NCBI GenBank assembly: GCA_963663965.2
Contig: CAXXFK010000011.1
Span: forward strand, 128,001-192,000
From: Sedimentisphaerales bacterium
GTDB lineage: Bacteria; Planctomycetota; Phycisphaerae; Sedimentisphaerales; SM23-30
Reading direction: 5' to 3'
DNA: 64,000 nt
Shown: one piece after another, positions 1 through 64,000 of the stretch
Position numbering within the stretch: position 1 is the first letter of the stretch
How the letters are laid out: each line of letters starts with the position of its first letter
Translations under genes and position numbers: made by a program
Notes under the pieces: model-generated
Told to the model about the DNA's origin: nothing
Seen by the model: only the letters and a program-made list of their open reading frames with translations
Databases searched by the model: none

Positions 1-752
1 GTTTCTTCGGCAGACAAGCTTTTGGCCTCAGTCTGCGAAACCACCGGGCGGTGATCGATCCCGCGTGCAAGCTGAAGAATCTCTTCAGTCTGATTTCCCA
101 GGATCCTCACCAGTTTGTCGCGAGGAGCTGTCCGCAACTGCAAAACCGTTATGATGCCGATCTGATTCAAACGCTGCGCGGTAACCTTGCCAATCCCCCA
201 TATTCTGGTCACGGGCAATGGATCTAGGATCGACTGCTTGGTCTGTTCAGTGATAATCACAAATCCATCGGGTTTTTCCAGATCCGAAGCGAGTTTAGCC
301 AGAAATTTATTGGGCGCCACGCCTACGGATGCGGTCAGGCCGGTTTGGCTTTTGATCTCGAATTTGATCGTTTGACCAATCTGTTCAGCAGAGCCAAACA
401 GGGCTTGGCTACCGGTCACATCGAGAAAGGCCTCATCCAGAGACAGTGGCTCTACCTCTGGGGTGTAATTCTGGAAAATGGTCTGGATTTGGCGTGACAC
501 TTCGACATAACGGGGCAGACGAACCGGCAGAACAATGGCATGGGGACACAACCGGAGCGCCCGGCTCATGGGCATGGCTGAATGGATCCCGTATTTTCTG
601 GCTGGATAGGAACAGGCGGCCACCACACCCCGTTGAGTCGCGGCCCCGCCTACCAGTACGGGCTTGCCTTGCAGACTGGGATTGTCCTTCACTTCAACTG
701 ATGCGTAGAAGGCATCCATATCAACATGAAGAATGGCACGGGCAGAATTCAT
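1..752 (-). CDS. dinB: DNA polymerase IV (Y-family), 3' end runs off the window
   Basis: Absent from the ORF track because there is no stop in the window. Manual translation from ATG 752 gives MNSARAILHVDMDAFYASVE...RGVVAACSYPARKYGIHSAMP...EPLSLDEAFLDVT...SVGVAPNKFLAKLASDLEKPDG...IWGIGK, the canonical DinB motifs. Confidence 0.95.
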   Translation of the reverse strand, partial: MNSARAILHVDMDAFYASVEVKDNPSLQGKPVLVGGAATQRGVVAACSYPARKYGIHSAMPMSRALRLCPHAIVLPVRLPRYVEVSRQIQTIFQNYTPEVEPLSLDEAFLDVTGSQALFGSAEQIGQTIKFEIKSQTGLTASVGVAPNKFLAKLASDLEKPDGFVIITEQTKQSILDPLPVTRIWGIGKVTAQRLNQIGIITVLQLRTAPRDKLVRILGNQTEEILQLARGIDHRPVVSQTEAKSLSAEE

Positions 753-815
753 ACCATGTATCGACTAAAGCGTCAATTACAAAAGAGGTTATAACGACAC
801 AATTTCACCTCTCAA

Positions 816-2822
816 TCAATTCAGATTTTTACACAAATCATCCTTCATAGGATCACACCAGAGCCACTGGGTTGCTAAAACCAAAAAGTCTAAAAGATTT
901 ACTTTACAATCCTCATTGAAATCGCCCGGCGGGTATGCCCAACGGCCACATTCATTTTCGAGAATTTTGATCTGAATGGAGGTATCAATATCATCATAAT
1001 TCAAATCCGTACTAGCGGCTGACAACAGAATCGTAGTACTATGGTATTGAGCTTCTAATAGCATGTCGTCGACAGCGGTGACTTGAACTGATTGAGATTG
1101 ATTCCAATTGTCGGTACTAAACTCAAGAACCGCCGGATCGAGATTCACCTGCTTGGGTTCGAATAAATCCTGCAATTTAACGGTGACCTTGCTATCCGGC
1201 GGTGTCTTCAATGACAGGTTGACGGCGTCTGTTTGCCCCTCCGTGAGATTTAACAAAGCGGGAGATACATCGATCAACGAGGAGAGATAGCGTTCGTACA
1301 GGCTATCGAAAATATACCGCATCTGCGACAGGCTCAACTGGGCATTGTATATTCGAATTTCCGCGACATCTCCCTGATAAATATCACTTGCATAATAATT
1401 ACCTGAAGAATCGATGCCATTGCCCACAGTGAATTTGTTATCATCCGGCAGCAACGTAAATATATTATCCGGGTTCGCGGTATTATTAAATTCCTCCTGG
1501 TCGAGATCGTCCACATAGTACTTCAAGGCGCTGTAGGGTTGGCCCTGACCCATTTGCAGGATCGCGATATGAAAACCGGCGCTGACAGGATTGCCGGCTT
1601 TGACCAGTGATTTTCCGTTATTAAACCGGCCGCCGGAACCGCCATCAGTCGCCCCTGTGTTCGTCGATAAATCCACCCCCAGAATATGCCCGGCATTGGA
1701 GGACGCCTGCCCGAACTGCATGGCTCGTTCGGCAGAATCACCACTCTGGTCGCCCGTTGCGACAACAAAAATCGTTAATCCATTATTAACCGATGGTAAG
1801 GTTAGTAAATTACTGGCCAGATAACTTGAGCCGTCCAGTCGCACCACCGCATGACCATTCAGGATTCCTGATCGATAGGTTGCCTGACCGGTAACAGGCA
1901 TAACCGTCCCGTCAACTGGATCGTTGGCAGCCAGATCCGGCCAATTGCTGATGACATCGCCATTATTCAAGCCCGATAGCGAACTGGCATCCAAATGAAT
2001 GATCAGATCTTCCGCAAAATAACGATCGTGAAAATAATCAAACACCTGTTGTATCTGGTCCGGGTTCAACTGGCTGTTATAAATCAGGATTTCCGCAATG
2101 TCGCCCTGATAATCATCCGAAGTAAAATAACCGCCATCCGGCTGAATCCCTGTGCCGATCGTTAATTCATTGCCGCCGGCATCCAACATGATGGTGTTAC
2201 CTGGATTAGCCGAGTTATCAAATACTTCCGCTGTAATATCATCCACATAATATCTCAGGGATCCATAGGTCTCACCCTGGTCAATTTGCGCGGCCACCAT
2301 GTGAAATCCCGGGGTGACAGGGTTAGCCGCCCGGACCAGGCTTTTACCGTTGTTGAACCGACCACCGGAACCGCCATCCGCGGCCGAGGTGTCCGTGGAA
2401 AAATCAATACCAAGACATTTTCCACGATTGCTGCTTGTGATCCTGCCGATCTGCAGGACACGCTCTCCGGATTGTCCGGATTGATCGCCCTGGGCAACGA
2501 TAAAAACCGTCAGACCATTATCCACATTCGGAAAAGTCAGTGAACCGCTGGCCAACAAATCTCCTCCCTGCATTCGAACCACGGCATTGCCATTTAAGCC
2601 ATTGGATTGGTAGATCGGGGCGTTCCAACCCGGGACTGCCTCAACATTTCCATTGACGGAATCCGCCGTGGCCAGATCTGTCCAACTATTGACAGGATCC
2701 CCATCATTTAAGCCGATGATCGAACCGGCATCCAAATGGATAATCAAGCCATCCGTAACCGGAACTGCATAAACACTTACGCCGATAACAAACAGCAGTA
2801 ATAAAAGATAGACTATACGCAT
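816..2822 (-). CDS. Secreted protein with two tandem LamG/concanavalin-like domains, an Ig/Calx-like domain and a C-terminal dockerin-like module
   Basis: N-terminal signal peptide. Two ~245-aa repeats (LIIHLDA...YQGD[IV]AEI.IYN). C-terminal GDFNEDCKVNLLDFLVLATQWL. Confidence 0.8.
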   Translation of the reverse strand: MRIVYLLLLLFVIGVSVYAVPVTDGLIIHLDAGSIIGLNDGDPVNSWTDLATADSVNGNVEAVPGWNAPIYQSNGLNGNAVVRMQGGDLLASGSLTFPNVDNGLTVFIVAQGDQSGQSGERVLQIGRITSSNRGKCLGIDFSTDTSAADGGSGGRFNNGKSLVRAANPVTPGFHMVAAQIDQGETYGSLRYYVDDITAEVFDNSANPGNTIMLDAGGNELTIGTGIQPDGGYFTSDDYQGDIAEILIYNSQLNPDQIQQVFDYFHDRYFAEDLIIHLDASSLSGLNNGDVISNWPDLAANDPVDGTVMPVTGQATYRSGILNGHAVVRLDGSSYLASNLLTLPSVNNGLTIFVVATGDQSGDSAERAMQFGQASSNAGHILGVDLSTNTGATDGGSGGRFNNGKSLVKAGNPVSAGFHIAILQMGQGQPYSALKYYVDDLDQEEFNNTANPDNIFTLLPDDNKFTVGNGIDSSGNYYASDIYQGDVAEIRIYNAQLSLSQMRYIFDSLYERYLSSLIDVSPALLNLTEGQTDAVNLSLKTPPDSKVTVKLQDLFEPKQVNLDPAVLEFSTDNWNQSQSVQVTAVDDMLLEAQYHSTTILLSAASTDLNYDDIDTSIQIKILENECGRWAYPPGDFNEDCKVNLLDFLVLATQWLWCDPMKDDLCKNLN

Positions 2823-2856
2823 TTAAATACTTCCCGTATAAAGTTTCCTGGTCCAA

Positions 2857-4290
2857 TTAATTCAACCAGTTATCCGAAAGACGAATTAATTCTTCAGAAC
2901 CAATCGAGCCATTGTTATCAAGTTCATAAAATCTTGGGATACCCGTTCGCCACTTTTTCAAATCCCGTAATAATTTCATGGCGGTTTGGGGATTTTGATA
3001 TTTTTGATCGGACGCCTCGGACAAATCCTTCGACAAGTCATATAATTCAATCGTTCCGGTGTCCAGATGTTCAATCAGTTTCCACTCGCCCTGGCGGATC
3101 GCACTCTGTTGATTATGGGGATAATACCAGCATATCGATTCCCGATTAAGGGTGTTTTGCGGATGCTGAAATAATGACGTTAAGGAAACTCCATCCATCG
3201 GTTGAAAGCCGGGCAAAGCGGTTCCCGCCAATTGACTGAAGGTGGGGAAAAAATCACAAGACACCACGGGCTCATTACATACCGACCCGGACGCCAGATG
3301 CCCAGGCCATGACATGATGAGAGGAACTCGAATTCCGCCTTCATACAAATTGCCTTTTGCGCCGCGCAGAGGCCCATTATCGGTTACATTACCATCCCCG
3401 CCATTGTCACCCATAAATACCAGCAGGGTATTCTTGAGGAGGTTGTATGCTTGCAGTTTCGCTACGATCTGCCCGACGCCTTCATCGATGGTGGATAGCT
3501 GCGCGGCCAGATGCGGATTGTTTACCGGCGCCCACACCCCCGTGCCGCTGTTGGGCTTGGCTTCGAAATGACTGACTAAATTCGGTTTGCCATCCAGTTT
3601 GGTGTGAACCGCGTAATGACTTAAATAAAGAAAAAATGGTTCATCTTTATGCCGTTCGATAAAATGAACCGCTTCGTAGTTGCATCGATCCACCAGGAAC
3701 TCCTCATTCGGATAGGCAGGATCCAAAACCAGCGGCGCTTTCGGTAAGGCGGGCATAATCCAGTAGGGATGCCAATAGTCCCCATTACCGATATAGGTGG
3801 TGGCTCCGGCCAGATGTTCGTCGAATCCCTGTTCCGCAGGTTCAATGGGATCCGGATCGCCGTCGTCAGCATAGCAGGATAAATGCCATTTCCCGATGAT
3901 TCCGGTGGCATAACCGGCCGATTTCAAGGTTTCGGCGATGGTCGTATATTGTCGCGGCAGATTCTTGTCGAAATCGGATTTATCCAGCCATTTATGGATC
4001 CCAATTCTTGCCGGATACTGCCCGGTCATTAAACTGGCCCGGTATGGCGAGCAAACCGGCGCGGCGGCATACGCGTTGGTAAACCGAATCCCTCCTGACG
4101 CCAATGCATCCAGATGCGGCGTTTCGTTGTAGGTGTTGCCATAGCAGCCCAACTCGTGCCAACCTAAATCATCTGCCAGAATGAAAATAATATTCGGTGG
4201 CACGTCCGCCGTGGCAGGGGCGAAAAAGAGTGTACCCATGAAAAGAGCCAGCACACCACACAAGGCATTGATTCTCTTGATTGTTATCAT
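2857..4290 (-). CDS. Secreted formylglycine-dependent (S1) sulfatase
   Basis: Signal peptide; PNIIFILADDLG; CSPYRASLMTG (CxPxR); GYATGIIGKWHL; GDNG; KGNLYEGGIRVP; ELYDL. Degenerate dockerin-like tail ELDNNGSIGSEELIRLSDNWLN. Confidence 0.95.
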   Translation of the reverse strand: MITIKRINALCGVLALFMGTLFFAPATADVPPNIIFILADDLGWHELGCYGNTYNETPHLDALASGGIRFTNAYAAAPVCSPYRASLMTGQYPARIGIHKWLDKSDFDKNLPRQYTTIAETLKSAGYATGIIGKWHLSCYADDGDPDPIEPAEQGFDEHLAGATTYIGNGDYWHPYWIMPALPKAPLVLDPAYPNEEFLVDRCNYEAVHFIERHKDEPFFLYLSHYAVHTKLDGKPNLVSHFEAKPNSGTGVWAPVNNPHLAAQLSTIDEGVGQIVAKLQAYNLLKNTLLVFMGDNGGDGNVTDNGPLRGAKGNLYEGGIRVPLIMSWPGHLASGSVCNEPVVSCDFFPTFSQLAGTALPGFQPMDGVSLTSLFQHPQNTLNRESICWYYPHNQQSAIRQGEWKLIEHLDTGTIELYDLSKDLSEASDQKYQNPQTAMKLLRDLKKWRTGIPRFYELDNNGSIGSEELIRLSDNWLN

Positions 4291-4350
4291 AAGTTAACAC
4301 TTCCTATTCCATTCACAATTGAGAAAGGCAGGCAGGTAATTGCCTAAACG

Positions 4351-4389
4351 AAAATCTCCGTCAGTGACAAATGAACTGACGGAGATTTT
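4351..4389. terminator. Perfect 15-bp-stem hairpin between co-oriented genes (terminator or mRNA-stabilising stem)
   Basis: AAAATCTCCGTCAGT-gacaaatga-ACTGACGGAGATTTT, just downstream of the stop at 4416. Confidence 0.65.
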
Positions 4390-4415
4390 ATTATAGGTCA
4401 TAAAGGGGCTCTTTG

Positions 4416-6713
4416 TTATGGGCAGGCCTGACCAGGACACAAACCGTCTAGCAACCAACTCGACACAAAGGTAGCCAAATCCTGCATATCCACTTGACAA
4501 TCGCCATTGGTATCCAATGCCGGCGGAGTCAGACAGGATGCGATTCCGCTGATCTCATAGTATTCCATGGCAACTTCCGCGCGGCCTAATGCGTAGTTGT
4601 ACACCTTGACTTCATCCATGACGCCATTAAACATGGACAATGGCTCGCCAGTTGTGGCATCGGTCTGCAACGCTCCGATATACAAAGGCGTTTCATTCGC
4701 CGTAATCGTATTGCCTGCGGCTCGTTGCGCTTTCACTTCGCCGTTAAAGTAAATGGTATGACCATTCGGACCGGCCGTAACCACGACATGGGTCCACTCA
4801 TCCATCGGAAGCGGTTCGGCTTGAAGCGCGGTGAAGTTGGGAGCGGCAATTTGCACATTGCCGTTGTCCTGTCGGATTTCAATGTAGAAATTACCATCAC
4901 CCGGCACGACACGATTGCTCATGATCCCCTGCCAGGCGCCGTTGGCTCCAGCCCATTTGACCCACGCCGAAACAGAAAACTGTCCGGTATAGGCTGAGGG
5001 CGCCCAATCACCGGTATAGGCCATGGCATATGGATTCGGAACCAGGTCCAGCGCGGAGCCGGTTTTAACAGAATCTACGCCATCAATCCATTGACTCGGA
5101 TCCGGAGCAATATTAGGATCGCCGTCGTGGCCTTCGCCGCTCGCATCCACATAATCGCCATCCAGCGGCCAGTAACCGACTGCCCGGCGTACGCCGAGGT
5201 TCGCCGAATCAGATACGGTTGGAGGTTCCTGGTCAGGATTAACCTGAAGTTCGGCAGTACAATAATAGGCGCCTTCATCACCCGCCTCGACATTGGCAAT
5301 AGTCAACGTGGAAACATAATCTTTGCCGCTGTTTTCAGTGGCAATCGTAATATCTCCAGACGATGCCAGCGCCTCATCCGGGTTGCCGACACGATACCAT
5401 TTCACATCAATCACATTGATGCTGCTGAAGCTACAGGTAAAGACCGCGTCGCCCTCATAATATTGACTCGTGTAAGGATACCGAATCACATCTACCGGGC
5501 TGCCACCCTCGGGGATGGATGGCACCGATTTCAGCGTATCAAAACTCCATACCGGCCCGTTGAGGGTATTGGGATCATCCGGTCCGGAATTATTCATGCT
5601 TTCATCCACGCGCCAGTAATAGGTCGCATCAAAATCCAGCGTTAAAACACCGGTGGTGGCTGTTGCCTCAACGGGACTGCCTGCGGAAATTACCTGTGGT
5701 GCGACATCGATGAAATTCGGCTCTCCTTTTTGAAGATAGAGGTAATGTGTGGTAATATTCGGATTCGGCGCGGAGGTATTGTCGGGATCCACGCCGGTGT
5801 TCCAGGTTAATTCTACATCCACATTGGCGCCATTGACAACGCCCTGTTTGATGGCACCATCAGCAGGCGCTGGATTCCAGGCCTGAAAAATCGAGTACTT
5901 GGCCGTCAGATAATCGAACATCTGCTGCATCTGGCCCTGACTCAACTGGCTGTTATATATCAGGATTTCCGCGATGTCACCCTGATAGTCATCCGTGGTA
6001 TAATAACCTCCACCCGACGGAATGCCCGTGCCGACTGTCAGTTCGTTACCACCAGTATCAAATGTGATGACATTGCCGGTATTGGCTGTGTTATCGAACA
6101 CTTGCGCGGTCATATCATCTACAAAATACCGCAGGGAGCCATAGGTCTCTCCCTGGTCGATCTGCAAGGCCGCTATGTGGAATCCCGTAGTAATGGGATT
6201 GTTCGCCCTGACCAGGCATTTACCGTTGTTAAACCGACCTCCGGAACCGCCATCGGTGCCCGTGGTGTTCGTGGAAAAATCAGCGCCCAGACATCGTCCG
6301 GTGTTAGGGCTGGCGATTCGACCGAGCTGCAGGATACGCTCTGCGGCGTCTCCCGACTGGTCGCCCTGGGCAACGATAAATATCGTTACGCCATCATTCA
6401 CACTCGGGAAAGACAGTGGATTGCTAGCCAGCAAATCGCCTCCCTGCATCCGAACAACAGGATTGCCGTTCAGACCATTGGATTGATAGATCGGGGCATT
6501 CCAGCCGGGCATGGTGGCAACATTGCCATTGACGGAATCCGATGTGGACAGGTCCGCCCAAATAGTGACCGGATCCCCATCGTTTAACCCTCTAATCGAA
6601 CCGGCATCCAAATGAATAATCAAACCATCCGTAACCGGAACCGCCCTGACAATACTTTGTACCGCCATCAGAAATAATACCAGTATCCATTTCTTCATTC
6701 TTTTTACTCCCAT
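4416..6713 (-). CDS. Secreted LamG-like / Ig / LamG / dockerin-like protein
   Basis: Signal peptide. N-terminal domain is paralogous to 816..2822. [14 protein letters not shown] module; Ig I-set-like DEGAYYC; LamG (FSVSAWVK, WTHVVVT, FNGVMDEVKVYNYAL); tail DTNGDCQVDMQDLATFVSSWL. Confidence 0.8.
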   Translation of the reverse strand: MGVKRMKKWILVLFLMAVQSIVRAVPVTDGLIIHLDAGSIRGLNDGDPVTIWADLSTSDSVNGNVATMPGWNAPIYQSNGLNGNPVVRMQGGDLLASNPLSFPSVNDGVTIFIVAQGDQSGDAAERILQLGRIASPNTGRCLGADFSTNTTGTDGGSGGRFNNGKCLVRANNPITTGFHIAALQIDQGETYGSLRYFVDDMTAQVFDNTANTGNVITFDTGGNELTVGTGIPSGGGYYTTDDYQGDIAEILIYNSQLSQGQMQQMFDYLTAKYSIFQAWNPAPADGAIKQGVVNGANVDVELTWNTGVDPDNTSAPNPNITTHYLYLQKGEPNFIDVAPQVISAGSPVEATATTGVLTLDFDATYYWRVDESMNNSGPDDPNTLNGPVWSFDTLKSVPSIPEGGSPVDVIRYPYTSQYYEGDAVFTCSFSSINVIDVKWYRVGNPDEALASSGDITIATENSGKDYVSTLTIANVEAGDEGAYYCTAELQVNPDQEPPTVSDSANLGVRRAVGYWPLDGDYVDASGEGHDGDPNIAPDPSQWIDGVDSVKTGSALDLVPNPYAMAYTGDWAPSAYTGQFSVSAWVKWAGANGAWQGIMSNRVVPGDGNFYIEIRQDNGNVQIAAPNFTALQAEPLPMDEWTHVVVTAGPNGHTIYFNGEVKAQRAAGNTITANETPLYIGALQTDATTGEPLSMFNGVMDEVKVYNYALGRAEVAMEYYEISGIASCLTPPALDTNGDCQVDMQDLATFVSSWLLDGLCPGQACP

Positions 6714-7377
6714 TCATTTAACAATGACATTTACCATTTAAACGGTTAACATACACATTTTTATCCCCATCACACTCGAATATTTCCCTAAATCCATTGG
6801 AATCCGGGTTTTTGATTTTTATTATCCAAAACTAACGGATTAAGAACTGACTTCTTCTTATTATATATAAGCTGAACTGATCGGATCAAGAAAATTCATA
6901 CCATACCTGATTTCTCTCAATATTTCATTGCATGTTGATACATTTCTTTTAATGGGTACAGAGATTCATTCATAGGTAAAATGGGGGAGTTTTTACGATT
7001 ATTTCGATTATAACTATTATACCCGTTAATCAGGACAAATTTCTAAATTTGGAACACCTTATATGAATGCTATCGGTTTGGCTTTATCATTATGCCTGCC
7101 TTTGTTAACCCCTCTAGATAATTAATCTTACTTTTGGAATTTCCTTAACCACAGTTAATAATTTTAGTTACGGACAACAATGCGACAAATATGGATCATT
7201 CACTATTTCTTTCTTTTTTTACATTTTATTCGATACACCAGCTCAATGATTCGACAATATATAAATAGAGTAAAATTGAGAATTTAAGCAAAGGGATCCG
7301 GAGTTATTTATCTATCATTCTGGGCATCCCAGCCGCCGAACACCCCTGCTGATTTTAGAAAACATGAGGTATGATCC

Positions 7378-10300
7378 ATGAATAAGCCCTGGCTTGTTTT
7401 ATTTGGCTTAATGATCGTGTTGTTAAATTGGAATGTTTCCTCTGGTGATCTCTTTGTCCCCCCCTTGTCCAATAATAGTTTCGAAGACAATATCCTGACC
7501 GCGGGTGCGACTACCTACACTTATGATGACTGGCATGATATCGATGGCTGGATCGTTCATGCGACTGGGGTTAACGGCAACGAAATCCCATTCGCCCCGG
7601 ATGGCAACAACTGGGCCGCATTGTTAGGTAACGGAATCAACAATAACCGCTCATTATTCTACCAGCAAATTGGCACCTGGTCTGCCAATCTGAATTGCGA
7701 AATTATCTTCTGGGTAGGCAAAAGCGCCGGGTTATCTTCTTTTCCCATTCGTGTGGCGTTATGGTCAGGCGGCAATGCCCTGCAGGCCGCCGACGGGGTC
7801 GCGCCCACCACGATCGGGGCGACGATGATTGACAGCATCACGCTTACTCCGGATTTTAACGGCCAGGATATTGCCACGCTGGAAATCCACCTGCTACTGA
7901 ACAGCGGAACATCAGGAATTGAAACGGATCCGCTCTGGCTGGAATTCAAAAGCCTCGGCACGATCAGCAGCAACAGATTATATGTAGATAATGTCCAGAT
8001 ACGAGATGCGGTTCTGGCCTACAATCCTGAACCGTTTAACAATGCCAGTCGAATAAATCCGACGGTGACTCTCGACTGGACAGAACCCCAGGTTCCTGGA
8101 GCGACTTTTGATCTGTATTTCGGCGCCGATCCACAAATCGAATCAAATCCCAGGTTTTCCGATATACAGCCCCCCTACCAACTCCCGACTCTCAATTATA
8201 ATACCGGGTATTATTGGCGGGTTGATACCGTCACCGAATCCAGAACCATTCAGGGTGATAGCTGGACGTTTCGTACCGGTGGGATCGTCAGCGATCCCAG
8301 CCCGGCTGACGAAGAAGAAAATGTTTCACTGGCAGATAAAAATCTGGTCTGGACCGGCGATAGCTGGGCCACTTCCTATAAAATCTATACCGGCACCCAG
8401 TTGCCATTGGATTTCCTGGCCGAAGTAACAGAACCATACTATCAAGACTTTTCCACGCCCTATGAATTAACCACCTATTACTGGCGGGTGGATGAATATC
8501 TGAATGGCGAGCTGACCGCTTCAGGCAATACCTGGCGTTTTACCACCCGAAAACGCATGTCAGCCTGTCCTTTGGGTGACTTGAGCGGTGATTGTATCGT
8601 GAACCTGCCTGACATCGTTCTGTTTGCTCAACAGTGGCTCGCTCCCCCCGGTTGTAATGGCTATGAAGCCTCCTGCGCTGACCTGGTCAACGCCGATGGG
8701 GTCAATCTGTATGACGCGGCGGCGCTCCAGAAAAACTGGCTGCGCCGGGCCGAATCTCGTATCTCAATCAATGAAATCCATTATAATCCCGACCTGAAAA
8801 CAGACCTCGTCGAATTCGTCGAACTGTATAACGCCGGCCCCTTCGACCAGGACCTCTCCGGCTGGTATTTCAGCGATGGGATAGAGTTCTCCTTCCCTTC
8901 TGGAACTATCATTCCAGCCGACCATTATCTGGTTATTGCTGAAGACGCTTATGCGGCTTATGCCCCCATAACCATTTCTCAAAAATATGGCGCCGATCCC
9001 GCCATTGTTCTGGGGCCGTTCACTGGATCTCTCAATAACGAAGGCGAACGCATCGCACTATCCGATGCCTCGGGTCAGTTAATCGACGAGGTCGATTACC
9101 AGCTGGGATTCCCCTGGCCCACTGTCGGTGATGCGGTACCCGATATTGAACCCGGTGGCTCCGGCCACTCTATCCAGTTGATACACCCTGAACTGGACAA
9201 CAATTTGGCCGGAAGCTGGCGTAGCGCTTATCCCACACCCGGCGACTTGAACGTCAAGGTTTACACTGAAAACATCCCCCCGCATATCAGACAAGTCAAA
9301 CATTCTCCCCAGTCGCCCGAAAGCGGACAGATTGTTACAATTACTGCCAAAGTAACGGATCCCGATGGAGTCAAACAGGTCAATCTACTTTATCAACTCA
9401 ACGATCCCGGCAACTACATCCCCATCACCCTGCCCAACCTCAGTTCCAGCACCCCGACCCTGTCCAATTCGGCTTACGAAGCGGCCGCCAACTGGGTTAC
9501 TTTGGCCATGCATGATGACGGCATCAATGGCGACGTGACTGCCAATGATGGAACTTATACCGTCCTGTTACCCGCGGCCATCCAGGTCCACCGCCGGCTT
9601 GTACGCTACCGCATCGCCGTAAGCGATGACACGGGCTTATCTCTACGAGTCCCTTATCCGGATGACCCTCAGCCCAATTTTGCCTATTTTGTCTATGATG
9701 GCGTGCCCGCCTGGAGCGGCGCGATTAATCCTGCCGGTTCCGCACCTCTCAACCAGGTTCAGTATTTCAATGAAGCGGTTATGCGATCTTTGCCGGTTTA
9801 TCATCTGCTGGCCCGCGAAACCGACGTCCTCACCTGCCAGTATAACGGCTCCTGGGATGATACCCAGTATCACTTCGGCGGCACATTGGTTTATGACGGT
9901 GAGGTTTATGACAACATTCATTATCGTATTCGCGGCCAGGCATCTACTTTCAACTGGGGCAAAAATAAATGGAAATTCGATTTTAACCGCGGTCACTACT
10001 TTCAGGCTCGCGATGATTACGGCAAGAAATATCAGGAAAAATGGGATAAGATGAATGTGGGTATGGGAGGATGCCCCTGGTGGCAATATCCTCACCCGGG
10101 TTCCTGGGATCAAGGCGCCGGTGGATTACTCCTCAATGAAACCCTGGCTTATCGCCTGTATAATATGGCCGGTGTCCCCGCCAGCCAAACCAATTACTTC
10201 CAATTCCGTATTATTGACGGTGCGGCAGAAACCTCGTCAAACCAATACGAAGGAGATTATTGGGGACTGTATCTGACCATTCAAAATGCAGATGGTATTT

Positions 10301-13300
10301 TTCTGGATGAAATCGGTTTACCCGACGGCAATCTATATCGGATGGATAGCGGTTACGATAAGAAGAACCAGAGCAAGACCCAGATTAAAAACAACTCTGA
10401 TGTCTCCAGTTTTATCAGCAGTACCACCGGCTATAATAAAACGAATCCCTACCAGCCTCTGGACTGGTGGCAGGTGAACACCGATCTGGCTACCTATTAT
10501 AGTTCAAGGTCTGTCGGTATCGCTTGTAACGATTCCGACCGCCGTCCCGAAGCCAATTGCATTTATTACAGCAATCCAGAAACCGGACGCTGGATGATGC
10601 TGCCCTGGGATCTGGATCTGATGTTCGAATGGGGCACCCATTACACCGACTGGGAACACTGGTCCTACGTGCTCAGTTACCCGGATATCAGTATTGCCTA
10701 TAAAAATCGAGCCCGCGAGCTGATGGATCTGCTCTTTAATGCCGATCAGGCCGGTCAGGTTGTCGAAGAACTCGCTGCCATAATCAGCGCGGAGGAATTA
10801 TCACGTTCCTTTATCGAAGCCGAACGTGCCATGTGGGATTATCACCCTCGTATCAATCGTAAAGGTCAATGGTACGAAAACAATGAATTCCTTGTCACCA
10901 AGAACTGGCAGGGCATGGTCAATTATTACAAAACCTTCCTCACTCCCGAAGGATTCGATAATGGCTATACCTACGGTGTGAAATCCCTGATAGCCGATTC
11001 TGCCGATTCCAATATTCCTCTCACCCCGACGATCTCCTATCAGGGCGCTGGCGGTTTCCCGGTCAACGACCTGCGTTTTCAGACCAGTTCGTTTATGGAT
11101 CCTCAAGGTTCACAGTCTTTTGCCGCCATGAAATGGCGAATCGCCGAAGTCGCACCCTATACCAAAACGCCTCTGCCAGATCTGGACACCGGCCAGACAA
11201 CTGAACCCACCGTACAGACTTTGCTGGGTCAGCAACAGATCTGGAAATATTTTAAAGGCAAGACAGAACCCTCAGACCCTGTCGAAAACTGGCGTCAGCC
11301 AGACTTTAATGATAATGACTGGTTAAACGGCCGGACCTCTATCGGCATAGGCGACCAGGATGACAACACCTACTTGTTCGACATGCGTAATAAATACTTT
11401 ACTGTTTATCTCCGCAATACCTTCACCGCCACGGATATCGATCGCATCGAACAACTCACCCTGCAGGTCTATGTGGATGATGGCTGTATCGTCTGGATCA
11501 ACGGCCACGAAGTCGCGCGTCCTTATTGCCCGGATGGCGACATCCCCTTCGATCAGGCCATCGCCTCCAATCACGAAGCGGATTACGAAAACAACGCTTA
11601 TGAAATATGGACATTGCCCGCTCCCTATGACTATCTGGTAGAAGGGGTCAACACCATCGCCGTGCAGGCGGTTCAATCCAGCGAGACCAGCAGTGATTTC
11701 TCCATCGATATCGGGCTGATCGCGCAAAAGGCCGCTCAGACCGGCCCGCAACCTTACATTGAAAAGTCTTATGCCTACCGGGTTCAAAAAGGCAAGTACG
11801 AAATTGATCCCATCTGGGAAAGCGGCGAGATTACCTCGTTCAGCAGTTCGGCGAAAATACCCGGTAGCGTGGTGAAACCGGGTAAAACCTACCGGGTACG
11901 ATGCCGGATGAAAGATAATACCGGTCGCTGGAGCCACTGGTCCCAACCCGTCGAATTCACCGCCGGGGCGGCCCTGGGCCAGAACGTACTCGATTCTCTC
12001 CGGATAACAGAAATCATGTACCATCCCGCCGAAGATGAAATTGGCCGCTATGACAGTGATGAATACGAATATATCGAACTGAAGAACATTGGCACAACGG
12101 CCATCGACATCAGCGCGGTTTCATTTACGAATGGAATTGAATTCAATTTTGCCAGCGCGCCCCAATCATTGCAAACGCTGAATCCCGGACTTTATCTTCT
12201 GGTGGTGAAAAATCAGGCCGCTTTTGAATCGCGTTACGGCGCCGATGCTTCCGGAAGAATCGCGGGGGAATATGATGGCAAACTCTCCAACTCAGGCGAA
12301 TCGATTCACCTGGAAGATTACTGGAATGGGACTATCGTTGAATTCAGTTTCAATGATGGCCTGGGTTGGCCCGCCACTCCTGACGGTGGCGGACACTCGC
12401 TGGTAGTCAAAGATATGGCGATAGAAGATGAACCGCTGGGTACCCTGGATTATGGCGGCAACTGGCGAGCCAGTGCGTATCGCCACGGATCTCCCGCGGC
12501 GGAGGATCCCGAACCGGCAGTCTCAATTGTTTTAAATGAAATCGTTGCCCATACCGACTACAGTGATCCGGCCTACCCGCAGTATGATTCCAACGATAAA
12601 ATTGAAATTTTCAATACTACCCAATCCCAATGGTCCCCGGGCAACGACTGGTATCTGACAGATGATTTGGGCAATCTAAAGAAATGGCGCATTCCCGACC
12701 TGCAACTGGCCGGCGGCGCCCACATCGTCTTTGATGAGGTATCCGGTTTTCATAACCCCATTACCGAAGGTTTTGGCCTGGATAAAAGTGGAGAACTGGT
12801 TGCTTTGTCCTATTTACCCGGCAATGCAAGCGATCGGATCGTTGACTGTGTCCGGTTTGTCGGCCAGGAAAATGGCGTGGCGCTGGGCCGCTATCCGGAC
12901 GGGGGTGATTTCTGGTTCGCCATGACGCCCACCCCGGGGACATTCAATTCCCTGCCCAATCATGATTTAGTCATATCAGAACTCATGTACCATCCGCTCG
13001 AAGGATCTGACAACGATGAATATATTGAAATTTACAACCCAACCGGCTCGGTAATCAATCTGTTTAATGACATGGGAGCCTGGCATCTGGACAATGCGGT
13101 TTCTTACCTGTTTCCCTCCAACCTCTCGTTAGCTCCCGACCAGCGAATTATCGTCGTTCCTTTCGATCCGGCCGATACAGCCCTCCTGACAGCGTTCGAA
13201 ACCGCATACGGCATCGCTCCACTCACCCCCCAAGTGAATGTATTCGGCCCGTATGATGGCAATTTATCCAACGGCGGTGAACGCCTGGCGCTGGAACGTC

Positions 13301-13494
13301 CCCTCGCCCCGGATAACCCGGATGATCCAACCATCTGGGTATGCGTCGATGAAGTGAATTATGGTGATTACGCGCCCTGGCCAGGCCTTGCGGATGGTTT
13401 CGGCCAGGCGCTCGAACGAATTTCAACCCAGCCGGAAGCCGGCGGTAACGATCCGGCGAACTGGCAGGCCATCAATCCCAACCCCGGGTTATAG
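7378..13494 (+). CDS. Giant secreted CotH-family kinase with lamin-tail domains and an internal dockerin-like pair (CotH-1)
   Basis: Signal peptide; YYWRVD modules; [28 protein letters not shown] starts [31 protein letters not shown]. CotH motifs [42 protein letters not shown]. Confidence 0.9.
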
Positions 13495-13643
13495 GCCGAC
13501 AGAACCGGTTTCCAAAAGACTTGTCCTGTTTGTTTGTGCACCGATAGCCATAATGATTTCACTCTGGTCATTGCCTGATGATCCCGATCGGATCATCAGG
13601 TCTCACTTGGTTTTATCCTTCAGTTGACATGTCGCAGCCCGCC

Positions 13644-16600
13644 TCACGGCCAGATGGCTTTTACTGAAAATTCTCCCGGCGCCCCTACTCCTGACAGAAC
13701 TTCCTTGACCGAGATTTTCCCAATAGCAGTCGCCGCGTAAAGCCCATAAGGATCACCACCGCCACCCTGCCAGGCTTGTCCTATGGCTACCGATTTGATT
13801 ACTCCCCCGGCTTCGCTCAAATGCTGATTGGCTGTATTTCCGGCAAGAATATCCGTGACCGAAATGGATGCTCCCAGCGAAACAGGTTCAATACCTGCCA
13901 GAGCAAAACTGCCATCGAATGTTCCGGTCTTGCCCGTTTTTATCGATTTCAACTGAACCTGTTCCGTTTCATTCAGAACTTCATCACCGGTTCCGGGTAT
14001 CGCGTCCGCCCCGATATCATAACCGCACAATAACAGACTGTCGATGATATCCGTTTTCGACTGGACTGCCTGCATATGCCGGCCGCTGGATATCAGGCTG
14101 TCCTGAACGGACTGGGCCGATATTTTTCCAATATCCAGGCCCGCGCGCAATACCGCGTTTTCCACTGAACCGGCTTTGGTAGCCAGTTTCTTGATGCTGC
14201 CTTCGGCATTGACAATGCCCCGGATGGAGCCATAAACACTCACGGAACCGATATCTCCTGAACGGGCTACCAGATCGCCGGCCAGGTCGCCGCTTTTAAT
14301 GGCAACCGATTTGATCGAGTCCGCGCTGATCTGACCACCGGCCATAGAGGCCGTTTGCAGTTTCTTTAAATCATCATGCAATTCAATCTGAACGCCTTCT
14401 CCAATCCGTTCGGCAGTTAACGAAACGCCCTTTATCGCTGATCCGACGTAAATCCCGGCGAAATCATCAATGACTCCCAGTGATATGGCGCCGAGATTCC
14501 CCGTAACATGGATCGTTCCGGCCAGATCGGCCTGTTTGGCATTCAAGCTCTTTAAACCCACACCATTAATATCGCCCAGAACAAGACGATCATCGCCTCC
14601 TTTGGCTTTGATCGACATCGAAGCGGCCTGACAATCCTCATCCAGCAGTTCAATCGATGCCAACTGAGCCCGGCCGCTTACGACTAATACCTTTTTAATC
14701 AGTTGATAGGAAAGGTCTTGACCAGTAAAACTGAAGGCAGCGGCTCCCTTGCTCAATTTAATATCAATCTCTGTATCATCCAGATCGGTGTATCGAACCG
14801 ATTTGGCCATGCCGGGCTCCAGTTCAACCGTGAATTGCTCAACACCGGCATCGGCGCAAACCACTTCACCGGCCCGGTTGTCATCATCCCACACCTGCGC
14901 CAGAAACGATAATTGACCGGCCGGCAATACTCCCGTATCCACCGTCATAATCAATCCATCTGCCAGGGTATTATCGCTGCCCAGGAACAAATCGGATTCG
15001 TCCGGAAAACCGTTGCCATTACTGTCCAGATAAAAATCTGCTTTCTGAACTACCCCGTCCGGATCGCCATATTCGGTCAAAGCCAGGGTTACCGGCTCGC
15101 CATGAATGACGGTCTGTGGTTCAATGGATAAAACGCCGCCCGTTGGCGCCTGATTTAAACGGAGGCTGGTTCCGGCAGGTTGACTCTGATTGCCTTGAGC
15201 ATCCTCTGCGACGGCCCAGAATGTGATGATGCCTTCCGGATAGGATGTCACGGTCATGATCCATGACCAGCCATCCGCGGAATTGGCATCCACACCTGAA
15301 AGTGTATCCAGACCGGAATCAAATCGGCCATTCCGATTGCTATCGTAATAGAATCGAACGGCGTTCATTTGATTTTCCGGATCGCTGACGCCAACCGCGC
15401 TGAGTGTGATGGTATCGCCAGGATTGATAACCGCCTGATCAACGGCTAAACCGCCGGTAACCGGGGGTTGATTATCATTAATTTGTGCGGTGACTGACAC
15501 CACCGGACTGTATGCGCCGCTATCATCCTGAGCCCGGGCAAAGAATCGCTGATTTCCGCTTCCCAGACCAGCCGTTGCAACCGTCCAGCGCCACCCATCG
15601 CTGCCATCGCTATCAGTGCCCAGCAGCAAATCATTGCTGTCGTAGCTGCCATTGGTATTGCTGTCTAAATAGAATAATACCGCATTCAGACCCCCCTCTG
15701 GATCGCTCACCTGATCCGCTACCAGTACGATCGGATCGGGCTTGACGGTCTGATCGGGGGTGGCGGTTAATGATCCAATAACAGGCGGCATATTGGCCGC
15801 AACCACCGTCAGAGTGACACTGACAACATTACTCCATTCACTTTCATTATCCAGCGCCCTGGCCAGTATCCGGTTATTCCCAATCGCCAATCCCTCGGTA
15901 GTTCCGCTCCAGGTCCAGCCATTGGCGCTGTTGTAATCCCGTCCCAGCAGCAAATCATTCGAATCGATTTGCAGATTCTGGTTGGTATCCAGATAAAATT
16001 CACATCGAATCACGGCGCCATCGGCATCACTCACGTTATTGGCCGTGATGGCCCAATTGCTGCCTTCCGTGACCGGATTGGGGATCGCGAATATCGATCC
16101 TATGGTTGGCGCCCGGTTCGGCGCTTTGATGATCATTTCTGTGGAGATGGCGCTGCTGTCTTTACCGTCATTGTCTCTGGCTACCGCAAAAAATCGATTG
16201 CTCCCATTATATAATCCACTGGCAATGCCATCCCACTGCCAGCCATCACTGCCATCGGTATCCTGTCCCAGCTGGTCATCCTGACTGTCCAGCCGGCCAT
16301 TACTGTTACTGTCATGATAGAATACGATCTGTGCGATCGAACCATCGGAATCGGCCGCACTGCTGACTATCAGACCAAACGCCTCTCCAAGCATGACCGG
16401 ATTGGGTTGACCGGTCAGCGAATCTATCTGAGGTGATGCGTTCAAAACCTGACCGCCAATCCAGTTGGCCGGATCATTGCCATACCCCATCATCGCAACG
16501 CGGATCAGGGCCGTGCCATCCCCATCCGGTCCTTCCGGCCAGGGCGACCTGTCATCGTAATTGGCCCGGTCCACCCGGATGTATTCCCGGATCCCATCCG

Positions 16601-18077
16601 GGGTTAATTCATCCACTGGCATCCCCAGTTCCAGACGCTCTCCCTTGTTGCTTAACGAGGTCTGGTTAGCAAACGGCCCCAGAATCTGGGGATTGTCCGT
16701 TGGGGTGCCATAGACGGAATTAAATACTGCCGGATCCTGGGCGACTATTAAACGCCCGCCTGCGGGTATCGTCGTGTTTAATGGAAAGACATATTCGATG
16801 CCGTCGGTAAACTGCCAGGGAATCCAGGCTTTCGCGTTGCTGTCATAGACTTGTAACGTCACGTCCTGATCGGTCACATTGAATAATTCGATATATTCGG
16901 CGCCGGCCTGATCGTTAACCGGATGATACATGATCTCGCTGAAGACAATCGGACCGGCCAGCGGAGCGGCATTTTCGCCGCCCGGGGTATTGACACTCAT
17001 CGCGACAAAATTATAGGTGTCGGTCGATTTTTCATAACGTCCGAATGAGACGCCGCTGATGGACGCGGCAAAATCTTTCTCTTCAAACAGACCGGTTAAC
17101 TCGATATTGTCATCATCGTCAATCTGACCTCCCGACGACAGGATCACGACGTCCCCGTATTCACTTAGTCCGAACGGTTCCAGCGCTCCCGGATCGGATG
17201 CGGCGTATCCGAAATGCTCCATCTGGTTGAAAACCAGATAGCCATGGGCGGGAATGATGGTTCCCTCGGCAATCTGATATTTTTTTAATTCAGCCAGATC
17301 GTCACTTAAAAACCAGTTGCCGACATCCACGGGATTGGCGCTGAGATTATGCAGTTCGATCCAGTCGCCATTGACCTCATCGGAATGAGCCAGGACCTCA
17401 TTGACAACCACCGGACGTTCCAGGACATCCGCCCGGCCCGGGGTACCGTACCTTTCCGAGGAAGGACGCCAGCTGTCACGGTCATCATGATCGTCGATCG
17501 ACATGCCGGTTGGATTTTCCAGGGTCAGTGAAAAGACACCCTTGTCGGTAATTGGGTACCAGACATCGTAAATAGGATCCCCATTTTTATCGACCATGTC
17601 ATTCCCCGCCTCATCGGTCAAGACCGGATTATATGTCATATCGATTACCGTTAGATAACCATCCGGACTTGAGCTGTTTGGCACCTCGATCTTGATCCGC
17701 TCATCCATGCTGCTCAATCCGCTGTCAAGTGAACCGGGAGCAACGGTCACACCGGAAAGATCGTAGCGTAATGCCAGCGCCGCGGCATTGCGGGCGACCA
17801 CCATATAAGCGTTCGGTGCCAGCGATTGGTTGCCGAAAGTATATCCGGTCCCTTCGCTGATCTTTACGTTTTTCAGCGAAATGGTGGTGGTGCCGCCATT
17901 ATAGAACTCGATATATTCGAAATCCTGGGAAGTATAGCCCTGATTATTGTCGACCGGATCCGGGTTATACATAATCTCACTGATGCGCAAACCATCATAA
18001 GCGGAAAGTAAAAGGCGTTTTTCCAGGTTCTCCAGGAAAAGGGCGTTACGATGGTTTTTACGTTGTGCGTCTCTCAT
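13644..18077 (-). CDS. LEPR-XLL-type extracellular protein with three LTDs, five Ig-like repeats and a C-terminal Gly/Ile-rich beta-repeat region
   Basis: N-terminal LENLEKRLLLS. LTD starts ISEIMYNP, VNEVLAH, FSEIMYHP. Five ~108-aa repeats N.xP...V..G...D.xG....FY.DxN.N...D. No CotH catalytic motifs. Confidence 0.8.
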   Translation of the reverse strand: MRDAQRKNHRNALFLENLEKRLLLSAYDGLRISEIMYNPDPVDNNQGYTSQDFEYIEFYNGGTTTISLKNVKISEGTGYTFGNQSLAPNAYMVVARNAAALALRYDLSGVTVAPGSLDSGLSSMDERIKIEVPNSSSPDGYLTVIDMTYNPVLTDEAGNDMVDKNGDPIYDVWYPITDKGVFSLTLENPTGMSIDDHDDRDSWRPSSERYGTPGRADVLERPVVVNEVLAHSDEVNGDWIELHNLSANPVDVGNWFLSDDLAELKKYQIAEGTIIPAHGYLVFNQMEHFGYAASDPGALEPFGLSEYGDVVILSSGGQIDDDDNIELTGLFEEKDFAASISGVSFGRYEKSTDTYNFVAMSVNTPGGENAAPLAGPIVFSEIMYHPVNDQAGAEYIELFNVTDQDVTLQVYDSNAKAWIPWQFTDGIEYVFPLNTTIPAGGRLIVAQDPAVFNSVYGTPTDNPQILGPFANQTSLSNKGERLELGMPVDELTPDGIREYIRVDRANYDDRSPWPEGPDGDGTALIRVAMMGYGNDPANWIGGQVLNASPQIDSLTGQPNPVMLGEAFGLIVSSAADSDGSIAQIVFYHDSNSNGRLDSQDDQLGQDTDGSDGWQWDGIASGLYNGSNRFFAVARDNDGKDSSAISTEMIIKAPNRAPTIGSIFAIPNPVTEGSNWAITANNVSDADGAVIRCEFYLDTNQNLQIDSNDLLLGRDYNSANGWTWSGTTEGLAIGNNRILARALDNESEWSNVVSVTLTVVAANMPPVIGSLTATPDQTVKPDPIVLVADQVSDPEGGLNAVLFYLDSNTNGSYDSNDLLLGTDSDGSDGWRWTVATAGLGSGNQRFFARAQDDSGAYSPVVSVTAQINDNQPPVTGGLAVDQAVINPGDTITLSAVGVSDPENQMNAVRFYYDSNRNGRFDSGLDTLSGVDANSADGWSWIMTVTSYPEGIITFWAVAEDAQGNQSQPAGTSLRLNQAPTGGVLSIEPQTVIHGEPVTLALTEYGDPDGVVQKADFYLDSNGNGFPDESDLFLGSDNTLADGLIMTVDTGVLPAGQLSFLAQVWDDDNRAGEVVCADAGVEQFTVELEPGMAKSVRYTDLDDTEIDIKLSKGAAAFSFTGQDLSYQLIKKVLVVSGRAQLASIELLDEDCQAASMSIKAKGGDDRLVLGDINGVGLKSLNAKQADLAGTIHVTGNLGAISLGVIDDFAGIYVGSAIKGVSLTAERIGEGVQIELHDDLKKLQTASMAGGQISADSIKSVAIKSGDLAGDLVARSGDIGSVSVYGSIRGIVNAEGSIKKLATKAGSVENAVLRAGLDIGKISAQSVQDSLISSGRHMQAVQSKTDIIDSLLLCGYDIGADAIPGTGDEVLNETEQVQLKSIKTGKTGTFDGSFALAGIEPVSLGASISVTDILAGNTANQHLSEAGGVIKSVAIGQAWQGGGGDPYGLYAATAIGKISVKEVLSGVGAPGEFSVKAIWP

Positions 18078-18122
18078 ACTGTTCTCCAGTGCCTCCTGTA
18101 AACAAATTCATACTTAACCGGC

Positions 18123-19832
18123 TCAACCCTGGTTGGATAACGGATTCTCCCTGGAACCGACACGAATCTCCGGTTCGCCATCGGCATGAATCCACAGCAA
18201 TTCGGTATCTCTTAAAAAATTCAATTCGGCGGTAGCGTAATCCGCCAATGCGGCGGCGTAAGCGTTTTGAGCCTGCAGGTAATCCTTCTGAGCGTCCAGC
18301 ACATCACGCGTACTGGCCCGTCTGTACTGTAATAATAACGAGGTATTTTCCAGCCGCTTGTTCGCCAGAGTCTGTGCCTGCTTTTGCAGTTCATAACGTT
18401 CCCGGGCTTCCTGCATATCGCGCCAGGCCTGTCTGATGCCCGCTGAGATCGCTTCTCTCAGCAATTGATCCTGACGCTCGGCTTGAGATAAGGCGATAAT
18501 CGTCCGCTTATAATCGTGTGACTCCCAGGTTCGATCCAGGCCCAGGTCGGACCGTAACGACAATTCATAACGATCCTGTGCCGGATCGATCTCACTCGAA
18601 TCGGTGTCCAGTATGGCCCGATTTTGATGTCGGGCGGGTTCTAACCGGCCGGTTATCGCCAGATCGGCTTTCAATGCGTCCGCGGCAATCTCGACCTGAC
18701 GCCGTGCGTCATCTACCCGGTCTTCACTGCTGGCCAGATCCAACCGTTGCTGCAATGCCAGTTCCACCGCGGCTTTTTCATCGGTGGGCCAACTGGGATT
18801 GCTGGCCAGAGCCCGGATGAACGGAGCCTGTAATTCGATCCTCAGCTCCGTCTCCTGAGGAATCAATAATCGCACTTTAAACTGGTCCAGAGCATTATCG
18901 TATTCGTTGATCGTCCCGATCAAAAGGGTTTCCGCCTTGATGACATCCTGACTGGCCTGTTCCAGTTCGTATCGCGACAATCGGCCCACCTGGCTCAAAT
19001 CCAGCATGGATCGATAGATTCGCTGCAACTGTTCATAGTTCGCCCTGGCATTTTGAGCCTGCCAGGCCAGTTGGGCCAGTTGCCAGTAATCCGTGGCGGT
19101 CGACACGCAAAAACTCTTGCGAAACCGGATAAAATCGCGCAGCGCGTATACCGTATCCCGCTGAGCCTGGGTCAGCGGTTCCATAACCACTTTTCTCGAT
19201 CCGCCGCGCAAAAGCGGTTGAGTCACCGACGCGTGAAAGATCGAGGTTAATCCCGATCGAAAATCGCCGGTCAATATATCGAAATAACCCAGGGTGAAAT
19301 TCGATGACAGCGTTGCTCCTGTCGAGAGCAGTTGGTTAAACCCGGCGGTCGCTTGTCCTCCGGCAATTTCATCGGACCCTTCTTTATGATAACCGGCAAT
19401 CCCTCCGGCAAAGGGATGGAGGGTATAAAAATGCTGGACATCCGCTTGATTCAATCCCGCCAGATAGAGCTGCTCGCAGGCGGTTCGGTAATCATGACTG
19501 TTCAGCATCCCCAGCTGGATCGCCTGTTCCAGATTTATTGTACCCGCTTGACGGATGGTTTCCAGTAACACCACCGCTTCCGGATCCATCTCATTGGGGT
19601 CGGTTTGGGTAAGTTTCGCCAGATTGCCCAGATCAGGATCCCAGTTTGAATCCAGAATTTGATGAACCCGCTGGTCGGTTTGTCGCTCGGCGCGGATGGG
19701 ATCAACACCACATCCTGCCAGGACCAGCAGGCAACCCATCACCAGCAGGATGATCGGTATGGAATGGCGGCAACAGCTCTTTTTAAACAGAATAGCCATA
19801 CGTTCGTATTCCCTGACAATCAGACCCATCAA
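18123..19832 (-). CDS. TolC-family outer membrane efflux lipoprotein
   Basis: Lipobox LAGC; SVTQPLLRGG; ALQQRLDL; DVLDAQKDYLQAQNAY (OEP-type helices). Its start overlaps the HlyD stop codon. Confidence 0.88.
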   Translation of the reverse strand: MMGLIVREYERMAILFKKSCCRHSIPIILLVMGCLLVLAGCGVDPIRAERQTDQRVHQILDSNWDPDLGNLAKLTQTDPNEMDPEAVVLLETIRQAGTINLEQAIQLGMLNSHDYRTACEQLYLAGLNQADVQHFYTLHPFAGGIAGYHKEGSDEIAGGQATAGFNQLLSTGATLSSNFTLGYFDILTGDFRSGLTSIFHASVTQPLLRGGSRKVVMEPLTQAQRDTVYALRDFIRFRKSFCVSTATDYWQLAQLAWQAQNARANYEQLQRIYRSMLDLSQVGRLSRYELEQASQDVIKAETLLIGTINEYDNALDQFKVRLLIPQETELRIELQAPFIRALASNPSWPTDEKAAVELALQQRLDLASSEDRVDDARRQVEIAADALKADLAITGRLEPARHQNRAILDTDSSEIDPAQDRYELSLRSDLGLDRTWESHDYKRTIIALSQAERQDQLLREAISAGIRQAWRDMQEARERYELQKQAQTLANKRLENTSLLLQYRRASTRDVLDAQKDYLQAQNAYAAALADYATAELNFLRDTELLWIHADGEPEIRVGSRENPLSNQG

Positions 19833-20980
19833 TGGGGCATGACGCCGCGAACCCCCACAATTTCATTGCTCAGCAGACTGATGCCATCCGGCACCAGAAT
19901 ACGGACGGGACGCCCCCATTCCGGCACCGTCGGATGCCGCCACATTTGTTGAGGAATTGGTTCGATGGTCGAACTGATTGCCTCGACTTTTGTTTGGATC
20001 CGCATCCGCGGCTGATTATTCCGCATGATCTCAATTTCCTGATTCTCCATAATCAGATCGGATTGGGATGGATCCAGCCAGACCACGACGCAATCCGCCT
20101 GAGGACGGCTTAGCGTCAGCATCGCTGAGCCACCCATGATCGCCTGGCCTTCCTGGCATACGATGTCTGTTACCACGCCATCAAACGGCGCCTTGACGAC
20201 AATCTCGCTGACCGGCAGAAACAACTCGGCCAGACGATGGGTTTGCACCTCAATCGCCCGCGAAAATGGCTCCAGCATAATCTGGAGTTTGCGGGTATCA
20301 TTCTCATTCTCTGGCAGTTGCGCCAGCCGCTCCCGGGCGGCCTGTAGATCCTGTTCGATCTGATCCAGCAACGCTTGTTGCTGCGTTACTTTCACGGCCA
20401 TCTGTTCATAGGCCTGCGAGGCTTTTTCTACTTCGTAGGGCTCAACCGCATCACGGGCCAGCAATTGCTCCAGTATCGTTTTTTCCAGCTTCAGACTTTC
20501 CAGCTCGATCCGGTCTGGTTCCAGATCGGTCTTGACCGTCAATGCCGCCAGGCGCGCCTTCTCAATATCAAGGGTTAAATCCGCCAGCCGGCGCGCCCGT
20601 TCACTGGCCTGCATTTCATAGGATTCCAGCAGGTCTTCCCGGGCGGCATTCAATTCCGCTTCCAACCGTTTTAATTCCGCCTGGGCGGTCGCGCGTTGCG
20701 CATCAAACAAGGCTTTGGTATATTCATGGTCCTGATGGATTCCCTGCTCGGCCACAACCAGTACGTCTCCCCGGCTGACTTTCTGGTAAAGTTGCACCGG
20801 TAGTCGGGCCACCGTAACATCAGCCACGCAACTTGCCAGATAGACCTGCGATCGCGCCAGACCGGCCACGGAGTAAGACTGACTCCGTTGCATGTACAAC
20901 CAGATCACAGCGCCCACCGCGATCAACCAGACTAACGGCGGTAAAACTGCATTAAAAGCCTTTCCTTTGGTTTGCCTCAT
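19829..20980 (-). CDS. HlyD-family membrane fusion / periplasmic adaptor protein
   Basis: N-terminal TM; lipoyl half-motifs VQLYQKVSRGDVL and VKAPFDGVV..EGQ; long coiled coil. Confidence 0.88.
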   Translation of the reverse strand: MRQTKGKAFNAVLPPLVWLIAVGAVIWLYMQRSQSYSVAGLARSQVYLASCVADVTVARLPVQLYQKVSRGDVLVVAEQGIHQDHEYTKALFDAQRATAQAELKRLEAELNAAREDLLESYEMQASERARRLADLTLDIEKARLAALTVKTDLEPDRIELESLKLEKTILEQLLARDAVEPYEVEKASQAYEQMAVKVTQQQALLDQIEQDLQAARERLAQLPENENDTRKLQIMLEPFSRAIEVQTHRLAELFLPVSEIVVKAPFDGVVTDIVCQEGQAIMGGSAMLTLSRPQADCVVVWLDPSQSDLIMENQEIEIMRNNQPRMRIQTKVEAISSTIEPIPQQMWRHPTVPEWGRPVRILVPDGISLLSNEIVGVRGVMPH

Positions 20981-20993
20981 CGATCAGAACTCC

Positions 20994-21689
20994 TTACATC
21001 TCTAGAAGCTGTTCCTGCATAGTCAGGCTGACATTTTGCACGCCCTTCAACTGGCGAATAGCGGCCAGTAACTTTTCATTCTTTGCACTGTTACGCAACG
21101 ATAACTGGTAGGAATAATGAATCTGATTCTCTCCTAATCCTCCTGAATTGGAAGACACCAGGGTAAAACCACGGCAGAATTGAGTCAGAATCGATAACGC
21201 CGGATGGGTGTCGTCCAGGGGATCCATGCTGGTAAAATGCAACATCGCGTTACCCGGATGACTCATGCCAAAATCGGCAACATACAAATACAACAGAACC
21301 AGATATAAACCGATACTGCCGGTGATTGCCAGAGCGTATCGCCCTGATCCACAGGCCATTCCTATTACCAGCGAACAAAACAAAAAGGTGATATCACGCG
21401 TATCTTTAATCACATTACGAAAACGGATCAACGATAATGCGCCCATCAACCCAACGGCAATCACAAAGCTGCCCGCGATCGTCCGCATAACCAGCGAAAC
21501 AATGATCGTCATAATGATCAGCGATTGAACAAACGTTTTGGAGTACGACAAGCTGATATGGGTAAAATAATAGATCCACGCCAGAGCCTGTCCCAGAACA
21601 AATGCCAGTAAAAAGGATATTGCCGCCGACCAGATATCCAAATCGCCGCCGGCGGAATAACCATCAAGTATATGCCAGAATTGTTCCAT
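20994..21689 (-). CDS. DUF4956 family membrane protein
   Basis: Hallmark AVGLMGALSLIRFRNVIKDTRDITFLF..LVIGMACG; several TM helices and a soluble C-terminal domain. Confidence 0.9.
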   Translation of the reverse strand: MEQFWHILDGYSAGGDLDIWSAAISFLLAFVLGQALAWIYYFTHISLSYSKTFVQSLIIMTIIVSLVMRTIAGSFVIAVGLMGALSLIRFRNVIKDTRDITFLFCSLVIGMACGSGRYALAITGSIGLYLVLLYLYVADFGMSHPGNAMLHFTSMDPLDDTHPALSILTQFCRGFTLVSSNSGGLGENQIHYSYQLSLRNSAKNEKLLAAIRQLKGVQNVSLTMQEQLLEM

Positions 21690-21764
21690 GATATTTTTCG
21701 CTATTATTGATAGTATAAAAGGTTGGATGAATGTTAAGGCGCAGGGAAGCCTCTTTTTCAGGGC

Positions 21765-22677
21765 TTAATGGAGGCTCAATGGATGAAATAAGCCTAAGGA
21801 TGTCAAATGACGTACCGTAGTACAATATTTCGACATGGATTGCCGGTTCAAATTAAAATACTGGACCATGTGATGAACCCAGGCCGGAAAATGCTCCGAA
21901 AATTTGATTTCCAGCACGACAAAGCTGATGGGCAGCTCTGTCCATCCTGCTCCGTTCATGGTAAAGGTTGGATTGCCTATCGATCGGCAACTGATTTTCC
22001 GATCGAATGTAATACGCACTCGTGACTCGCCCTCACACTCGAACGCTTCGCGCTGATATCGCACCAAGGCGATGGGATGGGCTCGAAGTGAGGAACTGTA
22101 ATGATAAAATTGCCGCAAAACGGACAAGTCTTTTTCGGATTTCGCCCCAGACATATCCCCTTTTAAAACGGATTGGATCTGATGTTTGGCAACGGCTACG
22201 CGGCTCTTATACACAATCCGATTGAGTTTCCGCTTGATTTCAAAAAATACCGGGGTACTCGGATTGTCATCGTAGCCGCGTATTCCGCAACTTGAAACGA
22301 TTGCACTTGTCTTGAAACGTCTCACGGAATAAATTCATTTCGCTGGAATCAAGATAAATGCTGCATATGCCGTATTGACCCGAGGGTTGCCTCGCCGTAT
22401 AGATATCCGGCTGCATGTAATGCAGGAGATAGGACCGCACCGAATAAGCCAATGTCTCCGGGATTCGATATTTCAACTCATAACGCCGCGCCAGCATACC
22501 GCCTTGATTCAGATTCACGCTGGCAGCCTGCACGACCCTCAAAGGGGTTATGCCAGACTCCAACGCCTTTATCTCGCGTGCAGTTGCTTCGTCGCTAATT
22601 AAAGGGGTGGTTTGTTTCGTAGCAGGGGGACTCTCTAACGAAACAAGGCTATCATGCTTGGTTCCAGTGACACTCAT
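21765..22677 (-). CDS. VTC-domain (polyphosphate polymerase-like, CYTH fold) protein, split by a +1 frameshift near 22283
   Basis: RRYELKYRI, SIYLDS and RFKLR lie in one frame; IRGY, FFEIKRK, YQREAF, RITFD, VLEIKF and SKYC lie in the next. Deleting one A from CGG-AATA-CGC restores KLRIRGYDD. Confidence 0.88.
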
Positions 22678-22892
22678 GATTGTTTATGATGAAATTTTCA
22701 GGATTGTATAATGATCATTTATTATGGATTAAATAAATATGAACACTATTAGCTTATTGCACTATTTCCCATTTCTACAATCTTATTCTAACACTCTCCT
22801 AACATGTTTTCAACATAAATTTAATGCTTTTCGAACTTTAAGTGCCCGATAATATACAAGTTTACATACTTTGTATCAAATATAACGGCTCA

Positions 22893-25800
22893 TTAATTTA
22901 TTGAAACGCCAATCTGGGCCTCCCATGCCATGGGATTACTTCCAGCGACGCCGGAAATCATATTGTTTCGATGCAAAACCATGCCAGATCCATCGGCCTC
23001 TGCCGGCCAGGGCGACTGATCGAAATAAATCACTTCATCGATTGTCACCCAGGGGATCTCGGTTCCGCCTGGATCCAGTAGCAACGGCTGCCTCAGCGTA
23101 ATGCGGCCGGTTTCATTGGAAAGTTCTCCTTCCAGGGACCGATAATATCCAGACCGCGGTTAAAATCCCCGCTGATAATTGGCTATAAACTGCGCTAATT
23201 CCACTGACTGCGATGGATCAAAGCCAACCACAATGACTTTTTTGCCGGCGGCCAGACTGAAATCAGACGGGAATGCAAATTCGACATCGCCATCCAGTTG
23301 CCAGGCCCCACCTTCGCCTGAGAAATCAATTTCCCGTCCTGTGGGATTATACAACTGGATATATTCATATTCACCGGTTTCATCGGGATGATACATCACC
23401 TCACTGATCAGGATATCCTCAAATGGTTCCACATTCGCCGAACCCGCAGAGGCAGGCATGCTCAACCACCACTCCGCCCTATCCGGATACCGCCCAATCG
23501 AAATAGCCACTCCTTCCGCCGTCGCGTTCTCCTGGCCTTCAAATCGGACATAATCGACAATCCGATCACGGGCATCTCCCGGCAGATAAGACAGAATAAC
23601 CTGCTCTCCGGCTTTATTTAAACCAAATCCATTAGTGATCGGATTATGAAAATCATGGACTTCATCCAGCACCAGATAGCTCCCCGGTTCGATCTGCCGG
23701 CCTGCAAGCGAATACTTGGTCAATCGCTCAGGATCATCGCTCAAATACCAATCCTGCAGCGTTTGGGTTACTTCACCGGCATTGACCAGTTCAATCCAGT
23801 CGTTGGAATCATATTCAGGGTAGGATGGATTCTGATAATCCGTATGCGCCTTGATCTCATTGACCATCACGCTGGGAGCAATCATTTCATCCGCCCTGCC
23901 CGGCGATCCGTGCAACCGGGCGCTCATCCGCCAGTTCCGATGATAGCTTAACGATCCATCATGCTGATCGGCATAGGTTATATCGAGCGGTACCAGCGAA
24001 TGACCCGCGCCATCGGCCGCCTGGGGCCATTCACGGCCATCCTGATAACTAAAGTCCAGGATATCCCCATTCCAGTAATCGGTTACCCGGATTGTCTCTC
24101 CGCTATTGGAAAGCTTGCCCGAATAACTGCCGGCTATCCGATCGGAATAATCAGTGCCATAACGGCTCTCGAACGCTGCCTGATTTCGTACTATCAGAAC
24201 ATACTCATCTTTGTTCAGGGTTGTTATCGGGCCATCGGCAAAATGGAAAGTAATCCCATCGGTAATCTCGACCCCGGATAAATCCAGAGCTTCATCCCGG
24301 TATTCTGAAACTCAATAAATTCATACTCATCCGAATCTACCGGACTGCCATCCATCGGCAGCGGATTGTACATCAGTTCGGTAAGCCTCAAATTCTGCAC
24401 CAGGCCGGCCCCTAATGGCGTTCCTGCCACAAACTGAACCGGGCTGGACCAGTGGCTCCAGCGCCCCGTATTGTCTTTCATCTGGCAACGTACGCGATAA
24501 AGACGTCCCATTTGCAAAACCGATCCCGGTATGGTTACCTGACTATCAAAGCGATCAATCTCACCGGATTGCCATACCGGTTGGAGTTCGTAAGCCCGTT
24601 TTTTCAAGGTAGGGACCACCGGGACTTGCTCCTCATAACTGGCAGCCAGCTTCATATCAAAGAAGCAATCAGAACTGCCGGCATCGACATTAATCACATG
24701 AACAGCAATTTGATTCTCACCTTCTACCAGATATTGAGCAACGTTTTCTACAATAAAGGCATCATAAGTATTTTCGTCGCCCCGATACGGATACCCATAT
24801 TGAGACAACAACGCATTATACGGCAGATTCTCTTGCGGCACATTGGCCGACAACACCCGATGCCCGTTGATCCAGATATTGAAACCATCATCGTATAAAA
24901 CGAAAAATCGCAATTGGGCAATATCCTCCGGATGGGTCACCTGGAATGTTCGACGCATATAAAACGTGTAGAATTGATTCCGCATCGTCAACGGCGAACC
25001 CATCGAAACCGCCGGATCATATCCGACCGGCGCCGGGCCTTCTTTCCATGACGTCGTCGCGGGATTGTCATTATAACCGGCCAGACGCCACGCCCCGGGT
25101 TCCGTGGAAGGTTCGGAACGCCCTTCAAAATAACGCCAGCTGGAATACGGCTCGATCAGCACAAAATCGCTGGATTGCTGATTGGCCGCCAGATCCGGAT
25201 CGATCTCCGCGATCCGCCACTGCAGCGCGGCAAAGGTATTGGCACCCTGTGGATCGGAAAATGCTGTTGTGCTGAATTTCAAATCGTTCAATGGATATCC
25301 CGGACTGCCGGCATAAGTAATCACCGGTGTCGCCGGCAATGCCGCCGCGTCCCCTTCCGCGTTGGCCAGTTCATCGAGATGATAATCCGTGCCCGGCCAG
25401 CTCCAAACGCCGCTTTCCCAGGCAAATTGTTTCATCTTGGCCGCAATCGCCTCGATGCTGCCATCGTCACGGCTGCCGCCTTCCGTTGGATTCAGACGCC
25501 ACCGGTCCCGTTCGGCAGAAACCAGCGGAGCGATTTTATTGACCATCTCATCCAGCATGTAATCGATCACCTCCGGCTGCCAGTGCAAATCGCGAAATTC
25601 CCGTATCGTATTCCGTAACTCCTGCCGGATGGATGCTTTCTCGGGCTGGATCGTCAATTGCACCAGACCGTCATTATACGCCTGATCATAAACCGCCGCG
25701 GTCGCGTGGTCCACCCCCATATTCCAGTACGGCCCCCAGGTATCATCCACATCGAACGGCAAGACCCACAGTTGGCCATACTGATTGTTCGCCGGTGTAT

Positions 25801-28800
25801 AATTGGGATAAAAATACCACGCTACGTTTTTCAAACAATGGAAACAGGTCGGACCCGAAAATAAATCGTAATGCCGGATCGCCTCACTCACCGTTTTATA
25901 CCGGTACCAGGCATCCGTGTCCAGCCAGGCCCGTACCTGGTCCGCCGTCGCACTGGCATTCAAATTCCAGCGAATAAACTCATAATCCGCACCTTCTGTC
26001 ACCGCGTTCTGAGCCTGATAGCGTAATTGACGGTACCCTTCATAAATCTTATCTGAGAGCTTATATAAATTGCCGGCCGGCATCCCATGGTTATCCAGGA
26101 ATGCACCGTCATAATCTTCCCAGGCGATATAAATCCCATGGAAATCTCCCTGATACTGGCCATAAGTCCCAGTTGGCGCTTCCTCGGCGCCATCAATCAC
26201 GCGGAAATGGAACCAATATCCCTCCGGAGCAGGTAAACCCGCAATATTCCATAATTTCATATCGATCAGTTCGTTGAGGCCATAAAAACCTTCCATCCGG
26301 TTGCCGAACATTTTGCCCGTCACCAGATGCTGCCAGCGCTCCGGAAATTTTTTGCCATGGATATCACGGGCCTGAAAATAATCACCACGGTTAAATCGGA
26401 ATTTCATCGAACGCTTATTGCCATAATAGCGTCCGTTTCCGCCTCGTGCGCGGTAGGCCACATGGTCATATACCTCGCCATCATAAACGAAACAGCATTC
26501 CCAGTTATACGCCTTACCCGCCTCCTGATTATTATAACTGGTGGTGCTTTGATTGATCTGATCGCCCGAACTATACCCGCTGCATTGATAGTAATCGGCG
26601 CCACGCGTCAACATGAAATAAACTGGCACCGAGGTCATCACCTCGGACGGATAAGCATAGCCCACACCCTGCGGCTGTACGGTGTCGCGCGTAATCACGT
26701 AATCCGGCACACCATCATAATAAAACGCCGCGAAATTCATCCTGCCATCATCATAATAGGGCACACGAACCTCTGTCCCGTGGCCATCTCGCGCCACAAT
26801 TCGGTATCGTAATAAATAACGGTTCGGCTGCCCGTTCACAATCACACTATAGGTATTGTCATTTGCCGCCTCATCGCCATGCGTTCCATCATCATACATC
26901 GTCATTGTTGTCCAGTTGGCCGCGTTTTCAAAAGCCGGATTGATCGGCTGGCGCTGATGAGGCTGGGATAATAGCGATGAAATCCCCACCGGAAGATACG
27001 CCGGGATAAACGCGCCCGGTGCGACGATCTGGATCCTGGCCTCTACCGATGCCACGCCATCCGGATCGGTTACTTTGGCCGTTATGAGCATGGCCTGCCC
27101 CGACCTCGGCTCCGATCGATTCTGATTGATCAATGGATTGATCACCCGATGCGAAACCTGCCTGATCTGCGGCGGTATCGTCGGACTGAATACGCTGTTG
27201 CCAAACCCCGGGGTGGGTACGCCATAGGCCAGATCGAACTCTGCCTCATGATAGCCCGACGCACGCCAGCTGCCGCCCAGATCGTTATCCAGATCCGGGT
27301 GAATCAACTCCATAGACGCTCCTTCGCCATTGGCCGCCACCGGCCAGGGAAACGCGCTGCCATATTCCACCTGATCCACTTTCTCGCCCTGGTTATTACG
27401 CAATATGATGCGTTCACCCTCGTTGCTCAGCTTGCCATCCCAGGGTCCAAGTGCCGTTACCCCGAATTTGTCGTATACGGCCTCTGGATAACCGGCAACA
27501 ACAATAAACTCGCCCGGCTCCATCATGGTACCCGCCGGAAACGTATAAGAAACGGCATCGCTCAGCTGCCAGCCGGACAGATCGATATATTGGACGCCTG
27601 CGTTCAATAACTCGATAAATTCAACCGGTTCGTTATTCTCACCTTCATGATAATGTATTTCATTGATCACGATTTTGGGGGTGTTACGATTCAGCCACTG
27701 ATCCGACATGACCGAATAATCACCAATATTCACCTGGGCGGATCGATCCAGATCCGGGCAGTCATACCCTTCACAGACCAGTTGATCCAGCCACTGCTGG
27801 ATTAACAGCATCAGATCGGCAATATCCACAACGCAATTGCCGCTCAGATCACCCGGCAGACAGGGCCCCGGTTTGCTGATCGTCTTGAAATGCCACTGTT
27901 CGCCCTGGGTTATCCCCCCCCCCGCTTCCATCGCGTCCAGGCGCCAGTAATACTCGCTGTAAAACGCCAATTGGCCGGTCACATAATAACCATCGGTCAG
28001 ATGGTCCGCGACCAGGGACATGCCTTCAGGCGTTTGGCCCAGCCACAATCGATAACCCGCCGCGCTGTAGCCCGGTATCCACTCCAGCCGGATCTGGTTG
28101 GCGGGTATGCCATCCCGCCCATTCTGTGGATATAACAGTTCCGCCAGATAACTTTCCGTCTCAAATTCCCATACGGTACCTTGTATCTTCTGACCGGATG
28201 CTAGCAGAGCGTCAACTCGCCAGTAATACACCCGTTCCCGTTCCAGACCGGTTATTTCATAAAATCTCTGTTCGCCGGTTACCTGGCCCTGGTAGATCCC
28301 TGCGGTACTGGAAGAAGCGCTGTCGACGGCCGCGCGGTCAACACCGAAATACACATCAAATCCGGTGACATCCTCGCCGCCGTATTGCCAGCTTAATTGC
28401 ACATTCCCTGTCGCCACTCCCTGGGCATAATTGGCCGGCGTTGGCTCGGTTGGTTCATAAAACGCCAGGGAATCCGGACCTGCCTGATAATTGGCCTGTA
28501 TCAGATTCTCGCTTAAAGCGAAATCATAAATCCGAAACTCATTAATCCCCCCCACGAGCATCGTATCAACCCACTGTGATCGTCCCAGCCAGTTATTATT
28601 ATCGATCATCTCACTCAAGGAAAAATGCGCCATTCCCCGGCCGGCCTCCACACCATCGATATAAAGAATGACATCCTTTAAACGCCCATACCAGACTACT
28701 GCGATATGATGCTGACCGGCGGTTAAGGAGGAACCGTCAATAATATTTTCCGATACCGTGGGACCATGCCGCCAACCCAGGCGAACACCTGTCCCGCCCC

Positions 28801-29206
28801 CTTTTGGAGTCAGGAAAATATAGCTGCTGTTACCCGAGGCAATCGAAACATCTTCCCCGCCATCACTGGTGCCAAAATCAAATACCCGCTGCCAGTTCCC
28901 GCTGCCGTTCCAGGTCATCCACACTTCAAAGGTCGCCTCGACTCCCAGACTCGATATGATCCCGTTTGGCAGATCCACATAATCCCCGCCACTGCCCGAC
29001 ACCTGCGAACCATTATTACCCAGAATAATCGAACCGTCAGAAAAATTAACGCCGCCCGTCTGATTAATGATAACGCCATCAGCACTGCCAACCGAATCGC
29101 TGGCATCCGTATCAAAACTGTAACGGTGCACCAACCCGCCATGACATAAGGATACCGCTAACACGAAAATAAATAACGTAATTTTGATCGGAAGGTTCTT
29201 CTTCAT
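22893..29206 (-). CDS. Giant secreted CotH-family kinase with N-terminal LamG, dockerin-like pair and LTDs (CotH-2), broken by apparent indels near 24297 and 23130-23173
   Basis: Joins ORFs 24224..29206, 23160..23927 and 22893..23084. Adding one G at 24296-24298 gives NTGDEALDLSG...[11 protein letters not shown]...GKLSNSGE, colinear with CotH-1. CotH motifs RARGG..KRSMKFRF and LWVLPFDVD. Confidence 0.88.
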
Positions 29207-30056
29207 CTTTTTTTCTCGCTCGCGAATTTTAATTTCTCTGTTCCTGCGGAGAGCTTTATTCTAACATATTTCTAATATTTATTCAATTTGTCATAAAAAA
29301 AAAGATAATTTTCATCATATCTTACTCTTGTTATTCAAACAGGATGGCTCTATTCTTCCCTCAGATGCCCGTTTCACAAGGTCAATCCATTTCCATGATA
29401 AAATATTATTCCTTATTCCATAAATACTTATACAACTTAACAGTTAGCCCTCTCCAACGGACTCCTATCGAATAACTTCACAATGTTTACGTCCAGATAT
29501 CTAACAAATTTGTTATAGGCCTTTAATCGTTAAACAGACCATAACTGAACGTTAACAAATTTTGTCAACAGGCAGGTCCAGTATTTCTTCACTGTGAACA
29601 ATCCGGAATGAATCAGGATCCCTCCAGATATCAGTGACTGAAAACTTTATTTTGTAATACGGTATGATCAGGTAATTTGATCACATGGATACATCTGACT
29701 GAGTATCACGATGTCGATGACATAACAACAGTGCATGCATCCCTTTTCTGGGTATAAAATTGAATAACCTGTCAATCTCATGATAGCTATATTCGTTATC
29801 GACCAAATCCGACATCAATATAACTCATTATAAACCAATATCATATATATCAGATCTTTATATTCAAACTGGGCCTGCCTGTCGTGAATTTCAAACCCGA
29901 ATCACCAGGTCCACCCATATTATCCCCCTGATCATATCAACTTTGAGATATGAACCTGACCTGTATGGCGAATCAAGCTGGCCACTTAATCTCGCATTGA
30001 TTTTCTGTCAGGGTGATAGAAACCCCTCTGTAATGGCAATGGCGATTAAGGCAAAT

Positions 30057-30992
30057 TCAAAAATTAGATTTTCTTCTCCTGCTCATACAGAAGGCTCCCA
30101 TCGATAGCAAATCAAAGGTCAGTGGTTCGGGGACAGGCGTCCCAATAAAACCGTAGGTGTTCCCGTTAACCGAGTCGACATAGCTGCCAACAATAACCCC
30201 GTCATTATTGATATCCCGCACAACCAGGGATGAGGCTTCCGGAATATCGATACTCTGATACACTCCCTCATCACAGATAAAACCATAGTCACGCCCATTG
30301 AGCGTGTAGGATCCCACGGTCACGCCCGGATTATTGATGCCAAAGACCTGGGTTCTGGATGATTCGGGAAACAGGATTTCATGCAGACGGCCCTCTTCGT
30401 AAAGTTAGCTTTCTAAATGACCCCAATGCGTGCTATGCGACCATCCCACGATCGGATTAGCCGGATTGATATCCAGCAGTATGGTCGACGTATCAACGCC
30501 AAAATCGACGGTAACTTAATCATTACCGTCATAAAGAAATCCATGATAGTCGGTCCCGTCATAATAATGGCCGGCGATCACTCCCGTATCGTTAATGCCG
30601 CCTACAGCGGTTTGTTTACCCTGCGCTTGCGGATCGTTGTGGTTAAGCGAGATTGCCCCATTGTCATAAACATAAAATTGCCGTCCTTCCCCATCATGAT
30701 AAGGCCCGGTAACCTGATTCAAATTATTGATCCCCTGCGCGGTTGAACTGACATCGATTTTAATGTCCGTAAAATGCTCACCATCATAAATAAAACTCCA
30801 AAACGGTTCATAAACCAGTCGACATGCCCCACCCGCGACGATCCCCCGATCATTGATCGAATGGATCTCCGTGATAGTCACGCTAGAATCCGGATATTGG
30901 ATAGTAGTAAATGCATACTCGGTCAAACCCGCCGCCGAACCAACAGAAATTGCAGCCAGGACAAACAATGAAACCTGCATCGTCCTTTTCAT
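30057..30992 (-). pseudogene. PEP-CTERM surface protein with HAF-like (xINxxGxxxG...F.YDG) repeats, interrupted by two in-frame TAA
   Basis: Single 312-codon frame with a GGAGG RBS and signal peptide. TAA at 30516-30518 (DGND*VTVDF) and 30405-30407 (LES*LYEEG). Ends VPEPLTFDLLSMGAFCMSRRRK. Confidence 0.85.
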
Positions 30993-31131
30993 GATTCGAA
31001 CCTCCAGATAAAAAAGTTATCTCTAAACACAGTCACACTATGAATTGCTAATTTAATATCCTACGATTTAACACGTCCCCAAAGACACTTTTTTAATGGC
31101 TTTCTCTTTTATACCATTAACGATTGATAAT

Positions 31132-31191
31132 GCCCGCTGGGCCGTGAAATAAGTCTTTGACGAGTAAAAACTTGACATGCGAGCGATCAGA
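31132..31191 (-). promoter_or_regulatory. Copy 1 of a 60-bp conserved intergenic motif
   Basis: + strand gcccgctgggccgtgaaataagtctttgacgagtaaaaacttgacatgcgagcgatcaga. Aligns without gaps to 40524, 43401 and 46153; lies ~140 nt upstream of the PEP-CTERM start. A regulatory role is inferred. Confidence 0.7.
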
Positions 31192-31272
31192 CCCGTTTCA
31201 TTGCCAGACAATAATATGAAGGAACTAACAATATTAATATATCGGGGTACCTCTAAAGGATTTTTGCGGTCT

Positions 31273-32538
31273 TTAATTATCCTTTCGGTCTGGTGAGAAT
31301 ACCAGTTTGCTGGAGACAGTGGCATTGCGGTTGTCAGTGGCGGTGAGGAACCAGATGGCGGCATCCTGGGGGGGCACGGGCGCGATGATGGCTTGGTTTT
31401 CGATCCGGGCGGGGATCGATTGCCAGGTGAGCTCGTTAATGGGGATGGTACCGGTGGTATAATGAAGAGTGGCGGCGGTCAGTGTTGTCCGGGTCTGGAC
31501 TTCGGCTTTGATCTGGCCGTTGGTTAGACGGGGTGCGGCGATGATGGGCAGCGGGAGGCCTTCATTGATATACTGATCGATAAAGAGGCCGATCTCAGGA
31601 GGGGCCCAACCGGCTTGATGGCTGTGGGGCATGTTGACAGTGATGCGGTAGTTGCCGTTGGTTTTGACCAGTTGATACGTTTTGGAATAGCTGTCGAGGC
31701 GGTAGAAACGATCGTTGGTGCCGTTGACAAAGAAGATGGGGATTGTAGTTGAGCCGATATAGCAGGAAGGATCCCAGAGCGTGATCCAGCGAGATTTCTG
31801 CTGCGGGGTCATTTCTTCGAATGCGTGCAGCCAGCCACTATTTTCATACAGGAAGCCACAGCCATAGACCGGCACGGCCGCCTTGAAACGATTATCCAGG
31901 CCGGCGACGATACTGGTGAGGTATCCGCCCCAACTGATTCCGGTTATGGCGGTCCGATTCGCGTCGACTTCAGGGAAACTGCGGATGAGCGAATGGGCCA
32001 GAATCACATTGGCAACGGCATGGTAAGGCCACTGGTCAGGGATGGGCTGGTCGATACCGCCGAAGATGACATTATCGCGCAGGGCCGGGCCGCCGTCGGG
32101 TAGTTTCTTTCTGTCCGGGCCGTACCCTGAGAGATCCATTGCAATGGCAGCATAGCCGCGTTTCGCCCAGAGTTCGGCCCAGACATTGAAGGCGGTACCT
32201 CCCCCGCCGTGGACCAGGATGACAGCGGGAAGGGAGCCTGCCCGGGCCGGTTGGCCATTCAGGGTGGCTGGGCTGGCATAATACGCAAAAACGTGGGTTG
32301 GTTTGCCCTGATATGACTCGCCCTGGTATTGCAGAGACCATACGGGACTCTGCTGGCCGGACCATTGATATTGGGGTGGTTCACTCAGATGCGGCAAATC
32401 CCATGGGGTGGTGTCGGGCAGAGATGAGGCGGGCTGAATGATATTGGTACTTTTGGGAGGAGTTGACTGACCGGCGGAAATGATGGCCAGAGAAAGTAAT
32501 ATACCGACAAAATATACTAAAGTTGCCTGCTTAGGCAT
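31273..32538 (-). CDS. Secreted alpha/beta hydrolase (acetyl-xylan-esterase / S9-like)
   Basis: Signal peptide; VILVHGGGG; RGYAAIAMD; nucleophile elbow GISWGG; NGTND (Asp); MPHSH (His). Confidence 0.85.
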   Translation of the reverse strand: MPKQATLVYFVGILLSLAIISAGQSTPPKSTNIIQPASSLPDTTPWDLPHLSEPPQYQWSGQQSPVWSLQYQGESYQGKPTHVFAYYASPATLNGQPARAGSLPAVILVHGGGGTAFNVWAELWAKRGYAAIAMDLSGYGPDRKKLPDGGPALRDNVIFGGIDQPIPDQWPYHAVANVILAHSLIRSFPEVDANRTAITGISWGGYLTSIVAGLDNRFKAAVPVYGCGFLYENSGWLHAFEEMTPQQKSRWITLWDPSCYIGSTTIPIFFVNGTNDRFYRLDSYSKTYQLVKTNGNYRITVNMPHSHQAGWAPPEIGLFIDQYINEGLPLPIIAAPRLTNGQIKAEVQTRTTLTAATLHYTTGTIPINELTWQSIPARIENQAIIAPVPPQDAAIWFLTATDNRNATVSSKLVFSPDRKDN

Positions 32539-32587
32539 ATCAATACTCCATTCATAGTGATTGCAGTTATCGTTTTGTTCGATTCAC

Positions 32588-32760
32588 TTATTCCAGGAAT
32601 TCAAAGGAGAACAGACTCGCATCTTTCAGTTCGAATTCGAGGCTGACCGGTTTGCCGTGGAGAGCGGTTAATCTTTTACGGGTTTCTTTGTCATCGGTCC
32701 ACAGGACCGGCAGTCTTATCCCATCGGCAGTGATGTTCCGGCAACAGTGATGATTTTGAC
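32588..32760 (-). pseudogene. Orphan C-terminal fragment of a glycoside-hydrolase-like gene
   Basis: NITADGIRLPVLW...LTALHGKPVSLEFELKDASLFSFEF resembles the C-terminal module of planctomycete GH32-like proteins (recognition by eye). No N-terminal part is present; the MBL stop is at 32787. Confidence 0.5.
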
Positions 32761-32786
32761 AATCGTATCTTATCATACTCTGGCGA

Positions 32787-33578
32787 TCAGTTGCCGGACT
32801 GTTGACAAAGTTTAATGGTGTGGGTGAGCAGGTCCGTGCTGCCGGTGGAACCGTGGCCGGGGATAATGGTTCTGGCTTGAGGGTAACGTGATCGGACCAA
32901 CTGAACAGAACGGGGCCAGGCGTTGACATCGCCATCAGCAATATTACCTAATCCTTGAGCTGAGATTGCCCTGATCAGGCAACCGCCAAACAGAATCTGT
33001 TCTTTATCGAGCCAGACGACAATATTATCCAGGGCGTGGCCGGGACCGGGATAAAAGAGTTCCAAGGTGCGGGAAGCAAACTTAATCCGACAGAACAGTT
33101 CAAAACCGTGGTCCGGAACGGGCAGTTTTTTTTGTTGGGCAATGGTGATGGTTTGGGCCTGCGCCCAGGAGGTCGCGCCCCTTTGTTGGGTTTCGGCCAG
33201 ACCTCCCATGCAGTCGACATGCCAGTGAGTCGGGATCACTATTTTGATCCTGGCCCCCCACTCTGACTCGACCCAGTTGAGCAGTTCGGCAGTCTGTTCG
33301 TTTGTTACGGGGGTATCAACCAGTAAGGCCTGATCGCCATCGACCAATAGCAAGCCGTTGGACTGTACCCGGCCCCACTGCTCAAACTGGTGCCAGGTTT
33401 GGTGCAGCCAGACGCCTTCTGCCAATCGCTGTAATCTGATATCCGGGCTAATAACAACCTCACGGGCCTGCCAGGAGGGACGGTCACCAGGAAGCCGGGT
33501 AGATTGGCATCCGGATAAGAATACGAATGCTAATAGTAACGTCAAAATCGACCAGGCTCTAACTGACATCCTTGTCAT
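32787..33578 (-). CDS. Subclass B1 metallo-beta-lactamase, predicted lipoprotein
   Basis: SNGLL; VDTP; THWHVDCMGG (H116/H118/D120); GPGHALDN (H196); FGGCLI (C221); LGNIAD; PGHG (H263); lipobox LSGC. Start set to ATG 33578 (GGAG RBS) because GTG 33623 lies inside the upstream terminator. Confidence 0.9.
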   Translation of the reverse strand: MTRMSVRAWSILTLLLAFVFLSGCQSTRLPGDRPSWQAREVVISPDIRLQRLAEGVWLHQTWHQFEQWGRVQSNGLLLVDGDQALLVDTPVTNEQTAELLNWVESEWGARIKIVIPTHWHVDCMGGLAETQQRGATSWAQAQTITIAQQKKLPVPDHGFELFCRIKFASRTLELFYPGPGHALDNIVVWLDKEQILFGGCLIRAISAQGLGNIADGDVNAWPRSVQLVRSRYPQARTIIPGHGSTGSTDLLTHTIKLCQQSGN

Positions 33579-33610
33579 ATTGGAACTCCATTTATAGAAG
33601 GATAGATTAT

Positions 33611-33645
33611 AAAACTGCCACACCCAGTCTATTAAGTGTGGCAGT
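33611..33645 (-). terminator. Intrinsic terminator downstream of the GH92 gene
   Basis: Minus strand ACTGCCACAC-loop-GTGTGGCAGT followed by TTT. Confidence 0.7.
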
Positions 33646-33675
33646 CATATTGTAAACTGTTATAAAATTAAAATT

Positions 33676-36645
33676 TTACTTCTTTCTAAAGAGCGTGGCC
33701 GGGCTGATTTTCTCGCGGTTGCCAGAGGGGGTTTGGACATAAACCTCGAGAACTTCATCCACGGAGCCTTCGATATAGAGAACCTTGAGTTCATGCAGGC
33801 CGGCCTGAAGCGCCGCCTGGCCTGATTTGCTCGAGGCGCTGTGCATGCCGTCGTTATCGACAACCAGATCGCCATCCAGATAGAGACAACTGCCATCATC
33901 GGACCGGGTCCAGAAGGTATAAAGGCCATCTTCGGGGGCTTTATAATAGCCCGTAAAAATCATGCCGAAGTTATCCGAACGTTTTGAAAGTTTGATATCG
34001 ATATCGTCGCATTTGCCCTGCAGGGTCGGGCGGGCGCGGTTCAGCCGCTGGACACTCTGGAAGTTGCCATCGTACGCGGAGTATTCCAGGCCGGATTCAA
34101 GCGAATCGACCTGCTTTGCCGGGCGCGGCACCAGTTTCGTTACGGTTGAGGTCAGGATCATGCTTGGCATTGCGCCTTTTTTGAAGGCACGGGCTTTGAT
34201 GGTGGTGTCTTCATTGACGACAAATGGCCCGTGATAAACCGGGGAATCCATGGTCGGTTCACTACCGTCGGTGGTATAGCAGAGGCGGACATTGTCATCA
34301 TCACATTTCAATTCCACTTCAAGCGATTTCATAAAGGTCCGTTGAGAGCCGATGAGATAAGGCATCAGTGTCAAGGTTTGCTCTACGGGTGAATGGGGAC
34401 GATCAGAACTGGCGCTGCCCCACTGTTTGTTGGCTTTGGGCCCCATGGTGAATACCAGTTCGCCGCCGGCCATGACATCGGTATGCGTAATCCACGCCTT
34501 ACTGTAAGGCTTACCATTCAAGGTTACCGATTGAATATAGATATTTTCTGGAGAAATGTTTTTAGCGATGACATTGAAGGCCTTGCCACTTTCGAGATTG
34601 ATGGTGGCTTGTTTGAAATGGGGCGTACCAAAGACATAGACCGGCTGGCCGGGGCAAACCGGATAGAAGCCCAGCGCGCTGAAGACATACCAGGCCGACA
34701 TCTGGCCGCAGTCGTTGTTGCCGCAAAGGCCTTCGGGTTCATCGGTAAACAGGGTAGAAACGATCTGGGCGACTTTTTCCTGGGTTTTCCAGGCCGCTCC
34801 GGCGTAGGTGTAGAGATAGGCATAATTGTGGCAGGGTTCGTTACCCTGGGCGTACTGACCGATCAGGCCTGAGACATCAACATGTTCACGGCCCTGACGT
34901 GTGAACAGTTCATCCATTTTGGCGATAAAGCGAGCATCACCGCCCAGCAGATCGATCAGGCCGTTAACATCCTGTGGCGCAAAGAAGGTGTAATGCCAGG
35001 AGTTGCCTTCGGTGAATTCTCTGGCGCCATCGGCGGGAAGATGGTCCGGATTGAAATCAACCTTCCAGTTGCCATTGGAATCTTTGGCGCGGACAAAACC
35101 GATCGAGCGATCAAAAATATTGCGGAAATACTGGGCGCGCTTACTGAACTCGGCAGTGTCATCTTTCAGATCAAGTTCCCTGGCAATCTGGGAAATGCAC
35201 CAGTCATCAAATGAATATTCCATGGTGCGCGAGGCGGACTGGCCTTCTTTATCGAGTGCCGCGTAACCCAGTTCCTTGTATTCTTTCATGCCCTGATGAT
35301 CCTGCATGGCGCTGGTTTTCATGGCCAGATAGGCTTTCTTAATATCGAAGCCGTGAATGCCCTTAATCCAGGCATCCACGATGGGCGGAATAGCATGATA
35401 ACCAATCATGCACCAGGTTTCGCCGGAATGCAACTCCCAATAGGGCAACAGACCTCGCTGCTCGAATTTGCCGATCATCGAGTTAATAAAATCATTGGTG
35501 CGCTTCTGGTCCAGAATGGTAAACAGGGGCATTTCGGCCCGGAAGGTATCCCAGAGGGAAAAAACGGTATAGTTATCAAAACCATCGGCTTGATGGACCT
35601 GTCTGTCAGTGCCGCGATACTGGCCATCCACATCGATGAACAGGTTGGGAGTCAGACTGCAACGATAAAGCGCAGTATAAAATACGGTTTCATCGGCGGG
35701 TTTCTGGCCTTTGACCGAAATTTTAGATAGTTGATTCTGCCAGGCGGCCTGGGCCTTGTCACAGAGTGCATTGAAATCCCAACCCGGCGCTTCGGCTTCC
35801 AGGTTCTTTATGGCGCCTTCCCAACTGACTGCGGAGAGCGCCACTTTCACAATGATGGTCTTATTCTGAGTGGTATCGAAACGGACATAGCCTTTGATAT
35901 TGCGCGCATCACTGGTTCGTACCGAGGCATCCTGTGGCTGATCATCCACTACCAGTCCACTGGAATTGAACGGTTGAGAGAATCTTGCAACAAAAAAGAG
36001 GAACCGATCCGGCGACCAGCCGCTTTTGCGAATATAACCGCGTACTTCATTATTGCCGACGATTTCCGCCTTGCTTTCGCGGATACGGGTTCCACCGATC
36101 GCATGGGTCAGGTCGATAATAACATTGGCCTGTTTTGTCGCAGGGTAGGTGTATTTATGCACACCTACGCGCGGGGTCGCAGTCAGTTCGACGTCGATAT
36201 TGTAATCTTTCAATGTCACCCCATAGAAACCGGCAAATGCCTTTTCCTGGTCATGACTGAAACGGGAGCGATAGCCCTCATCGGGATTTCGTTTTGAACC
36301 GGGTTGGAACTTCAGTTCACCCGTCGTGGGCATAAAGAGGAAATCACCCAGGTCGGCGCAGCCGGTGCCATCGAGATGGGTATGGCTGAATCCCATGATG
36401 TTATCATCGGTGTAATGATAACCCGAACACCAGTCCCAACCGTTGGTATCGGTATCCGGACTGAGTTGAACCATGCCAAAAGGCATCGATACGCCCGGAT
36501 AAGTATGGCCGTGGGCTCCGGTTCCGATGAACGGATTAACTTTTTTAGCCAGCGGGTAGTCACCGGCCGGCGTGCTGCTGACAATAATTCCCATCAGTAA
36601 AGGCACCAGTAGTAAAATTGACCGGTTTTGTCTCGTTTTTTTCAT
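33676..36645 (-). CDS. GH92 alpha-mannosidase with Fn3-associated and PA14 domains
   Basis: VNPFIGT..GHTYPG..PFGMVQLSPDT; FSLWDTFRA; FTEGNSWHY; QYAQGNEP; GNNDCGQMSAWYVFSALGFYPV; YTTDGSEP; PA14 motif SDDGS.L..DG.LVVDNDGMH. Confidence 0.95.
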   Translation of the reverse strand: MKKTRQNRSILLLVPLLMGIIVSSTPAGDYPLAKKVNPFIGTGAHGHTYPGVSMPFGMVQLSPDTDTNGWDWCSGYHYTDDNIMGFSHTHLDGTGCADLGDFLFMPTTGELKFQPGSKRNPDEGYRSRFSHDQEKAFAGFYGVTLKDYNIDVELTATPRVGVHKYTYPATKQANVIIDLTHAIGGTRIRESKAEIVGNNEVRGYIRKSGWSPDRFLFFVARFSQPFNSSGLVVDDQPQDASVRTSDARNIKGYVRFDTTQNKTIIVKVALSAVSWEGAIKNLEAEAPGWDFNALCDKAQAAWQNQLSKISVKGQKPADETVFYTALYRCSLTPNLFIDVDGQYRGTDRQVHQADGFDNYTVFSLWDTFRAEMPLFTILDQKRTNDFINSMIGKFEQRGLLPYWELHSGETWCMIGYHAIPPIVDAWIKGIHGFDIKKAYLAMKTSAMQDHQGMKEYKELGYAALDKEGQSASRTMEYSFDDWCISQIARELDLKDDTAEFSKRAQYFRNIFDRSIGFVRAKDSNGNWKVDFNPDHLPADGAREFTEGNSWHYTFFAPQDVNGLIDLLGGDARFIAKMDELFTRQGREHVDVSGLIGQYAQGNEPCHNYAYLYTYAGAAWKTQEKVAQIVSTLFTDEPEGLCGNNDCGQMSAWYVFSALGFYPVCPGQPVYVFGTPHFKQATINLESGKAFNVIAKNISPENIYIQSVTLNGKPYSKAWITHTDVMAGGELVFTMGPKANKQWGSASSDRPHSPVEQTLTLMPYLIGSQRTFMKSLEVELKCDDDNVRLCYTTDGSEPTMDSPVYHGPFVVNEDTTIKARAFKKGAMPSMILTSTVTKLVPRPAKQVDSLESGLEYSAYDGNFQSVQRLNRARPTLQGKCDDIDIKLSKRSDNFGMIFTGYYKAPEDGLYTFWTRSDDGSCLYLDGDLVVDNDGMHSASSKSGQAALQAGLHELKVLYIEGSVDEVLEVYVQTPSGNREKISPATLFRKK

Positions 36646-37024
36646 GTATGATCTCCTGTCAGTTGTTTAAACGCCCGGGCAGCCCATTTCGCATTATGAT
36701 TGTCTATCCGGGTTGAATCAAACAGGTATCCTCTAAATAACCGGACTAGATGTCAATAGAATTTCGTATTTGAATCATTAAATGATCTGGATTCAGAACT
36801 GGTGGAATAGTTATTCAAACACAATAAATACCATCATCAAATGAGACACATACTAATATAACTATCTACTATAAAATATATAACGCAATTTTTCACATAT
36901 AAATCATTCAATAACCTGTTTCATTGAGAACAATCATTTTTAATAAAATTACAAGAAGTCTTTGCATTAGTTCAATTATCCAGTTAAACTATTCAATAGA
37001 TATAACCAATAAAAAGGAAACAGA

Positions 37025-37685
37025 ATGAAACGACAACGTATCGATGGTCAGGAAACCCGCCTGGCCCTGCTAGAAGCAGCCAGTGTGCTTTTTGCTCAAA
37101 AAGGATATAAAGAGGCGACCAACGCGGAGATCTGCAAACAAGCGAAGACCAATACCGCTTCAATCAATTATCACTTTTCCAGCAAGGAGAATCTATATAT
37201 TGAAGCGTGGAAATACGCCTTTAACCGGTCGCTGGAACGTTATCCAGAAGATGGCGGTGTGGCGCCGGATGCGCCAGTCGAAGACCGTTTTTTTTGGCAA
37301 GGTCAAGTCAATGATGCAACGGATCGCGGATCCGGAGAACCATGATTTCGATATTATCCATAAAGAGATGGCCAATCCCACGGGATTGCTGCATCCGCAT
37401 ATTCATGAGTCGATCGATAAACTGGAAAACAGTTTCATCGCGATCATCCGGGAATTGCTGGGACCGGAGCTCCCGGAACGTCAGGTGATTCTGACCCATA
37501 TGGCAATCAAAGGGGAGTGTTTCGGGCCGATGCTGCATCTCAGACGGATTCAATCAGGCGAAGAACCCCCCCCACCCAAAAGCTTTCCGGAAAATTTTAA
37601 TATCGAAGAACTCGCCCAGCATATTGTACGGTTCAGTTTAGAGGGAATTAAAGGGCTGCGCCAGCACGCCCCCCAGCTGGATTAA
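37025..37685 (+). CDS. TetR/AcrR-family regulator (CerR/DUF1956-like C-terminus), frameshifted at the T8 run 37288-37295
   Basis: HTH TRLALLEAA.VLFAQKGY..EIC..A..N.ASINYHFSSKENLY. Removing one T joins it to GKVKSMMQRI...EMANPTG...IVRFSLEGI. Confidence 0.85.
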
Positions 37686-37861
37686 ACCTGCTGTCCCTCC
37701 ACCCAGAGTATACCCATTGAAAGGACATTCCCTTGAAATCATCCAATACACCCAATCTGCGCCTATATCGTACCGGATGCTTCTGTCCCCCAGAATGATT
37801 GGATCGCATGGTGGCGGTATTCCAACAATCCGGTTTTTACCCCCTAACTGTGGAACTTGGG

Positions 37862-38407
37862 CTAAATGATTACATCAGGTAGTGTGGGTACCTCCACGCG
37901 GAACCTGCCATTCCAGCAAAATACCATGCCAGTGCCGGTAACAGGGTATCCATAAGGAGTAATGCGGCATTCTGAACAGGCCCAGTGAAACAGGATCTGC
38001 TGATCTTCTTTTGACAAGCCGTTCCGCGCATACGGCTGTTGGAAGAACGCTTCAACGCAACAGGGCGGATAGCCAAACAGATACCCTTCCAACCGAACCG
38101 TTTCCAGAGTCTTATCTATCGGCGTTCGATCAAAGCGCTCCAGATAAAGATCACAATAGGGCTGAAGTGTACTGAACAGGGTCTCAACAACCTCATGGCC
38201 GCTCTGCACAGTGCGAACGACGCTCGCGGTATGCAATCCCATCGTTTGCATAAGCGATAGCTGCGCGGCAGTAACAGGTTTCTCCCATCGACTCAACGGC
38301 TTGACCCCCTGACGGGTTAACAATGCCAGATAAGCCAACTGCATTTCAGATTGTTCTAACTGCTTAACGCACTCACGGATAGTCGCTTGTGTTTCATCCA
38401 CCGGCAT
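37862..38407 (-). CDS. Cys-rich hypothetical protein (DUF483-like)
   Basis: KPLSRWE; GYLFGYPPCCVEAF; FHWACSEC. The C-terminus may be frameshifted near 37955. Confidence 0.55.
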   Translation of the reverse strand: MPVDETQATIRECVKQLEQSEMQLAYLALLTRQGVKPLSRWEKPVTAAQLSLMQTMGLHTASVVRTVQSGHEVVETLFSTLQPYCDLYLERFDRTPIDKTLETVRLEGYLFGYPPCCVEAFFQQPYARNGLSKEDQQILFHWACSECRITPYGYPVTGTGMVFCWNGRFRVEVPTLPDVII

Positions 38408-38463
38408 TTACCTCTTCCTGACAATGAATGTCAAAACTCCGCATGAAGCGGTACAACGGGAAT

Positions 38464-40482
38464 TTACGGCTGGGTATCGGACAACCATTGCCGGGTCAGG
38501 CCGGCCAGGTCATTCATATCAATCACACAATTCCGATTGGAGTCCGCGGGAAGATAGACCGTCCCCAGGTCGCCGCATTGCCGGGGAAATTCCAGAATTT
38601 GTAATAACGGATTAACCATGGCCCGCCCCCGGCCATGCACATCGCCGGCAAATTCAAAACACCCATGTTCAAGATAATGCTTGGCGATATAAGGCACTTC
38701 CATCGACGTCCCCTGACCGGGATTAACGATTTCCAGATACCCCATATTGACCTGCAAACCACAGATCAGACAGTTTTCCAAACCCTTCATGGGGTGATCG
38801 ATCACATAGGTTTCTTTCATCGCGTCAGGAATCACATCTGACGCATCGTACCTGGGCAATTCATCGATAACACCACTGCACCGCCGTGCGGTTTCCACCC
38901 CATCTGGAATCAGATTCAGATTCTGGTCAGGATCGTAAAGATTCGACAACGCCTTGATTTCTTCCAGATCGGTAAGCCGGTCAAAATCCGTATCGCTGCC
39001 AGCCGGAGGCAGATCATGCTCGTCCGGTTCGTAAGGCAGCGTCATTTCCAGTACTCGCATCAGCCGGAGCACTTCCGCGCGCCCCTGGTGGTCATCACCC
39101 AGATAGGTCAGCGAGCCGTGAGCCATCGCATGCAAAGCAATATCCGGCAGAAAACCAATCCCTTCCGGATAACGCAGTTTCAACGCGGTATTGGTCATTT
39201 CAGTCCCGCCCATATGAATCCATTCGCCACAGATCAGGCATTCTTCCAAACCGTCCAATTCATGGCGGAAAATCTGGATATGGTCAGCTCCGCCGCTATT
39301 GATCAAATCCGTGATACGAACATGAAGGGCCCGGGCCAGATCCACTCCATCAAGAGTGCCTGATGAATTCATATCCGCTTCGAATGGCAGATATCCCAGC
39401 CCATGCTCTTCCGGGTCCGACAGCAAATCACCGTCACTGTCATTCGCCACCGGGACCTGATGACGATCGGGAAATCCCAGTTCCAATACCTTCAGCAGTA
39501 GTGGCACATCAAGCCTTAGATCATGTTCCGTGCCATCACTGGTAAAAGAACCATGATGCATAAAATGCTGACTGATAAAGGGAACGGCAATCGCCAGCGC
39601 CTTGTCGGCGTTAACCACTTCCATAAAGCCCATGTTTTCTATCTTGCCACAGATTTCACAGGTTTCCAGCCCAAAAGTGTAATGCTCGATCACATAGATC
39701 GCGTCTGATCCAACTGCGTCGGTATAACGAGGCAGTTGATCGATTTTCACCGCGCACTGGATCGCCAGTTCCACACCGTCAGGCATGCCATTGTCATTCT
39801 GATCTGAATCCCCGGGATCCGTACCCAGTTTCTTTTCTTCAGTATCCGCCAGCAAATCCAGATCACCATCAACTGGCACCATCAACTGGTGGGAATCGGG
39901 AAAGCTCAATTCCAGAAGTTGGATGAACTGCGGCACATTCAAACGGCCATCATGCAGGGTGCCGTCATAGCTGAATGATCCATGGTTGAGGTAATGAAGG
40001 CTGATATAGGGGATTTCGATGGGTTGATTGATCCTGGGATTGATCACTTCCAGGTAGCCCATATTAACCGATTCACCACAGATCTCGCAACTTTCCAGAC
40101 CCCGCATTTGATGATGAACAATGTGAATGGTATCTGGAACCGCACCCGTGCTATAAACCGGTAAAGCGTCAATAGTGACCGCGCATAATTTTGCCAGTTC
40201 AACACCATCCGGAATAAGATTGTGATTCTGGTCAGGATTGTCCCCTAAAAGTCCCAGCTGCGCTTCTTCGATATCCGTCAGAAAGTCGCCATCCTCATCC
40301 GGCATCACGGCCAGCCAATGCGGATCGGGGGTGGTCTGCCCCAAACTCTTATGAAGCAGAGCCTGCGACGACAACGCTAACAGGGCCGCCGTCCCCGTTT
40401 GGATAGTTAACTGACACAAAGGACTTCTTCTGGACCGGATTTTCCTTAATTGTCGAATTTTTCGCCTTTTTAAAGGTCTCAT
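38464..40482 (-). CDS. Probably exported protein with four tandem ~145-aa Cys/His repeats and a C-terminal dockerin-like module
   Basis: Four copies of DxH..DxDxDxLxDxEE..DGV..HxxxGLExCxICGxxx[NH]MG..PxIxxHxxxHG..GxxH. Tail ADSNRNCVIDMNDLAGLTRQWL; AAGGAGG RBS. Confidence 0.85.
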   Translation of the reverse strand: MRPLKRRKIRQLRKIRSRRSPLCQLTIQTGTAALLALSSQALLHKSLGQTTPDPHWLAVMPDEDGDFLTDIEEAQLGLLGDNPDQNHNLIPDGVELAKLCAVTIDALPVYSTGAVPDTIHIVHHQMRGLESCEICGESVNMGYLEVINPRINQPIEIPYISLHYLNHGSFSYDGTLHDGRLNVPQFIQLLELSFPDSHQLMVPVDGDLDLLADTEEKKLGTDPGDSDQNDNGMPDGVELAIQCAVKIDQLPRYTDAVGSDAIYVIEHYTFGLETCEICGKIENMGFMEVVNADKALAIAVPFISQHFMHHGSFTSDGTEHDLRLDVPLLLKVLELGFPDRHQVPVANDSDGDLLSDPEEHGLGYLPFEADMNSSGTLDGVDLARALHVRITDLINSGGADHIQIFRHELDGLEECLICGEWIHMGGTEMTNTALKLRYPEGIGFLPDIALHAMAHGSLTYLGDDHQGRAEVLRLMRVLEMTLPYEPDEHDLPPAGSDTDFDRLTDLEEIKALSNLYDPDQNLNLIPDGVETARRCSGVIDELPRYDASDVIPDAMKETYVIDHPMKGLENCLICGLQVNMGYLEIVNPGQGTSMEVPYIAKHYLEHGCFEFAGDVHGRGRAMVNPLLQILEFPRQCGDLGTVYLPADSNRNCVIDMNDLAGLTRQWLSDTQP

Positions 40483-40523
40483 GGCTGGGCCTCCTTAAAT
40501 TGATACTGCTTACCATCGAATAG

Positions 40524-40583
40524 GCCCGCTGGGCCGTGATATAAGTTCTACACGAACAAAAACTTAGATTGCGAGCGATCAGG
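40524..40583 (-). promoter_or_regulatory. Copy 2 of the 60-bp conserved intergenic motif
   Basis: gcccgctgggccgtgatataagttctacacgaacaaaaacttagattgcgagcgatcagg, 41 nt upstream of ATG 40482. Confidence 0.7.
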
Positions 40584-40590
40584 AATTCTC

Positions 40591-40605
40591 ATACCCATTG
40601 GGTAT
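40591..40605. promoter_or_regulatory. Perfect palindrome ATACCCA-T-TGGGTAT (candidate operator)
   Basis: Seen directly. A near-identical copy, ATCCCCATTGGGTAT, lies at 46219-46233 at almost the same offset from the 60-bp motif. Confidence 0.5.
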
Positions 40606-41298
40606 AGTTTCATCTTTATTAACTAACAAAACACCCTCTCAACAGATCCTCGCCTTGCGTGTAACGAATAACCTTAAAGGATTATACAGTAACAAACTCA
40701 AACTTTTCCATATCCAAATCGCTCTTTTGTACGCTAACCTTCTAATACCTTGATTTTTTGCATAGTCATGACTCTGCTATATTTAGAGTGCCAAACAAAA
40801 TGCTTTCGTAACAAAACTGAGAAAAAAATTTTCTGTAAGGTCGCAAATCCGCCTTGGGAGAATTGCAGAGACCAGCCTCCCCCAGGCAATTTTTCTATGG
40901 ATTGTCGATGGTTATTGGGCCCCGAAAACGCGGCGGATAACGATCCCGACCGGTTGTAGAAAAAAACTCATTTTGTTAGGTGCTCTAATATACAGACCAT
41001 CCAAATGCTCACTGATACAGTTTTGTTTACACCAAATTTCTCTAACAAGGCATGTACAAATTTAAATTCATATTAAACCCGCCACTCATTTTAATCGATA
41101 ACTTTGATAAATGGAATTAGGTTAGAGCTTGTATATACACACCAGTTCTAGCAGAGCACAATGGTAATACGTACTTCGCTCGATATCCATTTTACCTGAA
41201 ATCATGATCTGGATGCTCTATTACATTGTTGAGTCATCTGTTGAGAAAATTTAGCATCTGCTTTTCCGTTATAACCATAAGAAGAAGGGAAGTTATAT

Positions 41299-43272
41299 AT
41301 GATTGATACTCAATCGGCAAAAATATCAAAGTGTAAAATAAGTCTGAGGACAAAATTATTTATCCCGGTTATTGTTTTATTTATCGCGTTTGTGTTGGTT
41401 TTGTTTTTAGTCCTGAATGGAAAAAATTCATCTCAGAACAGTCTTGAGGTAGCCAATCAACTGGAGAACACGACTCAGAAGGTGCTCGAGCTAAAAATGA
41501 TGATATCCGATTTCTATCATCAGCCCGAGTTTCAGCAGGATGATGTGGACAAAATCAATGAAGCGATGACGGAGATCAAGCAGGCGTATGGCGTCAATGA
41601 TCCCGAACTGGCAACAGCCATAGACGATATTAGGACGGACATGGAGAAAATTGTTGCCGCCAAATCTAAAAATAAAGAGATTTTACGAGAAGTGGCCGCG
41701 TCCATTGAGACATCTGTCAAAATGTCCAATAATTACATTGAACAAGTCGCCCAGAAACTGGCGGATCCGGACCTGGAAAAAGAAGTGACAAAATTAGAGC
41801 GAATGGTCATTATTGGCGCCAATATTAACACGACCAGTAATTTGCGAGTAAAAGATTTATTCAGCCAGATGGTGTATGACATCGATAAAAAAACTGAATT
41901 TTTCGATTACCTGAAAGTCTCGTTGGAAAATTGCAGAAAAGATGTTGAAAGACTGGCGGATACTCCGTTCGCCCAGCTACCGGTTGAATCTGAAAAGGCG
42001 ATTCTGGTTATCCATCAATATGCCGCTGATTATGTCAACAATGCGGTGTCAATGCAGGCCGCAAACAGTAATATCCAAACCATCGTAACCGATAAGATCG
42101 ATGGCTATAAAAGGGAGAATCAGGTTGTCCAGAAAAATACCGCCAATATCGTGGCGCGGTCGTATATCCAAATAGGTGGCCCGCTGCTGGCTTGCGGCCT
42201 GGTTATCGGAATCATTACCTGGATTGTCACATCAAACATCTATAAAGTGCTGCGTCCCGTCATTGCCTCGCTGGAAGACATTTCGACGGGTGAGGGTGAT
42301 TTGACCAAACGCATTGATGTGAAAAGCAATGATGAAATTGGCCAACTGGCCGGTTTTTTCAATACCTTTATTGAAAAGCTGCATAAGATGATTTCTCATG
42401 TGGCTGATAATGCCAAAAATCTGGCCGCTTCGGCCGAGGGATTATCGAATACATCCAATACCATGACAATCAATATCAAAGGAGTCAGCGAGAAATCCGA
42501 TTCTGTGGCAAATGCAACGGAGGCGATGTCTTCGAGTATGAACAACATTTCCTCCACTACCGAGCAGTTGTCGGCAAATGTCAAGACGGTTGCCGCTGCG
42601 GTGGAAGAGATGACGGCAAGTATCAGTGAGGTTGCCCGTAATGCCGAACAGGCCGCCTCTGTCGCCAACGATGCGGCGGGATTGGCTGAATCCAGTAATC
42701 AGAACATTAGCAAATTGGGCCAGGCCGCCGATGAGATTGGCAAGGTGGTGGAAGTTATTGAAAAAATTGCTGAACAAACGAATTTGTTGGCGCTGAATGC
42801 GACCATCGAGGCCGCCCGCGCCGGTGACGCCGGCAAAGGATTCGCTGTCGTCGCGACCGAAGTTAAGGAACTGGCCAAGCAGACTGCCGAGGCGACTCAG
42901 GATATTGCCAACCGAATCGGCGCGATCCAATCCACCTCCACGGACGCGGTGGTTTCGATGCGACAGATTGGCGATGTGATTTCAAAAGTGAACGGCGTGT
43001 CGCGGACGATCGCTTCTGCGGTTGAAGAACAGAGCATCACCACGAAAGAAATTGCTGAAAATGTGGCTCAAGCCGCGACGGCCTCGGAAACGGTTGCTGC
43101 CGGTGTAACGCAAACAGCGTCGGCATCCCGGGAAATAGCAAAGAACATTTCTGAGGTTAACTCTGCGGCGCAAGACAATGCGCAGGGCGCAACCCAAACA
43201 CAGGAAGCCGGCCAGAAACTCTCGATGCTGGCTAGAGAACTGCAATCATTGGTTGGACAGTTTAAGATTTGA
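41299..43272 (+). CDS. Methyl-accepting chemotaxis protein
   Basis: Two TMs; HAMP ([18 protein letters not shown]); signalling hairpin [40 protein letters not shown]. Confidence 0.97.
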
Positions 43273-43400
43273 ACTGTCTTGAGTTTGACGTATAGTTTAT
43301 AGTTGAAGTTCGCTGCCCGGCCCAATCTTTCTGGCGCGTATTGTACCCATGAGAACCTCTGATCTCTAAACGGAATGAGATACCCTTTACAATTGAATTA

Positions 43401-43460
43401 TCCCGTTGCGCCGGGAAATAACTAATGGACGAGTAATAAGTTATCTTTCGAACGATCAGG
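43401..43460 (-). promoter_or_regulatory. Copy 3 of the 60-bp conserved intergenic motif
   Basis: tcccgttgcgccgggaaataactaatggacgagtaataagttatctttcgaacgatcagg. Carries the compensatory AACT/AGTT arms; lies 50 nt upstream of an RBS-ATG 17-aa ORF (43297..43350). Confidence 0.65.
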
Positions 43461-43579
43461 ATTTTTCCTTATCCAGTCCACTGCAAATAAGTTGTAAAAA
43501 AATCGAACAAATAATACCGTAAACCACCATGATTGCCAAGGGCTATAAAGTATTATAATTACTCAGGGATGACTGCCGG

Positions 43580-44057
43580 CTAGTCCACCATATACTCACT
43601 CTCCACCACCACCCCATCGCTGGTCTTGAAGATAAGGGCCGTACAATTCCCCGCTTGCTGAGACAGCAGTGAGACATGAATCCTGTTCTCCTCTTCAGTA
43701 ATCCTGGGAAGCACATAACCGCTTCCATCATACGCCGCTTTCACAATTCGCACGATGGCCTCGGCTGGCGTCCCCACGGGGATCCTCAACCAGGCCGCCC
43801 GCAGTATCCGTTCCGAAGGAGCCGGCAGCACAAAATTCGCCGCCAGTACCCCAAACACCACCCCCCCAACCCAGACGGCCTGTTTCTTCTTAATACTCGT
43901 GGCCCATACCCCATAGAATAACAGAGCAGCCATAACACAAAACAATAAATATCGATAAGTAAACGCAACAACCCCCATCCACTGGTCCAATTCATACACC
44001 AACCATACCACAAAAAGCAAGCAAACCAGTCAATAACATAACCAGGAACGTTTTCAT
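43580..44057 (-). CDS. Small hypothetical membrane protein, frameshifted in a T5 run near 44014
   Basis: TAAGGTG RBS and ATG 44057 (MKTFLVMLLTGLLA). Removing one T joins it to FVVWLVYELDQW...; three hydrophobic segments. Confidence 0.6.
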
Positions 44058-44385
44058 ATCAAACACCTTACAAGTTTTCTTCTGTATTCAATTCCGAGGT
44101 TATATAATTCTTTATATAAGAACAGGAATTCCTTTTACACCTTGACTATTATATAAAATTACTTCCCCGAAGTCAAATCTACCTTTTTCAGTGTCGCTGC
44201 CCCAACTTTCACATCTCCGATCCACCTCCGGGGAATAATAAAACAGCAGCCGGGCCCATAAAGAATTCACTGATCCAATATTTCCATAATTATTACAAAC
44301 CAGTTACATACTTTTATGGTTCGATAGCGATATAATATCTATTATAGAAAAAAACCATAGATCCCAGAAAATGCAAGGTCTTACT

Positions 44386-45668
44386 ATGAAATACGTTACG
44401 ACATCTATCCCCAAAATAACCGGTCTGTTTCTGATGCTGGCGGCGGTGGGCCTTCTGACCGGGTAATGTTTATGGTGCATCCGTCGTCCAGATAACCTAT
44501 CTCCAGAACGACATTAAGGTCGGGAGCGCCACATATACGGGCAAAGATGGAGGCCCCGGATCAGATCCGCTTGATTACTGGGCATTGATCACCCGCCCGC
44601 CTGAAATCGTCCCTGTTGGTGTGACGATCATGCCGGACGAAAAAGACGAAAAAGTCGCCACCGTAAAGGGCTGAATCCGCATTTCCCTTACCATACGAAA
44701 TTCTATCAACATGGGTATCATTGAACTCGATTCACTTCGATTGCTCGAAACGACATGAAATCCGATGGCTGGTATGTTCCAGGCGACGAATATCAGCGCA
44801 TTCATAACATCATTAAAAACAGCTTGAAAGATACGATCACGGTGCAATACAAAAGGGTTACGATAAACTGTTCCAGGCGTTTTATATCTTGCCGGATAAG
44901 TCTGCCCCAGCGAGACCGGCGGTGTACTGGGGCGTACTCGGCGCCGAACCGCCTGTGGTTGACTTCATCAAGGTCCAACCCGACAAACCGGGCGGCAAGT
45001 TGGCCACATTGAGTGGCGATATCAAGATTGTACTGGATCCGAACCCCTATATTAAACTGGCTGGAAACGACCGCTATCCGGGACATGTCAAACTGGATTC
45101 CCTCAAGCTTGTTCGGAACCATCCAAACTCAAACAAATGGTACCTTCCGGAAGACGAACTGCGGCGCGTTGTCGGCCTGGTCGGCGTCACAATGCCCGTG
45201 ACGCAAACCGAAAATCAGACTCTGCCCAGGGATGTTCCGCCTGTCATGGGAACGGCAATTTTTGTTCCTGCTGTTGAACAGAAAGATGACCTCGAATGGT
45301 CGATCAGGCTTGCAGTACCGAAAGTAGCATGGCAGATAGTCGACAAGTTCCAACCGAAAAAACAATGGCCCAGTTTAAAAGTAACCGTTCAGGAGTCTAC
45401 ACTGGAACTTCAGATGGGACACCATCCAGAATCGCAATTGAGCGGGAGCGTTCAAAACTGGATTCTGGATTTTAACGGTAAAAAGCTAAACCGCGATGAG
45501 GCCAGGCGCCGACTTTCCGTAAAAAACGCCAGTACTCGTGTCGGTTTCAGGCAATATGCCCGATCCTTTTTACCTGCAATGCACGAAACCGGACACCCTC
45601 ATCGTAATACTGGGAATCCCTCACTATCCGGCCCGCAATGGCTCCCATGCCGGGCAGTAACGGAATAG
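44386..45668 (+). pseudogene. Decayed secreted protein with an internal domain duplication
   Basis: Signal-like MKYVTTSIPKITGLFLMLAAVGLLTG, then several frameshifts and an in-frame TGA. Two similar units: YW.L...PP...PD....K.AT..G.I.I.L...LDSL.L......WY.P.DE..R. Confidence 0.6.
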
Positions 45669-45775
45669 ACATCATTTAAGGCGTGATAGTCATGCCTGAC
45701 AACAGGATAGTACCACTCTTTTTTCCTTAATGTTCTCGATAAAACACAGTGCCTATTATTTTTCTTAAATTCCAC

Positions 45776-46105
45776 CTATTCTGCCTTTTCACACATCACA
45801 GGCAATGTAAAGGAGTATCCAGGATCAGGGTAAACGCCGTGAATCGCATATACGGCCACCTCACTGCAATCATCCCCCATCATGACATAGCTCGGAAAAC
45901 AAGACACATTCCCTGTGTCAAAAGCTGAAATCAAGTAATCTTTCTCAACCCAAAGCGGACCTGTTATCCCGGAAAACATCTTATACAATTCGATTTCTTC
46001 TTCAGTCGCATTCTGCCATCCCGTCAGAAATTTTATCAAATGTTGTTTGCTCACATTAGTTTATGCTTGGGAACATAATATCCTGATGTACTTGTGATTT
46101 TTCAT
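45776..46105 (-). pseudogene. Small hypothetical gene, possibly interrupted by TAA at 46061-46063
   Basis: ORF 45776..46054 is in frame with ATG 46105, which lies 47 nt from motif copy 4. Confidence 0.35.
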
Positions 46106-46152
46106 TTTGGCAAAATTTTATCTTGAATGGTATACCGTTTACGTTTGAAAAG

Positions 46153-46212
46153 ACCCGCATGGACGTAAAATAAGTCTTTTACGAGGCATTACTTATGTTG
46201 CGAACGATTGGG
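46153..46212 (-). promoter_or_regulatory. Copy 4 of the 60-bp conserved intergenic motif
   Basis: acccgcatggacgtaaaataagtcttttacgaggcattacttatgttgcgaacgattggg; aligns without gaps to the other three copies. Confidence 0.65.
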
Positions 46213-46336
46213 CATTCCATCCCCATTGGGTATAAAATATTTAACTGGTTACAAATGAATGGTCTGGAATAATATCCGTTGCTTACCGATTTCACTCCTT
46301 AAATCTCCCGTCATCAAACGATAGAGTTCGTTTTAT

Positions 46337-46708
46337 TCAGTCGGGATTTAACAGCGTCTCAGAAACCAGATTCATCAGACCATCAATGGAATAAGGCTTA
46401 TACAGCGTGGGCAATCCTGTTTCTTCGATCTTTTCCAGAATCATAGGATCAACCGTACCGGTCATGATTATGACAGGAATCCGTCCGTGTTGATAAATCG
46501 CCTCGATCGCTTGAAGCCCATTGATATCATCCTCCAGAAAGACATCCATCAGAATGAGATTCGGTTTTAACAAGATGGCCTTTTCAATCACCGCCCGCCC
46601 CGTAGAGACGATGTCGCATATGACATACCCCATGCGGCTCAGGCATGTTTTGAGTAGAATCCCGATCAGGGCTTCATCTTCAGCTATGAGTATTGTTTTT
46701 TCCCCCAT
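46337..46708 (-). CDS. Single-domain response regulator (receiver)
   Basis: ILIAEDE; PNLILMDV (phospho-Asp); PVIIMTG; KP. Confidence 0.93.
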   Translation of the reverse strand: MGEKTILIAEDEALIGILLKTCLSRMGYVICDIVSTGRAVIEKAILLKPNLILMDVFLEDDINGLQAIEAIYQHGRIPVIIMTGTVDPMILEKIEETGLPTLYKPYSIDGLMNLVSETLLNPD

Positions 46709-47772
46709 CGTTTTTCTTCCTTTTCAATGCTCAAAAAGTGAACTCGATAGGTTGTTCCTGTCGAACGGTCAATTTCTATCCGTCCTCTCAATTGCTGCAC
46801 CAGGGCGCTGATCAATTGAAAACCGAGGGTTACGGGCTCTTCGAAAGTAATATGTGCGGGTAATCCAATCCCGTTATCACTGTAAACAAGGCAATAATTC
46901 CTTTCAGCCTCTTCCCGGAGATCAATTCGAATAGCCGGTTCGGGGATATTGACAAAGGCGTGCTTGAGGGAGTTGGTGATCATTTCATTAACCAGCAGAC
47001 CCACCGGCACCGCCGTGTCAATATTCACGGCCCCGCAGGTAATCTGGATGATTGAATGTATGGTTCGATGGGGATTCGTCCAGGCTCGTATTAATTCCTG
47101 AGTAATCTGGGTCAGATAGGGCTCGACTTCAATGCGGTGCAGGTTCTTTGAACGGCAAAACTGCTCATGCACTACTCCCAAAGCCCGGATTCGGTCGGCA
47201 GTATCCTTCAAAGTCTTGCTGACCAGCTCGTTGTCAATGAACTCACCTTGTAACCGGATCAGGGAAGAGATCACCTGAAGATTATTCTTAACCCGGTGAT
47301 GCAGTTCCTGTAATAGAATATTCTTGTCGGCCAGACTGCGTTCAAGATGTTCTTCCATCTCTTTTCGTTGCCGGATCTCCTCCTGCAATGAACTGGTGCG
47401 TTCTATTACCTTTTGCTCCAGCTCCCGGTGATATTCATTCAAATATTCCAGCACCTTGATTTGCCGCACGACACCGGCATACTCTCCTTGATCAAATACC
47501 GCCAGAACTGCCAGATGATGCTGTTGCATTTGCACCAATGCCTCTTCCAGATTCGCCTCGGCGTCTATCACCGGACGCCGGCGCAGGCAATCAGCGATCA
47601 GGCGATGCTGAAACCTGACAACATCCAACGGAATCAGAATCCCTTGATAAACACCTTTCTTGTCAACCACAACAATATATCCGGCTTTCAACAGCGTCGA
47701 TTCCACAGCCTCAACACTAACCTCAGGCGGAAATACCGTTTGAGGAATTTCCATGAAATGCTTAACCTGCAT
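46684..47772 (-). CDS. Cytoplasmic CBS-domain sensor histidine kinase (HisKA_2 type)
   Basis: N-terminal CBS pair; ELHHRVKNNLQVISSL; NEMITNSLKHAF; DNGIG; LGFQLI..L..QL.G. Probable start ATG 47772. Confidence 0.92.
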   Translation of the reverse strand: MQVKHFMEIPQTVFPPEVSVEAVESTLLKAGYIVVVDKKGVYQGILIPLDVVRFQHRLIADCLRRRPVIDAEANLEEALVQMQQHHLAVLAVFDQGEYAGVVRQIKVLEYLNEYHRELEQKVIERTSSLQEEIRQRKEMEEHLERSLADKNILLQELHHRVKNNLQVISSLIRLQGEFIDNELVSKTLKDTADRIRALGVVHEQFCRSKNLHRIEVEPYLTQITQELIRAWTNPHRTIHSIIQITCGAVNIDTAVPVGLLVNEMITNSLKHAFVNIPEPAIRIDLREEAERNYCLVYSDNGIGLPAHITFEEPVTLGFQLISALVQQLRGRIEIDRSTGTTYRVHFLSIEKEEKRWGKKQYS

Positions 47773-48121
47773 GGCCTTCGTCTTCGGATAACTCAATATT
47801 ATCGTAACTGACTCGAACCTTGAAATCCACCTTCACAATTTCACCCTTGACTATATATGGGAAAACCCGGTCCTTCAATATCTTCATGACTTTTTCAAGG
47901 GAAATCCGTTTGAGAATTCGCTTGTTAATGATCAGAATCTCAACCAGATCATCTTCAATCTCGATTATCTCAAACTGATCCGGCTGCAGCAAATTCATAC
48001 TTCCCGTCAGACCAATTTTACCATGCGGGGATTTCTGTGTGACAACCAGGATGTCCTGAAACGGCGGTACCGCTACGTTTTCAAATGACATGCTTAATGA
48101 ATAGTTCTTACTTCCATTCAT
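47762..48121 (-). CDS. Hypothetical protein overlapping the kinase start (probable translational coupling)
   Basis: 119-aa ORF with ordinary globular composition; its stop overlaps the kinase start. Confidence 0.7.
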   Translation of the reverse strand: MNGSKNYSLSMSFENVAVPPFQDILVVTQKSPHGKIGLTGSMNLLQPDQFEIIEIEDDLVEILIINKRILKRISLEKVMKILKDRVFPYIVKGEIVKVDFKVRVSYDNIELSEDEGHAG

Positions 48122-48508
48122 CTCTTGATTTTCCTTTCACAGATGACCTTGGCTTAAAACGAAATGCCTAGTTTTTAGTTATAAAAACGAATAACTTTAT
48201 TACACTATAAGTATTCTACCTGCTGACATCTTTCTGAAGCAAGCAAATACTATAAACAATATAGTTCGAAAAGTGCGATACCATGGCATGATTCATAGGG
48301 TCGGGCATTGGCAACTAAACTTTTTCATAGGAAACCAGAGGAAACCATGGACAGTCATCGTTTTTCTGTTCCATTATTCTTGCCCCTTGCCATTTTTAAT
48401 GGTGACGGTCCTTAGTTTCCTGATGCGGTCGCGAAGATAATGATGTTTGCCATGTTATCTAACCCTAGGCCATGAGTTTCGTTTCTTAATGTCTTAAACG
48501 GAAGCCTG

Positions 48509-48538
48509 GTAGGATGGGCAAACTTGTTTTGCCCATGC
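48509..48538 (+). repeat. GTAG-type REP-like palindrome
   Basis: GTAG-G-ATGGGCAAA-cttgt-TTTGCCCAT-gc. Confidence 0.6.
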
Positions 48539-48682
48539 TGATCAAAACAACTTCCCTTCCACATCTTCCACATTCCTCCGGCAGGCTCAACGCTTCGGCC
48601 ACATCGCCGGCCATCAATCGTTCAATATACTCTGAACTGCCATATTTGGCAATAGTCGAATACGGCCACTCATCCGCCCGCT

Positions 48683-48716
48683 GGCTTTATAAAACACAGG
48701 GCTTTATAAAACACAG
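48683..48716. repeat. Perfect 17-bp tandem duplication
   Basis: ggctttataaaacacag, two copies. Confidence 0.9.
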
Positions 48717-49175
48717 TGATCATTATTTTGTTGACAACACCCAAAATCAACATAATTCTCTAAATAATAAACCATTAAGAACAAAACCACCGATTTTTCT
48801 TTCTAATATTAGCTGCTACAAAAAAATAAATCCACAATTATTATGTTGTATAAAAAAATACATAATATTTAATTTGCTTTCAAATATAACTCGGTCTATA
48901 ATCCCACAGTCGCCCCAATAGCCCTCAAACCATCCGCCTGAACCAGGCGTGCCTCGCCCCAACCGGCCACGCCCGCAGACTACCTCTGCGCATAGACCGT
49001 GGCACCTTCAAGCGTAGCAAAGCGAAGCTTGTGGGTGCATACTTGGCCCAGGAAGCTATCTGCTGCAGATCAGACCCAACCAGCCAATTTATTTGGCTGT
49101 TAATAAGGTACGACGAAATGGAAACCAGCAAAAACAACACAACCCGGCAACCCAGCCATAAAAAGGCTTGAAAAC

Positions 49176-49332
49176 GTAGCATGGGCTTCCAGCCCATGTC
49201 TTTTGTTCCCCGTAGATCATGGACAACCCCCGGTTGCCCATGCCGTAGGTCCGCCTCAGGAGGACGGATACCCAAAGCAGCCCAACGGGCCGGCATAAAA
49301 TAGCCCAGGGCAGAGCGAGTCCCGATCCATCG
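49176..49332 (+). repeat. Cluster of REP-like palindromes
   Basis: GTAG-CATGGGC-ttcca-GCCCATG (49176-49198); CATGGACAAC..GTTGCCCATG; CCCAGGG...GTCCCGAT-cc-ATCGGGAC...CCCTGGG. Confidence 0.6.
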
Positions 49333-49617
49333 GGACGAGCGCCACCCTGGGTAACGATCATGAGATTGAAATTTTTAATCCACGCCTCGCAGAGGCGTAC
49401 CGCCAGGATATCTCGCAAAAGAGATAGATAAAACTAATCATGAGCGCAGCGAATACCAACAAAAAAACGAAACAAACCCAACATGAAAAAACATCACTCT
49501 AACCTGAACAACGAACCGAACTTAACGAAAAATAAAACCAACATCCGCCTCTTGGCGGATACCACAATTTTGCATTTTAAATTCTAAACTTTAAATTTCT
49601 AAACAGGAGGTACTACC

Positions 49618-50457
49618 ATGTCATCGTCACTAAGAAGACTCAGAGCCAACCGTCGCAACGCCCAGAAATCCACCGGACCCAAAACCCCCGAGGGCAAGGC
49701 CATCTCGTCGAAGAATGCCATCAAGCACGGCCTCAGTGGCCAGGACCCCGCCCATCTCATTGTCCCCGGCGAGTCCGAACTCACCTACCTCGAATTCCGC
49801 GCCGCGCTCCTGCAAGACCTCAAACCCACCACCTATCTCCAGCGCCACATCGCCGACCAGATCGTTTCCGCCGCCTGGCGCCTTGAACGCCTCGGCCGCA
49901 TCGAAGCTGAAATGATCGACGCCCGCGTTTACAAACTCCGACTCACCAACGAAGAAATCCGCAAAGACACCGTCATCGACCAGCCCTTCGCCCATTCGAG
50001 TATCTACCTGCCCCGCCACAACGAAGTCGGCACCGCCTTCACCCTCGAAACCCCCGCCTTCAACTGCCTGGCCCACTACGAAGCCCACCTCAACCGAACC
50101 TTCCAGGCCAATCTTAAGCTCCTGCAAAAGTTGCAATTACAACAAAAACCAAACGAACCCAATGCCTACCCCCCAGAGTACCCATTTCCCGATTTACCCC
50201 GCGTCCACATCCCCGATCCACCCAGAATCCCCACACACCCCAGCGAAGCCAAATTGGCCCCCGAATACATCAAAGACCGACTCCCCGAATTGATGAAAGA
50301 CCACAGCGTAACTGACGACCAGGTCTTCAGTTACGCCTGCAACCGCTACGAAGCCCTCAACGATTTCGCCAACCAGAACGGCGAAGAAGCCCTCCACGCC
50401 CTCGGCATCCCCACCAAACCACCAGCCGACATCCCCATCCAGGAGGTTAAAAAATAA
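49618..50457 (+). CDS. Uncharacterised protein of the ANRRNAQKSTGPKTPEGK...NAxKHG family
   Basis: AGGAGG RBS; recognisable N-terminal family motif; AAWRLERL; YE.HL.R; KPNEPN. Confidence 0.85.
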   Translation: MSSSLRRLRANRRNAQKSTGPKTPEGKAISSKNAIKHGLSGQDPAHLIVPGESELTYLEFRAALLQDLKPTTYLQRHIADQIVSAAWRLERLGRIEAEMIDARVYKLRLTNEEIRKDTVIDQPFAHSSIYLPRHNEVGTAFTLETPAFNCLAHYEAHLNRTFQANLKLLQKLQLQQKPNEPNAYPPEYPFPDLPRVHIPDPPRIPTHPSEAKLAPEYIKDRLPELMKDHSVTDDQVFSYACNRYEALNDFANQNGEEALHALGIPTKPPADIPIQEVKK

Positions 50458-50683
50458 GGGTACCAAAAACCGTTACAAATACGAAGATTTATTCACGGAT
50501 CAGGCATTTTAGCTGATTCGCACGGAGCCAATGCGCAACGACTACCAGGCAGTCATTAACAACTGGAAAATCCATGCTGAACCGTAAATGAATTAACTCA
50601 ATGCAAGATAATTTTAAGATGCCATTGATCGAACTTGTCAAAACCCGATGGCTCTCCCTTAAAAACTGATCAGGTATCCATAT

Positions 50684-50719
50684 AAAAAAAGACCTGACAA
50701 TTTATACCGTCAGGCCTTT
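50684..50719 (-). terminator. Intrinsic terminator downstream of 50747..53002
   Basis: Minus strand AAAGGCCTGAC-loop-GTCAGGTCTTTTTTT. Confidence 0.8.
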
Positions 50720-50746
50720 GGTTTATCATCAATTATAATATTGCGG

Positions 50747-53002
50747 TTACCGCGCTTGTTCAAGAATCAGCTTACTGGTTTCACCGCTTGGCAAATTCAG
50801 CGAACCATAAGCTTGAGCGGCCATATTCCTCAATTCGACGTCGACATCTTTCGAATTCACGATATCGGTATAAATGCTGAGAATCTGTTCTGAAGCCAGC
50901 AGATTACCGTATTGTCTGGCGGAGATGGAAAGGTTGGCAAACGACAGTTTCCGAACAACGAGGTCCAGAGCGCTGTCAAGCGCCATATCGGCCAGACTGC
51001 GTTGCGAGGGCATGGAATTGAGATGCGCCAGCGATTCAATTGCGGCAATCTGGATATCAGGGCGAGAATCGCGTAAAGCCTCTATAAGAGCGCTTTCTGC
51101 GTCAATAATGGGCAGTACTTTATTATGGGTCAGGGCCAGTTCACGCAGGGTCATCGCGGCTGATCCGGCATAGAAATCGGCCAGATCCGCAGAAAAGGCC
51201 ACTGCATTATTCGTTTTCAGAATGGCATCAACTGCGCTGAAAATATCCTGTTCAGGTGAATTGATCGGCAATACCTGGACAAAAGACATTTCCGTAACAC
51301 GATTCCGGATCACCGAAAGCTTTTCCGGCTCAGCCAGAATAATTGTTGGACAAAATGCCAGTCGATAATCTTTTTTAATGCTGGCCAGCACTTCATCCAG
51401 ACTGGGATGCTGAATATTATCCGTCAGGATCATAACATCTAAACTTGGAGACTTAATCACGCGTTGCAGTGCCCTGGAATAGAATTCATCATTTTCGATA
51501 CCATCAAAACCTGCCTCACGCAGCTTCAAGGTGATTCGGCTGCGTAGTTCGGCATCCGGACTGGCGACCAGGGCATAGCGACGTCCATGCTGACGCAAAG
51601 CTTCACCAAGAATTTGAACCACCTGTTCACGCCCTTCAAACACTTTTCCAGGCAGCAGGCCTCCAATGGCAAGCGCCGCGGCAAAACGTACCTGACGATC
51701 AGAAAAACTCATGGCGTCAATTAATGGACGCTTATTTTCCAATTCGAACAAAAGCGCTTCCTGACCGGCATTGCGATTCAGTACCTTGATAGCCTCCAGG
51801 GCTACCGGACGATTGTTATCATTTAGCGCTCTTGCCAGTACGCGATGGAGATATTCCGGTCCGGCAGTCAAAGCGTAGGTGGACGCGTCAGCATGGCCGG
51901 GACCAGCCTCAGGTAGCATTCCGGTATTCTGGCAGAGATAATCCTTGATTTTATGTTCATGACGGGCGTCAAAGTATGCCGGTTGTTGAAAACCCTCTGT
52001 CTCCAGACGGAAAAATGCGGATAGCCACAAGGCTATCGAATCCGGCCGGCTTTTATCCAGTCGAACGGCATCTTCCGCGGCTCTCATGGCCATCAGTTCT
52101 TCAAAAGCGTCACGGGGTACAACTTCCCGGAACAATCCGACGCGGCTATCCCAGAACCAGATATTGGCCTGGTCCATATGGGCAGGCGCCATCAATGATG
52201 GTTCGTGATTATAGTAATCCAGCGCATTTTTTTCGAATAAACCGGCAGCGGATATATCCGTTGGCAGCATATTCGATGCGATCTGTTTAAATGTACGAAT
52301 CGCAATATTCTTCAATTCGGGGGTTGCCTGCTCGTCTTCAATGATCGCCTTGATATAAGGTAACGCTTCTGGATATCCGATTTTCCCTAAAACCTCCAGC
52401 ATAATCATCTGCAAGCTCAAGTCGCCACTGCGCTGAAGAACCACCAGTAACGGTTTCACTGCAGATTTGCCAATCTGAGGCAGCGCCCACCGAATAACAT
52501 CGAGTTCTTCCGAACGCTCAGGATCCCGTAACGCGGCAACCATAACCGGAATGGCGTATTCACCGGAATCTTTTAAACGCTCCAACGCCAACATACGCCC
52601 GCGCGTGGTACTGGATAATCGTTTGACTTCTGTGGCGATCCGTTCCACCTCAGTAGCTTTTTGACGACGCCCTTCTTCAACCAGTTTCAGAATATCTTCT
52701 GCAACGGCTTTCAACGGCGTGTCTTTTTGAAGCAGAATCAAATCACGATAGGCATTGGCATAACGGCTGCTTTCGGCCAGATCCAGTAACTGGATCGGAT
52801 CCGGTTGCGCTTCGATCAATGCCTGGCCAGTCGCAATCGCCACTTCCCAGTTGCCAATGACGGCATAATGCATGAAATCATCCCAGAGCTGACGGGTCTG
52901 CTGCGATTTATCCTGGCTGATTGCCTGTCCGCATAAACACAAACCTGACAGAAGCGTCAGAGCTACGATCTTGATAATACGGTTCTGGATCATTCGTAAC
53001 AT
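50747..53002 (-). CDS. Exported HEAT/PBS-repeat protein with a receiver-like insert
   Basis: Signal peptide; repeats such as GEYAIPVMVAAL, GKSAVKPLL, LGKIGYPEALPYI, VRFAAALAI and IQIAAIESLAHL. Confidence 0.8.
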   Translation of the reverse strand: MLRMIQNRIIKIVALTLLSGLCLCGQAISQDKSQQTRQLWDDFMHYAVIGNWEVAIATGQALIEAQPDPIQLLDLAESSRYANAYRDLILLQKDTPLKAVAEDILKLVEEGRRQKATEVERIATEVKRLSSTTRGRMLALERLKDSGEYAIPVMVAALRDPERSEELDVIRWALPQIGKSAVKPLLVVLQRSGDLSLQMIMLEVLGKIGYPEALPYIKAIIEDEQATPELKNIAIRTFKQIASNMLPTDISAAGLFEKNALDYYNHEPSLMAPAHMDQANIWFWDSRVGLFREVVPRDAFEELMAMRAAEDAVRLDKSRPDSIALWLSAFFRLETEGFQQPAYFDARHEHKIKDYLCQNTGMLPEAGPGHADASTYALTAGPEYLHRVLARALNDNNRPVALEAIKVLNRNAGQEALLFELENKRPLIDAMSFSDRQVRFAAALAIGGLLPGKVFEGREQVVQILGEALRQHGRRYALVASPDAELRSRITLKLREAGFDGIENDEFYSRALQRVIKSPSLDVMILTDNIQHPSLDEVLASIKKDYRLAFCPTIILAEPEKLSVIRNRVTEMSFVQVLPINSPEQDIFSAVDAILKTNNAVAFSADLADFYAGSAAMTLRELALTHNKVLPIIDAESALIEALRDSRPDIQIAAIESLAHLNSMPSQRSLADMALDSALDLVVRKLSFANLSISARQYGNLLASEQILSIYTDIVNSKDVDVELRNMAAQAYGSLNLPSGETSKLILEQAR

Positions 53003-53293
53003 TCTCCAAAAATCGGAAAAAGTAGCTCAACAATCAAAATGGGTGGTACTGATCTCGGGATTGCTGAGAGGCGAGGAAACTACAAAAGTTATAAAACACT
53101 TATATTCAAGAGGTTAACAAGATAGTAATATTCTAGATTATAAAGACGACACCTCGTTTGTCAATTAAAAAACAGCCCATGCCTGAACAAAATGATGGAT
53201 AGCATTGACTCGTGAAATACCCCGGACTATCGATCTGATAATTACATGATCTTGAGTCATTGAATGTCATTTCTAACAACCGGAAAATCTAAG

Positions 53294-53323
53294 AAAAAAC
53301 CGCAATCAGCTAATGATTGCGGC
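53294..53323 (-). terminator. Intrinsic terminator downstream of 53359..54378
   Basis: Minus strand CCGCAATCA-ttagc-TGATTGCGG followed by TTTTTT. Confidence 0.8.
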
Positions 53324-53358
53324 ATCCGTAAAGTAATATTCTATAAATAGTTATGCTT

Positions 53359-54378
53359 TTAATGAATTTTCTGCTTTAAAATATCCATTTTTTCGCGTAC
53401 TTCCTGAGCCATGCGGGTATTGGGATACTCCTGCATAATTTCCATACCAACTCGAAGAGCTTTATCCCAGGCCTTTTCAGTAACATATAAGGAAAACTGA
53501 ATTCCCAGATTGTGCAGTCTGGCCTTAAATACATCCCGGGCAGATTCCTTCAGGGCTTCTGCCTCCGTCGGGGTTAAATAACTATCCAGTAATTTCAGGA
53601 TATCAACACTTTGATCCAGGTCATTATTTTGAGACGCGGATTTTAATTTTTTCAACAGTTCTTTCTTATGTTCCTGCCGGAGTTTCTCGGTTTGCCCAAT
53701 GATATTTTTCACTGATTCATTCTCCGGATAGAGATTTTCCAATTCATCTTCACGCTGTTGGGCTTCCTGATAATGATGAATCATCTGTAACGATTGTATC
53801 GTTTTAATCGCATCGCTAATCTTGTCTTGAAGAGTGGCATTACGGGCCTTTAGCACTTCCTGCCGCAGATAATCGGCATCGGCGTTATTTCCGAAACGGG
53901 TTTTCATCCGCTCAATCAGCCATTCCGCTGACTGCCATCTTTCCATGCGGATATCCTCTTGAATAGCTCCTTCCAGCACCTGACGATCTTTTTCTCGGAA
54001 TGCGATGGACTTTATATCATCACTCAGCAGGATATTTTCATTTATCGATGTTATCAGGGCCTGTAATTGTGTCTGACCGGATATAACGCTTCCCAGATTT
54101 TCGATCATATCCCCGGCCGCGCTGTGTAATTCCTTTATATAGGTTGTGATTAAAAAAACAGTTATAATTGCGCCACCCCATACAAATATCAGAAAGAGGC
54201 TCCATACGGTCTGGGCCGTTTGATTGGCAGGTCCATTATCAGAACCCGTCTGGCCAGACCAGTTCATAAGCTGATATATGATTAAACTGACAAAACCGGC
54301 CATAAATAAAAGGGCCGATATCCAATATCCTGCTTTGAGCGCGCTGTTTGCTTGTCGCATGCTGTCCTGACCTTTCAA
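53359..54378 (-). CDS. Hypothetical membrane protein with two TMs and a helical/TPR-like C-terminal domain
   Basis: Two N-terminal hydrophobic helices; LLSDDIK.IAFREKDR; EYPNTRMAQEVR. Confidence 0.8.
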   Translation of the reverse strand: MKGQDSMRQANSALKAGYWISALLFMAGFVSLIIYQLMNWSGQTGSDNGPANQTAQTVWSLFLIFVWGGAIITVFLITTYIKELHSAAGDMIENLGSVISGQTQLQALITSINENILLSDDIKSIAFREKDRQVLEGAIQEDIRMERWQSAEWLIERMKTRFGNNADADYLRQEVLKARNATLQDKISDAIKTIQSLQMIHHYQEAQQREDELENLYPENESVKNIIGQTEKLRQEHKKELLKKLKSASQNNDLDQSVDILKLLDSYLTPTEAEALKESARDVFKARLHNLGIQFSLYVTEKAWDKALRVGMEIMQEYPNTRMAQEVREKMDILKQKIH

Positions 54379-54498
54379 TGAAGATCTGCGTCCAAGTAAC
54401 CTGAAACCAACAAGTTACTTCTACTTTATTGTAGCACGAAATGACCATTGTGTCAAGTTGGGCGGTTTTCTACTCCGAAACGCAATATATTCGATTAT

Positions 54499-54532
54499 AA
54501 AAGAAAGGCCCATCACTCCAGGGTGATGAGCC
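54499..54532 (-). terminator. Intrinsic terminator downstream of the giant surface protein gene
   Basis: Minus strand GGCTCATCACC-ct-GGAGTGATGGGCC followed by TTTCTTTT. Confidence 0.7.
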
Positions 54533-54559
54533 GTGATAATACCTGTTATTTAAATCCAC

Positions 54560-57500
54560 TCACGCGCCCATCGCCGTTCCAGATCCAATATTTCGCAACA
54601 GCAGATCGATTTCATTTTCATAACCGATTTGGGTTGATGGTCCTATGCCGCCATAATTGACAACGGCGAAATCCTGGTAACTGGTACGGGTTTCAAATTG
54701 CTGTTCGACGAAATCGTTATTATAACCCATCATATTATTGGGTTCATAAGTATCATGATCGGTAATGTCAGGATCAACTTCAGTACCATGTTCCAAGCCC
54801 AGAATGTGTCCCAATTCATGCGCCCCGGTATAGGATAACATATTAATAATTTCATCGATCCGTTCGGTTTTATCATCAGACATCATCTCGCCAGTCAGGA
54901 TACCGTTGACATAGAGACGGGCATATTCTTCGGTAAAAATAACACATTGATCCGATCGGTCAGAATTGTACCGATCAACCGACTCAGCGATGCCCAATAA
55001 TCCGTTCATAGAGGAACGTCCGCCAAATATAACCGTGGAATATTCGGCATCGGCAGGATAAGGCGATCCAGCACTCCCGGGTCGGAGAGTCGTAAACTCA
55101 ATCTCATCTTCGGCAAGACCCGCCTCACGATAATAGCGTTCGATTTCCGCCGCAACTTGCGCAATGATATAATTACGATCAACGCCATCGTTGACCGTCA
55201 CCTCATCATCGCTGAAATCACTGGCTTTGAATGCCGGACGCTCAACCAGATTCTCATAGCCTCCGATAGAGGCGGCCAGGTAATCGGCAGTTTCATTCTC
55301 GCCGGTAATCGCATCGCCAAAGGCCAGATACACCAGTTGAGAAGGCGGATCGGATACCTGTTGGGTTTCCGAAAGCGTCACGGTCAATTCGTAAGGAATC
55401 GGTGAGTCAGCCGTATTGACATCATCCTTGGTCTTCAAACCGGTGATCACAACATAGTAGCGGCCTACTCCGTTTACCATCGGGTCAATAGTAACCGTCG
55501 TATGTCCGGGAAGCGTTTCCACGGCTTGAACCGTAAGATTAGGATCGTTCGACTGGGAATAAGCATCAAAAATGATTTCATCCTCTATCGGAGCCACGAC
55601 TACCAGCGACTCCAGATCGGCATTGTACAGACCCGCCCAGACATCAACCTGATCGCCGCCATAGATGTCTTCAGCATCGATATCGATCGAAATATACTGA
55701 CCTTCCTGCACTTCGAAAGTGTAGACATCACTGTCCAGATAGTTGCTGATAACAGAACTCACTGTCACCGAACCGGCCTCACCGGCGCTTAATAAGTTGC
55801 GTTGGGGAACGGTCACAATACCGGGAACACTCGGATTATCCGGATTGTATACCTCAATGGCGCCGCTGTTGGCTACCACCTCAACCGGATATTTATCATG
55901 ATCCGTATAATAAATATAGCTGTAATAAGGATCAACCGTCAAATCGGCGCTGCCGGCGCTGAGGTCAATTGGCTGATTGCCCGGTATAAATTTTTCATAA
56001 ACATAACCATCGGTCATCGTCATTTGACCGCTGGTTTTTTCCTGGGCCGCCTGGCCGGGGATCCCAAAATCGCCATTGCCATCATCAAAGAGCGTGACTT
56101 CCAGTTTATACTCCAAAGTATTTTTATAATTGCCAACTCCGAGTAAAAAGTCACTTAACGCAGTAACTTCAAACAGGTAATCGCCATCCGCCGGGGCCTG
56201 CATTTCAAGAATCCCCCCCGTCATCGTCAGTGCTGCCTGACCTTCCAGGGTAACAATATTATTAACTCCCGCAGGTGTATAAACATTCGCGGCTGATCCC
56301 AGATAAACGGTAATCGTATGGTTGACGCCTTCCTTATAAGTATCCAGATCGATCACAATGGATGCGTCGCCAAAAGACACAATGGTTGCGGCAATGTCAT
56401 CGTTCACCGATACCGAGTCAATATCGCCAAGATCGTTAAGCCATTCCAAATCCTTAAGTTGCACACGAATCACCGAATCCGCCGCCGCCAGCGACATGTT
56501 GGAATAATCGATCGTAATGGCATAGAATCCTCCTTCATCGGTCACTGAAGCATTCAAATCGCTGGTGATCGTTAAGGTATCCCCGGGGCCTCCCGTATTG
56601 ATCGTATAAGTGGTGGAATCCCCAAACTGATAGGCGTTTTCCGTAACATTGTCAGCAGCGGTCACGGCGATTTCCATGGTATCGGGCCGGTCATCAATCG
56701 TTTGAATCAGGAAGCCCCGTCCAAAGAAGGTCCGGCTGTCATAGGTCAGAATTTCCAGATTGGATCCCGACAGCGGCTGGATCAGACGCACCCGGTTTAA
56801 TTCGTCCGGATAGGATTCGGTCACATCGATCGCCACCAGATAATTGCTGGTCGCGTCCACGGCATACAACAATCCTTCATAATTGAAATCCATCGCAGTG
56901 ATGGCAAAAGGTTGACTGCCATTACTGCCCAGATTATTCTGCTCGCCTCCCACTGCCCAGGATTTGCCGAATTCCGGATTAATATTTAATTCCTGGCTGG
57001 CATAACGGGTCATGGTGTTATGGTCGAGTTCAACGAGGGTATTGCTGGCGGCATCATAACCATACATCCGGCCATTGGTATTGAAATTATAACCGACATC
57101 GCCAAATGCCAATTCGGTAATATTGGAAAAACCATCCGCATTTAAGTCGTGATTGCTCACCATAATGGTATCGTAAAGATTAACGATATCGCCAATCCGG
57201 ATGAGGGAATCGCGTGTGGTAACCGTGTTATCCTCAAGATTGGTCATTCGCACGGTTACGATACCATACAATGCCGGCAGCGATCCATCCACGATCAGGC
57301 CGTCATCGTCATACTCTTCCAGACCAAACTCCAGCCCTCGGATATCGATGATCTCAACGGCGGTCTCAGTGCTGTCCAGCAAACCTTCCTGATAGGCGTA
57401 GATATCGCTAAGCACATCGAGAGTTAACATGGTTTCGATATCCAGGCCATCGATCAGTTCGTTCGGATCGCTGACCATAATCGGTAACGTATCAAAAGAG

Positions 57501-60500
57501 ACGGTATCGATGAGTGCGAAAACCTCTTGACTGGCGTCATACGCCACGGCATCGAACCGGCTGAATTCAACATAGCTGTAAAATTCCACCAACAGGGCGA
57601 AATTCAAAGCCGCCTCAACCCGTTCGATCACGTCCGGAGTCAGGTAACTTTCCAGGTCATCGATTAACTCGGCATCGTTTAAAGTATCGTATAACAAATT
57701 CGAAAAATTGTCGGTATCAACCCGCCCCATAGTATCAAGCAGTGTCGGACTGATGGTCATTTCAGTCATAGTCGGCAATATCATATCTCGTGTCGGGTTC
57801 AAATCCACTCGCCCCCCCTGCCCGATCAACTGCCCGGTCAGGCTCTGATTATTCAGGATTAACTGCTCGATATATGCCGAACCGGCAAAATATAGTATGG
57901 TATCGCCATCGCCATCTTCCGGATTAATCAGAACCTGGATGGTATCGCCAAATGCAAATGCCTGAACATTAAGCGGATCGTCTGTAGCGACCGATACGAC
58001 ATCACCAACCGGCGTTTCCGGGATCCAGTCAATATCCGATATGGTCAAAGTCATGATATCTTCAAGGTTGGTGTTATACGTTATTTCGAGAGCGTAATAG
58101 AATCCACTATTCACGAAATCTTCACTGTGATAATTTTCAAATAAAAGGGATGGATCCGAATTAATCGTCAGTAGCGGATACGCGGCTTCACCAAACAGGG
58201 TTATCTCATCCGAAGCAAACGTATGCTCCTTCACACTGGTTTCATACGTTAAAGTAAACGTATCACCAATGGGAGAACCCAGCAACGGCGTCGCATTCAA
58301 AATGGCGCCTTTGGGTTCCGAAGCCAGGCCGCCCCGATCGGCGTCATTTTCAAAGACATACCAGGGATCGGCCCAGACTGCGCCAGTGGTTGGATCGACC
58401 TGATAAATGGCGTCAACCAGACGGTTGCTGTAATTATAAGCTTCCTGATCGTGTACTACCAGTAACCTCTGGCGATCTGGCGTGGCGGCCATGCCGGTAA
58501 TATTCAATCCCGTTAACGCGCTCCCGCTCTGGTTAAGCTGGCCCACTTCTGTGGCCGTGCCAAACGTGGCAGGGTCCAGCGGATCCGCAGCCAGGGTAAT
58601 TAACGTCCCGCTCGCGGCGTCCACGCCATAAAGAATACCACCCAGTTCGGCTAATCCGACTATATTCGCATAATCATCCTGAAGTTCAAAGGCGGATACT
58701 ACCACCTCCGGTTGAATGTCAGTAGCGTTGTCGATATCGGTTTCCCAATTGCTGATCAAGACCAGACGCTGGCTGTCTGAACCGACAAACTCAGCGATCG
58801 CCCAGAAGGAATCGCCGGAATGACCGGCCAAGCCCTTCAGGTCGGATATCTGGCCATAGACCTGTACCGTGTTAATCAGATTCAAATCATTCCGATCGTT
58901 TTCCAGCATGGTATAAGTAGGATAATCGGGGACGATAACATTATCAGAGACATCCTTATCGATTCGATAAAACTTGCCGCCCAACGGTTCATAACCATAA
59001 AAGGCATCGCTGCCATAAGCCACCTGATTTAATTCCGGAGCCACCACATCTCGAATCGGATCCAGATCGTCGCGACCGTTGTTTTGGTAAACGGGCTCCC
59101 ACGACGAGGAAAGAAAATCAGTTTCCTCAACCCGGTATAATAATCCGGTGATATCAGGATTGATATCCAGATAACTGTAACCTTCATTATAGCGTCGGCT
59201 GTAATCTTCCAGTTTAGCCTGGATAATCTGGCCCTGATCCACACCGTTAAAGCGATAAATATCACTGTCAAAAAACAGATCCGTTCCATAAAAATCATTC
59301 ATCTCGGTGCTATTGCCGAGAACTTCCTCATGGGACCAGGTCACATTTTCCGGGAAATCGCCCAGGAACGGATTGAAGGCGATCCGGGTATAGTTGCCGA
59401 TATCTCCGATCGCAAAGACATATTCAAAATCACCGCCGGGAGATTCGTTGCCCGTGGGGAACTCGCCGGTAAATTCGCCATCCAGTTTGACACCCATGCG
59501 ATTGACCAGCAGATTGGAATCGACAGTCACCTTATAATAATTGGTGCCTTCTGGTTCAATGTCGAATCCATCCTGCTTGCGATAATAAATGGCGTTCTCT
59601 TCTTCGACATATTCGATCCAGATGTCTCCCTGATCGCTGTATAGAACTTCATCATCAACCAGCCCGGCGACAATTTCAGCTTCGGTTGCGAACTGATAAT
59701 CCTGACCGTCTTTCTGGACCCTGACAACCGCATCCAGGGCTTCATCCTGAGTTAAAATCATACCGCTGTCAATCAGGGAGCCGTTCAGCTCCTTGCCGCC
59801 CACAGTCATGGTCCGCATGTTGCCGTAAGAGGTAAAACTCTGACCGCGAACAGTCACTCTATCCACATCGCCGGCGGCGATAATGGCATATTGATCACCC
59901 TGAATGCCGGATCCCGTTGCATAACCACTGATTTTAACCTGTCCAATGCTGGCCAGTTTTTCCGGCTTGGGTTTGACAAAGGTAATTTTGATGGTATCGA
60001 AATCATCCCCGGCGCCTGTGGATAGTAATTCGATATTCTCGATCTGTGGCGCATCGATTTGTTGATCCTGACTCAGGGTCAGGACATCATCATCGGTGCC
60101 GAATATCAAATCTTCGCCCGGTGAAACGCCGGCGACCAGGTTCGAACGATCCAGGTCCCCCTTGATGCTGACCGATCCCAGGTCACCCCGCTTCGGTGTG
60201 ACCGCTCCGTCAAACATATCGCCTTCCGATCCAATATCCAAACCGGCGGCCAGGGTGCTGAACGCCACATCCCTCTTGACCACGACTTTTTTCAGGTCGC
60301 CACCCGCGGCAATCTGCGCGACATAAATCGAACCCGATGTAATCTTTCCGATATCGCCGGCCGCCCGGACAGAACCGTTAATCGCATCGGTGACTGTCAA
60401 ACTGGTAAGATCGCCGTTACTGTTGATTACGCCATCCAGCGAACCGGAAATTTTGACGCTGCCCAATGTGGTTCCGGTATTGCTCAATCTGCCATCCAGA

Positions 60501-63500
60501 TCGCCCGAAACGGTTACGTTGCCCATGGTTTCGGCCGTCAACGTCGCATGGCTGTCAATTCCAGCCGTTTTCAGACTGCCCACGCTACCCCCGATTTGAA
60601 CCAGGGTCGTTAACGCGGTCGTGGCATCGATAGCGCCCAGATCGGCGGTTTTAACCGCCCCGCCTATGATGATTTGCGCGCCGGCGGCTATCCCGCCGAC
60701 TTTCAAAGCGCCAACACCCCCTCCAATATCGGTGGTCTGGCCGCTGACACCCAGAATTCCATCAATATGTAAAGACTTCAGACCTTCATCATCGCCGCTG
60801 AAAATATAACCGACATTAATCGTATCGGCGCCTTTGGCTTCTATTTTGATACTGGAACTATCATTCACGCCATTCAACTGAATTGCAGTAATGGAACTGG
60901 CTCCTAAAACAACCTCTCCGGTTCCATTGCCACTCAGCCTGATGGTGATGGTTTTGCCGTCCACGGTGGCAGTAAAGGGTGAACCGCTGTCAAAGACAAA
61001 TCCATTCAGGTCTCCCTGACCGACTATGGCGACATCCCAGGCCCGGAAACCGGTCTGATTCTGTATGATCGGCGTACTCAATTTTTTACCATCAAGATAG
61101 AGTTTTTCGATTCCAGAATCGGCAAAAATGCCAAACGGATTCCCGTCTCCTTGAACAGATTCGATCCGGACTGTGCCGATGGAAGAAACGCCTGAACCAG
61201 CCATATCACTGCCATCGCTGTCACCAAAAATTTGATTATCACCCGGACTGACGCCGGCGGCTATAACCGAATTATATAACGTGGAGACCGTGATCGACTG
61301 AATGCTGCCCACCTTCGGAGACTCAAGACTGTCGATCCCCGTGCCATCGATACGCAACTCGGTTTCGACAACCAGCCATAACGCATCCAGTTCAGCTTGA
61401 GTCAGGGTTTGCAGATTGTAAGTTCCCTCTACAATACCAGTTAAATTGGAACCGATACCCGGGTCAAAACCGGCCAGAATATAACTGTCTTTCATAATCC
61501 CGGTCACTTCGATTTTATCGATATCGCCACCGGCGGTAATGGTGCCGCTGACACCACCGGCAAACTGGCCCATACTGCCGACAATAATCTGCCCGATGCT
61601 GCCGGTAACATGGACCAGGCCGCTGACATTCTCGTCGACAATTAAAGTGCCCAGGTTGCCGTCAATAAAGACAATGCCGCCCTCTTCGATATTTCCCTTA
61701 ATATGGAGGGTATCGATATCTCCAGTGGAAATATAACGGCCCGTCGAAGTAATCGAACCATCAATTGGCGATATTCCGGCACCGCCGCCGACAATGGAAA
61801 TACCATTAATATCCGAACCGCTGATACTGAGTTTGGGACCTTCGCCGGCCGCATAATAATCGCCATACTGGTCGCCATTCTTGATTGTCAGCTTGCTGAA
61901 ATCACCGCCCACAATCACATCACCAACCATATCCGCCCGGTTAGCGCCTTTGCCATTGAGTGACAAGGCTTTGAAATCGTCTTTGACAACAATATCGCCA
62001 TTCAGATCGCCGTAGACCTTCACGCTGCCCAGGTTGCCTTCCACGACCAGATCACTATTCAGATTGGCGGCCGTTTTCCCGGATCCGACAGAAAAGCTCT
62101 TAAGATCACCCCAGACACGCAGTTCATCCCCATTTATGCCAAAGTCTTCGCCCACCTTGACACTGCCGATATCGCCGCCCACATTACCCGTCAGGGTCAG
62201 GCGTCCACCGACAGTCAGGTTCTTCAATTCCAGACCATCCAGATCGGCGCTGCGAACGGCATTGGAATATTCATCCCAGTTCAGCAGCATATCTGCCTGG
62301 AAGTCACCAGTCACCTTAATGGTGCCGATATGGCCATCCACCAGCAGAATACCGCCCTGGGGCGTGCCAAAATCGCCCTTCACAGACATCTTATTCAGAT
62401 TGCCGTACGGTCCAGTTAGTTCAATGGTACTGATCAGGTCGCCGCCCACCTTCAGATTCGCCAGAGGGCCGGCGACAACAATGGCCGAACCGACCATGTC
62501 ATTCTTGACACTCAAATTGTTCAGCGCGCCGGCATTAACCTGGACATTAGAAGCGGCGTCTTTGATATTAATTTTATTAATTTCTCGGCCGGCAGCGAAC
62601 ATGGAATCCTGAATATATTCCACATCCACATTGCCGATATTCACCCAGCTCTCGATCATACACTCGTCGATAATGGCGCCCGGCAGGATTTTAATGTTTT
62701 CGATCGAGTAAATGCTTAACACACTCGAATTAATCAAACCCTGACCGCCAACGATCAGCTGTCCGATGGTATTGAAATCCTCATCCAGATCGTTTCCAAA
62801 TAAACTCCCGCCACCCTGAATTTCAGAATAGAATATCCCTTCGGCCCCTTTGCCAACATAGAGTTTTCCGATGGTATTGGCAATAATGTTCGCGCTAAAT
62901 ATTTTTGAATCTTCACCGGTAACCTCAATGGTCCCCACCTCGCCGGCAACGGTATAAGCATTGGCCAGATTATAATCGAAAAATGTTCCCAGGCCTCCGA
63001 CACTCATAAAAAATCCATTCCCGATAATGCTGGCGCCATTAGAGACCCGTAAACGGGTAATCTCTGTCTGAGAAACCACCGGGCCTCTCAGATCATGCTG
63101 ATAACCTTCAACCGACGCGCTGCTCAAGGTACCCTGGATATAAACGCCGGATTCAGGAAAGACACCCATTCCGGGTGCGAGAATACCATCACCCAATTCA
63201 ATGCGAGCCACATCCCCGAACACGACGACACAGCCGTTCAGACCTTCAAAATCCGAAGGTGAATTGCTGCTGTCATCATTGTTCATTTTAATTGAATTGA
63301 CATTGCCCAGAACGGTCACATCCCCCAGCGCGCCATCGGTAGCGATATTGATTACCCCGACTTCCGAATAGATGCCGCTGACCTGAACACCAATAGGATT
63401 CCAAAGATCGCTGATCGCGAATAACTGAGCAATCGGTTGGGATGGATCAATAATCTGGTCGTTGGTATACCCCCCATCCGCATTAGTTGACAGCACAGAA

Positions 63501-64000
63501 GAAACAACTACCTGGCCGGTCGACGACCAGGTGGAACCGATATTGCCTTTGGCTTTGATGGCGTTAAATGGAATCAAAAGCTCTATATCGATATCGGTAG
63601 TCGTACCATCGGTAGTCGTACCATCGGTGGTCGTGCCATCGGTGGTCGTGCCATCCCCGGTAGTGACATCAGGATCCCGGTCATCCGGTATCCCATCGCC
63701 GTCTTCATCCGGGGGAATATATCCGGCTTCTTCGGTGATGATGATCGAGATCATATCGCCGCCGGTTTTATTGCTGATCCGGTCGATATTGCCGTTCACG
63801 ACTGTTTTAAGCACTGAAATATCGTTGGGGCCAACCATAACGCAACTATGTCCGCCATCGCCATCCACATAAATGGCGCCAATATCGACTGGTGAAGAGC
63901 GTCCATTATCAACGGTGGTGATGGTCACGCCATCGGTGCTGACAATACTTGCGATCGCAAATCCAACCGCCCGGCGACTGGTGCCATTGACCCACTGATT
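54560..64000 (-). CDS. Giant acidic surface protein (>3140 aa, 5' end outside the window) with beta-repeat regions, PPC-like domains and a C-terminal metzincin motif
   Basis: Frame is open to the window edge (NQWVNGTSRR...). Gly/Ile/Val-rich repeats; DSDVYTFEVQEGQYISIDID (PPC-like); propeller-like LYGVD/LYAVD units; HELGHILGLEH followed by NNMMGY. Confidence 0.88.
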   Translation of the reverse strand, partial: NQWVNGTSRRAVGFAIASIVSTDGVTITTVDNGRSSPVDIGAIYVDGDGGHSCVMVGPNDISVLKTVVNGNIDRISNKTGGDMISIIITEEAGYIPPDEDGDGIPDDRDPDVTTGDGTTTDGTTTDGTTTDGTTTDIDIELLIPFNAIKAKGNIGSTWSSTGQVVVSSVLSTNADGGYTNDQIIDPSQPIAQLFAISDLWNPIGVQVSGIYSEVGVINIATDGALGDVTVLGNVNSIKMNNDDSSNSPSDFEGLNGCVVVFGDVARIELGDGILAPGMGVFPESGVYIQGTLSSASVEGYQHDLRGPVVSQTEITRLRVSNGASIIGNGFFMSVGGLGTFFDYNLANAYTVAGEVGTIEVTGEDSKIFSANIIANTIGKLYVGKGAEGIFYSEIQGGGSLFGNDLDEDFNTIGQLIVGGQGLINSSVLSIYSIENIKILPGAIIDECMIESWVNIGNVDVEYIQDSMFAAGREINKINIKDAASNVQVNAGALNNLSVKNDMVGSAIVVAGPLANLKVGGDLISTIELTGPYGNLNKMSVKGDFGTPQGGILLVDGHIGTIKVTGDFQADMLLNWDEYSNAVRSADLDGLELKNLTVGGRLTLTGNVGGDIGSVKVGEDFGINGDELRVWGDLKSFSVGSGKTAANLNSDLVVEGNLGSVKVYGDLNGDIVVKDDFKALSLNGKGANRADMVGDVIVGGDFSKLTIKNGDQYGDYYAAGEGPKLSISGSDINGISIVGGGAGISPIDGSITSTGRYISTGDIDTLHIKGNIEEGGIVFIDGNLGTLIVDENVSGLVHVTGSIGQIIVGSMGQFAGGVSGTITAGGDIDKIEVTGIMKDSYILAGFDPGIGSNLTGIVEGTYNLQTLTQAELDALWLVVETELRIDGTGIDSLESPKVGSIQSITVSTLYNSVIAAGVSPGDNQIFGDSDGSDMAGSGVSSIGTVRIESVQGDGNPFGIFADSGIEKLYLDGKKLSTPIIQNQTGFRAWDVAIVGQGDLNGFVFDSGSPFTATVDGKTITIRLSGNGTGEVVLGASSITAIQLNGVNDSSSIKIEAKGADTINVGYIFSGDDEGLKSLHIDGILGVSGQTTDIGGGVGALKVGGIAAGAQIIIGGAVKTADLGAIDATTALTTLVQIGGSVGSLKTAGIDSHATLTAETMGNVTVSGDLDGRLSNTGTTLGSVKISGSLDGVINSNGDLTSLTVTDAINGSVRAAGDIGKITSGSIYVAQIAAGGDLKKVVVKRDVAFSTLAAGLDIGSEGDMFDGAVTPKRGDLGSVSIKGDLDRSNLVAGVSPGEDLIFGTDDDVLTLSQDQQIDAPQIENIELLSTGAGDDFDTIKITFVKPKPEKLASIGQVKISGYATGSGIQGDQYAIIAAGDVDRVTVRGQSFTSYGNMRTMTVGGKELNGSLIDSGMILTQDEALDAVVRVQKDGQDYQFATEAEIVAGLVDDEVLYSDQGDIWIEYVEEENAIYYRKQDGFDIEPEGTNYYKVTVDSNLLVNRMGVKLDGEFTGEFPTGNESPGGDFEYVFAIGDIGNYTRIAFNPFLGDFPENVTWSHEEVLGNSTEMNDFYGTDLFFDSDIYRFNGVDQGQIIQAKLEDYSRRYNEGYSYLDINPDITGLLYRVEETDFLSSSWEPVYQNNGRDDLDPIRDVVAPELNQVAYGSDAFYGYEPLGGKFYRIDKDVSDNVIVPDYPTYTMLENDRNDLNLINTVQVYGQISDLKGLAGHSGDSFWAIAEFVGSDSQRLVLISNWETDIDNATDIQPEVVVSAFELQDDYANIVGLAELGGILYGVDAASGTLITLAADPLDPATFGTATEVGQLNQSGSALTGLNITGMAATPDRQRLLVVHDQEAYNYSNRLVDAIYQVDPTTGAVWADPWYVFENDADRGGLASEPKGAILNATPLLGSPIGDTFTLTYETSVKEHTFASDEITLFGEAAYPLLTINSDPSLLFENYHSEDFVNSGFYYALEITYNTNLEDIMTLTISDIDWIPETPVGDVVSVATDDPLNVQAFAFGDTIQVLINPEDGDGDTILYFAGSAYIEQLILNNQSLTGQLIGQGGRVDLNPTRDMILPTMTEMTISPTLLDTMGRVDTDNFSNLLYDTLNDAELIDDLESYLTPDVIERVEAALNFALLVEFYSYVEFSRFDAVAYDASQEVFALIDTVSFDTLPIMVSDPNELIDGLDIETMLTLDVLSDIYAYQEGLLDSTETAVEIIDIRGLEFGLEEYDDDGLIVDGSLPALYGIVTVRMTNLEDNTVTTRDSLIRIGDIVNLYDTIMVSNHDLNADGFSNITELAFGDVGYNFNTNGRMYGYDAASNTLVELDHNTMTRYASQELNINPEFGKSWAVGGEQNNLGSNGSQPFAITAMDFNYEGLLYAVDATSNYLVAIDVTESYPDELNRVRLIQPLSGSNLEILTYDSRTFFGRGFLIQTIDDRPDTMEIAVTAADNVTENAYQFGDSTTYTINTGGPGDTLTITSDLNASVTDEGGFYAITIDYSNMSLAAADSVIRVQLKDLEWLNDLGDIDSVSVNDDIAATIVSFGDASIVIDLDTYKEGVNHTITVYLGSAANVYTPAGVNNIVTLEGQAALTMTGGILEMQAPADGDYLFEVTALSDFLLGVGNYKNTLEYKLEVTLFDDGNGDFGIPGQAAQEKTSGQMTMTDGYVYEKFIPGNQPIDLSAGSADLTVDPYYSYIYYTDHDKYPVEVVANSGAIEVYNPDNPSVPGIVTVPQRNLLSAGEAGSVTVSSVISNYLDSDVYTFEVQEGQYISIDIDAEDIYGGDQVDVWAGLYNADLESLVVVAPIEDEIIFDAYSQSNDPNLTVQAVETLPGHTTVTIDPMVNGVGRYYVVITGLKTKDDVNTADSPIPYELTVTLSETQQVSDPPSQLVYLAFGDAITGENETADYLAASIGGYENLVERPAFKASDFSDDEVTVNDGVDRNYIIAQVAAEIERYYREAGLAEDEIEFTTLRPGSAGSPYPADAEYSTVIFGGRSSMNGLLGIAESVDRYNSDRSDQCVIFTEEYARLYVNGILTGEMMSDDKTERIDEIINMLSYTGAHELGHILGLEHGTEVDPDITDHDTYEPNNMMGYNNDFVEQQFETRTSYQDFAVVNYGGIGPSTQIGYENEIDLLLRNIGSGTAMGA
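63593..63655. repeat. 15-bp coding tandem repeat, four copies, encoding (DGTTT)4
   Basis: atcggtagtcgtacc x2 followed by atcggtggtcgtgcc x2. Confidence 0.9.

Follow-up and report, generated by a model that had tools for sequence, protein, structure and literature searches.

A candidate pump-less cassette for polyphosphate export in a Sedimentisphaerales bacterium: VTC and DUF4956 with their own EmrA-type adaptor

In a 64,000-nt stretch of a Sedimentisphaerales genome (the window), genes for a polyphosphate-polymerase-like enzyme of the VTC type, a DUF4956 membrane protein, a HlyD-type adaptor and a TolC-family factor lie side by side, flanked by CotH kinases, which raises the question of what such a set could send out of the cell. 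With three or four genes that can be expressed directly, the locus offers a candidate both for the delivery of polyphosphate (polyP) to the cell surface and for the phosphoryl source of CotH kinases. Thousands of CotH-type kinases are predicted to act outside the cytoplasm in non-sporulating bacteria. The translocating gene products are left unnamed in the accessible text of a study on the gonococcal polyP pseudo-capsule (PMC10237660).

Layout of the locus and state of this copy

The ORF calls place six co-oriented genes on the minus strand, with a further CotH gene converging on them, in the order given by the initial annotation. CotH-2 (22893..29206) encodes a signal peptide, Laminin G, LTD, the CotH kinase domain, Ig-like and LTD repeats; its single ORF (24224-29206) was extended to 22893 through three frame changes in the 3' LTD tail, near 24297, 23168 and 23132. 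The VTC/TTM gene (21765..22677) is in two pieces (22267-22677 and 21765-22325) with one frame break near 22284, PF09359 being recognized on both halves. Downstream are the 231-aa DUF4956/MgtC-like inner-membrane protein (20994..21689; PF16316 and a weak PF02308), the EmrA-type periplasmic adaptor, or MFP (19829..20980; HlyD_3/HlyD_D23, with an N-terminal TM anchor and a long hairpin), the OEP/TolC-family outer-membrane factor (18123..19832; PF02321, with a lipoprotein-type Cys, C41) and an LTD/Big_7 scaffold (13644..18077; three LTD plus Big_7, no hydrophobic signal peptide). The gaps among the last five genes, from VTC to the scaffold, are exactly the 75, 13, -4 and 45 nt initially annotated; the value of -4 depends on a TTG start for TolC, an alternative ATG at 19829 giving a 1-nt overlap with the adaptor stop. 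DUF4956 is indeed the sole protein with several TM helices among these genes, and no ABC, RND or MFS family was matched in the 25 window proteins scanned, so that the claimed lack of a pump at the locus stands.

CotH-1 (7378..13494, plus strand) is intact and encodes a 2038-aa signal-peptide LTD/CotH protein. Since it is convergent it belongs to a separate transcript, and we rejected it as an operon member. Direct reading of the sequence between CotH-1 and the scaffold revealed an 11-bp inverted repeat with no strand assigned (13574..13600), a possible terminator. CotH-2 ends 215 nt from VTC, and this spacer is AT-rich with two 10/12 sigma-70-like sites, although the promoter/terminator scan gave a total at chance level (25 vs 23.8 expected); co-transcription of the two genes is not assured. 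Of 21 loose matches to a Pho-box-like pattern, none is upstream of VTC. The N-terminal motif LENLEKRLLLS of the scaffold fits a pattern present in 10 ORFs of the genome, which we take to be the LEPR-XLL type of planctomycete extracellular proteins. An Atlas search with the scaffold tail returned unnamed clusters only, all under 0.9.

The four frame breaks of VTC and CotH-2 fall inside ~2 kb, which exceeds the background of ~1 per 40 kb; for comparison, breaks were counted in 24/575 paralogue-matched loci genome-wide and in 2/75 other relative-matched genes. This would fit a decaying copy with both genes as true pseudogenes, as would the genome's further copies of VTC (two) and of CotH (11 ORFs, making 12 in all) and the likewise split VTC of loci L114 and L275. 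However, all four breaks sit in short base runs, and the homologous frames are free of premature stops. The two VTC halves still hold all nine catalytic residues, DUF4956, adaptor and TolC are unbroken, and the same type of break occurs in PPK2, an RND and a TolC paralogue of this genome. No near-identical intact copy of the window VTC was found, the best relative having 58% identity. The breaks are probably long-read errors confined to the assembly, and the organism itself probably carries an intact copy; decay, which would be compatible with any family-level function, seems unlikely to us.

The conserved unit and its variable neighbors

VTC, DUF4956 and adaptor keep their order in 73 non-redundant loci, a recurrence that is not due to chance, and these three genes, not six, are the conserved unit. 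The six-gene machine initially proposed was not borne out: most cassettes have no scaffold-like neighbor, and it was rejected as a unit with the scaffold incidental, TolC part-time and CotH variable in position. No description of the link to adaptor and TolC, or of a bacterial VTC activity, was found in the literature searched, which covered few subscription papers; the supplements of two pel preprints may list more neighbors.

The adaptor has EmrA as its best PDB match (4tko, E 2e-27) and also matches type I secretion (T1SS) adaptors, namely LipC (5nen, E 1.7e-16) and HlyD. It forms a dedicated clade, with DUF4956 adjoining in every locus examined and VTC in 79/80 adaptor loci. All 26 adaptor matches at E<1e-30 lie within VTC-DUF4956 cassettes, and 23 of the 301 phylum genomes carry them. 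The neighborhood survey bears out a pump-less linkage, a co-directional ABC or RND gene being within 5 kb in only 2/80 loci, and both cases are unrelated systems (one imports branched-chain amino acids, the other is an RND that has an adaptor and OEP to itself). In the genome of the window, each of the full-length RND and MacB-type systems examined comes with a separate adaptor and EmrB was not matched above the cut-off; thus, no orphan pump was seen. Another adaptor clade is only remotely similar to this one (HHalign 94%, 18% identity) and lies on the upstream side of VTC, in phyla that include Ignavibacteriota and Zixiibacteriota. Among 41 metagenome loci with VTC and DUF4956, 32 have an adaptor; many loci hold the VTC-DUF4956 core without one.

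The cassette TolC matches E. coli TolC, keeps the DxxD gate motif and has an invariant C41 (15/15). In the tree, the 38 copies from cassettes are separated by a branch with support of 100 from 19 close paralogues that are nearly all ABC-linked. A basic lumen, as a signature of polyanion passage, was not found: the net charge is -11.8 in cassette copies vs -12.6 in the ABC-linked sisters (p 0.76). TolC is next to the adaptor in 42 of the 70 loci with room for it (43 with L110), mostly in Sedimentisphaerales, and is scarcer in one set of 20 fetched loci (3) and in 32 metagenome loci (2). Divergent OEPs behind the adaptor were found only in L110 among the distant loci tested. TolC was rejected as an invariant part, since it adjoins the adaptor in only part of the loci.

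Both CotH proteins retain the kinase motifs and have the signal peptides claimed for them. Two Asp 24 residues apart are invariant in the PF08757 domain (32/32 rows), and the profile aligns full-length to B. cereus CotH (5jd9/5jda, E 1.5e-40). According to the available text on the B. subtilis CotH, that protein uses ATP and its catalytic aspartates are D228 and D251 (PMC7821199). CotH tracks DUF4956 in the 301 genomes (84 with both, 195 with neither, 7 and 15 with one alone, hence 22 discordant in all), a co-occurrence inflated by kinship, and is present in 22/23 adaptor genomes, being inside the fetched stretch in just 29/80 adaptor loci. LTD-type and LTD-less CotH stand at 28:3 beside the adaptor and 1:23 without it, the exception being a Chloroflexota locus. 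Adaptor loci go with secreted-type CotH and adaptor-less loci with membrane-anchored CotH, a pattern amounting in an independent-pairs test to 1-2 independent contrasts only, too few for the sign test to be informative. Four loci of the upstream-adaptor type have T9SS sorting tails on CotH, and in 3 adaptor-less loci CotH is a beta-helix protein bearing a TM stretch at its N terminus. Locus L243 has a T9SS-tailed CotH beside VTC, with neither adaptor nor DUF4956.

A putative export route for polyphosphate and its alternatives

The VTC gene has ~300 codons and encodes PF09359 alone, with SPX, the 3-TM domain and a signal peptide all absent. Against PDB sequences, its profile matches Vtc4 at E 1.6e-19 and Vtc2/3 at 1e-8 to 3e-7, with no other TTM/CYTH enzymes at E<=0.01. 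All nine Vtc4 catalytic positions, as listed in the accessible part of 10.1101/2023.01.27.525886, are present across the two halves combined. K200, R264, R266, K281, Y359, R361, E426 and K458 are kept in every aligned sequence (155-159/162, the rest being gaps) and S457 in 142 of the 162 rows; K458 is, in the source text available, the residue lost in the non-catalytic Vtc2/3. Every catalytic residue being kept, the likeness to a Vtc4-type polymerase holds, and the enzyme quite probably makes polyP, judging from these residues. PPK1 and PPK2 are encoded elsewhere in the genome, so polyP storage does not need VTC.

DUF4956 was modeled by AF2 (pLDDT 78) as 5 TM helices followed by a C-terminal ACT-like domain. 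Fold matches of the latter include MgtC C-terminal domains (7qa5, Z 8.3; 2lqj, Z 7.9), and the whole model gave ACT-like matches only. MgtC likeness was seen in the TM part in 14/26 rows, with PF02308 scoring 21.4 bits vs a gathering threshold of 31.4, while PF16316 is above its cut-off. In 123 rows R89-x-R91 is invariant and K95 and D99 are near-invariant. No charged residue is conserved mid-membrane, unlike the VTC channel, whose TM1 lining is basic in the accessible text of PMC9911596. The TM domain alone (pLDDT 78) gave no Foldseek match (E>=1.4), and its best VIA-align hit (Z 7.0) is noise for helical bundles; Vtc1 was not among the matches listed, an absence that speaks neither for nor against a relationship. 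The DUF4956 profile found nothing below E 0.4 among PDB sequences, and an Atlas search returned DUF4956 clusters only. Of the initial idea that DUF4956 is the inner-membrane pore, the polytopic nature and the linkage to VTC stood; no likeness to Vtc1 was found, and the pore role is therefore one that we infer.

Since a polymerase-like enzyme and a membrane protein are joined to an adaptor and TolC with no pump, a phosphate polymer is likely what is sent out of the cell. We suggest, at about even odds (probability near 0.5) and from sequence evidence, that VTC, DUF4956 and the dedicated EmrA-type adaptor form a pump-less, synthesis-coupled polyP export machine. VTC would polymerize polyP from ATP, the cytoplasm-side R-x-R...K motif of DUF4956 would receive the chain, and a DUF4956 oligomer would pass it through the inner membrane, with polymerization as the driving force in place of an ABC ATPase or the proton motive force. 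The adaptor would then hand polyP to a TolC tube leading to the cell exterior, docking with a dedicated paralogue here and with a borrowed, unlinked TolC elsewhere. Where the adaptor is missing, the core may bring its product no further than the periplasm or wall, the site of the membrane-anchored CotH. That exported polyP or oligophosphate serves as the phosphoryl source of secreted CotH kinases is our most speculative step, possible and no more than tentatively advanced. Equally doubtful at present is the broader picture of modular polyP secretion by a new class of synthesis-powered tripartite exporter, in which an adaptor was recruited in two gene arrangements to reach TolC when the consumer is found outside the outer membrane, and a large family of secreted CotH kinases uses polyP, not ATP, to phosphorylate the cell surface. 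If true, DUF4956 would gain a function and a new inner-membrane module would join the types of pump already known to partner adaptors and TolC, with the synthesis-coupled logic of the eukaryotic VTC complex and a different membrane part.

The same duct could carry another cargo, with the TTM protein as a nucleotide-binding or -hydrolyzing gate or a maker of tri- or short phosphates, and ATP, PPPi or Pi exported for ATP-using CotH. The linkage evidence fits this equally well, the CotH domain aligns with that of B. cereus and CotH is ATP-dependent, the cassette TolC has no excess of basic charge over its sisters, and TTM-fold enzymes include triphosphatases. We nevertheless hold it to be unlikely, as the VTC profile is far nearer to the catalytic Vtc4 than to any other PDB sequence, the polymerase-specific K458 is invariant and a conserved enzyme is not obviously needed for ATP export. 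Another reading makes VTC-DUF4956 an MgtC-like regulatory module that turns excess ATP/Pi into polyP or a phosphate-status signal, adaptor and TolC being co-regulated and serving an unlinked pump. DUF4956 resembles MgtC in both the TM part and the ACT domain, and the accessible texts describe MgtC as a Pi/ATP regulator, not a channel (10.1101/2024.04.20.589940; PMC13712879); in the second of these it brings ATP levels down and counters Pi-driven ATP toxicity. The origin of the cassette TolC in a family of ABC-linked OEP and the many cores without adaptor also agree with it. It becomes rather improbable given that the adaptor clade was never found apart from DUF4956 (26/26), that adaptors of two remote clades each go with this core although the gene order differs, and that the genome shows no orphan pump and already has PPK1.

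A protein-secretion duct for CotH or for the scaffold, energized by VTC-DUF4956, would explain why a scaffold without a signal peptide lies 45 nt behind TolC and would suit an adaptor that also matches those of T1SS. It is very improbable, since the two CotH proteins each start with a signal peptide, which together with the T9SS tails on homologues beside the upstream adaptor indicate that CotH has its own exit; elsewhere, LTD-only neighbors are mostly signal-peptide proteins or fragments, and most cassettes lack such a neighbor.

Comparison with known systems

The eukaryotic VTC complex (yeast Vtc4/Vtc3/Vtc1; 3g3q, 7ytj, 8i6v) shares with the cassette a polymerase domain of the TTM type in which the nine catalytic positions are complete, a small polytopic membrane partner that always adjoins and the proposed synthesis-coupled translocation. 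Here, however, the polymerase is stand-alone and soluble, without SPX or TM domains, its partner is an MgtC-like 5-TM protein with an ACT domain, and a periplasmic adaptor and often TolC are added. The MgtC of Salmonella, Pseudomonas and Mycobacterium has the same TM domain with a C-terminal ACT-like domain and is tied to Pi/ATP homeostasis, whereas DUF4956 is below the Pfam MgtC cut-off and has its own invariant RFR...K motif and a fixed linkage to VTC.

The Bacillus spore-coat kinase CotH (5jd9/5jda) has the RxRG...K, D...N and WDxD motifs in common with the window proteins, the kinase domain here being embedded in 1700-2300-aa signal-peptide planctomycete proteins. The same triad of CotH, VTC-like and MgtC-ACT proteins occurs as Gram-positive pel accessory genes, cotH-PPP(VTC)-DUF4956 (S. 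intermedius SIR_1592-1594), for which the available texts refer to neither an adaptor nor TolC and suggest no export role (10.1101/768473, 10.1101/2024.04.20.589940). S. intermedius without the three homologues is described, in the accessible part of the later preprint, as having intact Pel production and barely changed aggregation (10.1101/2024.04.20.589940). In contrast, the triad described here belongs to diderms, is joined by an adaptor and a TolC, and has giant signal-peptide LTD proteins as its CotH.

With EmrAB-TolC, as well as MacAB-TolC, T1SS and RND systems, the cassette shares a TM-anchored, long-hairpin adaptor and a TolC-family OEP, whose sister OEP serves an ABC system of planctomycetes. 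It differs from them in that the MFS, ABC or RND pump is replaced by the 231-aa DUF4956 and an enzyme.

Gene order, frame breaks and conservation of the cassette

The window (G000:C11:128001-192000) belongs to a 7.2-Mb assembly of 42 contigs, and ORF calls with family scans bore out the genes, strands and gaps first described. Among the top 80 of at least 586 matches, the nearest named relatives of its DUF4956 are Anaerohalosphaeraceae/Sedimentisphaerales planctomycetes. VTC is split over two frames by a single break near 22284, and CotH-2 has three breaks within the 3' LTD tail, its reading continuing to 22893; short base runs host all four. Since frame changes occur at background level elsewhere in the genome (24 of 575 loci compared with paralogues; 2 of 75 further genes compared with proteins of relatives), where PPK2, a TolC paralogue and an RND are split as well, the breaks point to long-read error. 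Real decay of this VTC/CotH-2 copy is unlikely, but keeps some weight because four breaks in 2 kb are denser than that background.

The initial annotation treated six genes as one locus. The counts of a locus survey and a metagenome scan make VTC-DUF4956-adaptor the constant unit. TolC was added in particular lineages, and the presence of the LTD scaffold is incidental. PF09359 (VTC) matched in 22 of 41 genomes, the window's own counted in, and 18 of 27 relative loci fetched have the three genes intact. In 121 non-redundant DUF4956 loci of other genomes, a set biased to the window's clade by being drawn partly from those best 80 matches, the adaptor follows DUF4956 in 80, with VTC adjacent in 79 of these. 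TolC comes next in 42 of the 70 loci with room for one, plus an additional Pfam-detected case (L110). A co-directional ABC or RND gene within 5 kb was found in 2/80, one an amino-acid importer and the other an RND that comes with an adaptor and outer-membrane factor (OEP) of its own. A second, distant adaptor clade lies upstream of VTC in 7 of the 41 loci without a downstream adaptor. The adaptor profile gave 26 matches at E<1e-30 (20 loci newly fetched, six fetched earlier) from 23 of 301 phylum genomes, all 26 in VTC-DUF4956 cassettes; TolC stands behind the adaptor in just 3 of the 20, two of which stop right after it. The independent metagenome scan, seeded with VTC peptides, found the adaptor in 32 of 41 loci having VTC and DUF4956, and a linked OEP in 2 of these 32, many contigs being short.

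Components of the cassette

The VTC profile matched Vtc4 (E 1.6e-19), and Vtc2/3 much less well. Residues reported as essential in Vtc4 (10.1101/2023.01.27.525886) map to positions invariant wherever aligned in 162 VTC sequences, save S457, kept in 142; both halves of the window VTC jointly carry all nine catalytic positions. PPK1 and PPK2 are encoded separately in the genome.

The predicted DUF4956 structure has five TM helices and an ACT-like domain. Its conserved polar residues lie in two loops (Y40/T43/H44/S48-Y49-S50 and R89-x-R91-K95-D96-R98-D99), which would both face the cytoplasm if the ACT domain is cytoplasmic, and conservation analysis found no conserved polar residue mid-membrane.

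The adaptor is closest to EmrA (4tko) and has DUF4956 as its sole membrane neighbour, an arrangement unique among the G000 adaptors examined (two weak hits left out). The 38 cassette TolC copies group together, apart from 19 close paralogues; where their neighbourhood is visible, the latter sit in TolC-adaptor-ABC-permease operons. Net charge did not differ between the two groups. Since 35 of 36 selected genomes match the cassette OEP profile, cassettes without linked TolC could borrow an unlinked OEP.

CotH and neighbouring genes

CotH-1 and CotH-2 have signal peptides and intact kinase motifs. Across the same 301 genomes, in which kin are not independent, DUF4956 and CotH occur together in 84, alone in 7 and 15, and neither in 195. 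CotH falls inside the fetched stretch for only 29 of the 80 adaptor loci. In 55 loci scoreable for both traits, amounting to one or two independent contrasts, LTD-type CotH prevails 28:3 with the adaptor and is 1:23 without it. In adaptor-less loci the N-terminus of CotH mostly combines a basic stretch with a TM segment, and a beta-helix tail is frequent. T9SS sorting domains terminate four CotH adjoining the upstream-type adaptor. Several genomes, including G000, hold both arrangements. On those one or two contrasts, and with L243 as an exception, this fits an adaptor needed where the consumer sits beyond the outer membrane.

Of the 12 CotH ORFs in G000, 10 encode giant LTD-type proteins (1660-2291 aa); the genome also has three VTC and three DUF4956 loci. 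Its other contigs show DUF4956-CotH without VTC (C18), CotH-VTC-DUF4956 without adaptor (C28) and a VTC adjoining a 7-TM gene inside a polysaccharide locus (C4). Several adaptor-less triads (among L032, L039, L050, L054-L058, L168, L187, L266 and L276) lie amid glycosyltransferase, flippase or glycerophosphotransferase genes, three of these loci having DUF547 behind DUF4956; CotH may thus act on an envelope glycan and not on a protein. Repeated neighbours of the cassette are arylsulfotransferase-like proteins (L188, L265, L269, L150), several of which carry T9SS tails, possibly as another group-transfer consumer outside the cell, and SdiA-regulated/phytase-like or DUF3616 propeller proteins also adjoin it (L163, L181, L119, L044). 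Among control genomes, B. subtilis has CotH alone; Bacteroides thetaiotaomicron, Corynebacterium glutamicum and Methanosarcina acetivorans match all three families and are tractable hosts for testing the VTC-DUF4956 core.

The ORF at 32787-33623 (-) is a subclass B1 metallo-beta-lactamase (NCBIfam NF033088, 269.6 against a cut-off of 200 bits) under all named-family cut-offs shown (best DYB, 240.8 against 550), possibly an unnamed planctomycete B1 family. Pfam and NCBIfam gave no match to a 3122-aa ORF at 54560-63928 (-), and family scans no convincing one to several ORFs of 180-670 aa (37862-40482, 44889-45668, 49618-50457, 53359-54378). Just outside the window, a 3205-aa ORF (C11:199649-209266) shares the N-terminal motif of the LTD scaffold.

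Proposed function and known systems

Our data establish the gene linkage, folds and catalytic residues of the cassette, and we put synthesis-coupled polyphosphate (polyP) export as its function at a probability of about 0.5. VTC would synthesise polyP, and DUF4956 would act as a pore to which the adaptor and TolC would be docked. The initially proposed use of exported polyP as phosphoryl donor for CotH is doubtful overall, and we rank it the weakest step because B. subtilis CotH uses ATP (PMC7821199). Export of ATP or short phosphates is unlikely. An MgtC-like regulatory role (PMC13712879) with an unlinked pump is somewhat less likely still. The ACT-like domain of DUF4956 resembles the C-terminal domains of MgtC. 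No orphan pump was seen in G000 around the adaptors examined. Protein secretion is the least probable.

The cotH-VTC-DUF4956 triad has been reported beside Gram-positive pel operons (10.1101/768473), in S. intermedius, where Pel was retained after one-by-one deletion (10.1101/2024.04.20.589940), and in a C. perfringens paper (PMC2879425). The literature searched gave no account of an adaptor/TolC link to VTC-DUF4956 or of bacterial VTC activity, and a gonococcal study leaves open the path taken by surface polyP (PMC10237660). The architecture is real, widely conserved and undescribed. No likeness to Vtc1 was detected in DUF4956; a pore of the latter, if any, would therefore be an analogue of the basic VTC channel of 15 helices (PMC9911596) and not its homologue. 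The cassette falls outside both the VTC complex and the tripartite pumps known so far, but plausibly works like both.
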